In this document: piece after piece, positions 1 to 64,000 of the stretch
How positions within the stretch are numbered: position 1 is the stretch's first letter
Layout of the letters: each line of letters begins with the position of its first letter
From: Patescibacteria group bacterium
GTDB taxonomy: Bacteria; Krumholzibacteriota; Krumholzibacteriia; Krumholzibacteriales; Krumholzibacteriaceae
Assembly: GCA_035529435.1 (NCBI GenBank)
Contig: DATKWS010000154.1
Location: 22,064 to 86,063 of the forward strand
Length of the DNA stretch: 64,000 bases
Reading direction: 5' to 3'
The notes under the pieces: model-generated
Told to the model about the DNA's origin: nothing
Database searches by the model: none
The model's input: the letters and a program-made list of their open reading frames with translations, nothing else
Position numbers and translations under genes: made by a program

Positions 1-151
1 GGCCGGGGGCGATGGTCCGTGCCGGAGATCGCGCGGCACGGGAGCGGGAGGCGCGCCCCCCAGAGATCGCCGTACACATGCATGCGTGGTGGGACCGGGT
101 ACGGTTCCGCACCCTGATCAACAGGTTCTGACTCGGAAGAAGGAAAAACAT

Positions 152-2116
152 ATGCCTGACGTACCGACAAAGCTGCCACCGGAGGCGTACCGGGAACTGA
201 ACGAGGGGGAGTCATACCATCCGATCGTACCCGCGGACCGGGCGCCGCTCGAGGTCACGCTGCGCTCTCTCGGGATCGGTCTTGTCATGGCGATGATCTT
301 CTCGCTTGCCTCGGCCTACCTTGCGCTCAAGGCGGGGCAGGGGATGGAGGCCGCCATACCGATCGCGATCCTTGCGGTCGGTATGGCCGGGGTCTTCGCC
401 CGCCGGAGCACGATTCTCGAAAACGTCATCATCCAGTCGGTCGGCGCCGCGTCGAGCGCGGTCGTGGCCGGTGCCGTGTTCACCATTCCGGCGCTCTACA
501 TGCTCGATATAGAGGTGTCGTTCTGGCATATCTTCCTGACCGCCTTCTTCGGCGGGTGCCTCGGCGTGCTCTTCCTGATCCCGCTGCGGAATTATCTCAT
601 GGTCAACGAACATGGAAAACTCCCCTTTCCCGAGGCGATGGCGACGACGGAGATACTGGTGGCGGGGGAGAGCGCCGGGCAGCAGGCGAAGACGCTCGTC
701 TGGAGCGCCCTCGTCGGATTCGTTTTCGATTTCTGTATACTGACCTTCAACTTCTGGCGGGAGGTCATCACCTTTCATGCGGTCGGGATCGGCCGCTGGC
801 TCGAGCGCCGTTTCGCCATGGCGATCCGTATCGACGGTCTCTCGGCGATCGTGGGGCTCGGCTACATCGTCGGGATCAAGTATGCCTCGATAATCGCTGC
901 GGGGAGTTTCCTCTCCTTTCTCGTTTTCATACCGTTCACCAAGTATATCGGCTCTCATCTCACCGGTGTCATCCCACCGGGGACCGTTCCCATCGCGGAC
1001 ATGGGCGTCGATGACATCTTCGTCAACTACGTGCGGCTGATCGGTATCGGCGGCATCGCCGGCGCGGGGATCATGGGAATCATCCGGAGCCTACCCTCGA
1101 TCGGGCAGTCGTTCATGCTGGGTGTAAAGGGGATTGCAGCGACGCACGGTGAGGTGCACGCGGACGTCAGGACGGAGCGGAACGTCAACATGCGGGATGT
1201 CCTGCTGGGGATCGCGGGGTGCGCGATCTGTGTATGGCTGTTCTTCCGCGGCGGGCTCGCCAATTCCCTCGTCTCCACGATCGGCGTTCTCCTCGCGCTC
1301 GGGATATCGTTTCTCTTCACGATGGTCGCCGCCCGCGCGATCGGCCTGATCGGGACGAATCCGGTCTCGGGCATGACGCTCGTGACCCTCATCATCACGA
1401 GCGTCATTCTCACGAGGGTCGGGCTCACCGGCAAACCGGGGATGTTCGTGGCGCTCATCGTCGGCGGCGTTGTCTGCACCGCGCTCGCCGTCGCCGGGGC
1501 CTTCGCCACCGACCTCAAGACCGGGTACTGGATCGGCGCGACACCGAGGAACCAGCAGGTCTACAAGTTCCTCGGCGTCCTCGTCTCGGCGGCCTTCTGC
1601 GGCATCGCCATGATACTGCTCGCGAAGACCTACACGCTGGGTTCGCTTGAAATGCCCGCGCCGCAGGCCTCCGCGATGAAGGAGATCATCTACGGCCTCA
1701 TGGGTCCCGAAGCCGGCGTGCAGTGGATCCTTTTCGCGTTCGGAGTGATCATCTCGGTGCTCCTCGCGATGAGCGGCGTGCCGGCGCTGGCCTTCGCGCT
1801 GGGAATGTACCTGCCGATACAGCTCAACACGGCCGTGCTGCTCGGCGGCTTCATCTCGTACCTCGTCGGTAGGAGCTCGAAGGATGCCGAACTGGTCAAG
1901 GAGCGAAAGGAACGGGGCATCCTCGTTGCATCCGGATACATCGCCGGCGGCTCGATCGCCGGGGTGTTCTCCGCCGTCGTTGCGGTTATCGGCCTGGACC
2001 GTTTCCTGCGGGTGACGTACTCCGAGACTGCGAGTGAGCTGCTTGCGATCGCTATGCTGGCCGCACTCTCACTCTTCATGTATCACTACTCGAAGATGGT
2101 GAAACGCGGGGGATGA
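152..2116 (+). CDS. OPT-family oligopeptide transporter (multi-pass membrane protein)
   Basis: 676-aa ORF with many hydrophobic helices and composition typical of the OPT superfamily. ATG at 152 is preceded by the GGAAGAAGGAAA RBS. TGA stop overlaps the next ATG (ATGA). Confidence 0.75.
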   Translation: MPDVPTKLPPEAYRELNEGESYHPIVPADRAPLEVTLRSLGIGLVMAMIFSLASAYLALKAGQGMEAAIPIAILAVGMAGVFARRSTILENVIIQSVGAASSAVVAGAVFTIPALYMLDIEVSFWHIFLTAFFGGCLGVLFLIPLRNYLMVNEHGKLPFPEAMATTEILVAGESAGQQAKTLVWSALVGFVFDFCILTFNFWREVITFHAVGIGRWLERRFAMAIRIDGLSAIVGLGYIVGIKYASIIAAGSFLSFLVFIPFTKYIGSHLTGVIPPGTVPIADMGVDDIFVNYVRLIGIGGIAGAGIMGIIRSLPSIGQSFMLGVKGIAATHGEVHADVRTERNVNMRDVLLGIAGCAICVWLFFRGGLANSLVSTIGVLLALGISFLFTMVAARAIGLIGTNPVSGMTLVTLIITSVILTRVGLTGKPGMFVALIVGGVVCTALAVAGAFATDLKTGYWIGATPRNQQVYKFLGVLVSAAFCGIAMILLAKTYTLGSLEMPAPQASAMKEIIYGLMGPEAGVQWILFAFGVIISVLLAMSGVPALAFALGMYLPIQLNTAVLLGGFISYLVGRSSKDAELVKERKERGILVASGYIAGGSIAGVFSAVVAVIGLDRFLRVTYSETASELLAIAMLAALSLFMYHYSKMVKRGG

Positions 2117-2865
2117 CCGGCGCCGTTGTCCACATGGAGCGCGATAGAAAGAACATAACCTTTACCCATTCCATCCGGACCCTCTATTCCGAGCAGGGCC
2201 TGCGATTCCAGCGGGAGAAGTACCTGCCGAAGATCGAGTTTCTGAGAAACCACTTCGGGGGGCGCTTCGGCGAGATACGCCTTGCCGATATCGGGGTCGG
2301 CTATGGGGTGTTTCTCCATCTGATGGAGAAGGAGTACGGGCTCCGGCGCCTGTACGGCATGGATCCGTTTCCCGATTCGATCGAGATCGCCGGGCGCTAC
2401 ACATCCGCACGTATCGAGCGGGGGGACATCACCGACGAGGAATGGCCCTTGGAGAAGGGATTCTTCGATGTCATCACCTGTTTCGACGTCGTCGAGCATC
2501 TCATGGACCCCGGAATCTTCTTCGGCCGTGCCGGCGACTACCTCGGGATCGACGGGCTCGTCGTCGTGACGACCCCCAACCGGGACCTGCCGTACCGGAT
2601 GCGCACCATCCCACTCATCGGTCTGCCCGATACGAATCCGACCCATATCAACGTGCGTGAGTCGCGTTACTGGAAAGGGCTGGTCCGCCGGTACGGTTTC
2701 GATATTCTCGCCGCCTGGAAGGGGGAGCACCTGACGCACATCCGTCTCGCCCCGAAGGTGCTCGCGGCACTCTGCTCGCTGCTGCGGCTGGATCACCGGA
2801 GGCTGCCGCTCGTCAATGCATTCGAGCAATCGTTCTGCATGGTGCTGCGGCGCGGTGCGGTGTAG
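2113..2865 (+). CDS. class I SAM-dependent methyltransferase
   Basis: Motif I-like LADIGVGYGVF and the acidic loop FDVITCFDVVEHLMDP typical of the Rossmann methyltransferase fold. Start is translationally coupled to the upstream gene. Confidence 0.65.
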   Translation: MTGAVVHMERDRKNITFTHSIRTLYSEQGLRFQREKYLPKIEFLRNHFGGRFGEIRLADIGVGYGVFLHLMEKEYGLRRLYGMDPFPDSIEIAGRYTSARIERGDITDEEWPLEKGFFDVITCFDVVEHLMDPGIFFGRAGDYLGIDGLVVVTTPNRDLPYRMRTIPLIGLPDTNPTHINVRESRYWKGLVRRYGFDILAAWKGEHLTHIRLAPKVLAALCSLLRLDHRRLPLVNAFEQSFCMVLRRGAV

Positions 2866-2947
2866 CATCGGCCGGATCCCGGCCGCGGCCCTCCGGCGCC
2901 GGAATGGATTATCGCGATCGCGGTGCCCGCGGTACGGCCGTACCGTT

Positions 2948-3814
2948 TTACTCCGGCGAGTAGGTGACCGATATCCGGTCCCCCGGTTCATCCTCGAAGT
3001 ACCCGTATACATTCAGAATGATGTCATCGAATCCGCCGTAACCGGCCGCGTACCGTTCGGCGATCTCCCTGATATCGAATGAACCCTGCGTCGTGATGAA
3101 CGCCTCGCAGAAATCCCCGAGGTTGACGTGCTGGAGAAACAGATTCGTCTGGACGGGGTACGATTCCATGAATGCGGGACTCCAGTACAGCTTGTACGCG
3201 TGATCCCCGCAGCCGCCGCCGTGCGACACGGTCAGTGTCAGCACGTTGCCGGTGATCGTTCCCTCCCGGACAACGACGGGGTCCCGCTGGAGCAGACCGG
3301 GAGGGGAAGAGGTGGGGATTACACGATCGATCCGGACGCCGTTCGATACCTTTCCGATCATCAGGATGGCGCTGTAGTCCTCGGGATCGTAATCGTGCTC
3401 GAGATCGGGATAGGGATCGAGCCGGAGGAGTGTGAAACTGTACCCCCATGTGTAATCGGTCATGTCGGGAGTCTTGCCGGGCTCGCTCGACGGCCGGATG
3501 ATCGGCGTCACAGTCGAGGGTCCCCTGCCGGGCAGGTCGATCCGGAATGCGGTAGCGGCCTGCCCCTCCCAGAAGCAGTCGACCTCGAAGGGGCATCTCC
3601 CTTCGGTGACATGTATGAAGGTGATGTAGAGATTCTCCTCCTCGACGAGGACGGTCTGCCCGTAACCGATCGAGATATCCGCTTCGAGATCCTTTACGAC
3701 GATATCCGGTTGCGGAAGGTCTTGACCGCACGGGCAGATACATGAATCATCGGAACAGTTGACGAGCGGGAGACAGCAGATGAGCGTAAGCGCTATCCGT
3801 GCGAGAGTGCGCAT
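2948..3814 (-). CDS. hypothetical secreted lipoprotein
   Basis: N-terminal signal peptide MRTLARIALTLICCLPLVNC-SDD with a lipobox cysteine. No recognisable catalytic motif. Confidence 0.5.
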   Translation of the reverse strand: MRTLARIALTLICCLPLVNCSDDSCICPCGQDLPQPDIVVKDLEADISIGYGQTVLVEEENLYITFIHVTEGRCPFEVDCFWEGQAATAFRIDLPGRGPSTVTPIIRPSSEPGKTPDMTDYTWGYSFTLLRLDPYPDLEHDYDPEDYSAILMIGKVSNGVRIDRVIPTSSPPGLLQRDPVVVREGTITGNVLTLTVSHGGGCGDHAYKLYWSPAFMESYPVQTNLFLQHVNLGDFCEAFITTQGSFDIREIAERYAAGYGGFDDIILNVYGYFEDEPGDRISVTYSPE

Positions 3815-3936
3815 TGTCCACCTCCCTGTTACGGTATAATATAATGCCTACCGCCTATCGGTAAACGTCCCATTCCCGGGCGGTGTCCGCGTTACGCGAA
3901 CCGCGGCGGTACGGAATCGCGGGCGGCATCGTCTCG

Positions 3937-4179
3937 TTACGGGGTATCGATTCCGGTGGGGGGTGGTGCCGTTTTCCGGTTTTCTTTTCTGCCGCAACGT
4001 ACCGTTGCGATGACATATCCGATAATGATGCCGAGGACCAGGGTGAACAGGATCATGACGATCCGCGGCATTCCGAATTCCCAGAACAGCAGGTGAATCG
4101 GCACGTTCGCCGTGTTCTGGAGGGCTATCACCAGCGCGATGATAATGAGAATCAAGGCAACGACGATCTTTGTATTCAT
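3937..4179 (-). CDS. LapA-like (DUF1049) small inner-membrane protein
   Basis: 80-aa ORF with two TM helices separated by a short loop and a basic C-terminus, the pattern of LapA/YciS-family proteins. Confidence 0.45.
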   Translation of the reverse strand: MNTKIVVALILIIIALVIALQNTANVPIHLLFWEFGMPRIVMILFTLVLGIIIGYVIATVRCGRKENRKTAPPPTGIDTP

Positions 4180-4292
4180 ATCAAACCTCTCCTGTCGGCA
4201 CCGCTACTATGAACGTTTTTCGCGCACGAAGTCAATGGTATTCGTGATCGATCCCGGGAGGTGATACGGTGCACGATGTGCAGCGGTGAGGA

Positions 4293-6269
4293 TCAGGCGC
4301 GGTCCAACCAGAGAAGTGTCTGGCCCGCCGAGACGGTGTCATGCGGGGAGACCTCGACGGAGGAAACGGTCGCCCCGACCGGAGCGGTGATCTCCGTCTC
4401 CATCTTCATCGCTTCGAGCGCGATGAGCACGGCCCCGCCCTCGACGACATCGCCGGGCTGCACATTGATCCGGATGATGGCCCCGGGCATCGGGGCCGTA
4501 ATGGCGATCTCACCTTCATGATTGACATGGTGGGCGGCCGCGGCGGCGTACGACCGGGCGCTCCGTGTTCTTCCCGCTCCCGTATGCCGGGATCCGCCGC
4601 CGGTTTGCCGGGTGCCCGTGGCGGTGTGAGAACTCCCGTTCTGCGCTCTTTGTTCCACTCCCTGCCCGTGTACCTCGATACCGTACGTCGTCCCGTCGAC
4701 GGTGATCGTCCTTCCGTCGATGAGAATCGCGTACGTCCGGTCGGCGACGGTGACCCGGTATGCGGCCTTCCGCCGCTGCGTCCCGTCCGGCCGGCCCGTT
4801 CCCGCCGGACCACCCGGAGGGGATGCCTTCCGGTCGAGCGCGATCGTTTCGCATTTCTCCGACGGTGTGATCTTCCGGATGTTGAGCTTGGCCTCGCCCC
4901 GGAGGAACGCGATCCCCTTGTCCCGGCATGTCGCGGCGATGAATATGTTCTCGTCGGTGATCGGTACGGCCGCCTCTTTGAGCAACCGTTTCGCCGCCCC
5001 GACTCCCTTTGAAGGGTCCTCGTCATTTATCTCGCGCGGGCTCCGCCCGGTCGGTTCGAGGCCGAGTTGCTCCGCGGCGAGCTCGACGATCTTCGGGTCG
5101 GGAGGAACCGGGGTCCTGCCGAAGTATCCGAGTACCATCTTGCCGTATCCCTCGGCGATCCGCTCCCACGGTCCGAACATTACATTATTGAATGCCTGCT
5201 GGAAGTAGAACTGGCTGACCGGCGTAACGGAGGTTCCGAATCCTCCGAGCGCCACCACATCCTTCATTGCCGCGATGACCTCGGGGAACCGGGCGAGGAT
5301 CTTGTTGTCGCGCATCATCTGCGTGTTGGCCGTGTAGGCGCCGCCGGGCATCGGCGAGAAGGGAATCATCGGCTCGACCCTGATCGCCTCGGGGGGGAGG
5401 AAGTAATCCTGCATGCATTCTTTGAGCACTTCCTCCGCCTTCAGCACTTTGTCGATGTCGATGCCGAGGTCGTACTCCGTGCCGCGCAGGGCGTGCCACA
5501 TGACGGCCACATCGGGTTGCCCCGTACCGCCCGAGACGGGCGCCATCGAGAGGTCGAGCGCGTCGGCCCCGGCCTCGAGGGCGGCCCGGTAGCAGGTTAT
5601 GCTGGTGCCGGCCGTCTCGTGCGTGTGGAAGCGGAGGGGGGTTCCGGGAGGCAGCATCCTCCGGGCCTGCGCGATCGTGTCGTGGACCGTCCCGGGCGTG
5701 GCGGTACCCGAGGCGTCCTTGAAGCAGACCGAGTCGAACGGTATGCCGGCATCGAGGATATTCCGGAGCACCGTCATGTAGAACTCGGGTGTGTGGGCCT
5801 CACGCGAGCCGGGCGGCATCCCCATCATCGTAACGCAGATCTCGTGCCTGAGTCCCGCGTTCACGATACAGCGGCCGCTGTAGTCGAGGTTGTCGACGTC
5901 GTTGAGGGCGTCGAAATTTCGTATCGTGGTGATCCCGTGTTTCTTGAACAGTTCGGCGTGGAGCTCGATGATGTCACTGCTCTGCGACTCGAGCCCGACG
6001 ACATTGATTCCGCGCGCGAGCGTCTGGAGGTTCGCGTCGGGACCGGCGGTTCGCCGGAACGCGTCCATCATTTCGAAGGCGTCTTCATTGCAGTAGAAAT
6101 AGAGGGACTGGAAGCGTGCTCCGCCGCCCGCCTCGAAGTGCGTGAGCCCCGCCTCGACGGCCGCTTCGACCGCGGGCAGGAAATCCTTTGTCAGAACACG
6201 GGCGCCGTAGACGGACTGAAACCCGTCCCTGAACGCTGTGATCATGAATTCGATCCGTTTTTTCGCCAT
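4293..6269 (-). CDS. pyruvate carboxylase subunit B / oxaloacetate decarboxylase alpha (5S carboxyltransferase with C-terminal biotinyl domain)
   Basis: N-terminal TIM-barrel carboxyltransferase region (FMITAFRDGFQS...). C-terminal biotin attachment motif EAMKMET. A long Gly/Thr/Arg-rich linker lies between the two domains. Confidence 0.8.
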   Translation of the reverse strand: MAKKRIEFMITAFRDGFQSVYGARVLTKDFLPAVEAAVEAGLTHFEAGGGARFQSLYFYCNEDAFEMMDAFRRTAGPDANLQTLARGINVVGLESQSSDIIELHAELFKKHGITTIRNFDALNDVDNLDYSGRCIVNAGLRHEICVTMMGMPPGSREAHTPEFYMTVLRNILDAGIPFDSVCFKDASGTATPGTVHDTIAQARRMLPPGTPLRFHTHETAGTSITCYRAALEAGADALDLSMAPVSGGTGQPDVAVMWHALRGTEYDLGIDIDKVLKAEEVLKECMQDYFLPPEAIRVEPMIPFSPMPGGAYTANTQMMRDNKILARFPEVIAAMKDVVALGGFGTSVTPVSQFYFQQAFNNVMFGPWERIAEGYGKMVLGYFGRTPVPPDPKIVELAAEQLGLEPTGRSPREINDEDPSKGVGAAKRLLKEAAVPITDENIFIAATCRDKGIAFLRGEAKLNIRKITPSEKCETIALDRKASPPGGPAGTGRPDGTQRRKAAYRVTVADRTYAILIDGRTITVDGTTYGIEVHGQGVEQRAQNGSSHTATGTRQTGGGSRHTGAGRTRSARSYAAAAAHHVNHEGEIAITAPMPGAIIRINVQPGDVVEGGAVLIALEAMKMETEITAPVGATVSSVEVSPHDTVSAGQTLLWLDRA

Positions 6270-6289
6270 GGTCCGTCTCGCCTGCTGAT

Positions 6290-7336
6290 TCACTCCTGCG
6301 GCTTGATGATGACCTTGATCGATTCTGTCCCTGCGGCGACAAGGCGAAAACCCGCGCCGGTCTCTCCGAGGGGCAGACGGTGGGTCACCATGTCGGTTAC
6401 CGTGAAATCCGGATCACGGAGCATCTCGATTGCCTTCTCTATGTCCTCGGGGCATCCCGCGTATGTCGAATGGATCGTGATCTGATCGCGCCATATCCGG
6501 AAGAATGGAAGCGTCACCTCGACTCCCGGTTCGAGCGGTGCAAAGAGCAGGACCGTGCCGCCGCGCTCCGCCGACCGGAACGCCTGCTCCACGACGGACG
6601 TCATCCCGGCACAGGTTATGACGAGATCGAAAAGTGCGTCCTCGTTCAGCGTCCGGAGCCTCGCCGGTGTTGCATCTCCGGCGACAAGCGCCGCGTCGGC
6701 CCCGAAGCGCCGCGCGGCCTCGAGCCGGTACCGCTCGATATCGGTCGTCACGATGCGCCCGGCTCCCCGCGCCCTGAGGGCCTTGACGAAGAGAAGTCCC
6801 GATATGCCGCTTCCCAGGACGAGCACACTGCCGCCTGCCTTGAATCCCGCTACACGGAGACCCCGCAGCACGCATGCCAGGGGCTCCACGAAGGCGCCCT
6901 CGTCGAACGACATCCCTTCCGGCAGAAGGAACGTACCGGTCCGTACGTTGATCTCGGGCACCCTGATAAACTGGGCGAATCCACCCGGATCGAAGTTCGT
7001 CGAGCGGAGCGTGTCGCAGAGCGAGTGCTGTCCCGCTTCACAGTACCGGCACTCATTGCACGGCACGTGGTGCGATACGAATACGCGGTCCCCCGCACTG
7101 AACCGTTCGACCCGTTTCCCCGCATCGACGACGACCCCGGCGATCTCGTGTCCGAGTACGAGCGGCGCTTTCTGAATTCGGTACCACTCCATCACATCAC
7201 TGCCGCAGATACCGCTCGATTCCACGCGCACGAGCAGCTCCCCGGGGCCGATCGCGGGAACGGGACGTTCCTCGATACGGATATCGTTGTTGTTGTAGTA
7301 TTCCGCTGCACGCATCGTTTTCACGGTGTGCACCAT
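6290..7336 (-). CDS. zinc-dependent alcohol dehydrogenase (MDR family; sorbitol/threonine dehydrogenase-like)
   Basis: Catalytic-zinc motif GICGSDxxxxxG...GHE and structural-zinc cysteines CNECRYCEAGQHSLC. Rossmann GxGxxG motif LVLGSGISG. Confidence 0.8.
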   Translation of the reverse strand: MVHTVKTMRAAEYYNNNDIRIEERPVPAIGPGELLVRVESSGICGSDVMEWYRIQKAPLVLGHEIAGVVVDAGKRVERFSAGDRVFVSHHVPCNECRYCEAGQHSLCDTLRSTNFDPGGFAQFIRVPEINVRTGTFLLPEGMSFDEGAFVEPLACVLRGLRVAGFKAGGSVLVLGSGISGLLFVKALRARGAGRIVTTDIERYRLEAARRFGADAALVAGDATPARLRTLNEDALFDLVITCAGMTSVVEQAFRSAERGGTVLLFAPLEPGVEVTLPFFRIWRDQITIHSTYAGCPEDIEKAIEMLRDPDFTVTDMVTHRLPLGETGAGFRLVAAGTESIKVIIKPQE

Positions 7337-7385
7337 TCCTGTTCTTGAGAGGCGAAGAGAGGTTTGTGGCGAAACGGCCGCCGTG

Positions 7386-8183
7386 TCAGGTCGTTTTGGC
7401 CATCTCGCCTTCGTAGATCTCCATGGCCTCGTCGACCGTGGCCCCCCCGTGCACGACGGCGCGGACGCCGCGTATCGAGGCCACCGGCTGCTCCGACTGC
7501 CAGATGTTCCGTCCCATGTCGACGCCGACCGCGCCCTGGCTCATCGCGTCGTGAGCGAGCTGGAGGGCGTCGCGGAACGTTTCGAGCTTCGGTCCGCCCG
7601 CGATGACGACCGGTACGAGGCACGATTCGACGACCTTCTGGAAATCGTCGCAGTAGTATGTTTTGACGAAATGGGCGCCGAGCTCGGCCGCTATGCGGCA
7701 GCAGAGCGAGAGGAAACGCGCATCGCGCTTTTCGAGTTTCTTGCCGACTGCGGTCACCGCCAGTACGGGGATGCCGTACCGCTGTCCCTCGGTGACGAGA
7801 TCTGCGAGATTCTTGAGCGTCTGTTTCTCGTATTCCGTCCCGACAAATATCGAGAGCGCGACGGCGGAGACGTTGAGACGGATCGCCTCCTCGAATGTCG
7901 TGGTGATCTCCTCGTCGGCGAGCGACGGTCCGATGATGCTCGTTCCTCCCGAAACCCGCAGCACGATCGGCAGGTTCTCGGTGGGCTCTACCGATGTTCG
8001 GAGCACGCCCCGCGTCAGCATCAAGGCGTCCGCGTACGGTATGAGCGGCGTTATGGTATCCCGCGGAACCTCGAGCTTGCGTGTCGGTCCGAGAAAGTAG
8101 CCGTGATCGACCGCCAGCATGACCGTGTGACCGGTATCCGGTTTGATAATACGAGACAATCTGTTTTTGAGTCCCCAGTCCAT
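7386..8183 (-). CDS. DhnA-type class I aldolase family protein (FbaB/LsrF/AroA'-like)
   Basis: About 265 aa with conserved DHGYFLGP and VKTYY (Schiff-base lysine region) signatures of the DeoC/DhnA aldolase family. ATG at 8183 has a GGAGA RBS. Confidence 0.65.
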   Translation of the reverse strand: MDWGLKNRLSRIIKPDTGHTVMLAVDHGYFLGPTRKLEVPRDTITPLIPYADALMLTRGVLRTSVEPTENLPIVLRVSGGTSIIGPSLADEEITTTFEEAIRLNVSAVALSIFVGTEYEKQTLKNLADLVTEGQRYGIPVLAVTAVGKKLEKRDARFLSLCCRIAAELGAHFVKTYYCDDFQKVVESCLVPVVIAGGPKLETFRDALQLAHDAMSQGAVGVDMGRNIWQSEQPVASIRGVRAVVHGGATVDEAMEIYEGEMAKTT

Positions 8184-8325
8184 TACTTGTTCTCCTTCTC
8201 TGTCCGGTAAAAATAACGATATGTACAGGATCGGATTATAGGTACACCCGCCGTGCCCGGTCAAGGACGATTTGGCGGCGCGCCCCGGCGGCCGCTTCGA
8301 ACGGGGAGTGACTGACCGGCGGGGC

Positions 8326-9540
8326 TCACCCGCATACGATATCCTCCGGAATCAATTCCATGGAGGCCCTTCCGGCCGGTATCCGGCCATGACGGAGGCT
8401 GACGAGGAGGTAGACGAGAACGATCGATGTGACGACCGCGAGGACCAAAAACGGTGTGTGTATGCCGAAGGCGTCCGAGAGGAATCCCGAGGCGAACGCG
8501 AAGGTCGAATTGCCGATGATCATGACGTTCGACACGAGGCTGAAGGCGGCCGTCCGGTTCTTCGCGTCGATGATGCTGCCGACGAATGAGAGGTTCACGG
8601 GGTAGGTGATGAAGATGGCCAATCCGTAGACGATGATCGCCGCGATGGTGACTGCGGCATTGTCGCTGATTCCCATTACGAGAACCGATGCGATGACGAC
8701 GACATAGGCGAGTGTCAGGGTCCGCGATCGTCCCAGGAAATCGGCGATATATCCGTAGAACATCGTTGAGACGGTGCCCGCCGCCAGCCAGCAGGCGAGG
8801 ACGACGCCCGTCCGCGACATCGGTATTCCGAGTTTGTGGTTGAGGAGGCTCGGGGCGTAGTTGAGCGTGATGCCCCATGAGATGCCGCCGAGCAGTAACA
8901 AGGGGATAAAGGGCTTCAGCTTGCAGAACGTTTCCCGCCACGATACGTGTTCGTTCCTCAGGACCACCGGCCGGTCGGATGTTCCGCGCGAGATGAGGAG
9001 CCCAAAAAGCAGGACGATGAAATTGACGCCGCTCCACACGAGGAGCGGCAGTTTCCAGTTGAAGCGCTCTGCGAGAAATCCCGTCAATATGAAGGATACA
9101 AGCACGCCGATGTCGCCGAATGCGCTCTGTAAGCCCATCGCGCGATCGAGCCGCTTCCCGGCGAATGCATGCGAGATCCATGCGATGCCGACTGGATGGT
9201 AGATGCTCGTTCCGATTCTCACGCCGATGAAGAACAGCACGAGCGTGAGGTAGCTGCTTGAGAGAGTCAGGAGCAGCAGGGAAAAACCGACGATGGCCGC
9301 GTCGAGGGCGAGAAAGCGCCGGTAATGGTGGGTCCTCACGTGGTGGCCGATGAGCAGTTGAAACAGAAATGCGACGATGAGCCCGACGAGGATGATCGTG
9401 CCGATGTCCGAGTACCGTTGGATAAGGTCGGTTTTCGTGTACAGTATGGGAAAAACGGCCGGCAGCGCCACGACCGAACCGTCGTTGCAAGCGTGGTGAA
9501 GCGAGACCGCCGCCAGTATCCGTCGTTTAATTCTATCCAT
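8326..9540 (-). CDS. MFS transporter
   Basis: 404 aa with 12 predicted TM helices. Has the D-R/K-x-G-R-like loop motifs typical of the major facilitator superfamily. Confidence 0.7.
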   Translation of the reverse strand: MDRIKRRILAAVSLHHACNDGSVVALPAVFPILYTKTDLIQRYSDIGTIILVGLIVAFLFQLLIGHHVRTHHYRRFLALDAAIVGFSLLLLTLSSSYLTLVLFFIGVRIGTSIYHPVGIAWISHAFAGKRLDRAMGLQSAFGDIGVLVSFILTGFLAERFNWKLPLLVWSGVNFIVLLFGLLISRGTSDRPVVLRNEHVSWRETFCKLKPFIPLLLLGGISWGITLNYAPSLLNHKLGIPMSRTGVVLACWLAAGTVSTMFYGYIADFLGRSRTLTLAYVVVIASVLVMGISDNAAVTIAAIIVYGLAIFITYPVNLSFVGSIIDAKNRTAAFSLVSNVMIIGNSTFAFASGFLSDAFGIHTPFLVLAVVTSIVLVYLLVSLRHGRIPAGRASMELIPEDIVCG

Positions 9541-9709
9541 GCGGTGACCGCCGTTTCATTCGATCGGGAACGGTCTCGCTGCGCCGGAAGGGTCCACGAA
9601 TCGGCCGACCGCGCCGGTCGATGCTCGAAAAGTGAATATATACGTTCCTCATTGTAGATGTTAGTATTTTCCGTGTCGGAACGAACCGTTTTCGAAGTGG
9701 AGGTGCTCG

Positions 9710-10828
9710 ATGCCGAACCGCATGCTGAATGTGCTCATCGTGGTGCTGCTGTCGTGTTCCGTCGTTGCGGAATGCGCCGTTCCCGGACGCGCCGCCGGCA
9801 CGGCGCCGGAGATCAGGATGCCCGCCGATACGATCGGTTACGCGACGGACCCCGCGCAGATCGAGGCGGTGATCATGCTCGCCGACTCGCTCGAGGCGGA
9901 TCGCTACGCGGCGAACGCGGAGCGATTTCCCCTGATGGGCGAACGGGGGATCGGCGGTGCCATCGCGCCGCACGACGACTACCTGTATGCGGGACGCGTC
10001 TACGTGCACGCGCTGCGGGAGATCAGGACGCCTCTCGTAGTGCTGTTCGGCGTGTGCCACGCGGCGCGGCGGCGCGGATTGCAGGGCAAGCTCGTATTCG
10101 ATTCTTTCGATGCGTGGAAGGGCCCGTACGGTGATTGCCCGGTGTCTCCGCTGCGTGATGAGATCATCGATGCGCTTCCCCCGGAAATGGTGCTCGTCAG
10201 TAACGAGCTGCACGCCGGGGAGCATTCCCTCGAGGCGTTCGTGCCGCTTCTCCAGTACTACAACCGGAACGTCCGCATCCTGCCCGTACTCGTCACGCGG
10301 CTCGAGGGACCGCTCTTCGCCGGGGCCGCCCGGCAGATGGCCGGCGTTCTGCATGAGGTGACGCGCAGGCACGGCATGAAGCTGGGCGAGGATTACACGA
10401 TTCTCATTTCGGCCGACTGCGTCCACTACGGCGATGACCGGTGGGACGGGAGGAATTACGCCCCGTTCGGTACGGACCGTGAGGGGTACGAGAAGGCGGT
10501 CGAACAGGATCTGTCCATTGCACGCACGTGTCTCGCACGGACGGTGAGCAGGGAGTCGATCGCCTGTTTCAGGGAACGGGTGGAGCGGGACGACCTCGAA
10601 TGGCCGTACACGGTGACGTGGTGCGGCGTCTACTCGATCCCGTTCGGTCTCAGCGTGCTGCTCGGGGTGGTGGAACGTGCCGGGCGGGAACCGCCCACCG
10701 GGCACCTCCTGCGGTACGGTACGAGCATCGATCCGGGCCCGCTGCCGCTCGGTGAAACCGGCCTCGGCGTCACCAACATCAATACGTTGCGTCACTGGGT
10801 GGGGCATGCGGCAATCGGGTACTGGTGA
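9710..10828 (+). CDS. Memo-like protein (MEMO1 / AmmeMemoRadiSam system protein B family) with N-terminal signal peptide
   Basis: Conserved APHDDYxYAG, HAGEHSLEAFVPLLQY and ADCVHYG motifs of the MEMO1 fold. Hydrophobic secretion-type N-terminus MLNVLIVVLLSCSVVA. Confidence 0.65.
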   Translation: MPNRMLNVLIVVLLSCSVVAECAVPGRAAGTAPEIRMPADTIGYATDPAQIEAVIMLADSLEADRYAANAERFPLMGERGIGGAIAPHDDYLYAGRVYVHALREIRTPLVVLFGVCHAARRRGLQGKLVFDSFDAWKGPYGDCPVSPLRDEIIDALPPEMVLVSNELHAGEHSLEAFVPLLQYYNRNVRILPVLVTRLEGPLFAGAARQMAGVLHEVTRRHGMKLGEDYTILISADCVHYGDDRWDGRNYAPFGTDREGYEKAVEQDLSIARTCLARTVSRESIACFRERVERDDLEWPYTVTWCGVYSIPFGLSVLLGVVERAGREPPTGHLLRYGTSIDPGPLPLGETGLGVTNINTLRHWVGHAAIGYW

Positions 10829-10889
10829 CGGGATGCGCCGCGGCTGTTATGTATTGGGGCTCGGCCCCCGTGCACCCTGCGGCTGTGAC

Positions 10890-11237
10890 TCAGGAGGGAT
10901 CGAGCTCCAGCACATCCCCGGCACGTGTTCCGCTCTCGGCGAGGCAGTTGGAGGGGAGCTCGAGGACGCCGATCGCATCGGGCACCTCGTCGGTGTAGCA
11001 GTTCGGAGGGAAGTTGCGCAGCACCTTGACGATCCGTCCCTCCCTGTCGAGGAACGCGATATCAACCGGCTGGTGAATGCCGACCGTGTACACGGCGTGG
11101 CACGGCGTTATCCATACCCCGCAGTCATCGGGGATACCGCTTCGGTTCAGGAAATGGAGCGTCTCGCGAAAATGCGCGTTGAAGTTGAGAAGCGTCGTCG
11201 CGAGAAACGTGCCGCGGGTCCTGTTTCGTACCGACAT
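10890..11237 (-). CDS. DUF192 (ACR, COG1430) domain protein
   Basis: 115 aa. Sequence pattern GIPDDCGVWITPCHAVYTVGIHQPVDIAFLDREGRIV matches the conserved DUF192 core. Confidence 0.5.
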   Translation of the reverse strand: MSVRNRTRGTFLATTLLNFNAHFRETLHFLNRSGIPDDCGVWITPCHAVYTVGIHQPVDIAFLDREGRIVKVLRNFPPNCYTDEVPDAIGVLELPSNCLAESGTRAGDVLELDPS

Positions 11238-11250
11238 TCTCGGTGCTCCT

Positions 11251-11883
11251 CTACCAGGTGATTCCCAGCATCAAGACGGCGATGACGGCGAGAGCGATTT
11301 TGCCCGGCCACGGGAGAATCTCACTTTGTGCCGGTGTGATCGAGATCGTTGCGTGCCCTCCGTGGGGGACACCGGGTTCTCCGAACGGCGCACCATCTCT
11401 GCTGTCGTCATCGAGCATGCGATGCGATTCCATCTCGACGAGGGAGGGTCGAATGATGCCGTGGTAGGGTGTCAACGGATAGAATGGCATGCCCTGGAAG
11501 AGGGATTCCGTCATGAACGTCGTGCGCGCTTTCAGGACATGCTGGACCAGAACGAAACCGGTGGCGATGCAATAGGCGAGCGCGAAATTGATCGGTCCCA
11601 CGGCCGTGCCGATGACACAGGTCGTGAATATGTCGGCGCGCTTCATCCATCCAAGACGATGGAGCGGCAGCGCGAGGAGCGCCGCCGTTCCGGCGCCGGA
11701 AAGGCCGATCACGATGCCATTCATACCTTCCGTGACACTGTAGAGTGGCAGGGTCACGGCGATCGCAACCGCATTGATGATCCCCTGGAGATTCGGTCTT
11801 TTCGATCTGTTGATCACCGCGGAAAAGACGAGAAAGACCGTAATGAGCCGGAGAACCGAACTGTCCGAAATCCAGACTGACAT
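11251..11883 (-). CDS. hypothetical polytopic membrane protein
   Basis: ORF with five or more hydrophobic helices. No diagnostic motif was recognised. Start is assigned to an internal ATG. Confidence 0.35.
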   Translation of the reverse strand: MSVWISDSSVLRLITVFLVFSAVINRSKRPNLQGIINAVAIAVTLPLYSVTEGMNGIVIGLSGAGTAALLALPLHRLGWMKRADIFTTCVIGTAVGPINFALAYCIATGFVLVQHVLKARTTFMTESLFQGMPFYPLTPYHGIIRPSLVEMESHRMLDDDSRDGAPFGEPGVPHGGHATISITPAQSEILPWPGKIALAVIAVLMLGITW

Positions 11884-12303
11884 TCGCGCCACCCCTTTGC
11901 ACAGCCCTGATACGATCTTCCATCTACACAGCATAACAAGATGTATTCCTCATCTCGTCCCGCCGCGACACGCGATCGATGCCCATCGCTACGATTGCAT
12001 CTTCATCGATTCAATCGTTTTATTTATAATGAGTTATATTTTAAGCTCCCGGCGTCGTATCCTGATGGAGGGGGAAGGCGTCACGGTGATTCCCGGTGCG
12101 GGATGGGTGGAAGTACCCAGTTCGAGCGGCGCCGGGCTGCCGGTGTGGGCCAAATCCCGTAGCCGCGAATCGAGAAGGATCGATGCGTGCGCGTCGTTTC
12201 CCGTACTGCTGTGTTGTTCCCTGTCGTGAATCGTCGCGGATGGTCGTGCATGCCGCCGCCGGTCGCCACGGCGCACCGCCGTCACCGTGATTTTGTGCGT
12301 TCA

Positions 12304-13647
12304 TTACTTCGTCGTACGCCCGCCGCGCGCCGATGCGGCCGTCGAGTATTCGTAGATCGTTCTGCTCTTGAAGATAAAGAACGCGAGGATGCCGCCGATG
12401 ATGGCGGGGAGGGCGTAGTATGCGCCGAAGATACGGATCGTGATGATGATCGCAGCGATCGGAATGTTCATCGCGGCGCCGAGGATCGCGGCGACGCCGC
12501 AGGCGATGCAACTGTGGTAGGCCGGGGTCCCGGCGCCGAATCCGGACAGCGAGCTCATCAGTGCGCCGCTTCCCATCCCGAGGATGATCAGGGGGCCGGT
12601 GAATCCCCCGCTCATACCGCTCCCGACGGTCAGGGATGTGGCGGCGATCTTGACGAAAAGAACGATGACGAGGAACAGGGAGACGTGATCGCGGAGGAAG
12701 GGGTGCGTGACGACCGCCGCCGGGTCACCGCCCGCAACGGAGAAGAAAAAAGGCATCGATGTTCCGAGCGCCCACCGCGCGTGCAGGAGCCACGCAGCGG
12801 AGACGAGAATCCCCGCGATCGCGGCCCGTCCGGGCTGGCCGAACGGGAGGCGGTGGAATGCCCGGGAGGTTCTCTCGAACGAGATGATGAACAGCACGCC
12901 GAACGCACCGGCGACCACGGCCACGAGGAGGAGCCAGAGGGCGAGCGCGCCGGTCATGCTGAATGCGGGGGCCGCCACACGGAAGATCGGTTCCTGGCCG
13001 AGCAGGTGGCGCGAGGCGGCGTACGCGACGCCGCCGGTCAGGATCGAGGGAAAGAGGTCGCTGTACCGGAGCGATTCCTTGCGGAGGATCTCCGCCGCGA
13101 AGAATCCGCCGCCGAGGGGTGCGTGGAAGATCGCGCTCACGGCACCGCTCACGCCGCAGATCGCGGCGATGCGGATATCCTCCTCGCCGTGCAGCTTGAA
13201 GATCCGGCCGAGCAGGACGGTCGTGGAGCTCCCGGCGCCTGCGCAGATCCGGGCCAGGGGTCCCACGATCCCGCCGCTGCAGTACGATCCCAGTGTGACG
13301 ATCGTGGCGGGGAATTTCAAGGCCGTCGCCGCGAGGCTCAACCGTCCCGTTCCCGCATTGACGCTCCGCAGGTAGGAGGGAATCCCCTCGCCGCCCGCTT
13401 CCGGCACCCGGCGGACAAGGAGCGTTCCGACGATAACGGCCCCCAGGAGCGGCACGATAAAAGGCGCACGGGGGATCCATCGGGGGGCCGCAGCCAGCCC
13501 CCACTCCAGCGTGATATTGAACAGGGCGACGATGAGCGCGCTGCACACGCCCGTCACGAGGGCGATGGCGATCCACCGCGCAAGGAGTATGAACGATTGC
13601 TGGATATCGCCGGATTTCTTCTGCTCGATGACTCTACTCCCGGCCAC
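12304..13647 (-). CDS. ClC-family voltage-gated chloride channel / H+-Cl- antiporter
   Basis: 447 aa with 10 or more TM segments. Selectivity-filter-like motifs GGEGIP and GIVGP (GSGIP / GxFxP classes). Confidence 0.7.
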   Translation of the reverse strand: MAGSRVIEQKKSGDIQQSFILLARWIAIALVTGVCSALIVALFNITLEWGLAAAPRWIPRAPFIVPLLGAVIVGTLLVRRVPEAGGEGIPSYLRSVNAGTGRLSLAATALKFPATIVTLGSYCSGGIVGPLARICAGAGSSTTVLLGRIFKLHGEEDIRIAAICGVSGAVSAIFHAPLGGGFFAAEILRKESLRYSDLFPSILTGGVAYAASRHLLGQEPIFRVAAPAFSMTGALALWLLLVAVVAGAFGVLFIISFERTSRAFHRLPFGQPGRAAIAGILVSAAWLLHARWALGTSMPFFFSVAGGDPAAVVTHPFLRDHVSLFLVIVLFVKIAATSLTVGSGMSGGFTGPLIILGMGSGALMSSLSGFGAGTPAYHSCIACGVAAILGAAMNIPIAAIIITIRIFGAYYALPAIIGGILAFFIFKSRTIYEYSTAASARGGRTTK

Positions 13648-13697
13648 GTGTTTTTTCGTTTACATCGCGCCGCGGCGCCGGTCAGGCCTTCGAACCG

Positions 13698-14780
13698 CTA
13701 CGGCCCGACACCGGCGATCCGCCGGAACGCTTGTTCGACACGCTCCATATTGGTTTCCCACAGGCCACGCTCGCGCACGAGGCGCACGTTCCGTTCTCGG
13801 ACCGATCGCGCGAGTTCGCGGTCCCGTATCATGTCGATTACGGCGCGGGCAAGGGCGGGACGGTCGCCGGGCGGGAAGAGGAGTCCGTTCACGCCGTCTT
13901 CGATCCATTCCCTGTTCGCCGGTATATCCGTCACGACCGGGGGGGCGCCGCAGGCCATCGCCTCGAGAAGGGAAACCGAGGTCGAATCCGATCGCGATGT
14001 CGATACGTAGACGGCGGCGGATTGGAGCACCGCGACGATGCTCTCCGTCGTCGTTCTCCCCTCGAATGCGATTCGGTCCTGCACTCCCCGCGCCGATGCG
14101 AGGTGCTCGAGGCGGTCCCGCGCGGGCCCCTCGCCGACCACGACGAACCGTGCGCCCGTATCTTCGACGATCTCCGGTGCGGCATCGATCAGGAGGTCGA
14201 TATTGTAAATGGGATGGAGCTTGCGCGTGCTGACGACGATCGGCGCGCCGCGGTCCGGCGCGCCGCGGTCGCCGGCGGGGAGATGGAAAACGGCCGCGTC
14301 GATTCCGAAGTATGCCTTGAGAATCCTCTCCCGCGGCGCACCGATGTCGGACGCGATGCCGGAGAGCACGTCGGCGTCGGTCGTGACGAGATCGGCGCGG
14401 CGGATCGCGTACCGGATCTGCGTCCGGTGGAGAGGGGAGGAAGGGTAGTCGACGAGGAGGTCGGAACCGAGCGCCGATACGGCGAACGGACGGTGCCCGC
14501 AGAGCGCGCCGAGCAGTCCGTACCCGCCGACGTACAGGGAGTTCACCAGCTCGGGCTGGAAATCGGCGAGGAGCTTTTTGACCGCACCGAGTGCCGCGAG
14601 GTATCCGAGCAGCTTTGTCGGCAGGTGCTTCGCCAGGCGCACCGAGGGGAAGGGGCATCCCGTCACATCCTCGAACGAGATCAGCAGCACTTCATGGCCC
14701 CGCCCGTGGAAGTAGGAGACCCAGCGCCTGACATGGTTCAACGAGCCGTCCCCGAGGAATGCCATCCGCATTCGCCACAC
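13698..14780 (-). CDS. glycosyltransferase family 4 (GT-B fold)
   Basis: C-terminal EX7E-like region with the hallmark FEG/FPS and E..G..P.V pattern (AFEGRTTTESIVAVLQSAAVYVSTSRSDSTSVSLLEAMACGAPPV). Confidence 0.7.
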   Translation of the reverse strand: MWRMRMAFLGDGSLNHVRRWVSYFHGRGHEVLLISFEDVTGCPFPSVRLAKHLPTKLLGYLAALGAVKKLLADFQPELVNSLYVGGYGLLGALCGHRPFAVSALGSDLLVDYPSSPLHRTQIRYAIRRADLVTTDADVLSGIASDIGAPRERILKAYFGIDAAVFHLPAGDRGAPDRGAPIVVSTRKLHPIYNIDLLIDAAPEIVEDTGARFVVVGEGPARDRLEHLASARGVQDRIAFEGRTTTESIVAVLQSAAVYVSTSRSDSTSVSLLEAMACGAPPVVTDIPANREWIEDGVNGLLFPPGDRPALARAVIDMIRDRELARSVRERNVRLVRERGLWETNMERVEQAFRRIAGVGP

Positions 14781-14964
14781 CCTCCCATGATTGAATAATA
14801 CAAGCGGTTATAACAGAAAACGTGTTGAATGAATAGCATATAGTTACGGGGCGCCGGGCCGGGTGGGATCCTTCATGTGTAAGACGCACCGGCGCGTTTT
14901 TCCCCCGAGCATTTGACACCTCGCCCCACACCCGCTAGAATGTCCCGTTGGGAGTGTAGGGACA

Positions 14965-16329
14965 ATGAGCATATTCAACGGCACACGGCTCACCGACGAG
15001 GCCTTCAAGCTCGATATCGACCGGATGCGGCGCGGCTGGTATTCGGACAAGTACTTCGAGAACAGCGTGCGCATGTATGAGGAACTGGTCCGGCGCGGTT
15101 ACTCGTTCCGGGGGCGCTCGCCCGCTCTCGAGACGCGGGGCATGCCGCCCGACGCCGTCTCGATCGGGGATATGGAGGTCGAGATGCAGTGGTTCACGCG
15201 GCGCCGGCCGTTCACGCTGGTGGCCGGCGTGGACAAGGCGCTCGCGATGATCCGTCACTGCGCCGGATACTTCGATGAACGGGACACCTTCGTCGAGACA
15301 TACGGCCGTCTCGATATCGAGGCGGTCGAGGACGGCGTGAAGGTGCCGCACGAGGGCGGCCCGCTGCGGGTGTGGCCCGTGATGCGTGTGCGGGGACGGT
15401 ACCGTGATTTCGCCATACTCGAGACTCCCACCCTCGGCGCATTGAGCCGGGCAAGCCGTATCGCAACGAACGTGTACGAGGTGCTCGTTGCGGCTCGGGG
15501 CAAACCGGTCCTCTTCTTTCCGGCACGGTTCGATGCGCACGAGATCCAGGCGGCCGACGGGTACGCCTACGATATCGCCGTCCGGCGGTATGCGCTCGAT
15601 ACGGGCCGTGAAGTCGGCTCGTACGTTTCGACCGACGCGCAGGGGGACTGGTGGGGCGGCGCGGGGGGCGGCACCGTCGCCCATGCCGCGATCGCCTCCT
15701 TCCTCGGCGATACCGCCGAGCTGATGGTCGCCTTCGCCGAGACGCGGCCACCCGATGTGCCGCGGATTGCCCTTGTCGATTTTCATAACGACTCGGTCGG
15801 GGACTCGCTCGCCGTCCTGGAGGCGTTGTTCACCCGGTACCGGCGGTGCATCGATCGGGGCGACGAGACGGCGGCGAACAGGTACCGGCTCTACGGCGTG
15901 CGTCTCGACACGAGCGGTTCGATGCGTGACGTGAGCGTGCCGGAGCTCGGTGACCCCTCGCGGGAGTGCGGGGTCACGCCGGAGCTCGTGGTGATCGTGC
16001 GCACGGCCCTTGACAGGGCGTACGAGGGCTGGAACATCCCACCCTCCTGGCACGGGCGCGCCCGCGAGTACTGCCGCTCGGTGAAGATCGTCGCGACGGG
16101 CGGATTCGATCCGGAGCGGATCGGGGAATTCGAACGGCGCGGGGTCCCCGTCGATATCTACGGCGTCGGTTCGTGGCTGCTCTCATCGTGCAGGCGTTGC
16201 GGAACGAACAACGATTTTACCGCCGATGTGGTGCGTGTGCGGGTGAGCGAAGAGTGGATTCCGATGGCGAAGATCGGGCGGGCTCCGGGGGAGAATCCCG
16301 ATCTGAGACCGGTTTCATTTCAGGAGTAG
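14965..16329 (+). CDS. pncB: nicotinate phosphoribosyltransferase (archaeal/type II NAPRTase family)
   Basis: Conserved RLDTSGS (phosphoribosyl-binding) motif, GGF...G glycine-rich C-terminal region and overall length about 450 aa. Confidence 0.75.
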   Translation: MSIFNGTRLTDEAFKLDIDRMRRGWYSDKYFENSVRMYEELVRRGYSFRGRSPALETRGMPPDAVSIGDMEVEMQWFTRRRPFTLVAGVDKALAMIRHCAGYFDERDTFVETYGRLDIEAVEDGVKVPHEGGPLRVWPVMRVRGRYRDFAILETPTLGALSRASRIATNVYEVLVAARGKPVLFFPARFDAHEIQAADGYAYDIAVRRYALDTGREVGSYVSTDAQGDWWGGAGGGTVAHAAIASFLGDTAELMVAFAETRPPDVPRIALVDFHNDSVGDSLAVLEALFTRYRRCIDRGDETAANRYRLYGVRLDTSGSMRDVSVPELGDPSRECGVTPELVVIVRTALDRAYEGWNIPPSWHGRAREYCRSVKIVATGGFDPERIGEFERRGVPVDIYGVGSWLLSSCRRCGTNNDFTADVVRVRVSEEWIPMAKIGRAPGENPDLRPVSFQE

Positions 16330-16347
16330 AGGCACGGAGGGGGGATC

Positions 16348-17058
16348 ATGAACGAGGAGTCGTTATCCGAGAGGTCGGAGCCGTTTGTGCGGTGGCTCGG
16401 TGTATGGCGGGATGGTCTCGACCGCCGATCGTTCGCCGCGGCGGTTCCGGAATCCGGCGCCGCCGCGGTCATGTCGGTCGATCTGATCAACGGATTTTGC
16501 TACGAGGGTCCGCTGGCGAGCCCGCGTGTCGCGGCCATCGTGCCGGCGGTGGTGGCGCTCTTCGAAACGGCCCATGCCGCGGAGGTGAACCGTTTTCTCC
16601 TCTTCCAGGACACCCACGGCGATGAGGCTTCCGAGTTCGACGCGTTCGGTCCACACTGCATCGCCGGCACGCGTCAGGCGGAGACGATCCCCGCGCTGGC
16701 CGCACTTCCATTCTCCGGCCTGTTCCGCATCGTCGGGAAGAACTCCCTATCCCCGGCGAGCGGGACGATCCTCGATGAGTGGATCGATTCGCACGGAGAA
16801 ATCGATCATTTCATCGTCGTCGGTGACTGTACGGACCTCTGCGTCTACCAGCTCGCCATGCATCTCAGGCTCACCGCGAACGCCGCGAATATACGCCGCA
16901 CCGTCATCGTGCCGGCCGATTGTGTCGAGACGTACGACATGCAGGTCGAATGGGCGGGCGAGATGGGGGTCCTTCCGCACGACGGCGGGTTGCTCCACAC
17001 GCTGTTTTTGTATCATCTCGCGTTGAACGGCGTCGAGATCATCGCCGGCATCGATTGA
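16348..17058 (+). CDS. pncA: isochorismatase-family hydrolase, probable nicotinamidase
   Basis: Conserved D...K...C triad spacing (VDLINGFC, catalytic Cys in GDCTDLCVYQ). Lies immediately downstream of pncB. Confidence 0.65.
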   Translation: MNEESLSERSEPFVRWLGVWRDGLDRRSFAAAVPESGAAAVMSVDLINGFCYEGPLASPRVAAIVPAVVALFETAHAAEVNRFLLFQDTHGDEASEFDAFGPHCIAGTRQAETIPALAALPFSGLFRIVGKNSLSPASGTILDEWIDSHGEIDHFIVVGDCTDLCVYQLAMHLRLTANAANIRRTVIVPADCVETYDMQVEWAGEMGVLPHDGGLLHTLFLYHLALNGVEIIAGID

Positions 17059-17216
17059 TCGCTCACGGTCATCCCTGCGGCCGTCGAGTGATCACGTACC
17101 GGCCGCGCGGCCGAAGCGAAGTATAATTACGTTTGACCGGCCGGTGTCCGAGGCGTAACTTGAACGTGTTTCGAAGGAACGACAGAGCCACAGGTTATCT
17201 GAGAGGAGGCGGTAAC

Positions 17217-17561
17217 ATGGATTGCAGGCAGAATCTGCTGGATGCATTCCAGGCGTGCGGTGAGGCGGCTGTTCTGTACCGCGGCCAGAACATCCTGATG
17301 GCGAACGAGAACTTCGCATCGCTCTTCGGGCGTACCGTTGATGAGTGCGCGGGGCTGCCTATTCTCGAGATATGTCACAACGAGTCGATCGAGATGATTC
17401 AGGACTACATACGACGGCGTGCCCTCGGCAACCACGATCTCCCATCCTCGTACGAGGCGACGTTCCGGACCCCGAGCGAACCGAAGACGATCATGCATCT
17501 CACGGTGGTCAAGTTGAGGAATGTCGAGGGAGCATTGGTCCTCTTCAACAAGAAGGAATAA
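17217..17561 (+). CDS. small stand-alone PAS-domain protein
   Basis: 114 aa with a strong RBS GAGAGGAGG. PAS-like core (ILMANENFASLFGRTVDECAGLPILEI). Confidence 0.4.
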   Translation: MDCRQNLLDAFQACGEAAVLYRGQNILMANENFASLFGRTVDECAGLPILEICHNESIEMIQDYIRRRALGNHDLPSSYEATFRTPSEPKTIMHLTVVKLRNVEGALVLFNKKE

Positions 17562-17588
17562 CGGTTCCACCGCCGGAGCCGGGCGCCG

Positions 17589-18122
17589 CTACATGAATTT
17601 CGCGCTGAAGCCGCCGTACACCTTGAGCGAATCTCCGTCGTGGTATTCGCTGCCGAGAACGGCCTCGATCGAGAACTGCACGATTCCCGGAACGCCGCAT
17701 CCCACATCCTCGAACAGGATCCATCCGTGCGACTCGGGCTGTGCGGTCGAGATCTCGTTCGGTGTATCGAGGACGAAGATGTCGACGCCGGACGGCTCGT
17801 TCCAAACATAGTAATTGGAAAAGTCGATTTTCTCGCCCGGCCCGATGTCGTCGAGGACGGCGCGCAGGCTCCAGTAATTGCCGCCGCCGTCCCATCACCT
17901 GATATGCAACGTCCGGGTGGGGACTTCTCCCTGTTCCCACGGCCCGCACCAGATCGACACGTGCGGCTCGAAACCGATACGGGATCCGTCCGTCCGTTCG
18001 AAAACGAGGGTATTCTCGACGGAAAAAGAATTGCCCGGACCGTTCGAATCATCGCTGCACCCGCCGATCGCCATGGCCGCGATAAAGCCCGTGATCAATA
18101 TGATCGTGGATATTCGCCGCAT
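17589..18122 (-). pseudogene. lipoprotein gene interrupted by an in-frame TGA (pseudogene, sequencing error or recoded)
   Basis: Signal peptide with lipobox MRRISTIILITGFIAAMAIGGC-SDD. Reading frame is continuous across the TGA at 17895-17897 (…TLHIR*WDGGGNYWSLRAV…), then 103 more codons to TAG at 17589. Confidence 0.4.
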
Positions 18123-18205
18123 CGCCTGATCTACTCCCGAATAGGATATCGATTCCGCTCTACTGCTTGATTCGCCGTCGAGTCTAACGGTAGGCCGTTT
18201 ACGAA

Positions 18206-21200
18206 TCAACGGTCAGGTGCTGAACGCCGTACTTGTTTGTGCCTGCTCTCGATCCAGGTAAACAGCACCGGTACGATGATGAGGTTCGAGATCGTGCAGG
18301 TGATCATGCCGCCCACAGTCGGAACGGCGATCGGAATCATCACCTCGCTCCCCGTTCCCGTCGCGAACATAACGGGAAGGAGCGCCAGCACGGTCGTCGC
18401 GGTCGTCATCAGTATCGGGCGGACCCGCAGCACGCCCGCCTCGATCGCCGATCCGATGAAGTCGGTGCTGTCGCGCGTTCGCATACGCATGTAATCGAGT
18501 ATCACGATCCCGTCCTCCACCGCGACGCCGAACAGCGCGATGTATCCGACCCAGACGGCGGTGCTGAAGTATATCCCGAGGATGTACTGCAGGATGACGG
18601 CGCCGACGAACGAGAAGGGGAGCGCGCTCACGAGGATCAGTGCCGACGAGAGCGACTTGAACTTGATGAACAGCAGCAGGTATATGATGAACAGGCAGAT
18701 CGGCACGAGCACGAGGAGCCGGAGATCGGCCTCGCGTTTGTACTGGTACTGCCCCGCGATACTGTAGTAGACGCCCGCCGGCAGATCCGGCTTGATGTGC
18801 TCCGCAAGCGACCGTTCCACGTGATCGACGAATTCCATGAGTCCCGTGGCGCTCCGGTCTATCGAAACGAAGACACGCGTGTACGGCAGGGTGTTCTCGG
18901 TCGCGATCATCGCCGGTCCCGGTACCCTTCTGATCGTCGCGAGGAGCGCGAGGGGAATCTGGCGCCCGTCCGGTGTCGATACGAGAACGGCGCCGATTTT
19001 ATCCTCGCTGTTCCTCAGCTCACGGGGGTAACGGACGCTGATCGGGTATCGTTCCCGTCCCTCGATCGTCATCGCGACGTTCATTCCACCGATCGCCGTC
19101 GAGATCACGTCCTGCACATCACCGAGAAGGACACCGTAACGGGAGATGCGTTCGCGGTCGATCTCGATCTCGAGGTAGGGTTTGTTGCCGAGCCGTTCGG
19201 CATAGGGCCCCAGTGCGCCGGGAATTTCACGCAGTAGTTCCTCGATCCGGATCGCCACATTCTCGATCGCGTGGAGATCGCTGCCGAACACCTTGATGCC
19301 GACCGGCGTCTGTATGCCGGTTGCGAGCATGTCGATCCGGTTTCTGATCGGCTGGGTCATGATCGGACTCACACCGGGCATCTGTGTCTTTTCCTTGATT
19401 TCCTCGATCAATTTCTCCCGGGTCATTCCCGGCCGCCACGCGGACCTGTCTTTTAATTTTATGATTGTCTCTATCATCGCGACGGGGGCGGGATCGGTCG
19501 CCGTCTCGGCCCTGCCGAGCTTCCCGACCACGGTCTCGACTTCGGGGAGCGATTTGATGACTGCATCCTGCGTGCGCATCACCTCGTGCACCTGCGTGAG
19601 CGAGGCGCCGGGCAGGAGCACCGGCATAAAGAGCAGGTCCCCCTCGTTGAGCGGGGGCATGAACTCACCCGGTATCGTCGTGGAGAGCAGGAAGCTGCCG
19701 GCGAGAATCACCGCCGCCGCGATGATGACGAGCAGGCGGTGCCTGATCGACCACCTGACCACGGGGCGGTAGGTCTGCGTGAGGAGCCGCGTGATGATGT
19801 TCTCCCGTGCATCCCGCAGGCGCCCGCGGAGGAAAAAAGTGCTCAGAACGGGCAGGAGGGTGATCGAAAGTATCGCCGATACGGTCATGACGAATGTCTT
19901 GGTGAATGCGAGGGGGTGGAAGAGTTTTCCGCTCTGACCCACCAGCGCGAAGACCGGAATAAAGGCGACGATGATGATGAGAATCGCGAAGAAGATCGGC
20001 GGTCCGACCTCGCGGGCCGCCGCGAGTGTGATACCGATCCGCTCATCGCTGCTGATGCGGGTACCCGTCCTGCCCCGCTCGGAGAGGTGGCGGTGGATGT
20101 TCTCCGTCATGACGATCCCCGCGTCGACCATCACACCGATCGCGATTGCGATTCCTCCGAGGGACATGATGTTCGACGGGAGTCCGATGCCCTTCATGAT
20201 GAGAAACGCGCCGAGAATGCCGAGCGGGAGCAGGAGCGCTATGATCAGTGTACTGCGCAGGTGCAGGAGAAACAGGAGGAGCACGGCGGCGGCTACGAGG
20301 ATCTCCTCGATCAGCGCCACCTTCAGCGTGTGTGTGGCTCGGTCGATCACCTCGGTCCGGTCGTAGAACGGCACGATACGGATGCCCGGCGGCAGGCCCG
20401 CTTCGATCTCCGTTATCTTTTTCTTGGTCCGATTGATCACGCCGAGCGGATTTTCACCGTACCGCATCACGACGACCCCGCCGACCGCCTCTGCGCCCTC
20501 CTTGTCGAGCGCGTTGCGCCTGAAATCGGGTTCGAGCGTGACGGTGGCGACATCGCCGATGGTAACCGGCACACCGTCCTCCGCGTCGAGAACGATGCGT
20601 TCGAGGTCCTCTATCCCCTTGACGAATCCGATCCCCCGGATGATGAACTCCATACCACCCTCTTCGAAGACCTTTGCGCCGATGTCGATGTTGCTCCGGC
20701 TGATCGCGTTGATGATTTTTTTAAATGGAATCCGGTAGGCGAAGAGCTTATCGGGATCGACCTGCACCTGGTACTGGCGCACGAACCCGCCGATGGAGGC
20801 GACCTCGCTGACGCCCTTGACGGCGGTGAGCTGGTAACGTACGTACCAGTCCTGCAGGCTGCGAAGCGTTCCGATATCCGTTTCGGCGAGAACGAGCCGG
20901 TTACCGTCCTCGGGGCATGTATCCGGTGTGGTGGATGTTACGAGCGGGTGGTCGGGGCAGTAATATACGTTTTCGATCGTGTACCAGAAGATCTGACCGA
21001 GTGCCGAGGCGTCGGGCCCGAGAACGGGAGTCACGCCGGACGGCATGTCGTTCTGGGCGAGATTGATGCGTTCCAGTACCCGCGTCCGTGCCCAGTAGAA
21101 GTCGGTCCCTTCATCGAATAAGATATTGACGAGACAGAATCCGAACGCGGAATTGCCGCGAATCGTCTTCACGCGGGGGATTCCCATCAACTTCGTCGTG

Positions 21201-21406
21201 AGGGGATAGGTGACCTGGTCTTCGATATCGCGCGGGCTGCGCCCCGGCCAGTCGGCGATCACGAGGACCTGCATCTCACCGATATCGGGAATCGCGTCGA
21301 CCGGCGTACCGAGCAGCGCCCAGACACCGGCGCCGGCGACGAGCGCGACGATCGACAGCACGATAAAGCGGTTCTCGAGGCACCATTTGATTATATAATT
21401 GATCAT
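18206..21406 (-). CDS. cusA: CusA/CzcA-family heavy-metal efflux RND transporter
   Basis: 1066 aa with 12 TM segments and two large periplasmic loops. Last gene of an adaptor/OMF operon. Confidence 0.85.
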   Translation of the reverse strand: MINYIIKWCLENRFIVLSIVALVAGAGVWALLGTPVDAIPDIGEMQVLVIADWPGRSPRDIEDQVTYPLTTKLMGIPRVKTIRGNSAFGFCLVNILFDEGTDFYWARTRVLERINLAQNDMPSGVTPVLGPDASALGQIFWYTIENVYYCPDHPLVTSTTPDTCPEDGNRLVLAETDIGTLRSLQDWYVRYQLTAVKGVSEVASIGGFVRQYQVQVDPDKLFAYRIPFKKIINAISRSNIDIGAKVFEEGGMEFIIRGIGFVKGIEDLERIVLDAEDGVPVTIGDVATVTLEPDFRRNALDKEGAEAVGGVVVMRYGENPLGVINRTKKKITEIEAGLPPGIRIVPFYDRTEVIDRATHTLKVALIEEILVAAAVLLLFLLHLRSTLIIALLLPLGILGAFLIMKGIGLPSNIMSLGGIAIAIGVMVDAGIVMTENIHRHLSERGRTGTRISSDERIGITLAAAREVGPPIFFAILIIIVAFIPVFALVGQSGKLFHPLAFTKTFVMTVSAILSITLLPVLSTFFLRGRLRDARENIITRLLTQTYRPVVRWSIRHRLLVIIAAAVILAGSFLLSTTIPGEFMPPLNEGDLLFMPVLLPGASLTQVHEVMRTQDAVIKSLPEVETVVGKLGRAETATDPAPVAMIETIIKLKDRSAWRPGMTREKLIEEIKEKTQMPGVSPIMTQPIRNRIDMLATGIQTPVGIKVFGSDLHAIENVAIRIEELLREIPGALGPYAERLGNKPYLEIEIDRERISRYGVLLGDVQDVISTAIGGMNVAMTIEGRERYPISVRYPRELRNSEDKIGAVLVSTPDGRQIPLALLATIRRVPGPAMIATENTLPYTRVFVSIDRSATGLMEFVDHVERSLAEHIKPDLPAGVYYSIAGQYQYKREADLRLLVLVPICLFIIYLLLFIKFKSLSSALILVSALPFSFVGAVILQYILGIYFSTAVWVGYIALFGVAVEDGIVILDYMRMRTRDSTDFIGSAIEAGVLRVRPILMTTATTVLALLPVMFATGTGSEVMIPIAVPTVGGMITCTISNLIIVPVLFTWIESRHKQVRRSAPDR

Positions 21407-21442
21407 GCGTGTTCCTCACATGAAGCAGTGCGATTATATTGA

Positions 21443-22762
21443 TCAGTGCCGGTGCTGGATCTGCGAATCCTTTTTCCCGCTTTCCTTTCCGATGGCGCCG
21501 CCGTAGACCTCTTCGGCCTCGCCGGTCAGCTGGGTCTGGCTGTCCAGAAGGAAGCTGCCGCGCTCCACCACACGCTCACCCTCCCGGAGCCCGTCAAGAA
21601 TGACATAGAATCCCTCGGCCATGGGACCGATCCTCACCCGCCGCAGCTCGTAACGGCCCGGTGCGATCTCGACGAACGCGACGGTTCTGGTCCCCGTATT
21701 GATGACGGCCGAGCGGGGAACGGCAAGAACGCCGTCATGCTCCACCGTCTCCTGGGTATGCATGGTTCCGTGCGCTGTCTCGGTTTCGTGGCTGTCGGCC
21801 GGCATGATCGGGATGTGGATCTCGACACGTACGAACATTCCCGGCATGAGAGCTCGATCCTTGTTGCCGGTTTCGATCCTGATCTTCGCACTTCGTGTTT
21901 TTGTATCGAGAACCGGCTCGATAAAGGTGACCTCGCCGTCGAACGTCTGGCCGGGACGGGCCTCGGGGGAAATGATCGCGTGCTGGCCGGTCGCCACGGC
22001 GTCGAGATCGTGCTCGAAAACATCGGCGACGATCCATACACGGTCGAGGTCGGCAAGGTGCACGAGAGGTTCGCCTTCCCTCACGTATGCACCCTCCATG
22101 ATATTTTTATGAATCACCGTACCGCCGGTCGGTGCGTGCACCGTGAGCTCCGTCCACGGCTCGCCGCGCCCGGCGAGTTCCGAGATCTGCTTTTCGGTGA
22201 TCCCCCACAGACGCAGTTTCTCCCTCGCCGCCGGCTCCAGCGTTGAGCCGCGGGCGAGGATGAACTCCTTCTGCGCCGAGAGGAGCTCGGGGCTGTATAT
22301 CGCCGCGATGGGTTCGCCGGCCGAGAATTCCTTGCCGGTGTAATCAGCGTACAGGTGTTCGATGCGTCCGCCCACGCGCGCCGATACGACGGCGAGACTC
22401 GTCTCGTCATAGATCACCCGGCCCGCCGCGCGGATCGTTTTGGACAGCATCCGTCTCGCGACCTCGACCGTACGGATCCTGGCGAGGCGGGCGGCATCCG
22501 TACCGATGACAAGCTCGACGGCCTTCGACGCCCCTTCCGGCACGGCGCCGGCGGGCTGCACGTATACCGGCACGAGGTCCATGTTGCAGATGGGGCACTT
22601 GCCCGCGGTCTCCGATTTGACCGTTGGGTGCATCCCGCAGGTCCAGTACAGGATGTTCCGGTCGTCGTCCTGAGCATGTGCAGGCACCACGGCTGCAACG
22701 ACGAGTACTGCGGCCAAAAGCGCCACCGTCGAAATATGTATTCTCAATAGTGCATGTATCAT
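21443..22762 (-). CDS. cusB: RND efflux periplasmic adaptor (CusB-like) with N-terminal heavy-metal-binding zinc-ribbon domain
   Basis: Signal peptide. N-terminal YWTCGMHP…CPICNMDL metal-binding domain followed by a membrane-fusion-protein beta-barrel/lipoyl fold. Confidence 0.8.
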   Translation of the reverse strand: MIHALLRIHISTVALLAAVLVVAAVVPAHAQDDDRNILYWTCGMHPTVKSETAGKCPICNMDLVPVYVQPAGAVPEGASKAVELVIGTDAARLARIRTVEVARRMLSKTIRAAGRVIYDETSLAVVSARVGGRIEHLYADYTGKEFSAGEPIAAIYSPELLSAQKEFILARGSTLEPAAREKLRLWGITEKQISELAGRGEPWTELTVHAPTGGTVIHKNIMEGAYVREGEPLVHLADLDRVWIVADVFEHDLDAVATGQHAIISPEARPGQTFDGEVTFIEPVLDTKTRSAKIRIETGNKDRALMPGMFVRVEIHIPIMPADSHETETAHGTMHTQETVEHDGVLAVPRSAVINTGTRTVAFVEIAPGRYELRRVRIGPMAEGFYVILDGLREGERVVERGSFLLDSQTQLTGEAEEVYGGAIGKESGKKDSQIQHRH

Positions 22763-22783
22763 CTCTGGCCTCCTACCGGATAA

Positions 22784-24082
22784 TTACTCTATGGGTACGA
22801 GATCCGCGCCGGCCGCCTCCTCGAGGGCGGCGATCGTGCGTTCAAGCTCGGCTGTTTTCTCGGCATGCGAGATCTGGAGCTCGAGGAGCATGACCTCGCT
22901 GTCCAGTACGGAGAGGAAATCGACCTCCCCCGTCACGTATCCGGCCTCGGCCGATTCGAGTACCCTGCGGCCCCGCGGTATCAGCTCATCCTCGTAGAGG
23001 GACACCATGTCACGGGCGATGCGGTACTGCCGGTGGAGAGATTCGATGGCCGCGAGAATGTGCGACCGCGCCGAGGCGAGCGTGTACTCGGCATGACGAA
23101 CGAGGCTCCTCGCGGCCGCGACATCCCCGCGCACCTTGCCGAACCAGAGTGGAATCCTGGCGCCGATCGATACATTCCACGCATCATTTCCCGAATCGGG
23201 GATAGCGAGCGGCGATTCACCGATGACAAAGTAACTCATGCCGACGGTGAAATCGGGTAGGTATCCCTTGCGTGCCAGGGCGACCGATTGCATGCGCTGA
23301 TCGACGACGAGTTCTCCCAAACGGAGCTCGGGCTGGTCGAGTGCGAGCCGGCGGAGCTCATCGAGGGACAAGCCGATCTCGCTGGTCGTCCCGGCCGGTT
23401 CGATCTCGATCGGATCGTTCGGTCGCCTGTTCAGGAGTTCATTGAGGGAAGCCGTCAGGGTCGAACGCCGTTCATCATTGGCAAGTTTTTTCTCGTGCAA
23501 TCTCAGCCGCTGCATCTGCACCTTCAGAAGATCATGCTGGGGCGCCTTTCCGGTTTCCAGGCGTGTATTGACGAGCTGCTCGAACTGCCCGAACAACTCG
23601 TCCTGCCGATCGAGGATCGCATCGGCGCGTTCGGCGGCGAGGAGCGTATAATACGCATCCTTGACCTTCCTGCGTATTCTGAGCGTCGTGATTTTCAGCC
23701 TCTCCTGCGTGATCGTCGCTTCAAGGGTGGAAATGCTCCCCTTCGCCGAGAGCTTACCGGGGAAGGGGATCGGCTGCATCAGGTACAGAATGCTGCGCTG
23801 CGGGCCGAGGCGAGTCTCGATGCTCTCGGGGAAGTAGGTGAAGGTGAACATCGGATCGGGGTAGCCCTTCGCAACGGATACACGATGCCCGGCCGCATAT
23901 ACCGCCTCTTCGGCCGCACGTATCTCGGGATTGCGCCGCGATGCGATATCGAGCAGATTGTTCAGTGTAAAGACATACGTGGTGTCTCGCGTATCCTCCA
24001 GTGAGTACCCCGCCGACACAGAGACGATCAAAATGGCCGTCGATGCAATGGCCGTCGCGATATACCGGCAGATAGTTTTCAA
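22784..24082 (-). CDS. cusC: TolC-family outer-membrane efflux protein (CusC-like)
   Basis: 432 aa with signal peptide and two repeated coiled-coil/beta-barrel OEP halves. First gene of the cusCBA-type operon. Confidence 0.8.
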   Translation of the reverse strand: MKTICRYIATAIASTAILIVSVSAGYSLEDTRDTTYVFTLNNLLDIASRRNPEIRAAEEAVYAAGHRVSVAKGYPDPMFTFTYFPESIETRLGPQRSILYLMQPIPFPGKLSAKGSISTLEATITQERLKITTLRIRRKVKDAYYTLLAAERADAILDRQDELFGQFEQLVNTRLETGKAPQHDLLKVQMQRLRLHEKKLANDERRSTLTASLNELLNRRPNDPIEIEPAGTTSEIGLSLDELRRLALDQPELRLGELVVDQRMQSVALARKGYLPDFTVGMSYFVIGESPLAIPDSGNDAWNVSIGARIPLWFGKVRGDVAAARSLVRHAEYTLASARSHILAAIESLHRQYRIARDMVSLYEDELIPRGRRVLESAEAGYVTGEVDFLSVLDSEVMLLELQISHAEKTAELERTIAALEEAAGADLVPIE

Positions 24083-24469
24083 GTTTTTTCCTTAACGCCC
24101 TGACATCCCCGGGGAGCAAACAGCCGCATCAGCGAGTGATCATATACTGAGATGTTCACTATGCTATTATAGTGTTTGGATACGCTCCGGTTCCAGCAAT
24201 ACTTATTATTATATAAATTTTTCTCTCATCGGCGCGTGACGGGTAATACCGGGATTCTCTGACCGACGGCATGGTAGCCGACGGCCCGAACGACGGCGAA
24301 CCACGCCCCGTCCGCCGGCGAGATGATTACGGGACCGGAATCACCGTTTACCTATATAAATAATATTAATTCTTGTTTACGCGGAAACAACATAATAGAT
24401 TTATAATAGGAATGTGACAGAATATGGCGCGTCGAGATGATCCGGCGCGCAACAGCGAGGCGATTAATC

Positions 24470-25612
24470 ATGAAACGTCCGAACAAGAACGGCATGTGGC
24501 TGTTGGGATTGGTGTTGATTGCGATGATAGGTAGTTCTACAAACGGTACGGAACTGGAGAAGGCCACCTTTGCCGGTGGTTGTTTCTGGTGCATGGAGGG
24601 ACCGTTCGAGCAACTCGACGGCGTCGTCGAAGTCGTCTCGGGCTACACCGGCGGGCAGGTCGAAAATCCGTCCTACGAAGCTGTCTGTTCCGGAACGACC
24701 GGACATTACGAGGCGGTTCAGGTGGTCTATGATCCATCGAAGGTCGACTACGAACAACTTCTCGAGGTTTTCTGGCGGCAGATCGATCCGACCGATCCCG
24801 GCGGACAATTCGCCGACCGCGGCCCCCAGTACCGTACGGCGATCTTCTACCACACCGAGGCGCAGAGAGAACTCGCCGAGCGTGCCAAGAAGGCATTGGA
24901 CGGATCGGGTATATTCAAGCGGCCGGTCGTTACGGAGATAAAACAGGCCTCGATCTTCTACGAAGCGGAGGATTACCACCAGGAATATTACCGGACCTGC
25001 CCGGTGCAGTACAAGGCATACCGGAGCGGATCGGGGCGAGAGGGATTTATCAATACTATATGGGGCGAAAGGTCCGGGAATATTTTTCAGAAACGGGATG
25101 ATACTACGGAGCCGTCCGGCGGGGGAGGGGACTCCCCGGAAGCAGACCGCCGGGAAGGGAGCGGTGCATACATGAAGCCGGGCAGCGACGATTTGAAGGA
25201 TAAACTCACCCCGCTCCAGTACGCGGTAACACAGGAGTGCGGGACGGAGCGGGCGTTCGACAACGAGTTCTGGAACAACAAGCGCGAAGGTATTTACGTC
25301 GATATCGTCACGGGGGAGCCGCTCTTCAGCTCGGTCGACAAGTTCGATTCGGGTACGGGATGGCCGAGCTTCACGAAGCCGCTCGCACCGGACAACATTG
25401 TCGAGAAGGCCGATCGCAGCAACTTCATGACTCGTACCGAGGTGCGCAGCCGGCACGGAGATTCCCACCTCGGGCACGTCTTCGAGGACGGGCCGGCGCC
25501 GACGGGTTTCCGGTACTGCATCAACTCCGCCGCGCTTCGATTCATCCCGAAAGAGGATCTCGAGAAAGAAGGGTACGGCGAGTATCTAACATTGTTCGAA
25601 AAGAAAGAATAA
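24470..25612 (+). CDS. msrAB: bifunctional peptide-methionine sulfoxide reductase MsrA-MsrB, secreted
   Basis: Signal peptide. MsrA active site GGCFWCME. MsrB (SelR) domain with its CxxC zinc motifs and catalytic [17 protein letters not shown]. Confidence 0.85.
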
Positions 25613-25678
25613 TGCCGCTCTCGGGGTGCCGTGTCCCCGCGGCACGCGGCACCCTTTGTTTTCATTGCGTCCTCCCGA

Positions 25679-27217
25679 TCAGGGAAGGCGGATCGGTGCA
25701 TCCGGCCCCGTTGGGAGCCCCAGCAGCATCCAGACGGCTAGCAGAATCGTCCAGAAGATACCGAATACAATGGTGTACGGCAGCATTGTCGCCGTGATCG
25801 TACCGATCCCGTACTTCTCGTCGTACTTCTGCGCGAAGGCGACGATGAGGGCGAAGTAGCTCATCATCGGTGTGATGATATTGGTAATCGAATCCCCGAT
25901 CCGGAACGCCGCCTGCGTGATCCCCGGGTGGTAACCGAGGAGCATGAACATCGGGACGAAGATCGGCGCCATGATCGCCCACTTGGCCGATGCGCTCCCC
26001 ATGAAGAGGTTGATGAACGCCGAGAGGACGACGAACGCTACGAGCAGCCAGACGCCCGTGAAGCCGATCGAACGCAGCAGCTCCGCCCCCTTGATCGCGA
26101 GGAGCACGCCCATGTTGCTGTTCTTGAAGTAGTAGACGAACTGGCCGGCGAAGAAGACGAGGACGATGTACCCGGCGAGACCCTTCATCGAGCCGGTCAT
26201 GTGCCGTACGGCGTCCTTGTCGTTTCGAATCGTACCGACCGCTATCCCGTAGGCGAGACCGGGAACGAGGAAAAAGACCATGATCGCCGTTATGAGGCCG
26301 CTCATGAAGGGGGAACGGAGCAGCGATCCCGTCTCGGGGTTGCGGAGTATCGCGTTTCCCGGGATCGTGAGGATCGCGAGGATAACGAGCACCGCCGCAA
26401 GGGAGATACCCGCCCAAGCGAGTCCCCGCTTCTCGTTGCGAGAGACCTCGTCAAACGCCTCGGTCTTACCCTCGTAGGCACCGAGCCGCGGTTCGACGAA
26501 CTTCTCCGTCACCCACGTTCCGAGCACGACGAGGAGACATGCGGAGACGATCATGAAATAGAAGTTGACGGCCGGATTGATATGCATCGAGGGATCGACG
26601 AGGTTGGCGGCCGATTCGGAGAGGCCGGCGAGGATCGGGTCGATCGATCCGATCAGGAAATTGGCGCCGAATCCGCCCGAGACGCCGCAGAACGCGGCCG
26701 CGATCCCCGCGAGCGGATGGCGCTTGAAGGCGGCGAAGATCATACCTCCGAGGGGGATCAGGACGACGTACCCCGCGCTCGAGGCGAGGTGCGAGAGGAT
26801 CCCGGCGGCGATGACCGCCGCCGTGACGAGGCGCCGCGGGGCGGCGGTCACGAGGTGCCTGAGGAGCGCCGAGAGAAGGCCGGAACCCTCGGCGACGCCG
26901 ATGCCGATCATCGCGACGAGGACGATGCCGAGCGGGGGAAAGTAGACGAAGTTGTCGGTCGCCTTGGAGAATATGAAGCGGAGCCCCTCGGCGTTCAGAA
27001 GGCTCACCGCCTTGATCGTCTCGCCGGTGCCGGGGTGCACGGCCGTCGTTCCGCTCCGCGAGACGATCTCCGATACGATCACGACCGCGAGGGCGAATAT
27101 CGCGAACAGGGTAGCCGGGTGGGGAAAGCGGTTCCCGACCGTTTCGATTCTATCCAACATCCTCAGCAGGACGGAGCGGCCGGCCGCCGCCGGTTTATTG
27201 GAATCCTCTCGATCCAT
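25679..27217 (-). CDS. AbgT-family transporter (p-aminobenzoyl-glutamate/efflux family)
   Basis: N-terminal LDRIETVGNRFPHPATLF motif conserved in AbgT/MtrF. 512 aa and polytopic. Confidence 0.7.
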   Translation of the reverse strand: MDREDSNKPAAAGRSVLLRMLDRIETVGNRFPHPATLFAIFALAVVIVSEIVSRSGTTAVHPGTGETIKAVSLLNAEGLRFIFSKATDNFVYFPPLGIVLVAMIGIGVAEGSGLLSALLRHLVTAAPRRLVTAAVIAAGILSHLASSAGYVVLIPLGGMIFAAFKRHPLAGIAAAFCGVSGGFGANFLIGSIDPILAGLSESAANLVDPSMHINPAVNFYFMIVSACLLVVLGTWVTEKFVEPRLGAYEGKTEAFDEVSRNEKRGLAWAGISLAAVLVILAILTIPGNAILRNPETGSLLRSPFMSGLITAIMVFFLVPGLAYGIAVGTIRNDKDAVRHMTGSMKGLAGYIVLVFFAGQFVYYFKNSNMGVLLAIKGAELLRSIGFTGVWLLVAFVVLSAFINLFMGSASAKWAIMAPIFVPMFMLLGYHPGITQAAFRIGDSITNIITPMMSYFALIVAFAQKYDEKYGIGTITATMLPYTIVFGIFWTILLAVWMLLGLPTGPDAPIRLP

Positions 27218-27478
27218 CGATCAGCTCCTCGTCATGTCCATCGTACGACACCGCACGTAAATCGCGGCCATACCCTCGGTATCCCGGCCGATGCACGTGA
27301 TTCGCCCGGCGGCCCGGAGGTCCCATGCCGTTGCGCCGGGTGCCGAACGTGACTACTTGCTTTTTTGGACCATATAAATATCACGATGTGCAGGCAAGGG
27401 ATTTCCTGCACCGGAGTATGCTGCGGACGCCGCCCGTATCCCCCCGAAAGCGCACGGCCGTCGATTCTTGAGCCGCCG

Positions 27479-27895
27479 CTACTGGAGCCCGCTGCCCACC
27501 GTTGCGGGGATGAGCCTGCCGAACTTCACGCCCTTCATCGCGATCAGCTCATCGGAGATCCGCTGAACGCGGTCCGGTCGTCCGCGCAATACCTTGGCCT
27601 CGAGGCAATTGTCATGATCGAGGTGCAGGTGGAGTGTGGCGATGATCTCACCGCCCCAATCGTGCTCCTTGTCGAGAAGGCGCGATGACAGCTCGCGCCG
27701 GTGGTGGTCGAATACAATCACGAGCACACCGATCACTTCCCCCGTCGCCTCGCTCCATTCTTCCTGCACCAGCGCACCGCGAACGAGATCGCGTATCGCC
27801 TCGGAGCGATTCGGGTACCGCCGCCGTTTCACTATGCGGTCGAGCCTTCCGAGCAGTTCGCCGTCCATCGAAACACCGAATCGTGTCGTTTTCAT
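27479..27895 (-). CDS. nikR: nickel-responsive regulator NikR (ribbon-helix-helix + ACT-like metal-binding domain)
   Basis: N-terminal RHH (FGVSMDGELLGRLDRIV). C-terminal HxH…C nickel-site pattern (HLHLDHDNCLE). Confidence 0.75.
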   Translation of the reverse strand: MKTTRFGVSMDGELLGRLDRIVKRRRYPNRSEAIRDLVRGALVQEEWSEATGEVIGVLVIVFDHHRRELSSRLLDKEHDWGGEIIATLHLHLDHDNCLEAKVLRGRPDRVQRISDELIAMKGVKFGRLIPATVGSGLQ

Positions 27896-27970
27896 AGGCC
27901 GGATTCCTCCATTTTCGTCCCTGTCACGGCAGTTGCGCCCGTGCCGGACATCGCACCCGGCGGTTTCCCG

Positions 27971-29611
27971 TCACCCGCCGTCTTTTTCGGTATAATGCGA
28001 ATGACGGAATGCGGCCGCCGCCGTCCGGTGCGCCGTCCGGTGCGCATGTATGAGCCCCGTCCGCTCGAGAATTTCATGATTTTCCAGCACCTCTGCAACC
28101 GGACCGGAGGCTGCGATGGTCCGGTCGGGCCCCAGGATGACGGCCTTCTCCCCGATATGCCTGGCGAGGAGGAGATCCTGCGTCGCGATGACGAGTGTCT
28201 TTCGCCGTTCGGAGAGTTCGGACAGGAGGTCGATCAGGGCGCCCTCCGTCGCCGGGTCGAGGCTTGCCGTCGGTTCATCCATCAGGTAGATCTCGGGATC
28301 GACCGTCAGGATGGATCCGATGGCGACGCGTTTCTTCTCGCCGCCGCTCAACCGGTACGGATAACGGTCGCCGAGGGCGTCTATGCCGAGCAGCTTCATC
28401 GCGTCTTCCACCACGCGCTCGAGCGCCTCGCCGCTCAAGCCCTTCTGAATCGGACCGAACGCGAGCTCGTCCCACACCGTCGGTGAGAAACACTGTATGT
28501 CGGGATTCTGGAAAACGAGCCCGACACTGCTCCGGAAAAACCGTCTGAATTCTTTCGCACGCAGGCGCTCCTCCGTGACGGCCCCGCCGAATGCGTCGAC
28601 CTCGCCGCTCTGAGGGAAGAGGAGTCCGTCGAGTATCCGCAGGAGCGTCGATTTGCCCGAACCGTTGGGACCGAGTATGACCGTACAGGTCCCCGCGTAT
28701 ATGCGCAGGGCATCGATCCGAATGCCGGGAGTGCCGTCGGGGTATGCATAGAAGACGTTCCGCAGCTCGAATACCCGGTCCACGCCGGGGTCCCCGCCCC
28801 GTTCAACCCGGTCCCCGCCGGTCCCCGCGCCGCCCGGTTCATGCCGCTCCGGACCGCTCCGCACGTCCGTACGCTCCGGACCGGCTGGTAGAGATGAACC
28901 ATCCACCGGATCGCTTCCTCGGGAAACCATTGCCAACTGCACTCCCTCGGCGAGGTGCAGGGACCGCACGAAGAGATACCCGGTACTTCGAAAGAGAAAG
29001 GAGAGCTCCATACGGTACGGGAGCGTCGAGATAACCCGGCTCGTGCGTGCCGCCAGCAGCTCGACGAGTGTTCTCAGCAGGAGGAGAAAATACCGGTATG
29101 ATATGGAGAGGAGCGACACGAGCACGTGAGGTGCCCGCAATTGCCCGAGTGCGCGTGTGACGATGTTCCACCGGGTGGTGAGTATCAGGAGCAGTGCGAA
29201 CGATACACTCGTCGAGACGCGCATGATGAGATAGACCGCGGTGGTGAGCCCCTCCCGCGTGATCGTGACGGGACCCACGGCGGCGGCCCGTTCCCCCGGC
29301 GTCATGAAGAGCGCCGGAATCGCGATCACTCCGGTAAAGAGTGGGATGAAAATCCATACCCGCTTGATGAAATCGAACGCTCCGATGCCGGAAAGGCAGG
29401 CCAACACCAGCGAAGCGGCGTACAGTACGAGCAGCACGGGGATGCTCCTCGTCAGGGAGCAGAGGAGCACGAGCAGCGGCAGGGCCACAATCTTGATCCG
29501 CGCGTCGATCGATTGCAGCAATCCGCCCGTACGTGCCCAGCGCTCGTTCGCCACCGTGTTTTCGATAAGGCGCGCGACTGCGGCGATATTCTTCTCAAGA
29601 GTGAGTGCCAT
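27971..29611 (-). CDS. ECF-transporter fusion: CbiQ/NikQ transmembrane (T) component fused to CbiO/NikO ATPase
   Basis: N-terminal about 270 aa polytopic CbiQ-like region. Acidic/Gly-rich linker. ABC ATPase with Walker A GPNGSGKST, signature LSGGEKKRV and Walker B IYLMDEP. No stop codon between the two halves. Confidence 0.7.
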   Translation of the reverse strand: MALTLEKNIAAVARLIENTVANERWARTGGLLQSIDARIKIVALPLLVLLCSLTRSIPVLLVLYAASLVLACLSGIGAFDFIKRVWIFIPLFTGVIAIPALFMTPGERAAAVGPVTITREGLTTAVYLIMRVSTSVSFALLLILTTRWNIVTRALGQLRAPHVLVSLLSISYRYFLLLLRTLVELLAARTSRVISTLPYRMELSFLFRSTGYLFVRSLHLAEGVQLAMVSRGSDPVDGSSLPAGPERTDVRSGPERHEPGGAGTGGDRVERGGDPGVDRVFELRNVFYAYPDGTPGIRIDALRIYAGTCTVILGPNGSGKSTLLRILDGLLFPQSGEVDAFGGAVTEERLRAKEFRRFFRSSVGLVFQNPDIQCFSPTVWDELAFGPIQKGLSGEALERVVEDAMKLLGIDALGDRYPYRLSGGEKKRVAIGSILTVDPEIYLMDEPTASLDPATEGALIDLLSELSERRKTLVIATQDLLLARHIGEKAVILGPDRTIAASGPVAEVLENHEILERTGLIHAHRTAHRTAAAAFRHSHYTEKDGG

Positions 29612-29915
29612 GCTTGACAAGCCTGCCGATGCCCAGTACCGCCGCGGTGGTGAGCCCCGCCCCGACGAGAGCGGAAAGGATCGTTCCCACTCCCGTCCGC
29701 CAGCCCTCCGCGGCGAGGCCCGGGAACTCGTACTCGGGGAAGGGCGCACTGGGGCGTTTTTTCTGCGCGTTACGCATTCCATCGGGTGCGAAGCCCACGA
29801 TCTCCGTGACGGAGTTGAGGTCCCATTCCCCCCAAGCGCTTCCGATCACGAGAATGCCGATCGGTGTCAGAATCGCCAGTACGATCAATGCAATCCAACC
29901 CCTGGTGTATCTCAT
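29595..29915 (-). CDS. CbiN/NikN small membrane component of Ni/Co ECF transporter
   Basis: About 106 aa with two TM helices (MRYTRGWIALIVLAILTPIGILVIGSAWGEW…). Its ATG overlaps the cbiM TGA (TGATG). Confidence 0.6.
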   Translation of the reverse strand: MRYTRGWIALIVLAILTPIGILVIGSAWGEWDLNSVTEIVGFAPDGMRNAQKKRPSAPFPEYEFPGLAAEGWRTGVGTILSALVGAGLTTAAVLGIGRLVKHGTHS

Positions 29916-30628
29916 CACGCTCCTCCCCCGCCACCGTCCGGCCCTGCGGACCGGGCGCCGGCGCTGAAGAGCTCGTGGTGGTAGCGTCCGAGAAAGGCGA
30001 CCACTCCTCCGGTGATGACGGCCTCCACCGCTCCGCCGGCGGTGAGATGCGGGATCATCATTGCCGGCACCGTCACCGAGACGTTGAAGGGGCAATAGAG
30101 AGGGGTTCCGTCGGGCAGGTGGTGGAACAGCGGCTGTAATCCCAGCTCCAGCGCAACGGCGAGTGCCGCCGCGTTCAGTCCGATATAGGCGCCGATCGCC
30201 GCCGCGGCGGTGAATCGGCGGCTTCCCGGTTCGGAGGAGCCGGCTACCGCCCTGAATACGAGGTACCCCACGAGCGGCATGACGAAGCCCATGTTGAAGA
30301 CGTTTGCGCCGAGTGCGAGGATACCGCCGTCACCGAAAAAGAGCGCCTGTATGGCGAGGGTCAGCGTGATCGCTAACAGGGCAGGCCAGGGGCCGACGAG
30401 GATCGCGATCAGAACTCCCCCGGCCGCGTGTCCGGTCGTTCCCCCGGGCAACGGGATATTGAACATCATGATGAGGAAGGAGAATGCCGCCAGGATGGCG
30501 AGCAACGGTATGTGCGCCTGCCCCAGGCGCGTGCGGACGGCGCGGAGAGACTGCCACCAGAGGGGGGCCGTCAAAAGATAAAATATCCCCGATGTATGCG
30601 GTGAAATGTACCCGTCGGGTATGTGCAT
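29915..30628 (-). CDS. CbiM/NikM substrate-specific component of Ni/Co ECF transporter
   Basis: Starts with the canonical MHIPDGY N-terminus required for metal coordination. Polytopic. Confidence 0.8.
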   Translation of the reverse strand: MHIPDGYISPHTSGIFYLLTAPLWWQSLRAVRTRLGQAHIPLLAILAAFSFLIMMFNIPLPGGTTGHAAGGVLIAILVGPWPALLAITLTLAIQALFFGDGGILALGANVFNMGFVMPLVGYLVFRAVAGSSEPGSRRFTAAAAIGAYIGLNAAALAVALELGLQPLFHHLPDGTPLYCPFNVSVTVPAMMIPHLTAGGAVEAVITGGVVAFLGRYHHELFSAGARSAGPDGGGGGA

Positions 30629-30791
30629 GAATCCTTCCCACAATCGTGTTATTTTTTATATTTTCGTAACACAACAAATCTATACGATGGCTCCGGTGCG
30701 GTCAAATAGTTTTCTGCTCCGGGAATATCGGATTGCCACGGGCGTTACAGCGTATTACCATGTAGTAGAGTACGTTACGGGAGAATCGAGC

Positions 30792-31508
30792 ATGAGCGGG
30801 ATCGATCGGACACGGAGCCGTCCACAAAGTGGAAACGGGCTTTTCATCAAAGCCTACCGGGCCCTGCGGCGCGTGTACGGCCCGCAGCACTGGTGGCCCG
30901 TGACACCGCCCGGTGAATTCGAGCCGGCCTACACCGGCGGGCCGTGCTCACCGGAACAGGTTTTCGAGGTAGCGGCGGGTGCCGTTCTCACGCAGAACAC
31001 CGCCTGGAAGAATGCGGCCAAGGCCATCGTGAACCTGAACAGGGCCGGTGTTCTCGATCCCGCGGCTATCCGGGACATCGATGAGAGGGAGCTGGCGCAT
31101 CTCGTGCGTCCATCCGGTTATTACAACCAGAAGGCGCGGCGGTTGAAGACGCTGGCCGATTATTTCATCGGCGCGGATGTGGTCACGAGGGAGGCGCTAC
31201 TCCGACTCGGAGGGGTGGGCCCGGAAACAGCCGATTCGATAATGCTTTATGCATTCGGCAGGCCCTATTTCGTCGTCGACGCCTACACGCGGAGAATATT
31301 CGGACGGATGGGAGCGATCGACGGTGGATCATCATACGAGAGCATCAGGGAGACGTTCGAGAGGAGTCTGCCGCGCCGGATTTCCCTGTACCGGGAGTTT
31401 CACGCGCTGATCGTCGAGCATGGCAAACGGAGCTGTCGGCGAAATCCCCTCTGTGCGGCGTGCGTCATCGCCGACCTCTGCGGATGGAAGAACGGAGAGG
31501 CGCTTTGA
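30792..31508 (+). CDS. endonuclease III-like HhH-GPD domain protein (COG2231 type)
   Basis: Helix-hairpin-helix LGGVGPETADSIMLYAFGRPYFVVDAYTRRIF with catalytic Asp. No [4Fe-4S] cysteine cluster. Confidence 0.6.
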   Translation: MSGIDRTRSRPQSGNGLFIKAYRALRRVYGPQHWWPVTPPGEFEPAYTGGPCSPEQVFEVAAGAVLTQNTAWKNAAKAIVNLNRAGVLDPAAIRDIDERELAHLVRPSGYYNQKARRLKTLADYFIGADVVTREALLRLGGVGPETADSIMLYAFGRPYFVVDAYTRRIFGRMGAIDGGSSYESIRETFERSLPRRISLYREFHALIVEHGKRSCRRNPLCAACVIADLCGWKNGEAL

Positions 31509-31550
31509 CATACCGCACGGCGCCATATCCATATCGAAGCATGTATATGG

Positions 31551-31771
31551 TTAGCCTTAATCCGTCATTCTTGTGTATGTGAATGTGTGGCCGGGCGCCG
31601 GGACGGGGGCGCTCCGGCTCAAACAGTCCTCGCGCACCGGATCGGAAGCGTTGTATCCCGAGAGATCACACGTTGTGGCGTGCCGGTGTGCTGCGGAACT
31701 CGCCGTCGGCCGCCGTCCCTACGCGCCCGGCCGGTCCATCAACGACGACAGTATTGACGGATTAAGGTTAA
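31551..31771. mobile_element. MITE-like non-autonomous element with 17-bp terminal inverted repeats (copy 1, about 221 bp)
   Basis: Left end TTAGCCTTAATCCGTCA. Right end TGACGGATTAAGGTTAA is its reverse complement. A near-identical shorter copy lies at 52845-52980. Confidence 0.55.
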
Positions 31772-31920
31772 ATGTTTTACTGTGAAAATAATTCTGGACA
31801 ACGGGTAGAAATTACTTGCCGGATTGGTTATATATCTTTACACTGAATCCGTTTAACTTGCCGAAAGGGGGATTACCCTGGGGTTCTCATAAATAATTGG
31901 AAATTTTTATATTATAGAGA

Positions 31921-31941
31921 TATTAATAATGATTATTGACA
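31921..31941 (+). promoter_or_regulatory. putative Fur box in the fur promoter
   Basis: AT-rich palindromic AATAATGATTATT about 70 bp upstream of the fur start, resembling the GATAATGATAATCATTATC consensus. Confidence 0.3.
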
Positions 31942-32006
31942 AATAAACATGTTAGATGATAGAATGTACAATTGGGGCAACGCTGATCTGATAGGAGGAA
32001 CTGTTA

Positions 32007-32423
32007 ATGCACTCGTTTGATAAAACCATCCAGAAACTCCGACAGGAAGGTTTCAAGCTGACCCCGCAGAGGCTCGCCGTGATCAAGCACATGATCGGCA
32101 ACAGCAGGCATCCATCAGCGCTGGCGATTCATAAGGATCTGAAGCGCCGGTATCCGAGTCTTTCATTTTCGACCGTCTACAACACACTGAACATGCTCGA
32201 GAGGATCGAGGAGGTGCAATCGCTCAACGTCATCGACGGTCACCTGAATTACGATCCCGATATCAGCACCCATGGCCACTTCCTCTGCACCAAATGCGGC
32301 ACGATCCATGATATCCGTTTCGAGGATTGCGACGATATCAAGCTGCCGCAGGGCGAGATCGGAGGCCATACCATCTCCTCGATACAGGTATCATTCAAGG
32401 GGACGTGCAGGATTTGCCGCTAG
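32007..32423 (+). CDS. fur: Fur-family metalloregulator (Fur/PerR/Zur)
   Basis: 138 aa. Winged-helix N-terminus and C-terminal metal-site motifs HGHFLCTKCG…CxxC (structural Zn). Confidence 0.8.
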   Translation: MHSFDKTIQKLRQEGFKLTPQRLAVIKHMIGNSRHPSALAIHKDLKRRYPSLSFSTVYNTLNMLERIEEVQSLNVIDGHLNYDPDISTHGHFLCTKCGTIHDIRFEDCDDIKLPQGEIGGHTISSIQVSFKGTCRICR

Positions 32424-32432
32424 GAAGTTTTC

Positions 32433-33050
32433 GTGATAGCGCAGGGTTGGAAATGTTCGCAATGCGGTTTCATTACCGTTGACCTCTTCCCCCCCGATAA
32501 CTGCCCGAAATGCAACGCCGACCGATCGGCATTCGAAACGGAACATGCGGTCAAGTTTTCCCAGGATGAGCGCGATGGCGTATTCAATGCCTGCTGGAGC
32601 GTCAGCTACGGGCTGTACCTCGTCAGCTCCATAGACGGCGACAAGATGAACGGGCAGATATGCAACACGCTCTTTCAGATCACCAGCGATCCTCCCCGCA
32701 TCGCCATCGGGATCAACCACGGAAACCTCACGCACGAGTACATAGAGAAAAGCGGTGTTTTTGCTGCATCCGTCCTCGGTGAGAACGACCACAGGATCGT
32801 CCGGCGCTTCGGGTACCGGTCCGGCCGGGATTTCGACAAATTCAAGGGTGTTCCCCTATTCAAGGGGAAGACGGGATGTCCGATATACGAGAAGGCCGTT
32901 GCGTACATCGAGTGCACCATTCTCAGGGACAAGACGACCGACGCCGGCACGCACAGCATCTTCATCGGGGATATCGTGAACGGCGCCCGCCTCACGGAGG
33001 ACGTTCCGATGACGTACGCGTTCTACCACGAAACCAAGGATAAGATTTGA
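32433..33050 (+). CDS. rubredoxin-like zinc-ribbon fused to flavin-reductase-like (FMN-binding split-barrel) domain
   Basis: N-terminal WKCSQCGF…CPKC (two CxxC). Following domain matches flavin reductase-like fold (PRIAIGINHGNLTHEYIEKSGVFAASV…). GTG start with AGGAAG RBS. Confidence 0.65.
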   Translation: MIAQGWKCSQCGFITVDLFPPDNCPKCNADRSAFETEHAVKFSQDERDGVFNACWSVSYGLYLVSSIDGDKMNGQICNTLFQITSDPPRIAIGINHGNLTHEYIEKSGVFAASVLGENDHRIVRRFGYRSGRDFDKFKGVPLFKGKTGCPIYEKAVAYIECTILRDKTTDAGTHSIFIGDIVNGARLTEDVPMTYAFYHETKDKI

Positions 33051-33168
33051 TCGGGACACCACCGGTATCACTTCGGCGCGGCGTTCCCGGGTCCGGTGTT
33101 TCGGATATAATTCCCTTCACAAACGGATCGTATTGTGTTTTCCTTTCAATTCGGGAAGGCATCGAAAC

Positions 33169-34167
33169 GTGAAGAGCGAAGATCAAAAGAAGCAGATACT
33201 GGATATACTCTCCGGCGCGATCCTGCGGGAGACGGATGCGTTCAATTACTATCACCGGAACGCCGATGGTCCGTCGGCACCGCCCGCCGTACGCGGGCTC
33301 TTCTCGCGGCTGGCGGAGGAGGAGCGGGTCCACCGTCACCTGCTGATCAACGAATTTCTCTCGGTGAAGCGCGGGTGGCGCGAGGAGGAGGGGGAAGGGA
33401 TAAAACACATTCCCGCATTCAGGGTGCCCGACAAGATCCCCTTCCTTCCCCTTCGGACCGGGCCGGATCTCGATGCCGCCGCGGTCTGCCTGCCGGGGAG
33501 GCTCGTGGGTGGTGACAACGTATTCTCCGCGGTCGTGCGCGATCATGCCGGCAACGCGACGGGTACATTCCTCGTTCTGTATGATGCGATGGGGCACAGT
33601 TTCGAGACGACGGAAACAAACGCGCTTGCCGCCAGGATTGTCGGCGAGCATTTCGAAGCATCGAGCACGGCCCGTATGCAGCAGGAGCTCCTCGCTCCCG
33701 ATCTGGTGGCGAAACTGCTGAACGAGAAACTGCATGAGAAGTTCGACGGGCAGGGTGTTTTTATCACACTGTTCTGTGCGACGTTCGATACACGGAGTGC
33801 CACGATGTCCTATACCTGCGGCGGGCACGAGCCGCCATTCGTCGTTCGCGCGGACGGGCGGGTGGAATCGCTCCTCAACACGCAGCTCATCGTCGGGATC
33901 GATCCCGATTTCGACTATACCGCCGATGCGGTGCCGTTCGGGGAAGGGGACATTCTCTGCATCTTCACCGACGGGATTGTGGAGGCGAGAAACGAGGAGG
34001 GTGATTTCTTCGGCCGCAGCGGTGTGCAGGCGGTGCTTGCGCGGAGCGGTCCTGCAACGCCCCGCCAACTGATAGAGGACCTGCTCGAGGGGGTTCGGAA
34101 TCACTCGGCGGCCGAACTGATACAGGATGAGATTTCAATAGTTGTCGTCAGATCGAAAGGAGCGTAG
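33169..34167 (+). CDS. rubrerythrin/ferritin-like domain fused to PP2C-type (SpoIIE/RsbU) serine phosphatase
   Basis: N-terminal helix pair with E…ExxH (LRETDAFNYYH / EEERVHRH). C-terminal PP2C motifs GDNVFSAV, DAMGHSFE, CGGHEPP and FTDGIVEARN. Confidence 0.65.
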   Translation: MKSEDQKKQILDILSGAILRETDAFNYYHRNADGPSAPPAVRGLFSRLAEEERVHRHLLINEFLSVKRGWREEEGEGIKHIPAFRVPDKIPFLPLRTGPDLDAAAVCLPGRLVGGDNVFSAVVRDHAGNATGTFLVLYDAMGHSFETTETNALAARIVGEHFEASSTARMQQELLAPDLVAKLLNEKLHEKFDGQGVFITLFCATFDTRSATMSYTCGGHEPPFVVRADGRVESLLNTQLIVGIDPDFDYTADAVPFGEGDILCIFTDGIVEARNEEGDFFGRSGVQAVLARSGPATPRQLIEDLLEGVRNHSAAELIQDEISIVVVRSKGA

Positions 34168-34192
34168 CAGCGTGGCTCGACACGATTCCGAG

Positions 34193-34663
34193 ATGAAAAT
34201 GGCGATCGAGGGTGCGATCTACCGGGAGATAGGGGCGCGGGATTTCTACCGCACCATTGCCGAAGGTATTCAGAATGCGGAGGGGAAGGAGAAGTTCTCC
34301 CGGCTCTCGGAAGACGAGGACGGCCACCGGGCGAAGCTCGAGTCGTGGCTCGACAGGTTGTTCGGGGAATCATTCTCGCCGCAGCCGGACAAGCTCAAGG
34401 AGTCGGAGATCGGTGGGATCGGCATAGATGAACGCACGGGCGCGCTCGAAGCGCTGAACATAGCCATCGGTGCGGAGGAAGAGGCGGAGGCGTTTTACCG
34501 GAATCAGGCGGCCGGTACAGATATTCCGGAGCTGAGGGAGCTGCTGCTCGGTATAGCGGACGAGGAGCACGGCCATTTTGCGATGCTCGAGGCGGAACGG
34601 AATTCGATCATCGGCGGTTTCTACTGGTTCGATATGGATTCGACATCGTTTCTCGAGGACTGA
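34193..34663 (+). CDS. rubrerythrin-like diiron four-helix-bundle protein (no rubredoxin domain)
   Basis: Two E…ExxH pairs ([17 protein letters not shown] and [18 protein letters not shown]) characteristic of ferritin-like diiron sites. Confidence 0.65.
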
Positions 34664-34748
34664 CGGACATCCCGTCCTGTGGAACGCCGGCGAACGACCC
34701 GCCACGGGACGGCGCGATGCACCGGGGATGCAATGGGAGGTTTCATTG

Positions 34749-34865
34749 GTGAAAAAATGGAAGTGTACCCTCTGCGGATACATTCATACCGGCATGGAAC
34801 CCCCGGATGAATGTCCGGTCTGCGGGGCGCCGAAGGAGAAATTCGTCGAGTATGTCCTCGCATAG
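34749..34865 (+). CDS. mini rubredoxin-like zinc-ribbon protein (38 aa)
   Basis: [15 protein letters not shown]…[11 protein letters not shown], i.e. two CxxCG knuckles. GTG start 8 nt after a GGGAGG RBS. Confidence 0.5.
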
Positions 34866-34896
34866 ATCGGGGAGTATCTGTACGAGAGAGGAGACC

Positions 34897-35058
34897 ATGA
34901 TGGAAAAGTGGAAATGTACGTTGTGCGGTTACATCTACGATCCCGCCCTGGGTGACCCGGATAACGGCGTCGAGCCAGGTACGGCCTTCGAGGACCTCCC
35001 CGATGACTGGGTGTGCCCGGACTGCGGCGCCGGCAAAGAAGATTTCGAGAAGGTGTGA
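34897..35058 (+). CDS. rubredoxin
   Basis: 53 aa canonical [12 protein letters not shown]…[16 protein letters not shown]. Preceded by a GGAGA RBS. Confidence 0.85.
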
Positions 35059-35075
35059 CACCCACACCCGGTTGA

Positions 35076-36770
35076 TTGCGACGCAGTAGTCACCCGATGA
35101 GCCGAAACGATCGGGGGCTGCCGGATCGTGCTCGCTGCACGGGGCGGGAGACCACGGACGTGACAACGAATGAAGGAAATACCGCAGCGCCGCGACCGCA
35201 CGCTGAACGCAGGCGGTTTCTCGTTTCGATGGGTATCCTCGCGGGCGGCGCCCTCGTCGTGCGGGCCGCGTTCCTCGGGTGCCGCATGGTTCTCAGTGGT
35301 GACGAGGTTCATTATGCGGAATCGCTCCACCGGTTCATGGAGGGGAGGTTCACAGAGGGATTCTCCGATTACTGGTCGTTCTTCTATCCCTTCCTCGCAC
35401 TTCCGTTCGGAAAGATTTACGGGAGCGCAGAGCCGGCCCTGCGGCTGCTGTCCGTAATCTGCGGCGGCGCGGTCGTCGTGCCGTGCATGCTCATCGCGCG
35501 ACGCCTGTGGGGTGATCGCGCGGCCCTCCTGGCGGGAATCCTCATCGCGCTCCACCCAAGTCTCATACAATTTTCGACCGCCGCGATGACCGAGTCCCTC
35601 TCCGCGCTCCTTGTCTCGACCGCACTCTACCTGCTCATCCGGTTCCTGCAGGACGGCGGCAGATGGTTTTTTGTCGCCGGCGGTGTGGTGCTGGGGCTCG
35701 CTTACCTGACGCGCCAGGAGGCGCAGTTCATTCTCGCCCTCGTTGTTGTTGTCGTATTACTCGCCGGCGCGGGGACGGTTCCCCGGGGAAAGCGTCTTGT
35801 ACGCGCGGCGGTGCTGGCGGCGTTTTTCATAGTAACGATTCTCCCGAGCGTATTCTTGCTGCGGGCGAAGACGGGCCGGTGGACGGGGGGATCGAAGGCA
35901 TCGGTCAATCTCAGCTCACCGCTCATCTGGGAGGACGGCATCGAACGGGAACGGTACGTCTACGGCCTGAACGAATCCGGCACGGGGCGCCGTATCGATG
36001 AGATCGGTAGGGAGAGCGTCCTTGCAACGCTCTGGCGACAGCGGGACGCGGTGGTCTCCCGGTACTTCCCGAACCTCACGAGGGGAGTCGCCCTTCTGCC
36101 GAACCTCCTCGCCAGTCCGTTTCTCCTGCTCCTCGTGCCCCTCGGGCTGTTCGGGCGGGGATGGCGGCGGGGGGATCGCATGATTGAATTCGTGCTCCTC
36201 CTCGTCGGCATTCTTCCGTTCGTTCTCTATGCCGTTTTCCGGATCGATTTCCGGTACCTCGTTCCGTTTCTGCCCGTGTACCTCCTGTGGGGCGCACGGG
36301 GGTGTGGTGTGCTCGTCTCGTGGCTGCGTGAGAATGTATCACCGCGACCGATTCTATCCGTGATCACCCTGTTCGTTATCCTGGCGAGCCTCGTTCCATT
36401 CACGGTACGGCGCTATGCTCTTCTGGCCGCGAGCCAGCCGGTCGAGTACCGTGAGATCGGACGGTGGATCAGGGACAACGGCGGCGGGGGCGCCATGATT
36501 CTCGCGCCGTCGGGTTGGTCGGTCGGGTACTACGCGGGGAATCCGCTCGCCACCTTTATACCATGGACCGATCCGGACGGGCTCATCCGCTATGCCCGGT
36601 ACCACCGGTTCGAGTATCTCGTGCTCGGTACCGCGTATATCGAACACGCACGGCCGGCGCTCGAGCCGCTCGTCCGTGAGCCTGAGTACCCGGGATTCGA
36701 ATTGATACATACCTTTACAGACCGGTCCGGCGGAGAGATATTACTCTACCGCCTCGGCACCACCTCCTGA
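35076..36770 (+). CDS. GT39/ArnT-like (PMT family) membrane glycosyltransferase
   Basis: Polytopic. N-terminal extracytoplasmic-loop DE motif (SGDEVHYAE) typical of the GT-C PMT/ArnT family. Confidence 0.6.
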   Translation: MRRSSHPMSRNDRGLPDRARCTGRETTDVTTNEGNTAAPRPHAERRRFLVSMGILAGGALVVRAAFLGCRMVLSGDEVHYAESLHRFMEGRFTEGFSDYWSFFYPFLALPFGKIYGSAEPALRLLSVICGGAVVVPCMLIARRLWGDRAALLAGILIALHPSLIQFSTAAMTESLSALLVSTALYLLIRFLQDGGRWFFVAGGVVLGLAYLTRQEAQFILALVVVVVLLAGAGTVPRGKRLVRAAVLAAFFIVTILPSVFLLRAKTGRWTGGSKASVNLSSPLIWEDGIERERYVYGLNESGTGRRIDEIGRESVLATLWRQRDAVVSRYFPNLTRGVALLPNLLASPFLLLLVPLGLFGRGWRRGDRMIEFVLLLVGILPFVLYAVFRIDFRYLVPFLPVYLLWGARGCGVLVSWLRENVSPRPILSVITLFVILASLVPFTVRRYALLAASQPVEYREIGRWIRDNGGGGAMILAPSGWSVGYYAGNPLATFIPWTDPDGLIRYARYHRFEYLVLGTAYIEHARPALEPLVREPEYPGFELIHTFTDRSGGEILLYRLGTTS

Positions 36771-37160
36771 AAATACGATCCGGCACCAAAACCGCGGCCC
36801 CGTGATCCGGACCGGTACCGATCCACGGTACGGCTTTCGTATGTGGTGTGCCGTTTCCTTTGATTTCCAATCATGCCGTATCGTATCCCGTGCATTCGAT
36901 CTATTTCCCGTTGCCGCCAATTGTTCCCGGTTGTTCCCGGCCGTTTCCCACGGCGTCCACCGGCCTGTCATGATTCTTCATGCGGTGTATTGATATCCCC
37001 CCTATTGTGAATAATTCTTGCAATATTGTTCCTGCAGACAACGTCACGGATGCGCCGTGAAAAGTATAAGTCAATTATTTTTAATGACTTCGTTCGATTT
37101 CACCACATGCCGGCCATGGCGGAAAATCGAGCGGTATGGTGAGTTTCATTTCAGCCGATT

Positions 37161-38714
37161 ATGCAAAACCTGAGTTTCAAGATACAGATCGCCATGCTTG
37201 TCAGCCTGCTTGTTGCGGGGCTCGTGGCCGCATTTTCCTGGACGGTTGCCACGCGGGAACGGAGCATGATTCTATCGGAGGTTCTCCACCGCGTGGTTCT
37301 GCAGGGCCGGAACCTGGCGCTCAGCTCGGCAAAACCGCTTTTACACGAGGATCCCGAGTTTGAATTGCATCCACTCGTTGCCAAGGTAATCGAATACGAT
37401 CACGATGTTGTTTCGATCGTCGTGGTCGATCACAATAGCGTTATCAAGGGCCACCGGGACGTTGCGGCTATTGACAAGGTATACATACCGTTAAAAGAGC
37501 TCAGGCCCATAGATCAGGTCACGCACCAGTCGGCCGGCGAGACATTCAGGGAAAACGAGAGTTTCATCGAGGTGTCCGTTCCCGTCACCGATCGGAGGGA
37601 GAGAATCGGGACGGTATACCTTCAATACTCCAAACGGGGGATTCGCGAGGCCATGGATACCATCAAGGGGAGGATACTGCGCATCGGCCTTTTTGCGCTC
37701 GCCGTGGGTGTACTGCTCTCCCTTCTGCTCGCCTTCCATATTACGAGTCCCATCAGTAAACTGACACGGGGCGCCGAATCGATCGGCCGCGGGAATCTCG
37801 ACACGAGGATCAAGATCAGGTCGGTGAAGGAGATTCAGGCACTCGCGCACACCTTCAACGAGATGGCCAGGAGTCTCGAGGAGAGTCACCGCGCGATGCT
37901 CGACAAGGAGAGGATGGAGAAGGAGCTCGAGATCGCGCGCGAGATCCAGGAGACGCTCCTGCCGGCGCATCTGCCGCATCTGCGCAATTTCGAAATTGAT
38001 GCATACTACCATCCCGCCTCCCAGGTCGGTGGTGACTATTTCGATCTCATACGGGTCGACGAGCGGCACCTCATGATCGTTGTCGGCGATGTCGCGGGCA
38101 AGGGCGTTCCCGGTCTCGTCATCATGGCGATGGCGAGAATTCTCGTGCGGCATTTGGCGCTCAAGGGGGAGCGGCCGTCGAAACTTCTGCGTCATCTCAA
38201 TGTGCTCCTGAAGCGCGATATGAAACGGAACCTCTTCCTGACTCTTTTCTGCGGTTTACTCGATACCCACGATGGCACACTCCGATTCGCCAGCGCGGCC
38301 CACATGCCGCTCATCGTGTATCACAGCAACGAACAGATGGTACGCATGATGAGTACGAAGGCCAGGCCGGTCGGGATCTTTTCGGACGAGGTGTTTTCGC
38401 AGGGGCTCGAGGAATATGTCGTTTGTCTCCAACCCGGTGATCTGCTTCTCCAATTCACCGACGGTCTCAACGAGATGCGCGACCCTGCCGGGAATGAGTT
38501 CGGGATAGAGAGGATCATGCAGACGGCATACGACGAGGCGAAGGGTGGCGCCCGGCACCTGATCGCGGAGATAAAGCGGAGACTCGGGGAATTTCGTCAT
38601 GGCGAACTGCAGAGCGACGATCTCACGCTCCTCGCGGTGAGCGCGCTGCCCGCCGGCATGGAGAGGGTAAACGAGGAACGTATGGAGATCCTCGACAGGG
38701 TGGTATTCGATTGA
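37161..38714 (+). CDS. membrane sensor-HAMP-PP2C serine phosphatase (RsbU/SpoIIE family)
   Basis: TM1, about 150-aa periplasmic domain, TM2, HAMP, then PP2C motifs GGDYFD, VGDVAGKG and FTDGLNE. Confidence 0.75.
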   Translation: MQNLSFKIQIAMLVSLLVAGLVAAFSWTVATRERSMILSEVLHRVVLQGRNLALSSAKPLLHEDPEFELHPLVAKVIEYDHDVVSIVVVDHNSVIKGHRDVAAIDKVYIPLKELRPIDQVTHQSAGETFRENESFIEVSVPVTDRRERIGTVYLQYSKRGIREAMDTIKGRILRIGLFALAVGVLLSLLLAFHITSPISKLTRGAESIGRGNLDTRIKIRSVKEIQALAHTFNEMARSLEESHRAMLDKERMEKELEIAREIQETLLPAHLPHLRNFEIDAYYHPASQVGGDYFDLIRVDERHLMIVVGDVAGKGVPGLVIMAMARILVRHLALKGERPSKLLRHLNVLLKRDMKRNLFLTLFCGLLDTHDGTLRFASAAHMPLIVYHSNEQMVRMMSTKARPVGIFSDEVFSQGLEEYVVCLQPGDLLLQFTDGLNEMRDPAGNEFGIERIMQTAYDEAKGGARHLIAEIKRRLGEFRHGELQSDDLTLLAVSALPAGMERVNEERMEILDRVVFD

Positions 38715-38738
38715 GGAAGTACTGAACGGGGTTTCGAT

Positions 38739-39848
38739 ATGAGGCTCGAAATGTTCGACAGGGAAACGATGACTGTCTGCGTGAGCTGCGCGGACCGGCA
38801 GGATTGGGATATCCTCGACAAGCTCTCCAGCCTCATCGCGGTCTCCTCGGATTGCGGATTCAACCGGATCATATTCGAGCCGCCGTCACGCCTGCCTCTG
38901 CCGGTCGGTATGGCGCTCGAGCAGCTTGCCCGCCGTAACGGGGTCATCCTTTCCGCCGCCGATGAAAGCGCCGCCGGGGAGGCGAAGGACGAGTTCGGTT
39001 TCGTCGTGGTGAGCAGGGAGTCCAGTTTTATCTGCCTCCGTGATTCGGGCGATGATATGCATTACCAGCTCTACCTCGAGGCCTGCGAGGAGAACGTCGA
39101 TCTCGGCGCGCGTCTCGCCTACCTGCTCGCAAACGTGCTCGGTTTCACGAGCCTCATCTCGTTCGAGATTCGTTTCAGCGTGTACGAGCTCCTCAACAAC
39201 ATTTTCGAGCACGGTCTCGAGCAGGGTGCCAGCCAGTGGGTCGAATTGATCATCGAGAAAAAGCGAGATAAGCTGTCGGTTTCGCTGGTCGACAAGGGAG
39301 TCGCGTTCGATCCGACAAGGGATGAGAAATTCAACCTGGCACGGTACCTGGAATCGGGCAAGAAACGGGGGCTCGGTCTCGTCATGACACGCAGGATAGC
39401 GGGGCGGATGCAGTACCATCGGGATGGGGAATTCAACAAGATCCATTTCGAGAAATCGGATTCATTCCCCGGAGGGACTCTCCGGGCCGTAAAGGAGGAG
39501 ACAATGGCACAGTTCATAGTCGGTGAACCGGTCCGCACGGAGGACGGTTCCTCCCTCATGGCGCTCGAGGGCGATCTCGATACGAAAGGCGCTCTTGTCA
39601 TGGAGGATCTGATGTCGCAGCTCCTCGACCAGAAGATGTTCCGCGTGATCTTCGATTTCGAAAAGGTACCGTTCGTGTCAAGCGCGGGAGTGGGAATTCT
39701 TCTCGGGATCGTATCCTCGCTCCGCGAGGAGGGTGGGGAGGTTACCCTGTTGAACGTTTCGCCGAAGGTGAAGTCGGTGTTCAGGCTTCTCAATCTCGAT
39801 GACTATTTCACCATCGCCGACTCACGGGATTCGTTTGTCGAATTCTGA
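38739..39848 (+). CDS. fusion of RsbW/SpoIIAB-type serine kinase (GHKL ATPase) with C-terminal STAS anti-sigma-antagonist domain
   Basis: Central HATPase_c N-box ELLNNIFEHG and G-box GLGLVMTRR. C-terminal STAS with the phospho-acceptor region FVSSAGVGILLG. N-terminal about 110 aa of unknown function. Confidence 0.6.
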   Translation: MRLEMFDRETMTVCVSCADRQDWDILDKLSSLIAVSSDCGFNRIIFEPPSRLPLPVGMALEQLARRNGVILSAADESAAGEAKDEFGFVVVSRESSFICLRDSGDDMHYQLYLEACEENVDLGARLAYLLANVLGFTSLISFEIRFSVYELLNNIFEHGLEQGASQWVELIIEKKRDKLSVSLVDKGVAFDPTRDEKFNLARYLESGKKRGLGLVMTRRIAGRMQYHRDGEFNKIHFEKSDSFPGGTLRAVKEETMAQFIVGEPVRTEDGSSLMALEGDLDTKGALVMEDLMSQLLDQKMFRVIFDFEKVPFVSSAGVGILLGIVSSLREEGGEVTLLNVSPKVKSVFRLLNLDDYFTIADSRDSFVEF

Positions 39849-39871
39849 GAACCATCACGGAGGAATTCTGG

Positions 39872-41317
39872 ATGAGCAAGGCGCCGCCTGAACAGACGTG
39901 CCGCAGCGAACCTGATGTGAAACGGCTCGAGGAAAGTCTCGAGAAGCGGAATATCACATTCGAGGCGCTGTTCGGACTGTTCGAGAAGATCGGAACGACG
40001 CTGGACCTGGCAACGATCGTCCGGCTCTTCCTGCTCACCCTCATGGGACAACTCAGGTTGAAACGCATCGCCTTGTATCTTGCTTCCTCGGATGGAACGC
40101 GGTTCGTGATGCATCACGCGCTGGGTATCGGCCGGCAGGTGCTGCCGACGGCCTTCTGCGTGGAGCACACGCTCACGCGCTGGTTGCGGTCGGAAAAGGA
40201 CGCTCCGCATATAGACAGTTTCTTCAATGAGTACAAGGGCGAGGTGCCCGGGGAGACGGCCGGTTTTCTCGGGGAAATGGCCGGGCGAAGTTTCGCCTAT
40301 GCGTATCCCCTTACCGATCGGGATGAGTTGCTGGGAGCGGTGTTCTTCAGCGGGAAGGTGACGGGGGAGGGATTCTCACAATTCGACAACGAGCTGCTGC
40401 GGATGCTCGCCAAGGTTGCCACCATCACGATCAGGAATGCGGCACTCTACCGCTCGGCGGTGCAGTCCAAGCAGGAGCTCGAGAGGTTTTCACGGATCAA
40501 GAAGGAGTTCATCAACCACACCTCGCACGAGTTGCGGACGCCGATCACCGTTCTCAAGAGCGCACTCTGGTCGATCGAATCGGACGAGATCGATGAAGGC
40601 GTACTGATCGATATGTCCAAGGATGCCGTGCTCAGGATGCAGGACAAGATCGAACAACTGCTCTCGCTCAACGATATCGAATTGAACGCGACCGCATTCG
40701 ACCTCGCCCGGACCGATGTCTCGTCGCTGCTGGAGGAGTGCCTGCGCGAGATCATCCCCGAGCTCGAGGAGAAACAGATAACGGTCGATCTCGATGACCG
40801 CGCCCGTTACCGGGAGATCATGGTCGATGCCGCCAAGATGAAGCTCGTGCTGCGCGGTATCATCGATAACGCCGTCAATGCTGTCGAGAGGGGCGGCACC
40901 ATTTCGATCGTGACCGATGTCACGGATATCCCGCCGGGGGGCGGCGATGGGATCGAGATACCCGATTGGTCGACTGTCGCGGAGGGACCGCTTCCGTATT
41001 CCCCGTGTGATGCGGCGGACAACGAGCACGCAGGTACCGGCCCGTCACGGAACTTCACCGATTTTCATCCATCGAGCCAGGGATCGTTCCTCGTCATGCG
41101 CATGCGGGACGACGGCGTCGGTATACCGGCCGACGAGATCATGGCCGTTTCCGAGCCGTTCCGGCGGGCCTCGAATTCTCCCCTGAAAAACGTCAAGGGG
41201 CTCGGCATCGGTCTCTCCGTCGCGTTGAAGATCATCGCGGGACACGGCGGGCGGCTCTTTTGTAGAAGCGAAGAGGGAAGAGGGACGGAATTCTCTATCT
41301 GGCTGAACGCCGATTGA
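39872..41317 (+). CDS. cytoplasmic GAF-domain sensor histidine kinase (no cognate response regulator adjacent)
   Basis: GAF domain. HisKA H-box HTSHELRTPITVL. HATPase_c with an about 50-aa insertion before the G-boxes. Confidence 0.75.
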   Translation: MSKAPPEQTCRSEPDVKRLEESLEKRNITFEALFGLFEKIGTTLDLATIVRLFLLTLMGQLRLKRIALYLASSDGTRFVMHHALGIGRQVLPTAFCVEHTLTRWLRSEKDAPHIDSFFNEYKGEVPGETAGFLGEMAGRSFAYAYPLTDRDELLGAVFFSGKVTGEGFSQFDNELLRMLAKVATITIRNAALYRSAVQSKQELERFSRIKKEFINHTSHELRTPITVLKSALWSIESDEIDEGVLIDMSKDAVLRMQDKIEQLLSLNDIELNATAFDLARTDVSSLLEECLREIIPELEEKQITVDLDDRARYREIMVDAAKMKLVLRGIIDNAVNAVERGGTISIVTDVTDIPPGGGDGIEIPDWSTVAEGPLPYSPCDAADNEHAGTGPSRNFTDFHPSSQGSFLVMRMRDDGVGIPADEIMAVSEPFRRASNSPLKNVKGLGIGLSVALKIIAGHGGRLFCRSEEGRGTEFSIWLNAD

Positions 41318-41480
41318 TCGATGTCACGCTTGTCCGCGTGTCGATCCCCGAACATGTGTGAAGAAACGGGGCGTGCGGTGTTCCGAGCGCCCAAGCCGGT
41401 CCGCGCCTTTCGCTGCATAATGGAAAAGGCGGCCCCTCTCTTGTAGAGAGACCGCCCGTGTAACTGTATTGGCCGGTATG

Positions 41481-42131
41481 CTACTCCTCCGCTTCCTCCG
41501 TAACGACGCGAATCGATTTGATGACGACCGGCTTCGCGGGGACGTTACTGAGGTTCCCCTTCGCCGTGGTTTTTACCGCGGCGATTGTATCGACGACGTC
41601 GCCGCCCTCTATCACCTTTCCGAAAACGGCGTACCCGTAATCCCTCACGCCATGATCGAGCAACTTGTTGTCTTTCAGATTGATGAAAAACTGGCTCGTG
41701 GCACTGTTGATTTCAGGGGTCCGGGCCATCGCCACGGTGTACTTCATGTTGTTGAGCCCGTTCTTCGCCTCGTTCTCTATCGGCTTGCCCGTCTCCTTCT
41801 TCACCATCTCCGGGGTGAAGCCGCCGCCCTGGACCATGAAATCCGGAATGACCCTGTGGAAGATCGTTCCGTCGTAGAATTTGGTTTCGACATATTTCAG
41901 GAAATTCTTCACGGTGATCGGGGCCTTGTCCGTGTAGAGCTCCATCACGAAGGGTCCGAGATTCGTCTCCACGCGAACCAGTACAGTTTCTCCAGGTTCC
42001 ACCGGCTTCTTCTCCGTTTCTATCTTGGTCTGGGTGGGCTTTTTCATTTCCTGCGCGACCACGCCGGTAAGGCAGAGTGAAACGATAATGGCACACAGGG
42101 CGAACACGAGAATACCGTTATGCAATCTCAT
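41481..42131 (-). CDS. ppiA: cyclophilin-type peptidyl-prolyl cis-trans isomerase, secreted
   Basis: Signal peptide. Conserved FHRVIPDFMVQGGG cyclophilin signature. GGAGG RBS. Confidence 0.8.
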   Translation of the reverse strand: MRLHNGILVFALCAIIVSLCLTGVVAQEMKKPTQTKIETEKKPVEPGETVLVRVETNLGPFVMELYTDKAPITVKNFLKYVETKFYDGTIFHRVIPDFMVQGGGFTPEMVKKETGKPIENEAKNGLNNMKYTVAMARTPEINSATSQFFINLKDNKLLDHGVRDYGYAVFGKVIEGGDVVDTIAAVKTTAKGNLSNVPAKPVVIKSIRVVTEEAEE

Positions 42132-42377
42132 AGGGAAACACCTCCTCATCTGTTTTCCAGCTTCGTTCTCAATCGTGATGTTGAATATACCGTCTCGGGG
42201 AGATCAGTAAAAGAAAAAATTGTGGCTGGTCTTCCCAGACCAGGGGGAGCGAGGACGTCCCGGTCCCCTTCATATATCGGTCTGCCATGATTTTTTGCTT
42301 TTCCTTATTTTATATTCTTTGATAGGATTACGGATGAGGGCGGCTATGTCCCTCGAGTACTACCCCGAGGTGAGAAA

Positions 42378-43268
42378 ATGAGTCGAAAACTGGTCTATGA
42401 ACAGGTGGATGTCTTTACAAACAAAGCGTTTGGCGGAAACCAACTCGCCGTGTTTCACTCACCGGGAAAGCTCACCAAACACCAGATGCAAACTATAGCC
42501 AGAGAAATCAACTTTTCCGAAACAACGTTCATTTTTCCGTCAAAAAACAAGGAAGTACATGCCAAGGTGCGGATTTTCACACCGGGCGAGGAGGTGCCCT
42601 TCGCCGGGCATCCGACGATCGGCACGGCATTCGTCCTCTATTCCAGGATGACCGGCAAGAAGAAGCCCGACACGTTGGTGCTGGAGCTCGGCGTCGGCAA
42701 GATTCATGTCGATATCGAACAAAGCGGTAACTATATAACCGGCCTTACGATGCACCAACCCCTCCCCGAATTTGGATCCGCGCTCCAGAACAGGGGGCAG
42801 GCCGCGAGGGCTCTTGGCATACGGCCGTTCAACATCCTCGGCGGAGGAGTTGTGTCGAACGGGCTCAGTTTCCTGATCGTCGAAGCACAGGAGCGGGAAT
42901 CGGTGGAGAGGGCCCGCCTGAACCTCGAGGAGGCGGTCAACGTCATAGACCGCCATAACGTCGTCGGCATATATCTCTTTTCCCGCGAGGAGGGAAAGGA
43001 ATTGCGAATCCACGCCCGATCCTTCGCACCGACCATGGGGGTGATGGAGGATCCGGCCACGGGCTCTGCGGCCGGCGCGCTCGGCGGCTATCTCGCCAGG
43101 ATTCTGAAGTTCCCCATCGATCTACGGCTTTCCGTCGAGCAGGGAGTCGAGATGAAACGGCCGAGTCAGATCATGGTCGATATTCATTGTGACCGGGGGA
43201 TGGTGAACAGCGTCAAGGTAACGGGCAAGGTCGTGCACGTGGGAGAGGGGACGATATTCCTCTCGTAG
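42378..43268 (+). CDS. PhzF-family isomerase
   Basis: N-terminal VDVFT…GNQLAVF and the catalytic Glu region ETTF characteristic of PhzF/DAP-epimerase-fold proteins. Confidence 0.75.
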   Translation: MSRKLVYEQVDVFTNKAFGGNQLAVFHSPGKLTKHQMQTIAREINFSETTFIFPSKNKEVHAKVRIFTPGEEVPFAGHPTIGTAFVLYSRMTGKKKPDTLVLELGVGKIHVDIEQSGNYITGLTMHQPLPEFGSALQNRGQAARALGIRPFNILGGGVVSNGLSFLIVEAQERESVERARLNLEEAVNVIDRHNVVGIYLFSREEGKELRIHARSFAPTMGVMEDPATGSAAGALGGYLARILKFPIDLRLSVEQGVEMKRPSQIMVDIHCDRGMVNSVKVTGKVVHVGEGTIFLS

Positions 43269-43471
43269 AGGAAAATTGTTTACTTTTTAATAATATCTGT
43301 TATAATATCATGTGGTTCCATTGCGGCACGATCGACATCGCCGCGGGGAATCAGAACGAGGATTCCGGATATTACCGGAAAATGTTCTAGGGAAGGTGGC
43401 CCGCGTGACCCCTACTTTGGATCTATTTTCCGGTTTTTTTCTGCTTTCAACCGGCGCGGAGCGCCCCGTTC

Positions 43472-45541
43472 TCAATCCCCGGGATGCAGGTGCTCGGCGA
43501 ACCATTCATGGAGCGTGTTCCACCACAGCTCGGCATTCAACGGCTTCAGCACGAAATGGGTTTCGTCCGGGTAGAAGAGGAGCTTTGAATAGACGCCCCT
43601 GCGCTGGAGTGCCGTGAAGAACTGGAGTCCCTCCCCGTAGGGAACGCGGTAATCGTGCTCACCGTGCACGACGAGGCACGGTGTCTTGAATGCAGCCGCG
43701 TAGTTGTGCGGTGAGAAACGTTCGTACATCTCCGGATTCTCCCACGGCGCTCCCCTGAATTCCCATTCGGGGAACCAGAGTTCCTCGGTCGCCCCGTACA
43801 TGCTCTCGAGGTTGTAGACCCCATCGTGCGAGACGAGGCAGCGAAAGCGCGTCGAGTGGCCCTCGATCCAGTTGATCATGTAGCCGCCGTACGAGGCGCC
43901 GGCCGCGGCGATGCGATCCTTGTCGATGAAGGGAAACCGCTCGATGCAGTAATCGACGCCGTTCATGATGTCGGTGTAGACGGCGCCGCCCCAGTCGCCG
44001 CTGATTGCATCCGTGAGAGCCTGTCCGTACCCCGTGCTGCCGGTGGGATTCAGCATGACGACGACGTAGCCGGGAGAGGCGAACATCTGCGCGTTCCAGC
44101 GGTAGTGGAAGTCGTCGCCGAACGCGCCCTGCGGCCCCCCATGTATGAGGAGTATCACCGGGTACTGTTTACCCTCGGTGAAGTAAGGGGGTTTTACGAG
44201 CATGCCGTGGATCGAGTCCGTGGCGCCCCGGTACCGGAACTCCTCCACCGGATTCATCTCGAGCCTGTCGAGAACTTCCTTGTTGACATCGGTGATCTGC
44301 GTGACCCGTTGCCCGCCGGCCGTAGCCCGGAAAAGGTCGACGGGACGCCTCGTGTTCTGTCTTGCAATGATCAGGTGTTTGCCGTCGAGCGTCACGCGGA
44401 CATTGGTGTCGTATCCGCCGCGAATGACGAGGCGCGCGTCATTGCCCCGGACGGTGACGGCACCGATCGAGCTCCGCCCCGTATCCTCGGTCGTGAAGTA
44501 CAGCGTGCGGTTGTCGGGGCTCCACGCGAACCTGCCGATGCTGTAATCGAAGCCTTCGGTCAGGTTCTTGCTCGCTCCGGATCTCCGGTCGTAGATCATC
44601 ATCCGGTACCGGTCCGCCTCGAAGCGGGGGGTCATCTGGGCCCGGTACGCGATGTAGCGTCCGTTCGGCGAGTAGCGCGGATTGTTGTCGTTTGAGAGAT
44701 TTGCGCCGGTGATGTTCCGCGGCTCCCCGCCGGGGATCGTCATGACGAAAAGGTCGTTATTGGTCGAGGTGGCTATGAACGAGTCGGGGTTCATCGTGTA
44801 GCACAGCTCCGTGCCGTCCGGGGAGAAGTCGTAGTCCCGCTCGCCGCCGAGAGAGATCGGCGGCACGTCGGTCATACCCCGGTTGATCTCGACGAGCGAC
44901 TCCCCCTTGGGATCGGTGAGAAAAAGATGGCTCCAGCGTCCATCGCGCCAGTGGTTCCAGTGGCGGTAGAGGAGGCGGTCGATCAGGCGGGCCTTGACCT
45001 GGCTGTTCTGGTGCCGATCCAGCTTCTCGCCGTTGCAATCCATATCGGGGCACTCGGGATATACCCGTGAAGTGAAAGCGATCCAGCGGCCGTCGGGCGA
45101 CCAGAGCGGCCCTTCGGCACCGGTCGGTACGTCGGTGACACGGCGTGCCTCGCCGCCGTCGGCCGGAATCACCCAGATCTGGGATGTGCCCTCCCTGTCC
45201 GAGATGAAGGCGAGATGCCTGCCGTCGGGCGACCAGCACGGCGAGTAATCGTTTCCGTCGCTGCGGACGAATTCCCATACATCCCCGCCCGCGGTGGGCA
45301 CGAGGTAGACGTCGGTGTTCGAAGAATTCTCCTCCTTGTCGAACCACGTTACCTGGAAAGCGGCCCACGTTCCGTCCGGGGAAATCTCGTAGCTCCCGAT
45401 CCTTCCCAGGGCGATGAGATCGTCGAACGTGATGGCGTGCGTGCCGGCGTTTTCCGCGGCCGCGGCACCGGCGCTCCTCGCGGCAGCGCCGAGACTTGTG
45501 AGAGCGAGAAGGCAGAACAGAAAGCCTGTGTGCCGTTTCAT
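43472..45541 (-). CDS. S9-family serine peptidase with N-terminal beta-propeller (prolyl oligopeptidase / acylaminoacyl peptidase-like)
   Basis: Signal peptide. TolB-like WD/propeller repeats. C-terminal alpha/beta hydrolase with GGSYGGYM nucleophile elbow, plus Asp/His downstream. Confidence 0.8.
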   Translation of the reverse strand: MKRHTGFLFCLLALTSLGAAARSAGAAAAENAGTHAITFDDLIALGRIGSYEISPDGTWAAFQVTWFDKEENSSNTDVYLVPTAGGDVWEFVRSDGNDYSPCWSPDGRHLAFISDREGTSQIWVIPADGGEARRVTDVPTGAEGPLWSPDGRWIAFTSRVYPECPDMDCNGEKLDRHQNSQVKARLIDRLLYRHWNHWRDGRWSHLFLTDPKGESLVEINRGMTDVPPISLGGERDYDFSPDGTELCYTMNPDSFIATSTNNDLFVMTIPGGEPRNITGANLSNDNNPRYSPNGRYIAYRAQMTPRFEADRYRMMIYDRRSGASKNLTEGFDYSIGRFAWSPDNRTLYFTTEDTGRSSIGAVTVRGNDARLVIRGGYDTNVRVTLDGKHLIIARQNTRRPVDLFRATAGGQRVTQITDVNKEVLDRLEMNPVEEFRYRGATDSIHGMLVKPPYFTEGKQYPVILLIHGGPQGAFGDDFHYRWNAQMFASPGYVVVMLNPTGSTGYGQALTDAISGDWGGAVYTDIMNGVDYCIERFPFIDKDRIAAAGASYGGYMINWIEGHSTRFRCLVSHDGVYNLESMYGATEELWFPEWEFRGAPWENPEMYERFSPHNYAAAFKTPCLVVHGEHDYRVPYGEGLQFFTALQRRGVYSKLLFYPDETHFVLKPLNAELWWNTLHEWFAEHLHPGD

Positions 45542-45780
45542 CGATCTTCCTCCGTGTCGGGGTGGAAGCACAATCATAGACGCGTAATGAGAGCGGTTAT
45601 GTATGCAACCCGGTAACGATCACGCGCCGATGCCGGCATTCTATTGGAATAGAACGCGCGGGGCAACGGAAAACGGGCCGGTGACGTTCCCCCGATAACC
45701 GAAGGTGACGACCGCCGGCTCGCGTGAAGCCGACGATCCCGAACGGAGTGGGCAGGCGCCGCCGCGCGGGCCCGCAAAAA

Positions 45781-45823
45781 AAAGGAGAAACGTAAACGTT
45801 TCTCCTTCCGTGGATGGGGGAAA
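45781..45823 (-). terminator. rho-independent terminator (minus strand)
   Basis: On the minus strand: GGAGAAACG-TTTA-CGTTTCTCC hairpin followed by a T8 tract. Confidence 0.45.
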
Positions 45824-46119
45824 CCCCCTCACTTCATCCTCCACCCGTAATATTCTTTTACTTAGTTAAACTAAAACCCCATCTCTTCCCTGGATCTGCC
45901 GCCTCAATTCGCCGGCACCTGACTTTTCACTGCCCCCCTGCGTGCTTCGCTTTCCACAGTGAAAGGGCTACTTTCCGATTTTATTAGACGGTCGCTTTTC
46001 ACAATTTGACATCGCACAGTGCATTTAATAGGTAATTATACCTATATTACTATACGTTAATATTCACTAATTTCATATTTTAATAGAGGTTGCTGGAAAA
46101 TGGCGGATCACGATTTTTT

Positions 46120-49068
46120 TTAAGGCGCTTGAGTGGGTGCACTCTGGTCTGATCGTGCGGCGCAACGTTCGACGCCGGGATCGAATCTTCCACAGCAGAT
46201 GAGGGGCGCCCATAAGTGAATATTATCAAAGGTATTACCGGAAGCACGGCTCTTCTCTATCATCTCTCTCTGCATGGCGCAGAGCGCCGCAGTGGCCGAT
46301 GACGCGCCGCCCCACAACTTTTCATAGAACGATGTTACGGCCCTCTCGGCGGCGGCATCCTCTATCGGCCACAGCGAACCGACTACCATGTGTGCGCCGG
46401 AGCGGACGAACGCCCCCGCCAGTCCCGAACCCGCCTGAGCGTACTGTGTGCCGCCCCCGACCGATTCGCACGCCGCAAGAAAGACGAGCCGAACATGCGA
46501 CAGATCGAGCCTCAGAATTTCTTGTTCATCGAGAAGAGCGCCCGAGAGCTCTCTCTCGCCGGTGATCTCCCCGGAAGGTGAGAGGAGGAGGGCCGTTTTT
46601 CCGCTGTGCAGGGGGTAGTGTATGGAGTGTGATGAGATGTGTACCAGGTCGGAACGCTCGATACGGGCGAGTAACGCCTGCCTGGTTGCCCCCGTCCCCT
46701 GGAGCACCGTGCCGTTCTCGAAGAATTGTTGCAGCCGGACAAGCTCCCTTCCGGCGTAATGGAGGGAATCGAGGCGGGGGTAGATCCTGCGCGCGAGATC
46801 GGGAATGACGGCATTGCCGACAATGAGCGGTGCCCGGAAACGCGGTGCGGCCGTCCCGCCGGATTCGCCGGGAGCAGCCACGGGTTCATACTGTGGATCG
46901 GCGGTGCCGGGCACCGCACGGGTGGTCTTCCCACTGCCGGTGTGCAGATCGAGCAGGCTGGGGGAGACGAATATCGTTTTGGATTCCAGGAGAAACCGGT
47001 CCGAGCCGCGAGCCGCCAGGGCGCCGAACGGCAGAAGACGGAGGACGCCGTCGGGGATAAAGCAGAGTATCTCGGCGGATTCGACGAGGGGCGCGAGCGG
47101 CTCGATCAGAAAGCCGTAGAGACGGGATGTAATCCCGGCGATACGGTCCCGGTTCAGGCCGGGTCCGGAATGTCGATCGCTGACGGACGGCCCGCACTGC
47201 TCGATGAACGCGCGCACCTCCCGGTCGAGCGTCACGCTCTCCACGGCGACGCACCGGTGCGTGGCGCCGTTCCTGTTCAACGCCACGAGTATCAACCGGT
47301 CCGGCGTGATCGTGGTTTGGACGATGAGGGCGCACTCCGGAATCCATGCCCGGTCCGCAATGCATGACCTGATGGAATCGTCGAGGGCCATGGATGGGAC
47401 GGACCGGCCGCAGGGATCAGCGTGCCGCGACCGCTCGGCCCAGAAGAGAACGGAATCGGCCCCATGCGATGTCTCGCTGTCGAGACGTATAAGGTCGTCA
47501 TAGATCGAATCGACCAGTTGCACGAGGAAGTGCCTGTTTTCCACGTGCGGTTTCCGCAACGATTCCTCCTCGAAGAGGGCAATGGCGCCTGCGAGAATCT
47601 TTCGGCCGTCGTTCCGGTTCCCCCGGCTGATCTTTGTTTTTCCGAGGAGCCGGCACGATTCGATTTGCTGCATCCAGTAATTTTCCTCGATCGCCAGGCG
47701 CACGGCCTCATCGAGGAGTTCCTCGGCCTGTCGGTAGCGATGCTGCTCGAAGTGGAGACGGGCCATCGCCGTCGTGTATTCGGCCACCCGGCGGTTCTCC
47801 CGAAGCCTGTGTGAGACGGCCAATGCACGTTCGTAACAGGAAAGTGCCTCCTCGGTCTTTCCCGCCGCCGCGTATGTATCGCCGAGCTGTTTCTCCAACT
47901 CGGCGATGTAGTGTTGATCGATGCCGCGCTGTGCGATCGACAGCGCTTTTTCCATTTTGGCGATCGCCTCGCCGAGGTTTCCCGCCGCGCGCTGGATACG
48001 GGAAAGGAGTGCGAGTCCCGATGCAAGGTACTGCTCCGTCGCGTGCGTAACGTAGATGCCGGTCTCGGGTGAGTCGCCGCTCAGCAGTTCCTCGGCGAGA
48101 AGCGTCGATTTCTCCGCGATGCCGGCGGCGCGGTTCGTTTCGCCGAAGCTGTTGAGTAACCGCGCGAGTGTGAGATTTCGAGAGATGGAGCAATTCGGAT
48201 CACAGGCGTGTTCGCTGCAGCGGCAGGCCTGCACGAGCAGGGATTCCGCTTCGACGGTGAATCCTTCGGTGCCGCGGAGGCAGCCGAGAAACGAGAGGGC
48301 CCGGCTCAGGTAGTAGGGGTCCCCGCATCGCTCTGCGTTCGAGAGGCTCAACCGGTAGGCCGCGTCCGCAGCCTCGAAATTCCCCTTCCGCACGTGATAG
48401 GCGCCGATCCGGCCCGAGATGTAACTCACACTTGGCAGGTGCTCGGTATCCCTGTACGTATCGAGGGCCTCCTCGAGGCAGCGCACCCCCTCGGGATCGC
48501 GCCCCGAGGCGAAATAGTAATCGGCGAGCGTTTCGAGCCCTTTGCCGGTCCACCGGCCGCATCCGGCGTCTTCAAGGGCCGCGATGCTCTCCCGGAGGAC
48601 CGTCTCTATCTCCTCGGCCCGGTCGAGCTCATCGTAGATTCTGTCATGGCACCGCACAATGCACCTGCGCGCCGCCGTGTACGCGCTCAATTTCCGCTCG
48701 TCATCGAGGAGGTCTGCGATCAGGAGGGAAAAGTGACGCGAGTGGAACGCCGAATCGAGCAGGTAGGCGATTTTCCCGGCCTCCACGGCGCAGTAGGCGA
48801 AGGTCCCCTGCGCACCGCGTTCATGCGCCTCGAGAAGAAGGTTGAATTGCGGGCTCAGTGCTTTCTCGCTCCAGATGAAGCCGCTTTTTTCGAAGAGTGC
48901 CACGGCGGCGTCATCGCTCAAGAGCTGGGCCGGAATCCCTGATACTTTCACGTACTCGAGGTTGTACATCTCGCCGTCTCCGGGCGCGGGGGCGAGGTGC
49001 ACCGCTGCGCTGATGATGATGTAGGCGAGCGCCGCGTACGCCGGGATATGATAGCGAACTGGTTTCAT
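46120..49068 (-). CDS. TPR-repeat protein with C-terminal CHAT (caspase-like) domain, membrane-anchored
   Basis: N-terminal TM helix. Many TPR-like repeats. C-terminal CHAT with the His/Cys dyad region (VHISSHSIHYP… and LVFLAACESVGG). Confidence 0.7.
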   Translation of the reverse strand: MKPVRYHIPAYAALAYIIISAAVHLAPAPGDGEMYNLEYVKVSGIPAQLLSDDAAVALFEKSGFIWSEKALSPQFNLLLEAHERGAQGTFAYCAVEAGKIAYLLDSAFHSRHFSLLIADLLDDERKLSAYTAARRCIVRCHDRIYDELDRAEEIETVLRESIAALEDAGCGRWTGKGLETLADYYFASGRDPEGVRCLEEALDTYRDTEHLPSVSYISGRIGAYHVRKGNFEAADAAYRLSLSNAERCGDPYYLSRALSFLGCLRGTEGFTVEAESLLVQACRCSEHACDPNCSISRNLTLARLLNSFGETNRAAGIAEKSTLLAEELLSGDSPETGIYVTHATEQYLASGLALLSRIQRAAGNLGEAIAKMEKALSIAQRGIDQHYIAELEKQLGDTYAAAGKTEEALSCYERALAVSHRLRENRRVAEYTTAMARLHFEQHRYRQAEELLDEAVRLAIEENYWMQQIESCRLLGKTKISRGNRNDGRKILAGAIALFEEESLRKPHVENRHFLVQLVDSIYDDLIRLDSETSHGADSVLFWAERSRHADPCGRSVPSMALDDSIRSCIADRAWIPECALIVQTTITPDRLILVALNRNGATHRCVAVESVTLDREVRAFIEQCGPSVSDRHSGPGLNRDRIAGITSRLYGFLIEPLAPLVESAEILCFIPDGVLRLLPFGALAARGSDRFLLESKTIFVSPSLLDLHTGSGKTTRAVPGTADPQYEPVAAPGESGGTAAPRFRAPLIVGNAVIPDLARRIYPRLDSLHYAGRELVRLQQFFENGTVLQGTGATRQALLARIERSDLVHISSHSIHYPLHSGKTALLLSPSGEITGERELSGALLDEQEILRLDLSHVRLVFLAACESVGGGTQYAQAGSGLAGAFVRSGAHMVVGSLWPIEDAAAERAVTSFYEKLWGGASSATAALCAMQREMIEKSRASGNTFDNIHLWAPLICCGRFDPGVERCAARSDQSAPTQAP

Positions 49069-49122
49069 GTCCGGTCCCCGTTCGCTGTATACTATAGCAG
49101 AAAAATACAATAATAATAATGA

Positions 49123-50040
49123 TTATTCTTTAATGAGAGCCCGCGCCTTCTCTGCCCATGGAGAGGTTGGATCCCTGTGGATGTACGATTCGAGATACCG
49201 GTTCGCCTCGGCCGTTTTCCCGGTCGCATGGTATATGATTCCGAGGTTGTAATAGGCCTCGGGAGGTACATGTTCACGTTGTGCAGCATCGATCAGGCGG
49301 ATCAGCGCCAGATCGGTTCTCCCCAGCCTGTACGATACCACAGCGAGATCGTTGTACGAGCGGCCGTCATCCGGCGCCAGGAGTGCGGCCCGTCGGTATG
49401 CCACTTCGGCCCTGTCGAACCGGTTCATGGCGAAATGCAGATGCCCGAGGAGCTGGTGGACTTCCGGATTGCGGGGATATCGCCGAATGAGCTGTTTCAG
49501 TGTGCCTTCGAGTCGTTCGAACCGGCGGTAATCACCCGCTGGATTTCCGCGAATCGCGACCGGTGTTCCGCCCGGTCTGTCCCGCCCGCCGGTGAGGCGC
49601 AGCTCGCCGATCTGTGCGGCTGATAGGACCGTGTCGATCTCCGTCCGGGCCGCCCGCAACTCGGGATCCCAGGCAGGGGAGAGCATGAGGAGGCTCAGAA
49701 CGAAGATCATTGCTATCGAAGTTGCTAGTGCAGAATAGGTTACGGTCGCATGCCACACCCGCGCAAGGAACGGCGCACGAGGAGGGGATTGGCGCGCCGC
49801 CTCAGTAATGCCGGATCTATCTTGCTGCGCGAGCGGTTCCCGCCGAGCGGTACACTGGAGGGCCGGATCCGGCAAGAAGGTCCCGGTCATCTCGTCGAGT
49901 TCCCCCTTTGCGTTGAACAGGGTTGCCAGGCAGCGGGGACAATCCGCAACATGCTTCTCGTACGCCCGGCGTTCCTCATCCGTGAGGCGCCTGTCGAGAT
50001 ATGCCGCGAGCCATTCCTCGTTATTACAGAATTCCTTCAT
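49123..50040 (-). CDS. anti-sigma factor (zf-HC2 N-terminus, single TM, periplasmic TPR domain)
   Basis: HxxxCxxC motif EKHVADCPRC at N-terminus. TM helix. TPR repeats. Immediately downstream of the ECF sigma factor. Confidence 0.6.
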   Translation of the reverse strand: MKEFCNNEEWLAAYLDRRLTDEERRAYEKHVADCPRCLATLFNAKGELDEMTGTFLPDPALQCTARREPLAQQDRSGITEAARQSPPRAPFLARVWHATVTYSALATSIAMIFVLSLLMLSPAWDPELRAARTEIDTVLSAAQIGELRLTGGRDRPGGTPVAIRGNPAGDYRRFERLEGTLKQLIRRYPRNPEVHQLLGHLHFAMNRFDRAEVAYRRAALLAPDDGRSYNDLAVVSYRLGRTDLALIRLIDAAQREHVPPEAYYNLGIIYHATGKTAEANRYLESYIHRDPTSPWAEKARALIKE

Positions 50041-50148
50041 GGCGATTATCGATTAACTCGTTTCCGAGCTTCCCCTTAGTTCATTATAGATTAGACGACA
50101 ATTTTTCGTGTTTCCGCGGTCTATTTGTTAATAGTATGTCAGTTTTTT

Positions 50149-51063
50149 TCAGTGAAACGGATGACCGTGGCCGTCCGGCGGTGTGTTCCACATATCTTCC
50201 CACGAGTGCAGTTCCATGAGGTTCTGCACGATTCCCTGGTAAATTTCCAGTGGTATGCCGGTCTCCAGCAACATCGCTTTCAGCTGCGCGAACAGCTTTT
50301 CGAGGCGCCGGTAGACCAATTGCTCGTTTCCGAGATCGAGCACCTCGCAGATCCTCCTGGCGCTCGCCTTGTGCTCGAACCGGAGCTGGAGAATGATCTG
50401 GTCGCGGTGCGGCAGATGGAGGAGGGCATCGCGGAGGTTCTGCAGCGCCTCGCGGAACAGATCGCTCTCCATGAGAATATCCGGAACCGGTTGCGTACGG
50501 CGTTCCAGTGGCACATGATCACTCGAGGTGTAAGCGGTGCCGTTCAGTGGAACGTTCCGTACTATTGAGGGAGCGAGCAGTTTCTCGATGAGCTTGCCGA
50601 GCCTGCGCTCCCGCGCCGTTTGGATTATGCGCTCCTCGCATTCGATCAGATCGAGGTAGGAGATATGATCTCCCATCTCGGCACGGAGCCCCGCGAGCAC
50701 CTCGTGGATCGGGAGTGCCTGGATGAATGCCAGCTTGAAGTAGCGCCGGTCGACCGGGAGAAGCCCTCCGAGGGCCGTCAGTACGTGCCGGATCCCCTTC
50801 GAGCTTCTGAAATAGTCCCGGCAGTGATTCACCGTTACGATGAACAGCCACGTCGAGAGCGTCGATCTGCCGTTGAACTTGGCGAGCTTTTCGTTTTTGA
50901 GCTTTTCCAGAAGCGAAACGTACAGGTCGCGCGCGATTTCATCGTCATTCACGTACCTGCCGATGATGCTCTGCATGTTATCGGTATAGGTTTCGATGAA
51001 CCGATGCCATGCCGCAATATCGCCGGCCATGATCTTTCTTACGAGATCGAGATCGACCTTCAT
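50149..51063 (-). CDS. ECF-type sigma-70 factor with long sigma2-sigma4 linker and C-terminal extension
   Basis: Region 2 STLSTWLFIVTVNHCRDYFR. Region 4 HTH ASARRICEVLDLGNEQLVYRRLEKLFAQLK. About 300 aa, versus about 190 for a minimal ECF sigma. Confidence 0.6.
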   Translation of the reverse strand: MKVDLDLVRKIMAGDIAAWHRFIETYTDNMQSIIGRYVNDDEIARDLYVSLLEKLKNEKLAKFNGRSTLSTWLFIVTVNHCRDYFRSSKGIRHVLTALGGLLPVDRRYFKLAFIQALPIHEVLAGLRAEMGDHISYLDLIECEERIIQTARERRLGKLIEKLLAPSIVRNVPLNGTAYTSSDHVPLERRTQPVPDILMESDLFREALQNLRDALLHLPHRDQIILQLRFEHKASARRICEVLDLGNEQLVYRRLEKLFAQLKAMLLETGIPLEIYQGIVQNLMELHSWEDMWNTPPDGHGHPFH

Positions 51064-51195
51064 GCTATAATTATAATTGAAAATCGATGGATAGCAACCG
51101 ATAACCCCGGCCGGCGGCAAGGACACTACTCCGTGAGGAAACAGGTGCGCACCGGGAGTGCCGCTTCGCCGGCGGGACGATCTTGTGGTGTGGAT

Positions 51196-51528
51196 CTAGA
51201 GCTGGTTCCTCTCGGGCGGGCGCCGCTCGGGAACGTAGATGTCCGGTACCGATCCCTCGTTCCATTCCCGCGAAACGTACAGGTTGCAGTAGCAGCTTCC
51301 GTACTCCGCCACGTCCGGCTCGCGGTAATCGCACGGACAGATGATATCTTTGTCGTGCTCGCGGTCATCCGCGGCGAGTCGGCACGGGCACGCCATGTAT
51401 CCGTATCGCTCCCTGTTGGTCAGGAGTCCCTGGAGGAGCTCCAGCGTCCGTTCCCGGTCATGATTGAAATAATACCCCTTCGGTTCGTTCAAAGCTTTCA
51501 GCCGTTCGTACAGTTCCTCGACATTCAT
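51196..51528 (-). CDS. ferredoxin:thioredoxin reductase catalytic-subunit-like (FTR-like) [4Fe-4S] disulfide reductase
   Basis: CPC-x16-CPC-x12-CYC arrangement (CPCRLAADDREHDKDIICPCDYREPDVAEYGSCYC) matching the FtrC CPC…CPC…CHC motif. ATG overlaps the upstream glutaredoxin stop. Confidence 0.6.
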   Translation of the reverse strand: MNVEELYERLKALNEPKGYYFNHDRERTLELLQGLLTNRERYGYMACPCRLAADDREHDKDIICPCDYREPDVAEYGSCYCNLYVSREWNEGSVPDIYVPERRPPERNQL

Positions 51529-51785
51529 GACAGGCCCAGCGCCTCCTTCAACTCTTCTTCCCGGTAGCCGACGATCACCCGGTCGCCGATGATGATGGTG
51601 GGATAGGAAAGCCGCTCGTTGAGCCTCCGGAGCTCCTGCAGAACGGCACGTTTCTCCTCCCGCTCCAGCAGATCGACGTCGGTGAACTCGTGTGGTATGT
51701 TGTGTTCCCTCATGAACCGCTTGGCGGCCTTGCAATGCCCGCAGGTGCTGATCGTGTACATTCTTACTGGTTTATCCGGGCCCAC
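51525..51785 (-). CDS. glutaredoxin/NrdH-like small thiol-disulfide oxidoreductase
   Basis: 86 aa with the thioredoxin fold and active site CGHC (YTISTCGHCKAAKRFM). Confidence 0.65.
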   Translation of the reverse strand: MGPDKPVRMYTISTCGHCKAAKRFMREHNIPHEFTDVDLLEREEKRAVLQELRRLNERLSYPTIIIGDRVIVGYREEELKEALGLS

Positions 51786-51820
51786 TGTATTCCTCCTTGA
51801 ACGGGGCCGTTCCGGGCGGT

Positions 51821-52759
51821 CTATCGCGGCGCACCCCGCTCCGTTGCGACATAGAATGTCCGCTCCCCCTGCCTCTGCGGGGCTATGCGGCCCTCACCGG
51901 CGAGACGCGAGAGGAGCTTCGCCACGCCGGGCATCGGGACGCCGAGGGCCCGGTGCAGATCCTCGGCGGTGCACGGTCGCCGCGCGACGAGGGCGATGAT
52001 CTGCTCCCGTACCGCCCGGTCCTCCCGATCCGTTCTCGCCGTCGTTTCGGTGATGATCTCGCAGTTCGGCGCGATGCATCCGCCCGCCTCCTCGAGGGCC
52101 CGTTTATCGAGGGGGACGATGGCCCGCTCGGTCCCGGGGCGCACCGCCGTGTTGAGCTGAACGGCATCGACACGGAGGCGTTTCAAGACATCCCGCAGCG
52201 CCGCCAGGTTTTCGGTATCGGTGTTGAATCCATCGATCAGCAGGATCTCGAGGAGAATCGTTCCGGCGAAATCGGCCGTGAAACGCTCGAGGCCGTCGAT
52301 GATCCCGTGCAGGTCACACCGCTCGTGCGGGCGGTTGATTCTGTTGAATGTACGCTCCAGCGCGGTGTCGAGCGAGGGAAGTACCGTATCCGCATGGAGC
52401 ATCTCGTCGCGCACGGCTGCGCTGTCGAGCAGGGAGCTGTTCGTGATGATCGCCACGGGTATGCTGCTCATCCGCTTCACCTCGAGTATAAGCTCCCCGA
52501 GCCTGAGGTACAGCGTCGGTTCTCCCGCACCGGACAGGGTCAGGTAGTCGGGCTTGTCGGGTATCTGGGAGAGGCGTTCATCGAGCTCGGCGAGGATGCC
52601 GTCGAGCGGAAAGAATTCCCGCCGCTCACACGTTTTGTCCGTCGTCGCCCCGCACTCGCAGTAGACGCAGTCGTACGTGCACGTCTTGTAAGGGATGATG
52701 TCGATGCCGAGTGATCTGCCGAGCCGCCGTGACGGCACCGGCCCGAAAATACGCTGCAC
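51821..52759 (-). CDS. radical SAM protein (COG0731-like Fe-S oxidoreductase)
   Basis: CxxxCxxC cluster motif CTYDCVYC preceded by the conserved GPVPSRRLGRSLGID N-terminus. Confidence 0.7.
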   Translation of the reverse strand: MQRIFGPVPSRRLGRSLGIDIIPYKTCTYDCVYCECGATTDKTCERREFFPLDGILAELDERLSQIPDKPDYLTLSGAGEPTLYLRLGELILEVKRMSSIPVAIITNSSLLDSAAVRDEMLHADTVLPSLDTALERTFNRINRPHERCDLHGIIDGLERFTADFAGTILLEILLIDGFNTDTENLAALRDVLKRLRVDAVQLNTAVRPGTERAIVPLDKRALEEAGGCIAPNCEIITETTARTDREDRAVREQIIALVARRPCTAEDLHRALGVPMPGVAKLLSRLAGEGRIAPQRQGERTFYVATERGAPR

Positions 52760-52844
52760 GCCCCATACTCCCGGGAAAGGGTGACCTGACCACCGGACGG
52801 ATAATACATGCGAAATGTATTATATCGTGATGCGTTTTACCAGG

Positions 52845-52980
52845 CTAACCTTAATCCGTCATTCTTTTGGATGTGAATGTTCGGCCGGGCGCCGGTGCGC
52901 TGCGGAACTCGCCGTCGGCCGCCGTCCCTACGCGCCCGCCCGGTCCATCAATTACGACAGTATTAACAAATTAAGGCTCA
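52845..52980. mobile_element. MITE-like element copy 2 (internally deleted, about 136 bp)
   Basis: Shares the left TIR CTAACCTTAATCCGTCA and a roughly 65-bp near-identical core with copy 1. The right TIR is partly degenerate. Confidence 0.45.
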
Positions 52981-53091
52981 TTCTCCAACGACGCTGTCAA
53001 TGCTTGCGGAATCGGCTTGAATCGATCATTATCAGTATCGACGAGTTGAACGAGAACAATGTTCTGTGTCATCCCTTCGAGGGGGATTTTC

Positions 53092-54960
53092 ATGAGTAAC
53101 GTTTTTTCGGGCTTGTACCAGGAAAAGAAACGGTCTCCCGACGATCTGGTGAAACTGATACGTCCCGGGAGCAGGATATTTATCGGATCGGGCGCGGCCG
53201 AGCCGCAGACCCTGATCAAGGTGTTGATCGAGAAGGGCAAGTATATCGAAGATCACGAGACGATCAACCTGCTCGAACTGGGTACGACCCCGTACGCCGA
53301 ATCGGTGCTCAGCAAACCGTTTCACAAGAACGCATTCTTTATAGGGCAGAATGTCCGTGACGATGTAAACGAGGGGAGGGCAGAGTACACGCCGATCTTT
53401 CTCTCCGAGCTGCCGTCGTTGATACGGTCGGGGCGTCTCAAGATCGATGTGGCGCTGATACAGGTGGCCCCCCCCGATAACTACGGTTTCTGCTCACTCG
53501 GCGTATCGGTCGACATCGTGAAGGCCGGGGCCGAGAGCGCGCGGCTCGTCATAGCGGAGGTCAACAAGCAGATGCCCCGCACACTCGGGGACTGCTTCGT
53601 TCACCTCAAGGACATCGATTACATAGTCGAGAGCGACACGCCCCTCGTCATGTGGTCGCCGCCCAAGCCGGACGAGGTTTCAGATCGTATCGGCCGGAAT
53701 GTGGCGCGCCTCATCGGCGACGGCGCGACGATCCAGGCGGGAATCGGCATGATTCCGAACGCGATCCTTTCCCACCTGCACGACAAGCACGATCTCGGCA
53801 TCCACACGGAGATGTTCTCGGACGGGATTATCGATCTCGTCGAGAGCGGGGTTGTCACGAACAGCAAGAAGTCGATCCACAACGGCAAGATCATCGCCAC
53901 CTTTTGCATGGGGACGCAGCGTCTCTACGATTTCGTCGACGACAACCCGCTGATAGAATTCCACGCGTGCGATTACACCAACGATCCGTTCATCATCTCG
54001 CAGAACAACAAGATGATTTCGATCAACGCGGCTATCCAGGTCGATCTCACCGGGCAGGTCTGCGCCGATTCAATCGGCGAGTACTTCTACGCGGGGATCG
54101 GGGGACAGGTCGATTTCGTGCGCGGCGCGGCCCGGTCCAAGGGGGGCAAGCCGATCATCGTGCTTCCCTCGACGGCGAAGCACGGCACGGTATCGCGTAT
54201 CGCCCCCTACCTGGACCAGGGTGCCGGCGTCGTGACCTCGCGGGGGGATGTTCACTACGTGGCGACCGAACACGGGATCGCCAATCTCCACGGGCGCAAC
54301 CTCATGGAGCGCGCCCTCGCTCTCATCAGCATCGCGCACCCCGATTTCCGCAATGAGCTGCTGAACTATGCCAAGCAGCGGCGTATCGTGCATGTGGACC
54401 AGATGCCGCTCGCGGGCGCGGGCCGGTTCTACCCGGAGAAATACGAGCATACGGTCGTCTTCGGCGATGTAGAGGTTTTCTTCAGACCCGTCAAGCCGAC
54501 CGACGAGGCGCTCGACCGGGCGTTTTTCTATTCGCTGAGCGACGAATCGATCTACTACCGCTTCTTCAACATCGTCAAATCGATGCCGCACGAGAAGATC
54601 CAGCCGTTCGTGAACATCGATTACCGCGAGGAGATGGCGATCGTGGGGTTTCTCGGCGAGCCGGGGGACGAGGAGATCATAGCGATCGGTCGTTTCAAGA
54701 ACGATCCCGCAGACAACGAGGCCGAGGTGGCGTTTCTCGTGGGGGACGACTGGCAGAACCGCGGGATCGGCACGCACCTGATGCGGAAATTGATCGAGAT
54801 AGCGTGCGATATGGGGATCGAGGGATTCAAGGCGGAGGTGCTCGCCGATAACAAGAAGATGCTGCACGTATTTCACAAGGTCGGCTACCCGATTCACAGC
54901 AAACTCGAGGCAGGATCGTACTTCATCCGTATCGTATTCTCCGAGGGAGGCGCGAAGTGA
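53092..54960 (+). CDS. acetyl-CoA hydrolase/CoA-transferase family domain fused to C-terminal GNAT acetyltransferase
   Basis: N-terminal about 460 aa with GIGxxPNA and GGQVDF CoA-transferase signatures. C-terminal GNAT motif A (QNRGIGTHLMRKLIE). Confidence 0.7.
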   Translation: MSNVFSGLYQEKKRSPDDLVKLIRPGSRIFIGSGAAEPQTLIKVLIEKGKYIEDHETINLLELGTTPYAESVLSKPFHKNAFFIGQNVRDDVNEGRAEYTPIFLSELPSLIRSGRLKIDVALIQVAPPDNYGFCSLGVSVDIVKAGAESARLVIAEVNKQMPRTLGDCFVHLKDIDYIVESDTPLVMWSPPKPDEVSDRIGRNVARLIGDGATIQAGIGMIPNAILSHLHDKHDLGIHTEMFSDGIIDLVESGVVTNSKKSIHNGKIIATFCMGTQRLYDFVDDNPLIEFHACDYTNDPFIISQNNKMISINAAIQVDLTGQVCADSIGEYFYAGIGGQVDFVRGAARSKGGKPIIVLPSTAKHGTVSRIAPYLDQGAGVVTSRGDVHYVATEHGIANLHGRNLMERALALISIAHPDFRNELLNYAKQRRIVHVDQMPLAGAGRFYPEKYEHTVVFGDVEVFFRPVKPTDEALDRAFFYSLSDESIYYRFFNIVKSMPHEKIQPFVNIDYREEMAIVGFLGEPGDEEIIAIGRFKNDPADNEAEVAFLVGDDWQNRGIGTHLMRKLIEIACDMGIEGFKAEVLADNKKMLHVFHKVGYPIHSKLEAGSYFIRIVFSEGGAK

Positions 54961-56102
54961 CGGAGACAACGGGTGTCACCGCCGTATTCGTCAATGCTCC
55001 GCGGCTCGGCGAGTTTCAATTCAGCCCTGATCATCCCTTCAAACCGGAGCGCATATCCCGGGTCTACCGTATGTGCCGGGAGCGGGGCCTGTTCTCCGGT
55101 CCCGGTGTGCGGGTCGATGAAGTGCGTGAGGCCGATCCCGGCGTCCTCGAGCGTTTTCACACACCGGCGTATATTGCGGCGCTGAAACGGGCCGACGGGG
55201 GCGATGATGTCGATCTCGACATGCTCCATCACGGTATCGGATCGATGGAGAATCCGGTCTTCCGGGGAATTCTCGAGTTCTCGACCCTCTCCGCCACGGC
55301 GAGCCGCCGAGCGGCACGGATCGTCCTCGAGGGGGCGGAGAGCGCCTTCAATCCCTGCGGCGGATTTCACCATGCTCATCCCGACCGTGCGTCGGGTTTC
55401 TGCTATGTCAACGATGTCGCGATCGCAATCGGGGAGCTGCGGGAGGCGGGCAGGCGCGTGGCCTATGTAGACATCGACGCGCATCACGGCGATGCGGTAC
55501 AGGAGGCCTTCTACGGCGACGCGTCCGTTCTCACCGTATCGATGCACGAGACGGGAAAAACGCTCTTTCCCTGGGGCGGATTCGAACGCGAGATCGGGGA
55601 GGGGAGCGGCAGGGGATTCAATATAAATATTCCCCTCGAACCCGGCACCGACGACGAGATCTTCATGCTCCTCTTCAGGGAAATCACACTGGAAGCCCTG
55701 CACCTCTTCCGGCCGGATGTCGTCGTGGGTCAGTTCGGGACCGATATGCTCGCAACCGATCCCCTCACACACCTCAAGCTCACCAACAACGGCTATATCG
55801 AGGCGGTGGAGTTGCTCCACAGGCATTTCCCCCGCATCGTCGCGCTCGGCGGCGGCGGATACCGGATGGAGGATGTCGTCAAGGGATGGACGCTGGTGTG
55901 GGCGGAGCTTGCCGGTATCCGGCTCGATGAGGGGTACGGTGGAGCGCTGGGGGGAGTCCTGCTTGGAGATTCGTCGATCCAGGGATCGGATCTCCGCGAC
56001 ATGCGGCTCTACACCACGGGACCGGTCAAGGAGAATCTCGTCGCTCAGGCCGAACGGCTCATCGCGCATTTTCGCGAAACGATAAAACCCCTTCTGTCGT
56101 AG
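54957..56102 (+). CDS. acuC: histone-deacetylase-family protein (AcuC/AphA-type lysine deacetylase)
   Basis: Zn/active-site motifs GFHHAHPDRASGFCYVND, DIDAHHGDAV and MHETGKTLFP. GTGA start overlaps the upstream gene. Confidence 0.8.
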   Translation: MTETTGVTAVFVNAPRLGEFQFSPDHPFKPERISRVYRMCRERGLFSGPGVRVDEVREADPGVLERFHTPAYIAALKRADGGDDVDLDMLHHGIGSMENPVFRGILEFSTLSATASRRAARIVLEGAESAFNPCGGFHHAHPDRASGFCYVNDVAIAIGELREAGRRVAYVDIDAHHGDAVQEAFYGDASVLTVSMHETGKTLFPWGGFEREIGEGSGRGFNINIPLEPGTDDEIFMLLFREITLEALHLFRPDVVVGQFGTDMLATDPLTHLKLTNNGYIEAVELLHRHFPRIVALGGGGYRMEDVVKGWTLVWAELAGIRLDEGYGGALGGVLLGDSSIQGSDLRDMRLYTTGPVKENLVAQAERLIAHFRETIKPLLS

Positions 56103-56314
56103 CATGATCCGATAGCACTTGCCGGAGCACGGACCGTTTGCACGACCGTACGTCCCGTGGACGGACCGGCGCGCGTGGAATTCTCCGGGTGCCGAAGAAA
56201 GTATTTGAATGTACGTATCCAACGTCTTATGTTACTTCACGTCATATCGATACCGCGTGCGCGATTGATCGCGCCGCACGGGAATGCCGTGGGAGAAACC
56301 GTTTGAGCGTCGGA

Positions 56315-58741
56315 ATGGAATTCATAGAGGCGGAACTGAACGCCCTGATCGATGCCATACGTGAATCGGGCGGCTCGCGGGAAATCGAACGTGCGCTGCA
56401 AGAAGCGGTCGAGTCGGTCCATTACGGGAAGGTCCCGGATGAGGACGGGCTGATCGAGTTGATCCGCAATGTCATCGGCATCTCCAAGCCGTCGATACTC
56501 TCCCGGGGCTGGGAGGAGACCTGGGGCAACCTCTTCTCGCATCTCATTCAGATCATACAGAGTGGCGAGCGTGGAACTGAACGGGTGATCTCGTACCTGT
56601 ACGGGAACGCCGTTCTCCCCGATACGGTGAGGGATGAGCGTATTCTGTGCGTGAATCCCGGTTCGACATCGACGAAGCTGGCGCTGTTCCGGGGGCTCAT
56701 GCGCGAGGCGACCGCCGAGGTGCATATTCCACCCGATTTCGACGACAGTGTCGAGAGCCGCTGCGAGGCGATCATCCAGTGGGTGGAACAGCGGGGCATC
56801 GCGCCCGGCGGGCTGACCGGCATCTCGTGCCGGGGCGGTTTCGTTCTTCCCGTACCGACGGGCACCTACAAGGTGTGCAGCGAAATGGTGGAGGATCTCT
56901 CCGAGCCCCGCATCCAGCACGCATCGAACATGGCAATCCCGATCGGCCTGCGGCTCAAGGAACGGTTTGGAAACGGCGGCAATCTTCTCATCACCACGAC
57001 CGATCCCGTCGCATCCGACGAGATGGAAACCGGGGTGCGGCTCACCGGCATCCTGAGGATTCTCCGCGATGGGTCGGGTGCTCACTACCTCAGTCATCAG
57101 GCGGTTCATCGTCTCACCTGCTCGATCATCGGGTGCGAGCCGGACCGGTTCACGAGTATCAGCGCCCATCTGGGCGGCGGGATATCGATCGTCAGGCACA
57201 TGGACGGGATCATCGGCGATCTCGTGAATGCATTCGCCGGCATTCCGAGTGCGAACCGTTCCGGGAACATACCCCTCGACTGCCTCATGGAGGCGATCGA
57301 TCGGGGCGAGATAAGTTTTCACGAGCTGAAGAAGTACCTCTACCGCGAGGGCGGATTGATAAATCTGACCGGTACGAACGATTTCCGCGCCCTGCTGCAT
57401 TTCAGGGATACCGGCGCCGTCGAGCGGCAGCGGAAAAAGATAGAGCTGGTTGTCGATTTTCTCGCGGCAAACATCGCGAGCTCGGTGATGAAGCTCGCGG
57501 CGGTCGAGGGAGCGATCGACGTCGTTGTTCTCACGGGAGGCCTCTCGCGGAGCTCCGAGTTCACCGGCCGTATAAAGCGCAAGGTTTTTCCCTACTTTCC
57601 CGTTGTCGTGATACCCGGTTCGATCGAGCATGAATCGATGGTGGCCGGTCATCTCCGCGCCCGGTACACTCGCGGTGAGATGAAGGATTACCGGATCGAG
57701 CGCGACCGGCTCAGGCGGCGGCGGATGGAGGAGCGGGAACTCCTCGAGACGGAGATTTTCCCGCATCCGCACCTGCGCAGGCGCGAGAGCGCCCCGATCA
57801 CGAGCCTCGACGAGCTGGTGTACATGTCCCGCTCGCTCGTGGCCAAGTATCGCGCTCCGCGGGTCGCGATCGTCGGGGCCGAGAACGAGGATGCGGTGGT
57901 GGCGGCCAAACAGGCCAATGAGGAGGGTCGGTATCCGGTCGCCAAGTTTCTCCTCGTCGGTGACTATTACGAGGTCAACAAGCTGGCGTGGGAGTACGAT
58001 ATCACGGTCGACGGCGATAACTACACGATCGTCGACTCCGATGACCCGGTTGCACGGGCCGTCGAGCTGCTCGATGCGGGGGAGGCGGACCTTCTCATGA
58101 AGGGGAGGGTCAAGACGGCCGAAATCATGGGGGGAGCCCTTCACTATCTCAAGGCAAGCAAACGCCTCAAGAAGGACCGCATCTACAGCCATGTCGGTAT
58201 CTTCCAAATACCCAATTATCCCAAGCTTCTCATGGTGACCGACGCGGCGCTGATACCGAGCCCCACGGAGAAGATGAAGGCGAAGATCCTTGAAAACGCG
58301 CTGACGGTCTGCGGGTATCTGAATATCACGAAACCGAAGGTCGCGGTCATCTCCGCGGTCGAGACGATGAATCCGAGCGTCGAATCATCGATGCTGGCCG
58401 GCGAGTTCGCCGCCCGGTACCGGGACCGGACCGACTGCATCATCGAAGGTCCCCTCTCGCTCGATGTGGCGATGGATCCACGTTCCGCGCACGAGAAGAA
58501 ATATGCCGGGCAGATCAAGGGGAACGCCGATGTGCTGCTCATGCCCGACATAGAGGCCGGCAATGTCGTCTACAAGTCGCTCACCGTTTCTTCGGGCGCG
58601 TACCTCGCAGGGGCCATCATGGGGGCGGGTATCCCGATCATCCTGACATCGCGCGGGGACTCGGCGCGATCGAAACTCGCCTCGATCTGTCTCGCATGTC
58701 TCATTGCACTGAAGCAGGGGGATTTGCCCCTGGTCGAGTGA
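56315..58741 (+). CDS. fusion protein: N-terminal about 100-aa domain + butyrate-kinase-like acyl kinase + phosphate butyryl/acetyl-transferase
   Basis: ASKHA-fold kinase motif ILCVNPGSTSTKLALF. C-terminal Ptb/Pta fold (ISAVETMNP, GPLSLDVAMD, ADVLLMPDIEAGNVVYK). Confidence 0.7.
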   Translation: MEFIEAELNALIDAIRESGGSREIERALQEAVESVHYGKVPDEDGLIELIRNVIGISKPSILSRGWEETWGNLFSHLIQIIQSGERGTERVISYLYGNAVLPDTVRDERILCVNPGSTSTKLALFRGLMREATAEVHIPPDFDDSVESRCEAIIQWVEQRGIAPGGLTGISCRGGFVLPVPTGTYKVCSEMVEDLSEPRIQHASNMAIPIGLRLKERFGNGGNLLITTTDPVASDEMETGVRLTGILRILRDGSGAHYLSHQAVHRLTCSIIGCEPDRFTSISAHLGGGISIVRHMDGIIGDLVNAFAGIPSANRSGNIPLDCLMEAIDRGEISFHELKKYLYREGGLINLTGTNDFRALLHFRDTGAVERQRKKIELVVDFLAANIASSVMKLAAVEGAIDVVVLTGGLSRSSEFTGRIKRKVFPYFPVVVIPGSIEHESMVAGHLRARYTRGEMKDYRIERDRLRRRRMEERELLETEIFPHPHLRRRESAPITSLDELVYMSRSLVAKYRAPRVAIVGAENEDAVVAAKQANEEGRYPVAKFLLVGDYYEVNKLAWEYDITVDGDNYTIVDSDDPVARAVELLDAGEADLLMKGRVKTAEIMGGALHYLKASKRLKKDRIYSHVGIFQIPNYPKLLMVTDAALIPSPTEKMKAKILENALTVCGYLNITKPKVAVISAVETMNPSVESSMLAGEFAARYRDRTDCIIEGPLSLDVAMDPRSAHEKKYAGQIKGNADVLLMPDIEAGNVVYKSLTVSSGAYLAGAIMGAGIPIILTSRGDSARSKLASICLACLIALKQGDLPLVE

Positions 58742-58831
58742 AACCAATGCGGCTGGCACGCTCGACCGTACCGGCTGCCGAAGCGGCTCACCGCGAAACG
58801 ATGATCACCCGATACGTCCGGAGGTGCACCA

Positions 58832-60538
58832 ATGGAAAAGCGGAGCAAACGCTTAGTGCTGCTTCTCTTCATCGTCTTTTTCCTCGTCGTGATTCCGTTG
58901 ATGGCGTTTTTCGGTCTCTTCTCGCGGGGAGCCCGGACGGGAATCAAGGCAAAGGCGGTGGTTCTCGATGTACAGGGGAGCATGCTCGATTACGAGCCAC
59001 AATTCTCCGCCGGTATCCTTCTGGCCAGGAATGGGAACACCCAGACCTATGTGCTGACCGTCATCGACAGGGCGGCGCGGGATCGGCGCGTCGGGGCCCT
59101 CGTCGTGCGGGTGCTGCCCTCGTCCGCCGGCGCCGCCAAGTGCGATGAGATCCGCAGTGCGCTGAACCGGTTCAGGAAGACCGGCAAGCGGGTGATCGTC
59201 TTCTCGCCGATGCTCGTCAACCACCACTACCTGATCGCCTGCGCCGCGGATTCCGTATTCATGCCCCCCAGCGGATATCTCCTTCTCTCCGGTCCTGCCT
59301 CCAGCGCGATGTTCATTCGCGGGACGTTCGACAAGCTGGGGATCGCACCGAACATTCACCGGATCGGGGAGTACAAGTCGGCGGCCGAGATGTTCACCGA
59401 ACGTGAGAGAACGCCCCCGTCGCGCCGGATGGTCGAACAACTGCTGCGGGATCTCCACGATCGGTTCGTTGAATCGGTGGCCGCCGGCCGGGGGGTGGGT
59501 GAAGATACCGTTCGCGCATGGATCGACCGCACCCTCTTCAGTCCCCGCAATGCGCTGCGGGAGGGTCTCATAGACGGCGTCCGGTACTGGGACCAGATCG
59601 TTTCGTCGCTCGGCGGTGGGCGCACGGAGCTCGTGAATTCGCGCGAGTACATGCGCTCGGCGGGAGCGATCTCCCTCGCTGCGCCGCGCATCGCCGTTGT
59701 GCATGCGCAGGGAAGGATCGTCATGGGGGAGAGCGGAATCGATCCGGTCGACGGTCTCACGATGGGATCGGAGACGATCACCCGCGAACTGCGCAGGGCG
59801 CGCACCAGCAGCCGGATCGATGCGGTCATTCTCAGGGTCGATTCCCCCGGCGGCGATGCGCTCGCCGGTGAGATGATAGCCCGCGCCGTCGAGATCACTG
59901 CCCGCGAAAAACCGGTTGTCGTGTCGATGTCGGATGTCGCCGCATCGGGTGGATACGAGATCTCCTACCGGGCCGATTGCATCGTCGCGCTTCCGGGAAG
60001 CGTGACGGGATCGATCGGATCGATCATCGGAAAACTGAACATGCGCGGCCTGTACAACCGCATCGGTGTGACCAAGGATGAGATCGGCATCGGGGGGAAG
60101 GCCCTGATGAATTCCGATTACCGTGATTTCAGCGACGAGGAATGGGACGTCATCAAGGAGGAGCACTGGGCCTTTTACCGCGACTGGATCGCCGATATCG
60201 CCCGCCGCCGCGACATGACGGTGGAGGAGGTGGACTCGCTTGGCAGGGGGCGTGTCTGGACCGGCAGCCAGGCGATCGAGCGGGGATTGATAGATGAGCT
60301 TGGAGGACTCGATCGGGCGCTCGAAGAGGCGTGTGACCTCGCCGGCATCGAGGATCCCTCACGCGTCGTCCTGGTGCATTACCCCGAGCGGATGAGCCTG
60401 GTTCAGATTCTCCTCTCCGGCCGGTTGTTCGACGGTACGGTCGAGTATGCATTACACGCCGCGCTTCAACGGGTCCTTGCGGGGAGCGGACCGGTCATGT
60501 TCCGCCGTGAATTGCCGGAATCGATGGATATGCGCTGA
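58832..60538 (+). CDS. sppA: signal peptide peptidase SppA, 67K (tandem S49 domain) type
   Basis: N-terminal TM anchor. Two ClpP/crotonase-like S49 repeats with the catalytic Ser/Lys regions (SMSDVAASGGY). Confidence 0.8.
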   Translation: MEKRSKRLVLLLFIVFFLVVIPLMAFFGLFSRGARTGIKAKAVVLDVQGSMLDYEPQFSAGILLARNGNTQTYVLTVIDRAARDRRVGALVVRVLPSSAGAAKCDEIRSALNRFRKTGKRVIVFSPMLVNHHYLIACAADSVFMPPSGYLLLSGPASSAMFIRGTFDKLGIAPNIHRIGEYKSAAEMFTERERTPPSRRMVEQLLRDLHDRFVESVAAGRGVGEDTVRAWIDRTLFSPRNALREGLIDGVRYWDQIVSSLGGGRTELVNSREYMRSAGAISLAAPRIAVVHAQGRIVMGESGIDPVDGLTMGSETITRELRRARTSSRIDAVILRVDSPGGDALAGEMIARAVEITAREKPVVVSMSDVAASGGYEISYRADCIVALPGSVTGSIGSIIGKLNMRGLYNRIGVTKDEIGIGGKALMNSDYRDFSDEEWDVIKEEHWAFYRDWIADIARRRDMTVEEVDSLGRGRVWTGSQAIERGLIDELGGLDRALEEACDLAGIEDPSRVVLVHYPERMSLVQILLSGRLFDGTVEYALHAALQRVLAGSGPVMFRRELPESMDMR

Positions 60539-60543
60539 ACCGC

Positions 60544-62208
60544 TCAGAATCGGTACCGGAGATCAAGGATGAGATACAGCATGTTTCCGGGAGTGAGAGA
60601 GGAACCCGAGTAGAGATCGAAGACGAGGCTGTTTTTGTAGTTCAGCGAGAATCCGACCGTTGCGGAGTAGTCGGACTGTATCTCGTCCTCCGCGTTCTCC
60701 GCCATGGATATGCCTTCGAGTGCCCGGTACACCATGCGTCCCGTACCGTTTGATACGGGTGCGCCGGAGGGAACCCGGGCAGACTCGATATAGATCGGTG
60801 GTATGAGGTACGCCTCGGTGTCCCGGATCCATCCGACCTGGGTGGTGAATCCCGCAAACAGGGTGAAATAGCCGGCCGGCCTGAACTCGACTGCTACCGG
60901 TATGACCAGCTGTGCGTGGATACGCTCCATTTCGAAATGGGAAGGACACGTGACCGATGTCTCCTCCACGGCGATGTCATACACCGTTTTTCTCTTGAAT
61001 CGGGCCGTTGGTTCCTCCTTGTTCAATGAACGGCAGAACGAACCGCTGAATCCGGCGGTCACATCGATCCTCCGCTCGAGGCGGAATGTCTTGCCTCCCT
61101 TGACGAAGATGGAGTATTCGGTGAAATCGCCTTCTCCGGTTATCGCCTGGTACGAAATGAAATCGGTCGTGAAGCTGCGCCACTTGTAATCGCGCCGGGT
61201 TTTGATCCAGTCTCCGTCGTACGCCGCGGTGTGATATCCGCCGCCGGCGAATATTCTGAATCCCTTCGCGAACGTGTGCCGCCCCCACAGATCGAACGAC
61301 CACATCGTTCCGTCCTTGTCGTCGATCCAGTCGAAACGGGTGTAATCGTAGCTCGTCCGCGTTCCGGTCGATACCTGATACCCGTTCTTGATATCGAGAA
61401 AGAAATCCTCCGTGCGCACGTTCACTTCGCCCTCGGAAATCCTGAACATCAACTCGCTGTCATTTCCGTTTTGTGTGCCCGAAAGCAGTCCGACCTGGAG
61501 ATACGGGGACAGCCAGCGCCGTGTTTTCTCGTCGTAATCGTGCCGTCTCTCGGTGTCGTGGAGATACGTTTCTCCATAACTCTCCGTGAACTGGTACCGT
61601 TCGGTGTATTTGGTCACCTGCTGCGTCCAATGGTAGTAGCAGTCGAATGCGCCGATACGGAAGCCGAGGATACGATCCTCTCCGATGCGCCGGGAGCAGG
61701 AAACGGCCGCGTGCATGTAATTGTTTTCGTTGTTGTTACGAATCGAGCTCAATGTGTTCGTGAAATCCAGGCCGGAGTAGGACACCTCGGGATACGAGTC
61801 CGTTTCATCGTCCGTATCGATGAACCACTCCGAAATCAGTGCGATATCGCATCCCCGCAGCCTGATGCCGTGGGCTAGCAGTTCATTGGTACGGTACTGG
61901 CCGGTTTCCGGCCTCGCGAGGATCTGGGTCATGTTGAACTGGAGGAATGGGAAGCGGTATACGGGCGATTCCCTCTGTCCATAGTTGATGGTGAATCCGT
62001 CGGACAACGATGCGTATGCCGGATTGAACATCAGATCGGTGTAGTAATCCGGTATGATGCCGGAAACGGCCGATCCGCCCAGTGCGTAGATACGCGCCGA
62101 GTAGTGTGTCTGTGCCCCCGCTCCCGGGACGTAACAGATCGGTACGATCGACGATAGCGCGATAATGGTCATCAGCCTGTATCGGGGCACCGGCATCGCA
62201 ATCTCCAT
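60544..62208 (-). CDS. hypothetical outer-membrane beta-barrel protein
   Basis: Signal peptide. Alternating amphipathic beta-strand pattern. Ends in the aromatic C-terminal residue motif (…DLRYRF). Confidence 0.45.
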   Translation of the reverse strand: MEIAMPVPRYRLMTIIALSSIVPICYVPGAGAQTHYSARIYALGGSAVSGIIPDYYTDLMFNPAYASLSDGFTINYGQRESPVYRFPFLQFNMTQILARPETGQYRTNELLAHGIRLRGCDIALISEWFIDTDDETDSYPEVSYSGLDFTNTLSSIRNNNENNYMHAAVSCSRRIGEDRILGFRIGAFDCYYHWTQQVTKYTERYQFTESYGETYLHDTERRHDYDEKTRRWLSPYLQVGLLSGTQNGNDSELMFRISEGEVNVRTEDFFLDIKNGYQVSTGTRTSYDYTRFDWIDDKDGTMWSFDLWGRHTFAKGFRIFAGGGYHTAAYDGDWIKTRRDYKWRSFTTDFISYQAITGEGDFTEYSIFVKGGKTFRLERRIDVTAGFSGSFCRSLNKEEPTARFKRKTVYDIAVEETSVTCPSHFEMERIHAQLVIPVAVEFRPAGYFTLFAGFTTQVGWIRDTEAYLIPPIYIESARVPSGAPVSNGTGRMVYRALEGISMAENAEDEIQSDYSATVGFSLNYKNSLVFDLYSGSSLTPGNMLYLILDLRYRF

Positions 62209-62538
62209 TCTGACAGCGGCAATGATAGATTTACTATACGCCGTGCCGCCGGTGCATATCAATACGAAAGTTGATGCGCCGGCCGTGAAACGGTCTCGCG
62301 CCGGCCGCACATAATTAATTGAAATAATATTATATATATGATACAATGCTCAATCGGTGGGGAATGGATATATGGTAAGTGGGGGGAATCATTACACCAA
62401 TGTCACTGTTCCCGGTGTGCAAGAGGGTGAAATATACCCTCCGAGGTAAGGAAGGAGGTACTATATATACACTTTCAGCTTCTCTTGATAACCCTTTAAT
62501 GGGTTGAAATAGCCAACCAGATGCAAGGAGAATGTAGA

Positions 62539-64000
62539 ATGAAGAATAACAGATGGCTGTTCCTTTTCGCGGTTGCCGTGCTGGCGTTGGCTTTCTCGAC
62601 AGTCGCCGTGCTCGCGCAGGCACCGCAGAAGGCACCGAAGAGGATCTATAATCCGCCGGAGGAGAATTTCGGCTTCGTTCCGGCGCCTCACGATGTCAGC
62701 CACATACAGCCCACTCCGCTCCTTCAGGGCACATTGCAGCCCGCTACGTGGGACTGGCGGATGCTGATGGGCGTATCCTCGGTGAAGAACCAGAATCCAT
62801 ACGGAACATGCTGGGCCTTCGCCGCGTGCGGTGACCTCGAGTCCAAGATCATGATCGCGGAAATGATCGAATACGACTACTCCGAGCTCAACATCCAGGC
62901 CTGCAATCCGACGAACACCAACTGCAACGCCGGCGGCAACGCCTACACGTCGACCAGCTACCTCGCGCTCCTCGGCTCGGTCGATGAGACCTGCGATCCG
63001 TACCCCGGCGGATGCCCGACGCCGACATGCATCAATCCGTCGTGCTCCTACCTGAAGCAGGTCACCGACTGGATTCTCATTCCGGACAACGTGGTTGCGA
63101 TCAAGAACGCCGTCATGACGTACGGTCCGGTCTACACTTCGATGTACGCGAGCTTTCCCGGCTTCGGCACCTATAACGGCAGCTACTGCCTTACCTACGG
63201 CGGCAGCGAGGATCCGAACCACGCCGTGCTGATCGTCGGTTGGGACGACGCCATGTGCAGCGGGAACGGCGCCTGGATCGTGAAGAACTCGTGGGGTACG
63301 GGCTGGGGTGCGGCGGGATTCTTCTATATCCAGTACGGCCATGCCCGTATCGGTGAGAACTCGAACGTCATAACCCAGTACAAGGATTACGATCCCAACG
63401 AGACGATCCTCTACTGGGACGAGTGGGGATGGTGGAGCAGCGTCGGCTACGGCGACGGCGTCGACTGGGGTATGGTGGAGATCACACCGACGACCAACGA
63501 GTTCCTGTTGACCGTCGATACGTGGGCCACCGCCTCGCCGACCTCCTACACGATGACGATATACGACGATTTCACGGGCGGCAGCCTGAGCAATGTACTC
63601 TACGGCCCCGTTTCGGGTGCGTGGACGGATGCCGGGTATCACAGCCTCGCGATCGATCCGCTGCTATCGGTGGGCGCCGGGAACGCGATCTATATCGAGA
63701 TCGAGTACAACACGGCGCCGTACGGTTACCCGGTTCCGTACGACGATTCCGGCCCGATGGAGACGGCGAAGACCTACATCAGCAACAGCGGCACGACCTG
63801 GAACGATCTCGGCAATGGCGGATACGCGATGGGCGACATCGGTATCCGTGGACGGATCGGGCCGCCGCCGCCGCCGCCGAACCCCTGTTGCACGTACGAA
63901 GGCGACCCGGCGTTTTATGTTGATTTCGGCGAGGACACCCACGACATGATCGCCGGCGAGACCTATTGCTGGACCGTCGGTCCCTGCAACTTCGGGTTCG
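62539..64000 (+). CDS. secreted papain-like (C1 family) cysteine peptidase, C-terminally truncated by window end
   Basis: AAGGAG RBS. Signal peptide. Catalytic Cys in NQNPYGTCWAFAA. His in NHAVLIVGWDD. Asn/Trp in NSWG. Poly-Pro linker GPPPPPPNP near the window end. Confidence 0.7.
   Translation, partial: MKNNRWLFLFAVAVLALAFSTVAVLAQAPQKAPKRIYNPPEENFGFVPAPHDVSHIQPTPLLQGTLQPATWDWRMLMGVSSVKNQNPYGTCWAFAACGDLESKIMIAEMIEYDYSELNIQACNPTNTNCNAGGNAYTSTSYLALLGSVDETCDPYPGGCPTPTCINPSCSYLKQVTDWILIPDNVVAIKNAVMTYGPVYTSMYASFPGFGTYNGSYCLTYGGSEDPNHAVLIVGWDDAMCSGNGAWIVKNSWGTGWGAAGFFYIQYGHARIGENSNVITQYKDYDPNETILYWDEWGWWSSVGYGDGVDWGMVEITPTTNEFLLTVDTWATASPTSYTMTIYDDFTGGSLSNVLYGPVSGAWTDAGYHSLAIDPLLSVGAGNAIYIEIEYNTAPYGYPVPYDDSGPMETAKTYISNSGTTWNDLGNGGYAMGDIGIRGRIGPPPPPPNPCCTYEGDPAFYVDFGEDTHDMIAGETYCWTVGPCNFGF

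Follow-up and report, generated by a model that had tools for sequence, protein, structure and literature searches.

A putative PerR-type peroxide defence operon carrying a half-ferritin PP2C phosphatase lies beside a separate phospho-switch operon

Related switches, stress operons and di-iron sensors

The sigma-B switch of B. subtilis (RsbU, RsbP, RsbV, RsbW) combines PP2C phosphatases of the SpoIIE/RsbU subfamily with a GHKL serine kinase bearing N, G1 and G2 boxes and a STAS domain that carries the phospho-serine. The same elements are found among ten genes, g1 to g10 in order, within a 64-kb stretch of DNA that we analysed (the window), from an uncultured bacterium with a Krumholzibacteriota-type genome, and there too two phosphatases with different sensors could act on a single STAS domain. 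The locus differs from the sigma-B switch in that no sigma factor or other switched partner was identified, in that kinase and STAS share a polypeptide that has a further domain at its N-terminus, and in that a histidine kinase is co-encoded; its sensors are a HAMP and periplasmic domain (g8) and a ferritin-type hairpin (g3) rather than RsbU-N or PAS domains. A kinase fused to its STAS substrate is also seen in M. tuberculosis Rv1364c, a single protein with the order sensor-PP2C-GHKL kinase-STAS that autophosphorylates and autodephosphorylates its fused STAS domain (PMC7693655). Structure comparison matches g3 and g9 to the RsbU and RsbW domains of Rv1364c. Unlike that protein, the present locus encodes its phosphatases separately, g9 runs from N-terminal domain through kinase to STAS, and a PAS sensor is lacking; nor is a sigma factor linked to the present genes, as SigF is to Rv1364c. 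SiaABCD of P. aeruginosa is reported to be a kinase/phosphatase switch that works without a sigma factor and has a non-transcriptional output (PMC7647112). SiaA, a membrane HAMP-PP2C protein, is the best NCBIfam model for g8 (72 bits, against a cut-off of 700 bits) and the best structural match to g3; where SiaABCD has a SiaC-type protein as substrate, the present switch has a STAS domain carried on the kinase itself, and no diguanylate cyclase is encoded near g8.

The stress genes of the locus resemble the PerR-controlled rubrerythrin operons of anaerobes, among them perR-rbr-rdl of D. vulgaris. They share with these a Fur-family peroxide repressor accompanied by rubrerythrin, rubredoxin-type proteins and a reductase, with a regulator box at the operon's own promoter, and the rbr1-perR-rbo operon of C. 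difficile, which is under PerR control, is a precedent (PMC8546684). The present operon adds a PP2C phosphatase and a GT-C glycosyltransferase, and divides the rubrerythrin between two products, a di-iron protein and a separate rubredoxin-like mini-protein. For the N-terminus of g3 the comparison is with the two-helix half-ferritins EncFtn and EncB. In EncFtn the ligands E32, Y39, E62 and H65 lie at the dimer interface, the di-iron centre forms only there, and assembly depends on Fe2+ (PMC5012862). [quoted passage not shown]

Two transcription units

The ten genes (32007-41317) are all open reading frames of the + strand, as a sequence-only reading of this DNA had reported, and Pfam supports every domain that it named. 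That reading saw a single Fur-headed operon in which stress and signalling genes are interleaved with short or overlapping spacers. The spacers are indeed mostly of 4-118 nt (9, 118, 4, 64, 34, 17, 390, 24 and 23 nt from g1 to g10), but no overlaps occur and a 390-nt gap between g7 and g8 (36771-37160) divides the set. Nor does the interleaving hold: g3 is the only signalling gene that truly lies among the stress genes, and g8, g9 and g10 form one contiguous block. The cluster is made up of two transcription units on the + strand, a PerR-type peroxide/oxygen defence operon of g1-g7 (unit 1, 31925-36770) and a phospho-switch operon of g8-g10 (unit 2, 37005-41317).

A single operon under Fur, co-transcribing the stress enzymes and the partner switch as one redox/iron signalling device, would fit the common orientation of the genes and our promoter and terminator scan, which found no terminator-like site on the + strand between g7 and g8. 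It would also fit the conservation of the neighbourhood, on which the sequence-only reading had staked itself and which we found: the full ten-gene order recurs compactly in the relative L001 at 70-87% identity, and L088, L089 and L093, at about 50% identity, again have stress operon and switch module as neighbours. We nevertheless consider it very improbable. The 390-nt spacer contains its own conserved 17-nt element, TTGTGAATAATTCTTGC (37005-37021, +), 156 nt upstream of g8, which is a candidate promoter or operator of unit 2. With up to two mismatches it recurs upstream of g8 homologues in L001, L088, L089, L093 and L096, upstream of g9 in L107, ahead of a giant gene in L003 and, in L006, at the corresponding site 3' of the PMT gene, while the intergenic DNA around it is not conserved. 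An antisense gene of 114 aa separates the units in L088 and L089, and about 12 kb with giant and TPR genes does so in CP070727.1. The g8-g10 module is preceded by genes for a giant surface protein and a TPR protein in 13-14 related loci and by the stress operon in 5; the giant FlgD_ig protein and the TPR protein are its commonest and most deeply conserved partners, and the order TPR-g8-g9-g10, with the giant gene ahead, is kept down to 25-30% identity of g9. Together, the gap, the separate 17-mer, the intervening genes and the conserved TPR-g8-g9-g10 order argue for two units. Synteny extends to the housekeeping genes on the flanks (HhH-GPD, PPIase, PhzF, S9 peptidase), so the adjacency of the units may reflect general collinearity.

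The regulator is a further point against a single operon under Fur. The product of g1 (32007-32423, +; 138 aa; Pfam FUR 2.4e-24) has B. subtilis PerR as its best solved structure (2FE3, 6.7e-21), in an ungapped alignment that places H35, D83, H89, H91 and D102 on PerR H37, D85, H91, H93 and D104, and C94, C97, C134 and C137 on C96, C99, C136 and C139, which we take to be the complete PerR ligand set. PerR is also its best NCBIfam model. From its sequence g1 looks like a PerR-type rather than a Fur-type protein, with a score (111 bits) below the NCBIfam PerR cut-off of 180 bits and a box that fits Fur and PerR alike. This box, AATAATgATTATT (31925-31937, +), overlaps the -35 element of a near-consensus unit 1 promoter found in the promoter scan (TTGACA at 31936-31941, a spacer of 18 nt, TAGAAT at 31960-31965 and a TG extension; 11/12 matches). 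The palindrome has 4 matches in the window, where 0.02 would be expected by chance, including a copy with one mismatch upstream of msrAB, and L001, L003 and L006 keep it, fused to TTGAC, ahead of their regulator gene. The PerR best matches, the ligand positions, the conserved placement over the -35 element and the msrAB copy suggest that unit 1 is regulated by its own PerR-type product.

The enzymes of unit 1 form a recognisable set, all on the + strand; the starts of g3 (33169), g4 (34172), g5 (34728) and g6 (34900) follow gene calls and a database protein of identical sequence. The product of g2 (32433-33050; 205 aa) joins a rubredoxin-like domain (RUBY_RBDX, 8e-10) to a flavin reductase (Flavin_Reduct, 3e-32) and is predicted to be an NAD(P)H-driven electron donor. 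That of g4 (34172-34663; 163 aa, the length in the gene calls from which its start was taken) is a rubrerythrin-like di-iron four-helix-bundle protein lacking a rubredoxin domain; it matches Pfam Rubrerythrin in two stretches (7.8e-15), has 2FZF as its best solved structure (1.4e-10) and shows E...ExxH in the sequence of each half. The 45-aa product of g5 (34728-34865) is a rubredoxin-like mini-protein of the rubrerythrin type (RUBY_RBDX, 6.9e-17), with homologues of 74-79% identity at the same position in L006, L088 and L089, so that g4 and g5 in sum amount to a split rubrerythrin. A 52-aa rubredoxin is encoded by g6 (34900-35058; Pfam Rubredoxin 4e-25; NCBIfam RubredRD 102.6 bits, above its 90-bit cut-off). 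The last gene of the unit, g7 (35076-36770), whose identity had been passed over in the sequence-only reading, encodes a polytopic GT-C membrane glycosyltransferase of the PMT_2/ArnT-like kind (PMT_2 5e-13, with PMT and STT3); its start is uncertain because relatives have 531-555 aa, and a homologue follows the rubredoxin gene in L001, L003, L006, L088 and L089. Peroxide would inactivate the PerR-type repressor and so allow transcription of unit 1, whose products are predicted to pass electrons from NAD(P)H via g2 and then g6/g5 to g4 in a chain reducing H2O2 and possibly O2. The unit would supply the glycosyltransferase g7 and the phosphatase g3 along with them.

A ferritin-type hairpin on a PP2C phosphatase

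The 332-aa product of g3 (33169-34167, +), identical to database protein P0001, consists of a half-ferritin hairpin (residues 1-70) and a PP2C/SpoIIE-family phosphatase (approximately 82-332; Pfam SpoIIE/PP2C 8e-35). The earlier description of g3 as a rubrerythrin-PP2C protein was right about the phosphatase and the di-iron-type domain, and a PP2C of this make-up is a conserved member of the stress operon, but the rubrerythrin part, which Pfam detects at residues 24-76 only (4.6e-5), is a single ferritin-like hairpin: half of a four-helix bundle with half of a di-iron site (E/Y/ExxH). The AlphaFold2 model (pLDDT 90.4) has helices at 3-32 and 39-69 that make up the hairpin, followed by the PP2C fold; the linker (73-79) is short and disordered, whereas that of RsbU is a coiled coil, a point against the gated phosphatase proposed below. 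In structure comparison the fold matches SiaA-PP2C best, and also SpoIIE and Rv1364c. Profile matches of the hairpin are rubrerythrin-like 2FZF (9e-7), EncFtn 5N5E (1e-4), EncB and sulerythrin, and its sequence is closer to rubrerythrin-like two-repeat proteins than to EncFtn. The spacing of E21, Y28, E52 and H55 equals that of the four EncFtn ligands; g3 differs from EncFtn, however, in having neither encapsulin nor targeting peptide and in the fusion of the hairpin to an enzyme domain, and its iron binding and dimerisation are predicted.

All four residues are invariant in 63 relatives, down to 32% identity, as are the catalytic D116, D139, D268 and D320. The hairpin might conceivably be what is left of a duplicated rubrerythrin half, binding no metal and serving in dimerisation or as a scaffold, and g3 would then be a non-sensing enzyme controlled by PerR-dependent transcription only. 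The hairpin shares 39% identity with the N-terminal half of adjacent g4, which fits a local duplication, its Pfam score is weak, and the helical N-terminal domain of RsbU serves purely in dimerisation and partner binding (PMC12143880). We think this unlikely, since EncFtn-type iron ligands are kept in 63/63 members and other hairpin positions vary, apart from a further invariant acidic cluster (E50, E51, E62). If the hairpin does bind metal, then, carrying half a di-iron site, two subunits should pair into a four-helix bundle and hold the di-iron centre between them, as in EncFtn. PPM phosphatases of the same subfamily are activated through dimerisation driven by their N-terminal domains (PMC12143880). 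With the hairpin as its sole regulatory domain, the dimerisation and activity of g3 may be set by the iron loading or oxidation state of this centre.

The placement of g3 inside the stress operon is kept across Krumholzibacteriota-type genomes. In the window, L088 and L089 a gap of 0-4 nt sets it apart from g2 and/or g4; it adjoins g2 in L001, L003, L006, L007, L008, L088 and L089, has g4 directly 3' in most relatives, and adjoins rubrerythrin-like genes in L001, L003, L007, L009, L088 and L089.

The phospho-switch and its possible link to g3

All three genes of unit 2 are on the + strand. The first, g8 (37161-38714; 517 aa), encodes a membrane sensor phosphatase in which two transmembrane segments, read from the sequence, enclose a periplasmic domain of about 140 aa and are followed by HAMP (5e-14) and PP2C (SpoIIE, 7e-43) domains; the periplasmic part of its relatives has a weak sCache_3_2 match. 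In g9 (38739-39848; 369 aa; HATPase_c_2 5e-13, STAS 1.3e-15) an RsbW/SpoIIAB-like serine kinase (117-240) is joined by a disordered linker to a STAS domain (258-365) containing Ser315. Both the boxes of the kinase and the serine of the STAS domain are conserved, and the structural matches are SpoIIAB/RsbW for the kinase and SpoIIAA/RsbV for the STAS domain. An extra N-terminal alpha/beta domain (1-115) goes beyond the kinase-STAS protein previously described. The third gene, g10 (39872-41317; 481 aa), always found 3' of a g9 homologue wherever the contig extends far enough, encodes a soluble GAF-HisKA-HATPase_c histidine kinase whose H-box reads SHELRTP and whose GAF match is marginal (22.7 bits, cut-off 22.4).

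The switch had been called complete. As regards enzymes it is, but the kinase is joined to the STAS domain in one protein, and a partner to be switched could not be identified. Searches of the 64 kb by tblastn with CheY, PhoB, SpoIIAA and the g9 domains, and Pfam scans of about 40 ORFs, found no receiver domain, no cognate response regulator for g10 in the window, and no STAS or RsbW-like domain beyond those of g9. The earlier statement that response regulators are missing thus stands; as for sigma factors, an ECF-like one with a zf-HC2 anti-sigma factor is encoded 9 kb from the cluster on the opposite strand. By analogy with Rv1364c, the kinase of g9 would phosphorylate Ser315 of its own STAS domain, g8 would remove the phosphate upon a periplasmic signal, and the output may pass through the N-terminal domain of g9, through g10 or through both.

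SpoIIE-family PP2Cs typically act on STAS-type substrates, and the fold matches of g3 agree with such a role. Because the STAS domain of g9 is the sole one in the 64 kb, and because homologues of g3 and g9 share a contig in at least 6 assemblies, g3 possibly dephosphorylates Ser315 of g9. It would then provide a second, cytoplasmic input of iron or peroxide to the phospho-STAS domain, much as RsbU and RsbP both act on RsbV. The same three points weigh against a different account, in which g3 is a peroxide-induced phosphatase with a substrate, STAS or otherwise, encoded elsewhere, unit 2 controls the function of the giant surface protein and TPR protein, and the present adjacency is inherited synteny after loss of those two genes. 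That account draws on g3 homologues in loci without a g9 homologue nearby (L009, and L004, L011 and L012 of Aegiribacteria/Fermentibacteraceae, where the neighbours are BLUF and LMWPc), on the deeply conserved giant-TPR-g8-g9-g10 order, on the 17-mer ahead of the giant gene in L003, on the absence of giant and TPR homologues from the window and on the syntenic flanking genes. The g9 modules of L087 and of many TPR-context loci, with no unit 1 nearby, likewise count against a link of g3 to g9. We regard this different account as rather doubtful. On balance we lean, by a little, towards a PerR-type unit 1 next to a sigma-less phospho-switch, with g3 as an iron/peroxide-gated phosphatase that may act on the STAS domain of g9.

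The sequence-only reading had proposed an undescribed redox/iron-sensing partner switch. The connection between redox state and the switch would run through g3 alone, and the novelty has held up so far as our literature search found no description of a PP2C phosphatase with a ferritin-type, di-iron-type sensor domain. If the reading favoured here holds, g3 could represent an iron/peroxide sensor of a new type.

Gene content and transcription units

Ten open reading frames, g1 to g10, lie on the forward strand from 32007 to 41317, and all of the domains that a sequence-only reading had named for this cluster are supported by Pfam and NCBIfam. They encode, in order, a Fur-family regulator (g1) and a protein with a rubredoxin-like domain and a flavin reductase (g2); a PP2C/SpoIIE phosphatase with a Pfam Rubrerythrin match at its N-terminus (g3, 33169-34167); a rubrerythrin-like di-iron protein (g4, starting at 34172); a 45-aa rubrerythrin-type Rd-like protein matched by Pfam (g5); a rubredoxin (g6, starting at 34900); a PMT_2/GT-C membrane glycosyltransferase that was absent from the earlier description (g7, 35076-36770); a TM-HAMP-PP2C protein (g8); an HATPase_c_2 kinase fused to a STAS domain (g9); and a GAF-HisKA-HATPase_c kinase (g10). 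We refined the starts of g3, g4 and g6 from an identical database protein and from independent gene calls, and the spacers from g1 to g10 are then 9, 118, 4, 64, 34, 17, 390, 24 and 23 nt. The short spacing described for the cluster fails at the g7-g8 gap of 390 nt. Although the original observation was largely correct, it had placed the genes in a single interleaved operon; gene order and the neighbourhoods of relatives give instead two predicted transcription units, g1 to g7 (unit 1, 31925-36770) and g8 to g10 (unit 2, 37005-41317).

We gathered the neighbourhoods of g3 and g9 homologues from genomes and metagenomes. The related locus L001 (70-87% identity) has the ten-gene order and the flanking genes of the window. 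Among relatives that are about 50% identical, the block around g3 consists of the regulator, the Rd-flavin reductase, g3, a rubrerythrin-like gene, an Rd-like or rubredoxin gene and the PMT glycosyltransferase, and the g8-g9-g10 triad is conserved as a block of its own; in the complete genome CP070727.1, genes for a FlgD_ig protein (3351 aa) and a TPR protein (663 aa) come between the two. At loci with enough upstream DNA to be counted, the gene preceding g8 is a TPR gene in 13-14 cases and belongs to unit 1 in 5, and at locus L087 unit 1 was not found within 10 kb. The order giant FlgD_ig gene, TPR gene, g8, g9, g10 is kept down to 25-30% g9 identity (loci L086 1-8364, L087 3856-8405, L091, L099 and L116-L120), with a giant protein of 880 to >3300 aa and a TPR protein of about 650 aa followed by the HAMP-PP2C, kinase-STAS and histidine kinase proteins. 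The picture of the locus is corrected by these comparisons: the kinase-STAS/histidine kinase module is part of a widely conserved five-gene cluster with giant surface and TPR proteins, and its gene neighbourhood suggests a functional link between the module and a large surface or secreted protein. The window itself contains no giant FlgD_ig or TPR gene of this kind, whether as a remnant or as a moved copy.

A 17-mer, TTGTGAATAGTTCTTGC, lies 5' of unit 2 at 37005-37021 (+). It belongs to a 17-nt element, TTGTGAAT(A/G)(A/G)TTCTTGC, that is kept 5' of g8 in six lineages while the surrounding spacers are unconserved. The element is found 150-390 nt 5' of unit 2 or, in loci that have the giant gene, 5' of that gene, and copies lie in the related loci L001 at 13042, L003 at 13632, L006 at 6823, L088 at 6565, L089 at 6076, L093 at 405, L096 at 7 and L107 at 170. 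Its location 5' of the giant gene in L003 and in the matching position, after PMT, in L006 argues that the ancestral unit 2 started with the giant gene. We infer that the lineage of the window lost the giant and TPR genes and retained the element at 37005-37021. A sigma-54 (-24/-12) promoter was considered for the 17-mer and not adopted: the element has a suitable length and a 3' TTGCW, but TG stands in place of the -24 GG. A sigma-70 scan of the g7-g8 spacer detected no promoter-like site on the + strand, and Rfam at gathering thresholds returned nothing in the whole window, the spacer giving one sub-threshold chance match only. At L088 (6030-6374, -) and L089 (5472-5816, -) an antisense gene for a single-PAS protein of 113-114 aa lies between the stress and switch operons; there is no such gene in the 390-nt gap of the window, where a homologue with 41-47% identity is located 15 kb away at 17217-17555 (+).

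The regulator and the peroxide-stress genes of unit 1

Residues 14-128 of g1 match Pfam FUR (2.4e-24), with the winged-helix DNA-binding and dimerisation domains of that family. The closest solved structure is that of PerR from B. subtilis (2FE3, 6.7e-21), to which g1 aligns at full length without gaps. The regulatory metal ligands of that protein are H37, D85, H91, H93 and D104, the last being Asp and not Glu, alongside a Cys4 zinc site; H35, D83, H89, H91 and D102 of g1 align with the former at an offset of +2, and C94, C97, C134 and C137 fall on the latter. The top NCBIfam model is also PerR (NF052545), although its score of 111.4 bits misses the equivalog cut-off of 180 bits. The alternative, that g1 is a Fur rather than a PerR, ranks below this assignment, the Fur, Irr and Zur models all scoring lower than the PerR model. 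The protein is thus PerR-like by its sequence, and a response to peroxide is predicted.

At 31925-31937 there is a perfect palindrome, AATAATgATTATT, which shares bases with the -35 hexamer of a promoter close to consensus. The fusion of this box to TTGAC is kept 5' of the regulator gene in three relatives (62-78% identity) in spite of differing flanking DNA. A copy with one mismatch at 24198-24210 lies 5' of msrAB (24437-25612), a typical oxidative-damage repair gene. Further Per/Fur-type boxes may point to a wider PerR regulon. An exact copy of the palindrome occurs at 49115-49127, in the 12-nt junction between a gene for a zf-HC2/TPR anti-sigma protein (49123-50040, -) and one for a 996-aa TPR-CHAT protein (46120-49110, -); an ECF-like sigma gene (50149-51126, -) is located upstream. 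The arrangement of unit 1 has a precedent in the PerR-controlled rbr1-perR-rbo operon of C. difficile (PMC8546684).

Within unit 1, g4 has the rubrerythrin bundle, with two Pfam stretches and a match to 2FZF, but it differs from rubrerythrin in that the C-terminal rubredoxin-like Cys4 domain is not on the same chain; an Rd-like domain is encoded on its own, as g5 (45 aa). Rubrerythrin thus appears to be split into a di-iron four-helix bundle and g5 (34172-34865). The small g5 gene is kept in the related loci L006, L088 and L089, yet it was overlooked by gene callers on identical contigs; L088 has an additional gene for a 164-aa rubrerythrin-like protein. The glycosyltransferase g7 is of the 12-TM GT-C type (PMT_2/ArnT-like) and is the conserved last gene of unit 1 in the window and in L001, L003, L006, L088 and L089.

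Metal-handling genes are plentiful around the stress operon. Divergent from msrAB is a CusABC-like heavy-metal efflux operon (18206-24082, -) for OEP, an HlyD protein that has a heavy-metal-binding domain, and AcrB, and a CbiMNQO-type transporter (27971-30643, -) is located just 5' of the stress operon, where relatives add a NikR gene.

The N-terminal hairpin of g3

Members of the g3 family are proteins of about 330 aa that come, so far, from metagenome-assembled genomes labelled Krumholzibacteriota, Latescibacterota, Eisenbacteria, Aegiribacteria or Fermentibacteraceae. The database protein identical to g3 (P0001) has the NCBI label 'Patescibacteria group bacterium', whereas the relatives of g3 and of its neighbouring genes are all from Krumholzibacteriota-type (FCB group) MAGs; the G+C content of the window is about 60%. 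An error of binning or taxonomy probably explains the Patescibacteria label.

Both phosphatases of the locus belong to the SpoIIE/RsbU subfamily of PP2C (SpoIIE matches of 8e-35 for g3 and 7e-43 for g8). Across 63 family members, some with as little as 32% identity, the PP2C metal-binding residues D116, D139, D268 and D320 of g3 are invariant, as are E21, Y28, E52 and H55 within its first 70 residues. In the AlphaFold2 model of g3 (pLDDT 90.4) a pair of long helices, 3-32 and 39-69, runs antiparallel and is joined by a short disordered linker to a PP2C fold, whose nearest matches are SiaA, SpoIIE and the RsbU domain of Rv1364c. The hairpin profile matches both halves of the two-repeat rubrerythrin-like protein 2FZF (9e-7), and also the encapsulated ferritin of P. 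furiosus (5N5E, 1e-4), EncB (8.5e-3) and sulerythrin.

In EncFtn of R. rubrum the ferroxidase centre is built at a dimer interface from E32, Y39, E62 and H65 of two chains, and Fe2+ induces assembly of the protein (PMC5012862). The g3 hairpin is a two-helix half-ferritin with an identical Glu/Tyr/ExxH ligand order and nearly identical spacing, but it leads into a PP2C domain, unlike encapsulin cargo, and there is no encapsulin-type match among the scanned window ORFs or the related loci. It differs also from rubrerythrin, where a single chain forms a four-helix bundle with two ligand pairs, in having one hairpin with one E...ExxH. The hairpin and the first half of the neighbouring g4 share 39% identity, and the best 150 matches of the hairpin profile to 1.84 billion representatives are either g3-type proteins (about 325-342 aa) or two-repeat rubrerythrin-like proteins of 140-180 aa, with no other fusion partner evident among those 150. 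On this similarity, and given the restriction of the matches to two types of protein, the hairpin probably arose from half of the neighbouring rubrerythrin-like gene.

The homologues of g3 in Aegiribacteria/Fermentibacteraceae have another context (L004/L012, 9447-11361; L011, 9296-13145). A gene for a BLUF blue-light sensor in L004/L012, or a 176-aa protein in L011, lies 5' of the g3 homologue, a low-molecular-weight phosphotyrosine-phosphatase-like gene and a gene for a PDZ protein lie 3' of it, and rubrerythrin and rubredoxin genes are absent from these loci.

The switch module and a possible signalling circuit

In unit 2, g8 has two transmembrane segments, a periplasmic domain (a weak sCache match in relatives), HAMP and PP2C. 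The AlphaFold2 model of g9 (pLDDT 81.8) has three parts: an N-terminal alpha/beta domain, a kinase and, after a disordered linker, the STAS domain. The kinase is SpoIIAB/RsbW-like, with the N, G1 and G2 boxes of GHKL Ser kinases conserved, and the STAS domain is SpoIIAA/RsbV-like, with an invariant Ser315 that aligns with the phosphorylated Ser58 of SpoIIAA. Residues 1-115 (38739-39083) adopt a confidently modelled fold with few conserved residues (C39, N67 and Y109) and have no sequence relatives in Pfam or the PDB; they are a candidate output or partner-binding domain. A search of the assembly index for an exact match to g9 gave none, and a copy with 100% identity is present on a short JGI contig, L090. 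The product of g10 is a soluble GAF histidine kinase (HisKA 3.8e-8, HATPase_c 1.3e-15) with an intact H-box, SHELRTP, and its gene follows g9 wherever the contig extends that far.

This module departs from the RsbU/RsbV/RsbW switch, in which the kinase and STAS proteins are separate and exchange partners: they are fused in all 89 of the g9 family members found. Neither a group-3 sigma factor nor another candidate for a switched partner is present in the cluster or in conserved neighbourhoods. The absence of a sigma factor, as first claimed, stands at that scope but not for the window, whose sole sigma-like gene is of the ECF type and is paired with a zf-HC2 anti-sigma factor of its own. The cluster was also correctly described as lacking a response regulator: searches with tblastn (CheY, PhoB) and Pfam found no receiver domain in the 64 kb, and no cognate regulator for g10 is adjacent in related loci, L087 having one response regulator 9 kb from the kinase on the other strand. 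Phosphorylation by a kinase of its own fused STAS domain has a precedent in Rv1364c (PMC7693655). Beyond g3, the locus is recognisable as a PerR regulon adjoining a sigma-less partner-switch-like module.

We propose, as the most likely account, a circuit in which peroxide would inactivate the PerR-like repressor and so allow transcription of unit 1, whose products, by reference to known anaerobe systems, would supply a chain from NAD(P)H through flavin reductase and rubredoxin to rubrerythrin that reduces peroxide. The conserved ligands of g3 and the behaviour of EncFtn suggest that an inter-subunit di-iron site could report the availability or oxidation of iron and set the activity of the phosphatase. 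The most economical substrate for g3 would be phospho-Ser315 of g9, so that g3 and g8 would be two inputs into one switch. The case for this substrate is circumstantial: it is made because g9 has the only nearby STAS domain, there being no second one in the 64 kb, and because the g3 and g9 families recur on shared contigs. It is weakened by g3 homologues without g9 neighbours (locus L009 and Aegiribacteria) and by how strongly unit 2 is associated with the giant and TPR genes.

In many bacteria, stress responses are triggered by PP2C phosphatases of the RsbU/SpoIIE family. Their listed N-terminal sensor domains, which act via dimerisation, are RsbU-N, PAS, receiver, GAF and HAMP (PMC12143880). 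Neither ferritin nor rubrerythrin is mentioned in a survey of PP2C architectures in bacteria (PMC12088040), and our literature searches found no rubrerythrin, ferritin-like or hemerythrin domain on a PP2C/SpoIIE phosphatase. The di-iron sensors that have been characterised are hemerythrin domains joined to MCP, GGDEF, HD-GYP or P-type ATPase modules (PMC9388753). The conserved half-ferritin PP2C within a PerR operon is a new combination of known signalling parts. A more ambitious reading, which we hold only tentatively and consider rather doubtful, is that the g3 family represents a cytoplasmic iron/peroxide sensor of a new class: the occupancy or oxidation state of an inter-subunit di-iron site formed by the EncFtn-like hairpin would gate PP2C dimerisation and activity, giving a two-tier response with g9 and g10. 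The tiers would be transcriptional derepression, g3 being inside the PerR operon, and then a post-translational signal to the Ser/Thr phospho-switch of g9 and g10. At 332 aa the protein is small; it is also soluble, and clear predictions for point mutants make it amenable to biochemistry despite its uncultured host. If the proposal is true, the mechanism would be physically simple, with metal- or redox-dependent dimerisation turning the phosphatase on; a ferritin-type sensor domain would be seen on a signalling enzyme for the first time, the known di-iron sensors being of the hemerythrin type; and a classical anaerobe peroxide regulon would be tied to protein phosphorylation.

Follow-up and report, generated by a model that had tools for sequence, protein, structure and literature searches.

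The product of one gene in the 64-kb window (the whole stretch of DNA that was analysed) joins a two-helix half-ferritin hairpin to a phosphatase domain of the SpoIIE/RsbU type, and this half-ferritin-PP2C fusion, together with the nearly constant oxygen-defence and rubredoxin genes beside it, makes it probably a sensor of oxidants or iron. On balance, and with a confidence only slightly above even, we favour a peroxide/O2 sensor-phosphatase in which a diiron switch at a dimer interface, reset by rubredoxin, would gate PP2C activity. This reading draws on the domain architecture, the invariance and spacing of the putative ligands, the fold relatives, the intact PP2C domain, the redox-gene context, a Fur/PerR-box and the precedents set by known systems.

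Domain architecture of the fusion protein

The reading frame agrees exactly with the one given in the preliminary description, and a 332-aa protein identical to its product is present in public assemblies (P0001). The RBS, GGAAGG at 33155-33160, lies 8 nt upstream of the GTG. The gene and its parts are as follows.

33169..34167, + strand: half-rubrerythrin/PP2C fusion gene, complete, 332 aa, GTG start, TAG stop
33169..33393, + strand: N-terminal half-ferritin hairpin, residues 1-75, with helix 1 at ~3-32, a loop at 33-38 and helix 2 at ~39-69/75 (AF2, Pfam, fold matches)
33229..33231, + strand: codon of E21, putative iron ligand in helix 1, invariant (translation)
33250..33252, + strand: codon of Y28 (E21+7), putative second-sphere tyrosine, equivalent of EncFtn Tyr39, invariant (translation)
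33322..33333, + strand: codons of E52-R53-V54-H55, the ExxH motif in helix 2, with E52 and H55 invariant in all alignments (translation)
33376..33468, + strand: linker, residues 70-100, in which W70 and P87 are conserved and a long coiled-coil helix is absent (AF2, conservation)
33469..34158, + strand: PP2C (SpoIIE/RsbU-type) domain, residues ~101-330, with Pfam SpoIIE and invariant D116, D139, D268-G269 and D320

The earlier proposal of an N-terminal helix pair with an E...ExxH pattern, followed by an RsbU/SpoIIE-type PP2C domain, was borne out in both parts: residues 1-75 form a hairpin that corresponds to half of the Pfam Rubrerythrin domain and carries E21 and E52-R-V-H55, and the remainder matched SpoIIE (PF07228) with 121.1 bits at residues 132-328 (cut-off 25) and has kept the four metal-binding aspartates. 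The Rubrerythrin match (PF02915, 24.3 bits, E 4.4e-5, gathering score 22.8) covered residues 12-64 and was limited to model positions 1-54 of 137, hence the fusion protein has only the first helix pair. This pass is marginal, and precomputed Pfam annotation shows Rubrerythrin in only some of the homologues. By Pfam and AF2, an intramolecular four-helix bundle with two E...ExxH pairs is absent, the single hairpin being followed directly by the PP2C domain, and Pfam gave no match to RUBY_RBDX or Rubredoxin within the protein.

The full-length AF2 model (pLDDT 87.7) consists of a helix at residues 3-32, a loop, a second helix at 39-69, a low-confidence linker (pLDDT <50 at residues 72-79) and a PP2C fold; the protein is best explained as cytoplasmic. 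A single helical hairpin was also what structure prediction gave for the N-terminal domain, which, when modelled alone, reached a pLDDT of 91.6 with helices at 2-32 and 39-75. In a Foldseek search with a 78-aa hairpin model, the PDB matches were led by the EncFtn chains 5n5e and 5da5, with a best E-value of 0.04 and none reaching 0.001, and were continued by the DHp hairpins of histidine kinases, which also dimerise into four-helix bundles.

In the PDB, a sequence profile of the hairpin matched P. furiosus 2fzf (in both halves) and EncFtn 5n5e with E ~3e-4, and also 2e0z, and among 1.84 billion proteins it recovered rubrerythrin-like proteins of 140-180 aa, again matched in both halves, down to E ~1e-14. 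These matches and the invariance of the ligands described below place the E...ExxH hairpin beyond chance. Most of the best 150 representative matches were proteins of ~330 aa, or of 140-180 aa with a match to each half, and this shallow sampling contained no fusion of the hairpin to GGDEF, kinase or MCP domains. A search of a 5.8-billion protein set with the profile yielded just nine entries, all short, which were fragments of genes and a few small ORFs. P0263, a 66-aa hairpin with a 216-aa PP2C ORF 44 nt downstream, was considered as a natural two-gene version and rejected; its operon is otherwise identical, and the split looks like a frameshift or an assembly error. The fusion of hairpin to PP2C is thus far fixed one-to-one in both subfamilies found.

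In the phosphatase part, D116, D139, D268-G269 and D320 are invariant in the 85 close homologues as well as in a 32-sequence alignment across both subfamilies. D268 and D320 align with the SDG and EDD motifs of B. subtilis SpoIIE, in which we take the matching residues to be D746 and D795. The AF2 model found SpoIIE 5ucg (E 3e-13), SiaA 6k4e (TM 0.73), Rv1364c, RsbX and RssB by Foldseek. With its catalytic aspartates intact, the domain is predicted to be an active phosphatase.

Conservation of the putative iron ligands

E21, Y28, E52 and H55 were invariant in 85/85 homologues (42-100% identity) and were also kept in ~20 members of the distant subfamily at 24-32% identity, unlike the other positions of the N-domain, which vary. 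The preliminary description had made its proposal depend on homologues that conserve the E/ExxH ligands; none among these two groups lacks them. The 50 genome loci were found by a pattern that contains EERxHR, so the conservation of ExxH within that set is circular, whereas E21 lies outside the search pattern and was, together with Y28, invariant in 51 genome loci.

The ligands are spaced as E-x6-Y...E-x2-H, with E52 at +31 from E21. In EncFtn, the site is built from Glu32, Tyr39, Glu62 and His65, with Glu62 at +30 from Glu32, the diiron ferroxidase site exists only across the dimer interface between two chains, and Fe2+ coordination stabilises the dimer (PMC5012862). EncFtn, likewise a two-helix half-ferritin hairpin with E-x6-Y...E-x2-H at near-equal spacing, therefore serves as a model for iron binding by a single hairpin. 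In addition, a conserved arc of hydrophobic residues and ligands extends over ~180-200 degrees on both helices, which exceeds what one partner helix can bury and which we count in favour of a homodimer.

These patterns bear on the alternative that the hairpin is a constitutive dimerisation domain comparable to the RsbU N-terminus, its rubrerythrin-like residues being a relic without metal binding. RsbU-type PP2Cs are indeed controlled through N-terminal helical dimerisation domains (PMC12143880), and the presence of DHp hairpins among the fold matches also fits. However, E21, Y28, E52 and H55 would not stay unchanged in a relic across sequences as distant as 24% identity while the positions around them drift, and the persistent linkage to rubredoxin would be left unexplained, which makes this alternative highly improbable.

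Gene neighbourhood

In the window, the fusion gene belongs to a cluster of redox genes that is headed by a PerR-like regulator.

31926..31936, no strand: palindrome ATAATGATTAT, Fur/PerR-box-like, ~80 nt upstream of the Fur-family gene
32007..32423, + strand: PerR-like regulator of the Fur family, at the head of the cluster (Pfam FUR 86 bits)
32433..33050, + strand: RUBY_RBDX-flavin reductase fusion (Pfam), immediately upstream of the fusion gene in 13/50 loci
34172..34663, + strand: rubrerythrin-like protein with both E...ExxH pairs and without a rubredoxin domain (Pfam Rubrerythrin 55.9 bits, in two stretches covering both halves)
34749..34865, + strand: stand-alone rubredoxin-like mini-protein (RUBY_RBDX), 38 aa (Pfam 63.9 bits, RBS present)
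34897..35058, + strand: canonical rubredoxin, 53 aa (Pfam Rubredoxin 89.8 bits), whose gene is the family's most conserved neighbour

The best NCBIfam match of the regulator was PerR (111 bits, under the cut-off of 180). The ATAATGATTAT motif, with at most one mismatch, recurs ~40-180 nt, mostly 80-90 nt, 5' of the Fur-family gene in most loci of the Krumholzibacteria clade and usually occurs once per locus; the palindrome is a likely operator of the operon. The RUBY_RBDX-flavin reductase is likely an electron source.

The fusion family is restricted to uncultured genomes of the FCB group, namely Krumholzibacteriota, Zixibacteria, Ignavibacteria and relatives. Redox or iron genes were located within 4 kb of the fusion gene in 46 of the 50 species-level loci. 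Rubredoxin or rubredoxin-like genes were present at this distance in 43 loci, rubrerythrin-like genes in 27, Fur/PerR genes in 20 and flavin reductase genes in 13, followed by genes for a flavodiiron protein (10), ferritin (7), peroxiredoxin (3) and NROR (2). In the distant subfamily, the canonical rubredoxin gene is directly downstream of the fusion gene. The recurrent neighbour families that we identified, from an annotation of part of the neighbouring ORFs, were rubredoxin, rubrerythrin-like, Fur, FDP, ferritin, Prx, NROR, PyrF and PTS-EIIA; an encapsulin shell gene was not among them, and the stressosome genes rsbT, rsbR and rsbS were absent from the neighbour lists.

This context must be weighed against a reading in which the protein senses iron availability, labile Fe(II) driving dimerisation of the hairpin so that the phosphatase tracks cytoplasmic iron, with oxidation having no signalling role. 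The Fe2+-dependent assembly of EncFtn (PMC5012862), the Fur-family regulator at the head of the cluster and the ferritin neighbour in 7/50 loci would all suit such a sensor. However, electron-transfer and oxidant-defence genes dominate among the neighbours (rubredoxin in 43/50 loci, rubrerythrin-like in 27/50, as well as flavodiiron protein, peroxiredoxin and NROR), which points to redox turnover of the site, and the Fur-family protein matches PerR best. We therefore consider pure iron sensing rather unlikely, while noting that the two readings are not exclusive and can both hold.

The rubrerythrin-like gene starts 4 nt past the stop codon of the PP2C gene, according to the gene call on the identical contig, and its RBS falls within the last part of the PP2C gene; across the loci, this gap is ~3-32 nt as estimated from tblastn alignment ends. 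Between the sensor hairpin and the second half of this neighbour, the identity is 32% (E 2.3e-5). Such close coupling and likeness are what one would expect if the hairpin were a docking module that pairs with the adjacent rubrerythrin-like hairpin in a hetero four-helix bundle, or binds rubredoxin, and so tethers the phosphatase to the peroxide-detoxifying machinery, which it would regulate or be regulated by. Rubrerythrins of the sulerythrin type form domain-swapped bundles from the hairpins of two chains, and we count this as a point for docking as well. On the other side, a rubrerythrin-like gene is missing from the 4-kb surroundings of the fusion gene in 23/50 loci, most of those of the distant subfamily among them, and yet all ligands are kept there, and a complete four-helix neighbour offers no free half-site unless it is domain-swapped. 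Docking is, in our judgement, improbable.

The neighbours also bear on the possibility of a bifunctional enzyme whose diiron domain acts as a small peroxidase or ferroxidase, the PP2C role being unrelated. EncFtn and rubrerythrin are catalytic diiron proteins and complete detoxification genes adjoin the fusion gene; with a dedicated rubrerythrin-like enzyme next door, however, a second catalytic copy would be redundant, and a domain that is always joined one-to-one to a signalling phosphatase, as in both subfamilies, is typical of sensor-output proteins. Of the alternatives considered, we give this one the least credence and regard it as very unlikely.

Proposed mode of action

In the peroxide/O2 sensor-phosphatase that we favour, two protomers would pair their hairpins into an EncFtn-like four-helix bundle, and a single symmetric, carboxylate-bridged diiron site would arise from two sets of E21, E52 and H55. 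Occupancy by Fe(II) would neutralise the clustered carboxylates and stabilise the dimer. H2O2 or O2 would then oxidise the site to the diferric state and alter the geometry or stability of the bundle; loss of Fe(III) following a ferroxidase-type turnover could have the same effect. A change in the bundle would alter how the paired PP2C domains are held and thereby switch the phosphatase on or off, and regulated dimerisation is known for PP2Cs of the RsbU/RsbP/SpoIIE type. The output would be the dephosphorylation of a phospho-Ser/Thr protein.

Rubredoxin re-reduces rubrerythrin, and the neighbouring conserved rubredoxin would in the same manner re-reduce, and so reset, the diiron site of the fusion protein, with a flavin reductase or an NADH:rubredoxin oxidoreductase feeding the rubredoxin. 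The sensor would then report oxidant load versus reducing power.

Several observations speak against a dimer switch of this kind. EncFtn is a decameric ferroxidase and no sensor, the Foldseek E-values of the hairpin are weak and its PF02915 score is barely over the threshold, the linker is short and lacks the crossing coiled coil that characterises the RsbU paradigm (PMC12143880), and the gene context, with its Fur family member and ferritin, fits iron sensing too.

Comparison with known systems

EncFtn chains were the best matches in the PDB by both sequence profile and fold, though with weak fold E-values. The fusion protein is nevertheless distinct from the EncFtn/EncB families (NF058679, TIGR04535, PF22277): its EncB_fam score was 15.5 bits vs a cut-off of 90, there was no match to PF22277, and where EncFtn has a targeting peptide at its C-terminus, the fusion protein has the PP2C domain. 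EncFtn is a ferroxidase cargo and not a signalling protein. The closest sequence relatives of the hairpin are rubrerythrins and the rubredoxin-less 'erythrin' types (2FZF, sulerythrin), with which it shares rubredoxin as a genomic partner. It differs from them in having one hairpin, an attached phosphatase and no rubredoxin-like domain in the same chain, as present in the classical forms.

With RsbU, RsbP and SpoIIE, the fusion protein has in common the phosphatase family, the fold and the catalytic aspartates, and by analogy also the logic of an N-terminal helical module, presumably dimerising here, in front of a C-terminal PP2C domain that is controlled by the way in which the dimer is held (PMC12143880). 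[quoted passage not shown]

A functional precedent may be seen in the diiron hemerythrin domains, which switch GGDEF and HD-GYP outputs between the diferrous and the diferric state (PMC9388753). [quoted passage not shown] Hemerythrins belong to an unrelated fold family and bind their iron through five His, one Glu and one Asp in one chain, whereas two Glu, one His and one Tyr are available from each hairpin, giving a carboxylate-rich site that would need two chains; their known outputs are MCP, GGDEF and HD-GYP, not PP2C, and the fusion protein had no Pfam match to the Hemerythrin domain.

PerR, the iron-based peroxide sensor whose likeness heads the gene cluster, differs in acting on transcription via metal-catalysed oxidation of His. 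The haem-RsbR stressosome of Vibrio is described as an O2-sensing system of the stressosome/RsbU type. The Vibrio stressosome signals through an RsbU-type PP2C pathway. There, however, a haem globin does the sensing on a separate protein, whereas here sensor and phosphatase form one polypeptide with a ferritin-type site.

Sensor-PP2C fusions and diiron sensors of the hemerythrin type are thus already known. The impression recorded in the preliminary description, that the architecture is not one from characterised systems, held up: the literature on rubrerythrin with PP2C, SpoIIE or RsbU yielded no description of it, nor did the searchable literature, a survey of rubrerythrin architectures included, describe a half-ferritin-PP2C fusion. 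A ferritin- or rubrerythrin-type half-domain as signalling input was likewise undescribed in the literature searched. We put it at a little short of an even chance that the protein represents the first sensory domain from the ferritin-like superfamily, with an obligate-homodimer hairpin, an interface diiron site gating a PP2C and a dedicated rubredoxin for resetting.

If true, this would constitute a post-translational route for sensing oxidants or redox poise in anaerobic candidate phyla of the FCB group, parallel to PerR, and would open a first way into the oxidative-stress signalling of several uncultured phyla. A metal site that exists only at the interface would translate the chemistry of iron and oxidants directly into control over the dimerisation of a phosphatase, rubredoxin would gain a signalling role beyond detoxification, and the hairpin would be a living example, newly used, of the proposed two-helix ancestor of ferritins. 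Since the fusion protein is small and soluble and its ligand residues are clear targets for mutagenesis, the hypothesis is directly testable in vitro.

Candidate phosphatase substrate

The preliminary description had pointed to a STAS-containing neighbour as a possible substrate, for which synteny gave no support. The sole STAS domain of the window is 4.6 kb from the fusion gene, is fused to an anti-sigma-type kinase (HATPase_c_2-STAS protein, 38739-39848) and lies beside a HAMP-PP2C of its own. No conserved STAS or anti-sigma gene partner was found beside the fusion gene among the 50 loci, and in tblastn with a single STAS query, a search of low sensitivity, STAS was detected within 4 kb in 0/50 loci. 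Outside the window, a single species locus, L009, also carries the HAMP-PP2C near the fusion gene, and the L009 contig stops short of where a STAS gene could appear. The STAS neighbour was therefore rejected as a conserved partner, and the HAMP-PP2C beside the STAS protein is a more obvious phosphatase for it than the fusion protein.

A half-ferritin hairpin fused to a PP2C phosphatase

The gene at 33169-34167, for which the preliminary description had proposed a half-ferritin N-terminus fused to an RsbU/SpoIIE-type PP2C domain, proved to be real, with a GTG start at 33169 on the plus strand, a GGAAGG ribosome-binding site upstream, a stop codon ending at 34167 and a product of 332 aa that is 100% identical to a 332-aa protein (P0001) from public metagenome assemblies. 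Both parts of the fusion were recovered. Rubrerythrin (PF02915) matched residues 12-64 with 24.3 bits against a gathering score of 22.8, confined to positions 1-54 of the 137 of the model, and SpoIIE (PF07228) matched residues 132-328 with 121 bits (Pfam); EncB, an encapsulin ferritin-like cargo family, matched residues 6-59 weakly (E 0.013), far under its cut-off (NCBIfam). The full-length AlphaFold2 model (85-sequence alignment; pLDDT 87.7, pTM 0.83) consists of a helix (3-32), a six-residue loop, a second helix (39-69), a poorly defined stretch (72-79) and a PP2C fold. The motif residues of the hairpin, its putative iron ligands E21, E52 and H55 and the second-sphere Y28, are encoded as follows:

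33229-33231 (+), codon of E21
33250-33252 (+), codon of Y28
33322-33333 (+), codons of E52-x-x-H55

The sensor-phosphatase falls in the SpoIIE/RsbU family of PP2Cs, with an N-domain from the ferritin-like superfamily. Compared with a full rubrerythrin, it has half a bundle and no rubredoxin domain; compared with the encapsulated ferritins (EncFtn), it scores under the family cut-offs and comes without an encapsulin or a targeting peptide. Full-text literature searches, a survey of rubrerythrin architectures included, yielded no description of a rubrerythrin fused to PP2C, SpoIIE or RsbU. The sensor domains named in the RsbU mechanism paper are PAS, REC, GAF and HAMP, with no ferritin-like domain among them (PMC12143880).

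Conservation of the putative iron ligands

The bare E...ExxH pattern is cheap, and conservation and profile similarity were taken as the test. A full-length search gave 87 homologues (two truncated) at E 1e-61 or better and 42-100% identity, followed at E about 1e-16 or weaker by PP2Cs with other N-termini (REC, GAF, FHA, PAS). Across the 85 of these 87 that were aligned, E21, T22, Y28, L48, E51, E52, R53, H55 and R56 of the N-domain are invariant. A hairpin-only profile run against 1.84 billion representative proteins produced 691 matches at E <= 1e-3. Among the best 150, family members and fragments aside, most are 140-180 aa long and match in both halves (E to ~1e-14), and are therefore taken to be complete rubrerythrin-like proteins. 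The same search revealed a second subfamily of about 20 proteins (324-358 aa) with a single N-terminal match, which once aligned have the hairpin-PP2C layout at only 24-32% identity, and in which E21, Y28, E52, H55 and the PP2C aspartates are all invariant. Since the ligands are conserved in the close homologues and in this subfamily alike, homologues devoid of them, which the preliminary description had named as evidence against its reading, did not emerge. Beside this invariance, we regard a hairpin that serves as a non-sensing dimerisation domain as very improbable. The 56 genome loci considered below were retrieved with a peptide pattern containing EERxHR, which makes ExxH conservation in that set circular; E21 and Y28, absent from the pattern, are present in 51/51 of its family members.

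Relatives of the hairpin and a proposed diiron switch

Modelled alone, the N-domain forms a hairpin of helices 2-32 and 39-75 (pLDDT 91.6). Foldseek against 350,542 PDB chains, with E-values (0.04-0.5) that are weak, as expected at 78 residues, and ranking counting above statistics, gave as top matches P. furiosus EncFtn (5n5e; 30% identity, TM 0.73), R. rubrum EncFtn (5da5; TM 0.74, rmsd 3.4 Å), ne0167 (3k6c), M. xanthus EncC and histidine-kinase DHp hairpins. Among PDB sequences, the hairpin profile matched the P. furiosus encapsulated-ferritin domain (5n5e, E 3.6e-4; 2e0z) and, in both halves, the rubrerythrin-like P. furiosus protein 2fzf (E 3e-4). [quoted passage not shown] Its ligand spacing of +7, +30 and +3 compares with E21, Y28 (+7), E52 (+31) and H55 (+3) here, and EncFtn is the relevant precedent for the hairpin. 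On both helices the conserved hydrophobic and ligand residues cover an arc of ~180-200 degrees, which lends soft support to a four-helix bundle because it exceeds what a lone hairpin can bury.

We propose that the hairpins of two protomers would come together at a homodimer interface to form a single EncFtn-like diiron site, that the bundle would change in stability or geometry as this site is loaded with Fe(II) and oxidised by peroxide or O2, and that this would shift the arrangement and activity of both PP2C domains, with rubredoxin re-reducing the site. The known functional analogues are hemerythrin-domain sensors, in which the change between diferrous and diferric iron controls a GGDEF or HD-GYP output (PMC9388753). 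By analogy, the sensor-phosphatase would resemble EncFtn in structure and the hemerythrin sensors in function, as a member of neither. Sensing of Fe(II) availability alone, for which the iron-stabilised EncFtn dimer would also be a model, is a less probable though still appreciable alternative, and a catalytic role of the diiron domain is the faintest of prospects. The sensing reading is coherent and testable, and all of its evidence comes from sequence, predicted structure and synteny.

By sequence, the hairpin is closest to rubrerythrin-like proteins; one of them is encoded by the next gene, and its second half aligns with the hairpin at 32% identity (hhalign, E 2.3e-5). Hetero-association of the hairpin with this adjacent protein is an unlikely arrangement in our estimate. 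The profile search also turned up other single-hairpin relatives: a 75-aa stand-alone hairpin with E/Y/ExxH (P0200) and two proteins of 115-140 aa with an unrelated N-terminal extension before a C-terminal hairpin (P0212, P0230). In a further protein of 280 aa (P0144), the N-terminal part is rhodanese-like by eye and the rubrerythrin-like part matches in two stretches. Use of half-ferritin hairpins as modules may be wider than one would gather from the EncFtn literature. On a metagenome contig with equal operon order (L064, 2828-3722), the hairpin (66 aa) and the SpoIIE domain (216 aa) are in separate ORFs with 44 nt between them; a natural two-gene version is disfavoured, a frameshift or assembly error being most likely.

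Phosphatase domain and candidate partner

D116 (GGD), D139, D268-G269 and D320 are invariant in the close-homologue alignment and in that with the second subfamily, D268 and D320 align to the SDG and EDD motifs of B. subtilis SpoIIE, and the modelled domain superposes on SpoIIE, SiaA, Rv1364c, RsbX and RssB; the PP2C domain therefore looks catalytically competent. The linker to the hairpin is short, with W70 and P87 conserved, unlike the long crossing coiled coil of RsbU and related sensor-PP2Cs (PMC12143880).

The STAS-containing neighbour, initially suggested as substrate, carries the only STAS domain of the window and belongs to a compact signalling module (37161-41317, +):

37161-38714 (+), HAMP-PP2C gene (Pfam)
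38739-39848 (+), HATPase_c_2 (anti-sigma-type kinase) and STAS fused in a single polypeptide (Pfam)
39872-41317 (+), histidine kinase (HisKA and HATPase_c in the identical contig)

It is unusual for a partner-switching system to have kinase and substrate domain in one chain, a layout reminiscent of M. tuberculosis Rv1364c. Synteny does not single the fusion protein of the window out: the HAMP-PP2C gene that it directly follows lies near the sensor-phosphatase in the window's own organism and at one other species locus (L009), where the contig ends ahead of any STAS gene, and was not found in the remaining sensor-phosphatase contexts examined. The kinase-STAS protein is nevertheless a legitimate candidate substrate for testing.

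Distribution and conserved neighbours

The 56 loci came from a scan that covered 185,579 species with one genome each, and 51 of them encode family members. The named family-bearing genomes are all MAGs of FCB-group lineages (Krumholzibacteriota, Latescibacterota, Aegiribacteria, Zixibacteria, Ignavibacteria, Eisenbacteria and division B38). Neighbour families were sought by tblastn within 4 kb at 50 species-level loci, with family representatives checked by Pfam; redox or iron genes, one or more per locus, are present at 46/50.

Table. Gene families within 4 kb of the family gene (tblastn, loci of 50)
Rubredoxin or rubredoxin-like domain: 43
Rubrerythrin-like: 27
Fur/PerR: 20
Flavin reductase: 13
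Flavodiiron protein: 10
Ferritin: 7
Peroxiredoxin: 3
NADH:rubredoxin oxidoreductase (NROR): 2

The conserved core is the pair of sensor-phosphatase and rubredoxin, since the distant subfamily, too, usually has a canonical rubredoxin in the same orientation, 48-140 nt downstream and 58-74% identical to that of the window. The NCBI label of P0001 is 'Patescibacteria group bacterium'; the named relatives at 42% identity or above are all Krumholzibacteriota, Latescibacterota or Aegiribacteria MAGs, window GC is about 60%, and the label probably stems from an error in binning or labelling.

Operon and Fur/PerR-box-like palindrome

31926-31936, palindrome ATAATGATTAT in an AT-rich region (sequence)
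32007-32423 (+), Fur-family gene (Pfam; best NCBIfam match PerR)
32433-33050 (+), fusion of a rubredoxin-like domain (RUBY_RBDX) and flavin reductase (Pfam)
33169-34167 (+), sensor-phosphatase (ORF list, Pfam)
34172-34663 (+), complete rubrerythrin-like gene, starting 4 nt past the PP2C stop (Pfam)
34749-34865 (+), RUBY_RBDX mini-gene of 38 aa with its own RBS (Pfam, 63.9 bits)
34897-35058 (+), rubredoxin (Pfam)

Loci of the Krumholzibacteria clade repeatedly carry the ATAATNATTAT palindrome ahead of the Fur-family gene, at a distance of ~40-180 nt (mostly 80-90) and usually as the sole such site per locus, which fits an autoregulated Fur/PerR operon. The mini-gene, located between the rubrerythrin-like gene and rubredoxin, has no gene call in the identical public contig, and L064 has a called gene of 40 aa at the equivalent position; rubrerythrin seems to be split here, with bundle and rubredoxin-like domain as separate genes.

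A second exact ATAATGATTAT copy (49116-49126), within a AATAATAATAATGATTATT run, may mark another member of the same regulon. It lies shortly before the start of a minus-strand 996-aa ORF (46120-49110; repeat-rich, TPR/CHAT-type by eye) and just past the stop of a 305-aa ORF (49123-50040; CPRC motif, anti-sigma-factor-like by eye), itself downstream of a sigma-factor-like ORF (50149-51126). Upstream of the operon, a block at 27971-31508 that keeps synteny with it in several genomes comprises a CbiM/PDGLE/CbiQ-ABC (ECF-type Ni/Co) transporter on the minus strand, accompanied by NikR, and an HhH-GPD DNA glycosylase (30606-31508, +) that directly precedes the Fur-family gene; this base-excision repair enzyme and the adjoining oxidative-stress operon may be functionally linked. 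The translation of an ORF at 51196-51735 (-) has, by eye, a CPC...CPC...CYC pattern, also present in the ferredoxin-thioredoxin-reductase-like protein (FeThRed_B and RUBY_RBDX) that precedes the sensor gene at the Eisenbacteria locus L044.

Follow-up and report, generated by a model that had tools for sequence, protein, structure and literature searches.

A single gene in the window, by which we mean the whole 64,000-nucleotide stretch of DNA that was analysed, encodes a 369-residue protein that, judged by its sequence, joins a GHKL (HATPase_c_2) serine-kinase domain to a STAS domain of the SpoIIAA/RsbV type in which the acceptor serine is kept. This gene is the middle one of three closely spaced genes on the same strand, separated by gaps of 23-24 nt, which encode a HAMP-PP2C phosphatase, the kinase-STAS fusion and a GAF histidine kinase. 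We propose, with a probability of roughly 0.6, that the fusion protein is a self-contained partner-switching module that would phosphorylate itself on S315, a modification that the HAMP-PP2C protein would reverse; more speculatively, the histidine kinase may serve as the output. Partner switching is one of the main ways in which bacteria signal outside two-component systems, and a compact, conserved unit of three genes with kinase and substrate in one protein would be a tractable setting in which to distinguish phosphorylation in cis from phosphorylation in trans in tethered switches.

A serine kinase and a STAS domain in one polypeptide

The original prediction held that a GHKL kinase and a STAS domain are fused in one polypeptide, and this was borne out by an open reading frame at 38739..39848 in which PF13581, PF01740 and TIGR00377 all score above their cutoffs. 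The features of the gene are the following.

38739..39848, + strand: fusion gene of 369 aa, comprising the N-terminal domain, the GHKL serine kinase and STAS (ATG-to-stop ORF, Pfam, NCBIfam)
38739..39053, + strand: family-specific N-terminal region, aa 1 to ~105 (AlphaFold2 model, conservation)
39054..39464, + strand: GHKL (Bergerat-fold, HATPase_c_2) serine-kinase domain, ~aa 106-242 (Pfam PF13581; Foldseek; phmmer match to RsbW, 6m36_A)
39186..39215, + strand: N-box ELLNNIFEHG, aa 150-159, aligned to SEACTNAVQHA of RsbW (phmmer, 6m36_A)
39288..39311, + strand: G1-box region VDKGVAFD, aligned to VADEGDSFD of RsbW (phmmer, 6m36_A)
39369..39395, + strand: G2 box GLGLVMTRR, aa 211-219 (family alignment and alignment to RsbW, 6m36_A)
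39465..39536, + strand: flexible interdomain linker, ~aa 243-266 (pLDDT below 50 at aa 243-257; sequence and length vary across the family)
39537..39830, + strand: STAS domain of the anti-sigma-factor-antagonist type, aa 267-364 (PF01740, TIGR00377, PDB sequence matches, Foldseek)
39681..39683, + strand: codon of S315, the predicted phospho-acceptor, which faces the first serine of FMDSSGLG in SpoIIAA (phmmer, B. subtilis SpoIIAA)

HATPase_c_2 matched aa 134-237 of the protein (E 5.2e-13; 49.6 bits against a cutoff of 27.4), and STAS matched aa 267-364 (E 1.3e-15; 57.5 bits against 22.6). The NCBIfam model of the anti-sigma-factor antagonist superfamily, TIGR00377, reached 64.2 bits, above its cutoff of 53.45. 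The kinase domain begins at ~aa 106-113, as read from the Pfam profile coordinates and from alignments with shorter fusions described below. On these comparisons the description of the kinase as 'RsbW-type' is valid at the superfamily level only, where PF13581 and the fold agree with it, because the scores fell far under the equivalog cutoffs for both RsbW (NF003144; 20.2 bits against 145) and SpoIIAB (TIGR01925; 16.4 bits against 135).

A full-length AlphaFold2 model built from the family alignment (pLDDT 77) placed the two domains in the same structural families. Foldseek matched the middle domain of the model to SpoIIAB, RsbW and UsfX (target-normalised TM 0.75-0.85, probability 1.0) and the C-terminal domain to SpoIIAA, RsbV and TM1442 (target-normalised TM 0.72-0.90, the highest being RsbV; probability 1.0), and the segment between them, aa 243-257, is predicted to be disordered. 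A PDB sequence search likewise returned SpoIIAA, TM1442 and RsbV for the STAS domain, which matched SpoIIAA/RsbV better (E 1e-7) than it matched RsbS (E 0.06). Matches to RsbS/RsbR reached only E 0.06-0.8 in this search, and no RsbR-like gene was found in the locus by Pfam.

The three motifs on which the prediction had been built are all present, ELLNNIFEHG and GLGLVMTRR in the kinase domain and FVSSAGVG at aa 312-319 (nt 39672-39695) in the STAS domain. The SpoIIAA residue that S315 faces is the established phospho-acceptor Ser58, so that the claim of a retained phosphorylatable serine agrees with the alignment. In an alignment of 25 homologues (34-80% identity to the query), E150, D185, P192, L212-G213-L214 and S314-S315-A316-G317-x-G319 were invariant, and N154, H158, G187 and R210-G211 were nearly so; S315 was also invariant in the short fusions. 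The N-box asparagine was lost in two homologues, P0078 and P0084, in which the STAS serine was kept; therefore, the mechanism proposed below cannot hold for every member of the family.

A frameshift or an assembly error joining two separate genes would also produce an apparent fusion, and the original prediction had named a split into two ORFs as one observation that would overturn it. We reject such an artefact and take the fusion to be under selection; no evidence favouring it was found in our analysis. The ORF is single and uninterrupted, and the same single gene is present in at least 29 genome loci. A search of ~5.8 billion proteins gave 89 homologue clusters (36-99% identity) from many independent assemblies, which share the architecture and a length of ~365 aa, both domains being precomputed in nearly all of them. 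The GC content by codon position in the fusion ORF, 0.60/0.36/0.75, is typical of real genes in the window, whose overall GC content is ~60%.

Kinase-STAS fusions are widespread

The prediction also implied that the fusion is rare, a point that did not survive a search of other proteins. In a profile search of 1.84 billion cluster representatives, 61 matches reached E ≤ 1e-30 and 1765 reached E ≤ 1e-10. Among the 150 matches listed, at least ~40 clusters of 244-293 aa covered profile positions ~105-365 in one stretch and thus represent fusions without the N-terminal domain; HATPase_c_2 and STAS were both detected by Pfam in all six of the short fusions that were checked. The matches listed also included larger architectures, namely REC-SpoIIE-HATPase_c_2-STAS (P0184), VWA-...-HATPase_c_2-STAS (P0218) and proteins of 1.4-1.5 kaa with the order HATPase_c_2-sCache-HAMP-SpoIIE-HTH-STASx3. 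When nine unrelated short fusions were aligned with the query, the acceptor serine was invariant, as were E and N of the N-box, D of the G1 box and the glycines of the G2 box. The short fusions (~260 aa), which come from metagenomes and genomes, resemble the protein described here in the order of their domains, the length of the linker, the catalytic motifs and the acceptor serine, but they lack the N-terminal domain, are only 20-25% identical to it and lie in other gene contexts. Source annotations of the homologues and of the short fusions are generic ('anti-anti-sigma factor', 'RsbW', 'STAS domain-containing protein'), and our literature search found no publications on the short fusions or on the 369-aa family.

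The kinase-STAS fusion itself is therefore widespread, has an experimental precedent in Rv1364c and is not new. What is new here, modestly, is a lineage-specific version that combines an N-terminal domain without a Pfam family and a fixed histidine-kinase neighbour.

A family-specific N-terminal region

The extra N-terminal domain that had been predicted is present at aa 1 to ~105-110. No Pfam family matched it in the query, and the corresponding domains of 25 homologues gave scattered single matches only. In the AlphaFold2 model, aa 2-72 form a compact alpha/beta domain with the order strand-strand-helix-strand-helix-strand, followed by a low-confidence loop and a beta-hairpin at aa 88-102. 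The best-conserved residues of the region in the 25-homologue alignment are C39, which is nearly invariant, and Y109.

The region was also modelled separately as aa 1-118 (pLDDT 86). Foldseek found no significant structural neighbour of this model in the PDB, the best having an E value of 0.03, and none of the neighbours was a STAS or CheY-like protein; a pseudo-receiver was ruled out on the lack of a CheY-like match. A degenerate second STAS domain was also considered, given a superficial likeness of strand and helix order to the STAS core, but it was rejected because Foldseek returned no STAS protein and hhalign comparisons of the N-terminal profile with the protein's own STAS and kinase profiles gave probabilities of no more than 1.4%. 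A homologue search from the N-terminal alignment alone returned zero sequences.

A conserved three-gene unit

The neighbourhood of the fusion gene contains the following features.

33133..34167, + strand: second, soluble PP2C with a rubrerythrin-like N-terminus (Pfam SpoIIE 8e-35, Rubrerythrin 4.6e-5)
37161..38714, + strand: membrane sensor phosphatase of 517 aa, with TM1, an extracytoplasmic segment of ~140 aa, TM2, HAMP and PP2C (SpoIIE) (Pfam; hydrophobic segments from the translation)
39872..41317, + strand: cytoplasmic GAF-HisKA-HATPase_c histidine kinase of 481 aa with an intact H-box (Pfam)
41427..41457, no strand assigned: strong hairpin, 13-bp stem, lying where the histidine-kinase and cyclophilin genes converge (sequence)

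A gap of 24 nt separates the fusion gene from the phosphatase gene before it, whose product contains HAMP (aa 190-241, 5e-14) and SpoIIE (aa 301-494, 7e-43); sCache_3_2 was weakly matched in its homologue in locus L001. The protein is likely to be the phosphatase for the phosphorylated STAS domain. The histidine-kinase gene starts 23 nt past the stop codon of the fusion gene and is preceded by the ribosome-binding site GGAGGA; no receiver-domain gene is present in the operon, the end of which is probably marked by the hairpin. The rubrerythrin-like PP2C, which keeps the same relative position in locus L006, may provide an extra input, although its membership of the system is uncertain.

The window proteins were run by tblastn against 40 related loci from GTDB species representatives. 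Most occurrences of the three-gene unit are in MAGs of Candidatus Krumholzibacteriota: the named organisms were mostly Candidatus Krumholzibacteriota/Krumholzibacteriia MAGs, together with one Fermentibacteria and one Latescibacterota MAG, and the sources of some homologous proteins name Eisenbacteria and a Bacteroidales MAG. In every one of the 29 distinct genome loci that reach far enough, the GAF histidine-kinase gene lies directly 3' of the fusion gene, and this adjacency holds even at the 25% identity of the Latescibacterota locus. In 19 loci the fusion gene is immediately preceded by the HAMP-PP2C gene, which is absent from four loci with enough upstream sequence (L020, L021, L024 and L027). 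Three MAGs carry two fusion-type loci each (L027/L029, L021/L030 and L020/L033); the copy in L027, which encodes P0084, lacks both the adjacent PP2C gene and the N-box asparagine.

The genes flanking this core vary. A PMT_2 glycosyltransferase gene lies upstream of it in the window (Pfam), in place of the giant FlgD_ig protein and TPR protein of other loci. The downstream cyclophilin, PhzF and S9 peptidase genes were considered as parts of the system and rejected; their synteny is read as lineage-level gene order because several loci with an intact three-gene core lack it (L003, L016, L022 and L029).

A proposed one-protein switch

We suggest that the kinase domain, tethered by a linker of ~25 residues, would phosphorylate S315 on its own chain or on that of a dimer partner, and that the upstream HAMP-PP2C protein would strip the phosphate when its extracytoplasmic sensor is stimulated. 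Self-phosphorylation, whether in cis or in trans, had been implied by the original prediction and is a reasonable inference by analogy, being reported for the same domain order in Rv1364c. We regard both steps, phosphorylation of S315 within a chain or between dimer partners and its reversal by HAMP-PP2C, as probable; an extracytoplasmic signal, or one from the membrane, would thereby be reflected in the phosphorylation state. When dephosphorylated the protein would be 'closed', with its STAS domain docked against the kinase domain, and when phosphorylated it would be 'open'. The copies without a PP2C gene and those that have lost the N-box asparagine count against the proposal as a whole.

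The kinase could instead act mainly in trans, on stand-alone STAS proteins or on kinase-degenerate fusions, with its own STAS domain serving as a docking, pseudo-substrate or oligomerisation element. Free STAS genes with the FVSSAGVG motif and ~50% identity co-occur with the fusion in the same genomes (L036, L034), and the paralogue pairs described above include P0084, which has lost the N-box asparagine yet keeps the serine. A short fusion of another lineage lies directly 3' of a free STAS gene, and CapK, an HTH-STAS-GHKL protein, phosphorylates a separate STAS protein, CapS (PMC13373217). However, the fused STAS domain has an invariant acceptor serine and phospho-loop, neither of which a mere docking domain needs, and a tethered STAS domain would enjoy an overwhelming advantage in local concentration; in addition, no stand-alone STAS gene was seen in the inspected part of the window. 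We therefore consider action mainly in trans distinctly unlikely. The stand-alone STAS paralogues, such as that in L036, could be real or additional substrates of the kinase.

The GAF histidine kinase encoded 23 nt downstream is the leading candidate for the output of the self-phosphorylating switch, given its invariant adjacency to the fusion gene and the lack of a sigma factor linked to the unit. More speculatively, the kinase domain freed in the open state, the N-terminal domain or both would engage this partner. This tentative assignment is drawn from gene adjacency. The fuller scheme, in which a one-protein switch set by HAMP-PP2C, and perhaps also by the rubrerythrin-like PP2C, gates binding of the kinase or N-terminal domain to an orphan GAF histidine kinase, must be considered doubtful.

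The protein might alternatively be an anti-sigma factor that carries its antagonist on the same chain: the kinase domain would sequester an unlinked alternative sigma factor, as has been proposed for Rv1364c and SigF, and the fused STAS domain would compete for it in cis. The histidine kinase would then be no more than syntenic, or would provide a separate input. The proteins nearest in structure to the kinase domain, SpoIIAB, RsbW and UsfX, are true anti-sigma factors; binding of SigF is reported for Rv1364c (PMC7693655), and LvrC, in which an RsbW-like domain is combined with an N-terminal regulatory domain, has been interpreted as an anti-sigma factor (PMC13269768). However, no sigma-factor gene is present in the conserved unit, and no group-3 (SigB/SigF-type) gene was found in any inspected locus. 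The sole sigma gene of the window is ECF-type, lies ~10 kb away and has its own zf-HC2 anti-sigma factor. The low RsbW and SpoIIAB equivalog scores and the adjacency of the histidine-kinase gene, which persists even where the PP2C gene is missing, also argue against this explanation, which we judge to be unlikely.

Should the histidine kinase indeed be gated by the kinase-STAS switch, Ser/Thr phospho-switching would feed straight into His-Asp signalling in Krumholzibacteriota and related phyla. A three-gene unit with a histidine kinase as the sole linked candidate for its output would be tractable for asking how partner switches reach non-sigma targets, a question also posed by the Vibrio-type stressosome, and it would offer a functional entry point to signalling in a phylum that is uncultured.

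Comparison with known systems

The classical modules SpoIIAB/SpoIIAA and RsbW/RsbV, with the PP2C phosphatases SpoIIE, RsbU and RsbP, share with the present unit both folds, the kinase motifs, the phospho-serine loop and a co-encoded PP2C. In those systems, however, kinase and antagonist are separate proteins and a sigma gene is co-encoded, whereas here the two are fused, no sigma gene is linked and the equivalog cutoffs are not reached.

A precedent in domain order is Rv1364c of M. tuberculosis, a PAS-PP2C-GHKL kinase-STAS protein for which autophosphorylation and autodephosphorylation of the STAS domain have been reported (PMC7693655, citing Greenstein 2009; PMC9138534). The phosphorylated residue is given as Ser600 (PMC9138534). 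Rv1364c shares with our protein the kinase-then-STAS order in one chain and a PP2C partner activity, but its PAS and PP2C domains are in-chain, whereas neither lies within the 369 aa described here and the PP2C is a separate TM/HAMP membrane protein. Our protein also differs in its unrelated N-terminal domain of ~105 aa and in its linkage to a GAF histidine kinase rather than to a sigma factor. The sequence similarity is remote, no Rv1364c chain being among the PDB sequence matches.

CapK and LvrC resemble the fusion in joining an RsbW-like GHKL domain to a STAS domain or to an N-terminal regulatory domain. In CapK, however, STAS precedes the kinase and the conserved serine that is phosphorylated lies in the separate substrate CapS (PMC13373217), whereas LvrC combines a receiver with an RsbW-like domain and has no STAS (PMC13269768); the N-terminal domain described here has no similarity to a receiver or to STAS.

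A counterpart in gene context is the stressosome module of V. vulnificus, in which genes for STAS proteins, the RsbT kinase and the RsbX PP2C adjoin that of a two-component sensor kinase, the presumed output, although an interaction between stressosome and sensor kinase could not be demonstrated (PMC9237108). Both RsbR/S/T/X and the unit described here thus place STAS, a GHKL kinase and a PP2C beside a histidine kinase and not beside a sigma factor. The V. vulnificus system employs separate RsbR, RsbS and RsbT proteins in a large complex, whereas here a single fused protein carries a STAS domain that is nearer to those of SpoIIAA and RsbV.

Variable phosphatase genes and altered fusion copies

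When window 25679..31508 was compared with positions 7362-9750 of L027, a related locus from another genome, the fusion gene of L027 was found to be directly preceded by genes for an AbgT transporter and an HhH-GPD glycosylase, whereas in the window the HhH-GPD and fusion genes are approximately 7 kb apart, with a flavin reductase gene, two PP2C genes and a PMT_2 gene in between, and Cbi transporter genes sit between the AbgT and HhH-GPD genes. On this comparison, the phosphatase genes look like variable additions to the fusion/histidine-kinase core.

No PP2C gene lies upstream of the L027 fusion copy (P0084; 10001-11104); for the paralogue P0078, the L025 contig begins too near the fusion gene for this to be judged. 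In both copies the N-box Asn is replaced by Arg (ELLNRIVER, ELLDRMARN) and the STAS serine loop is retained. P0084 and P0078 are probably pseudokinase versions, which could be phosphorylated in trans. The fusion-profile search of cluster representatives also recovered, from outside the window, three single-chain partner-switch fusions of 1192-1511 aa (P0116, P0120 and P0145), with the domain order HATPase_c_2, (sCache), HAMP, SpoIIE, HTH and then two or three STAS.

The window histidine kinase (39872..41317, + strand) carries a Pro/Gly/Asp-rich insertion of ~55 residues (about aa 349-403) in its catalytic ATP-binding domain, between the N-box and the G1-box, where the Pfam and NCBIfam matches split.

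Genomic surroundings of the operon

In several relatives, genes for a giant protein (880 to >3300 aa) and a TPR protein (~650 aa) lie 5' of the three-gene core:

L001 1-6364
L002 1856-6405
L003 1-6418

FlgD_ig matches to the giant protein were weak or faint and confined to two of these three loci, and both genes are missing from the window, in which the operon is directly preceded by the following gene:

35076..36770, + strand, PMT_2/GT39-like membrane glycosyltransferase

The same arrangement occurs in L006 (5455-7089) and L017 (7151-8755), and in L036 (10418-13191) PMT-like membrane proteins also flank the stand-alone STAS paralogue. This repeated adjacency hints at a connection to envelope glycosylation. 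A further gene cluster in the window is probably separate from the partner-switch unit:

46120..49110, - strand, TPR-CHAT protein (996 aa)
49123..50040, - strand, zf-HC2 anti-sigma factor with TPR repeats
50149..51126, - strand, ECF-type sigma factor (Sigma70_r2)

A candidate second phosphatase input

Two further genes form a pair:

32433..33050, + strand, rubredoxin-like/flavin reductase, 5' of the soluble PP2C gene
33133..34167, + strand, second PP2C, soluble, with a SpoIIE domain and a rubrerythrin-like N-terminus

In L006, such a pair (54-63% identity to that of the window) is likewise upstream of the PMT2/HAMP-PP2C/kinase-STAS/histidine-kinase cluster. The rubrerythrin-like PP2C may serve as a second phosphatase input, one that senses redox state or iron, in analogy to RsbU and RsbP.
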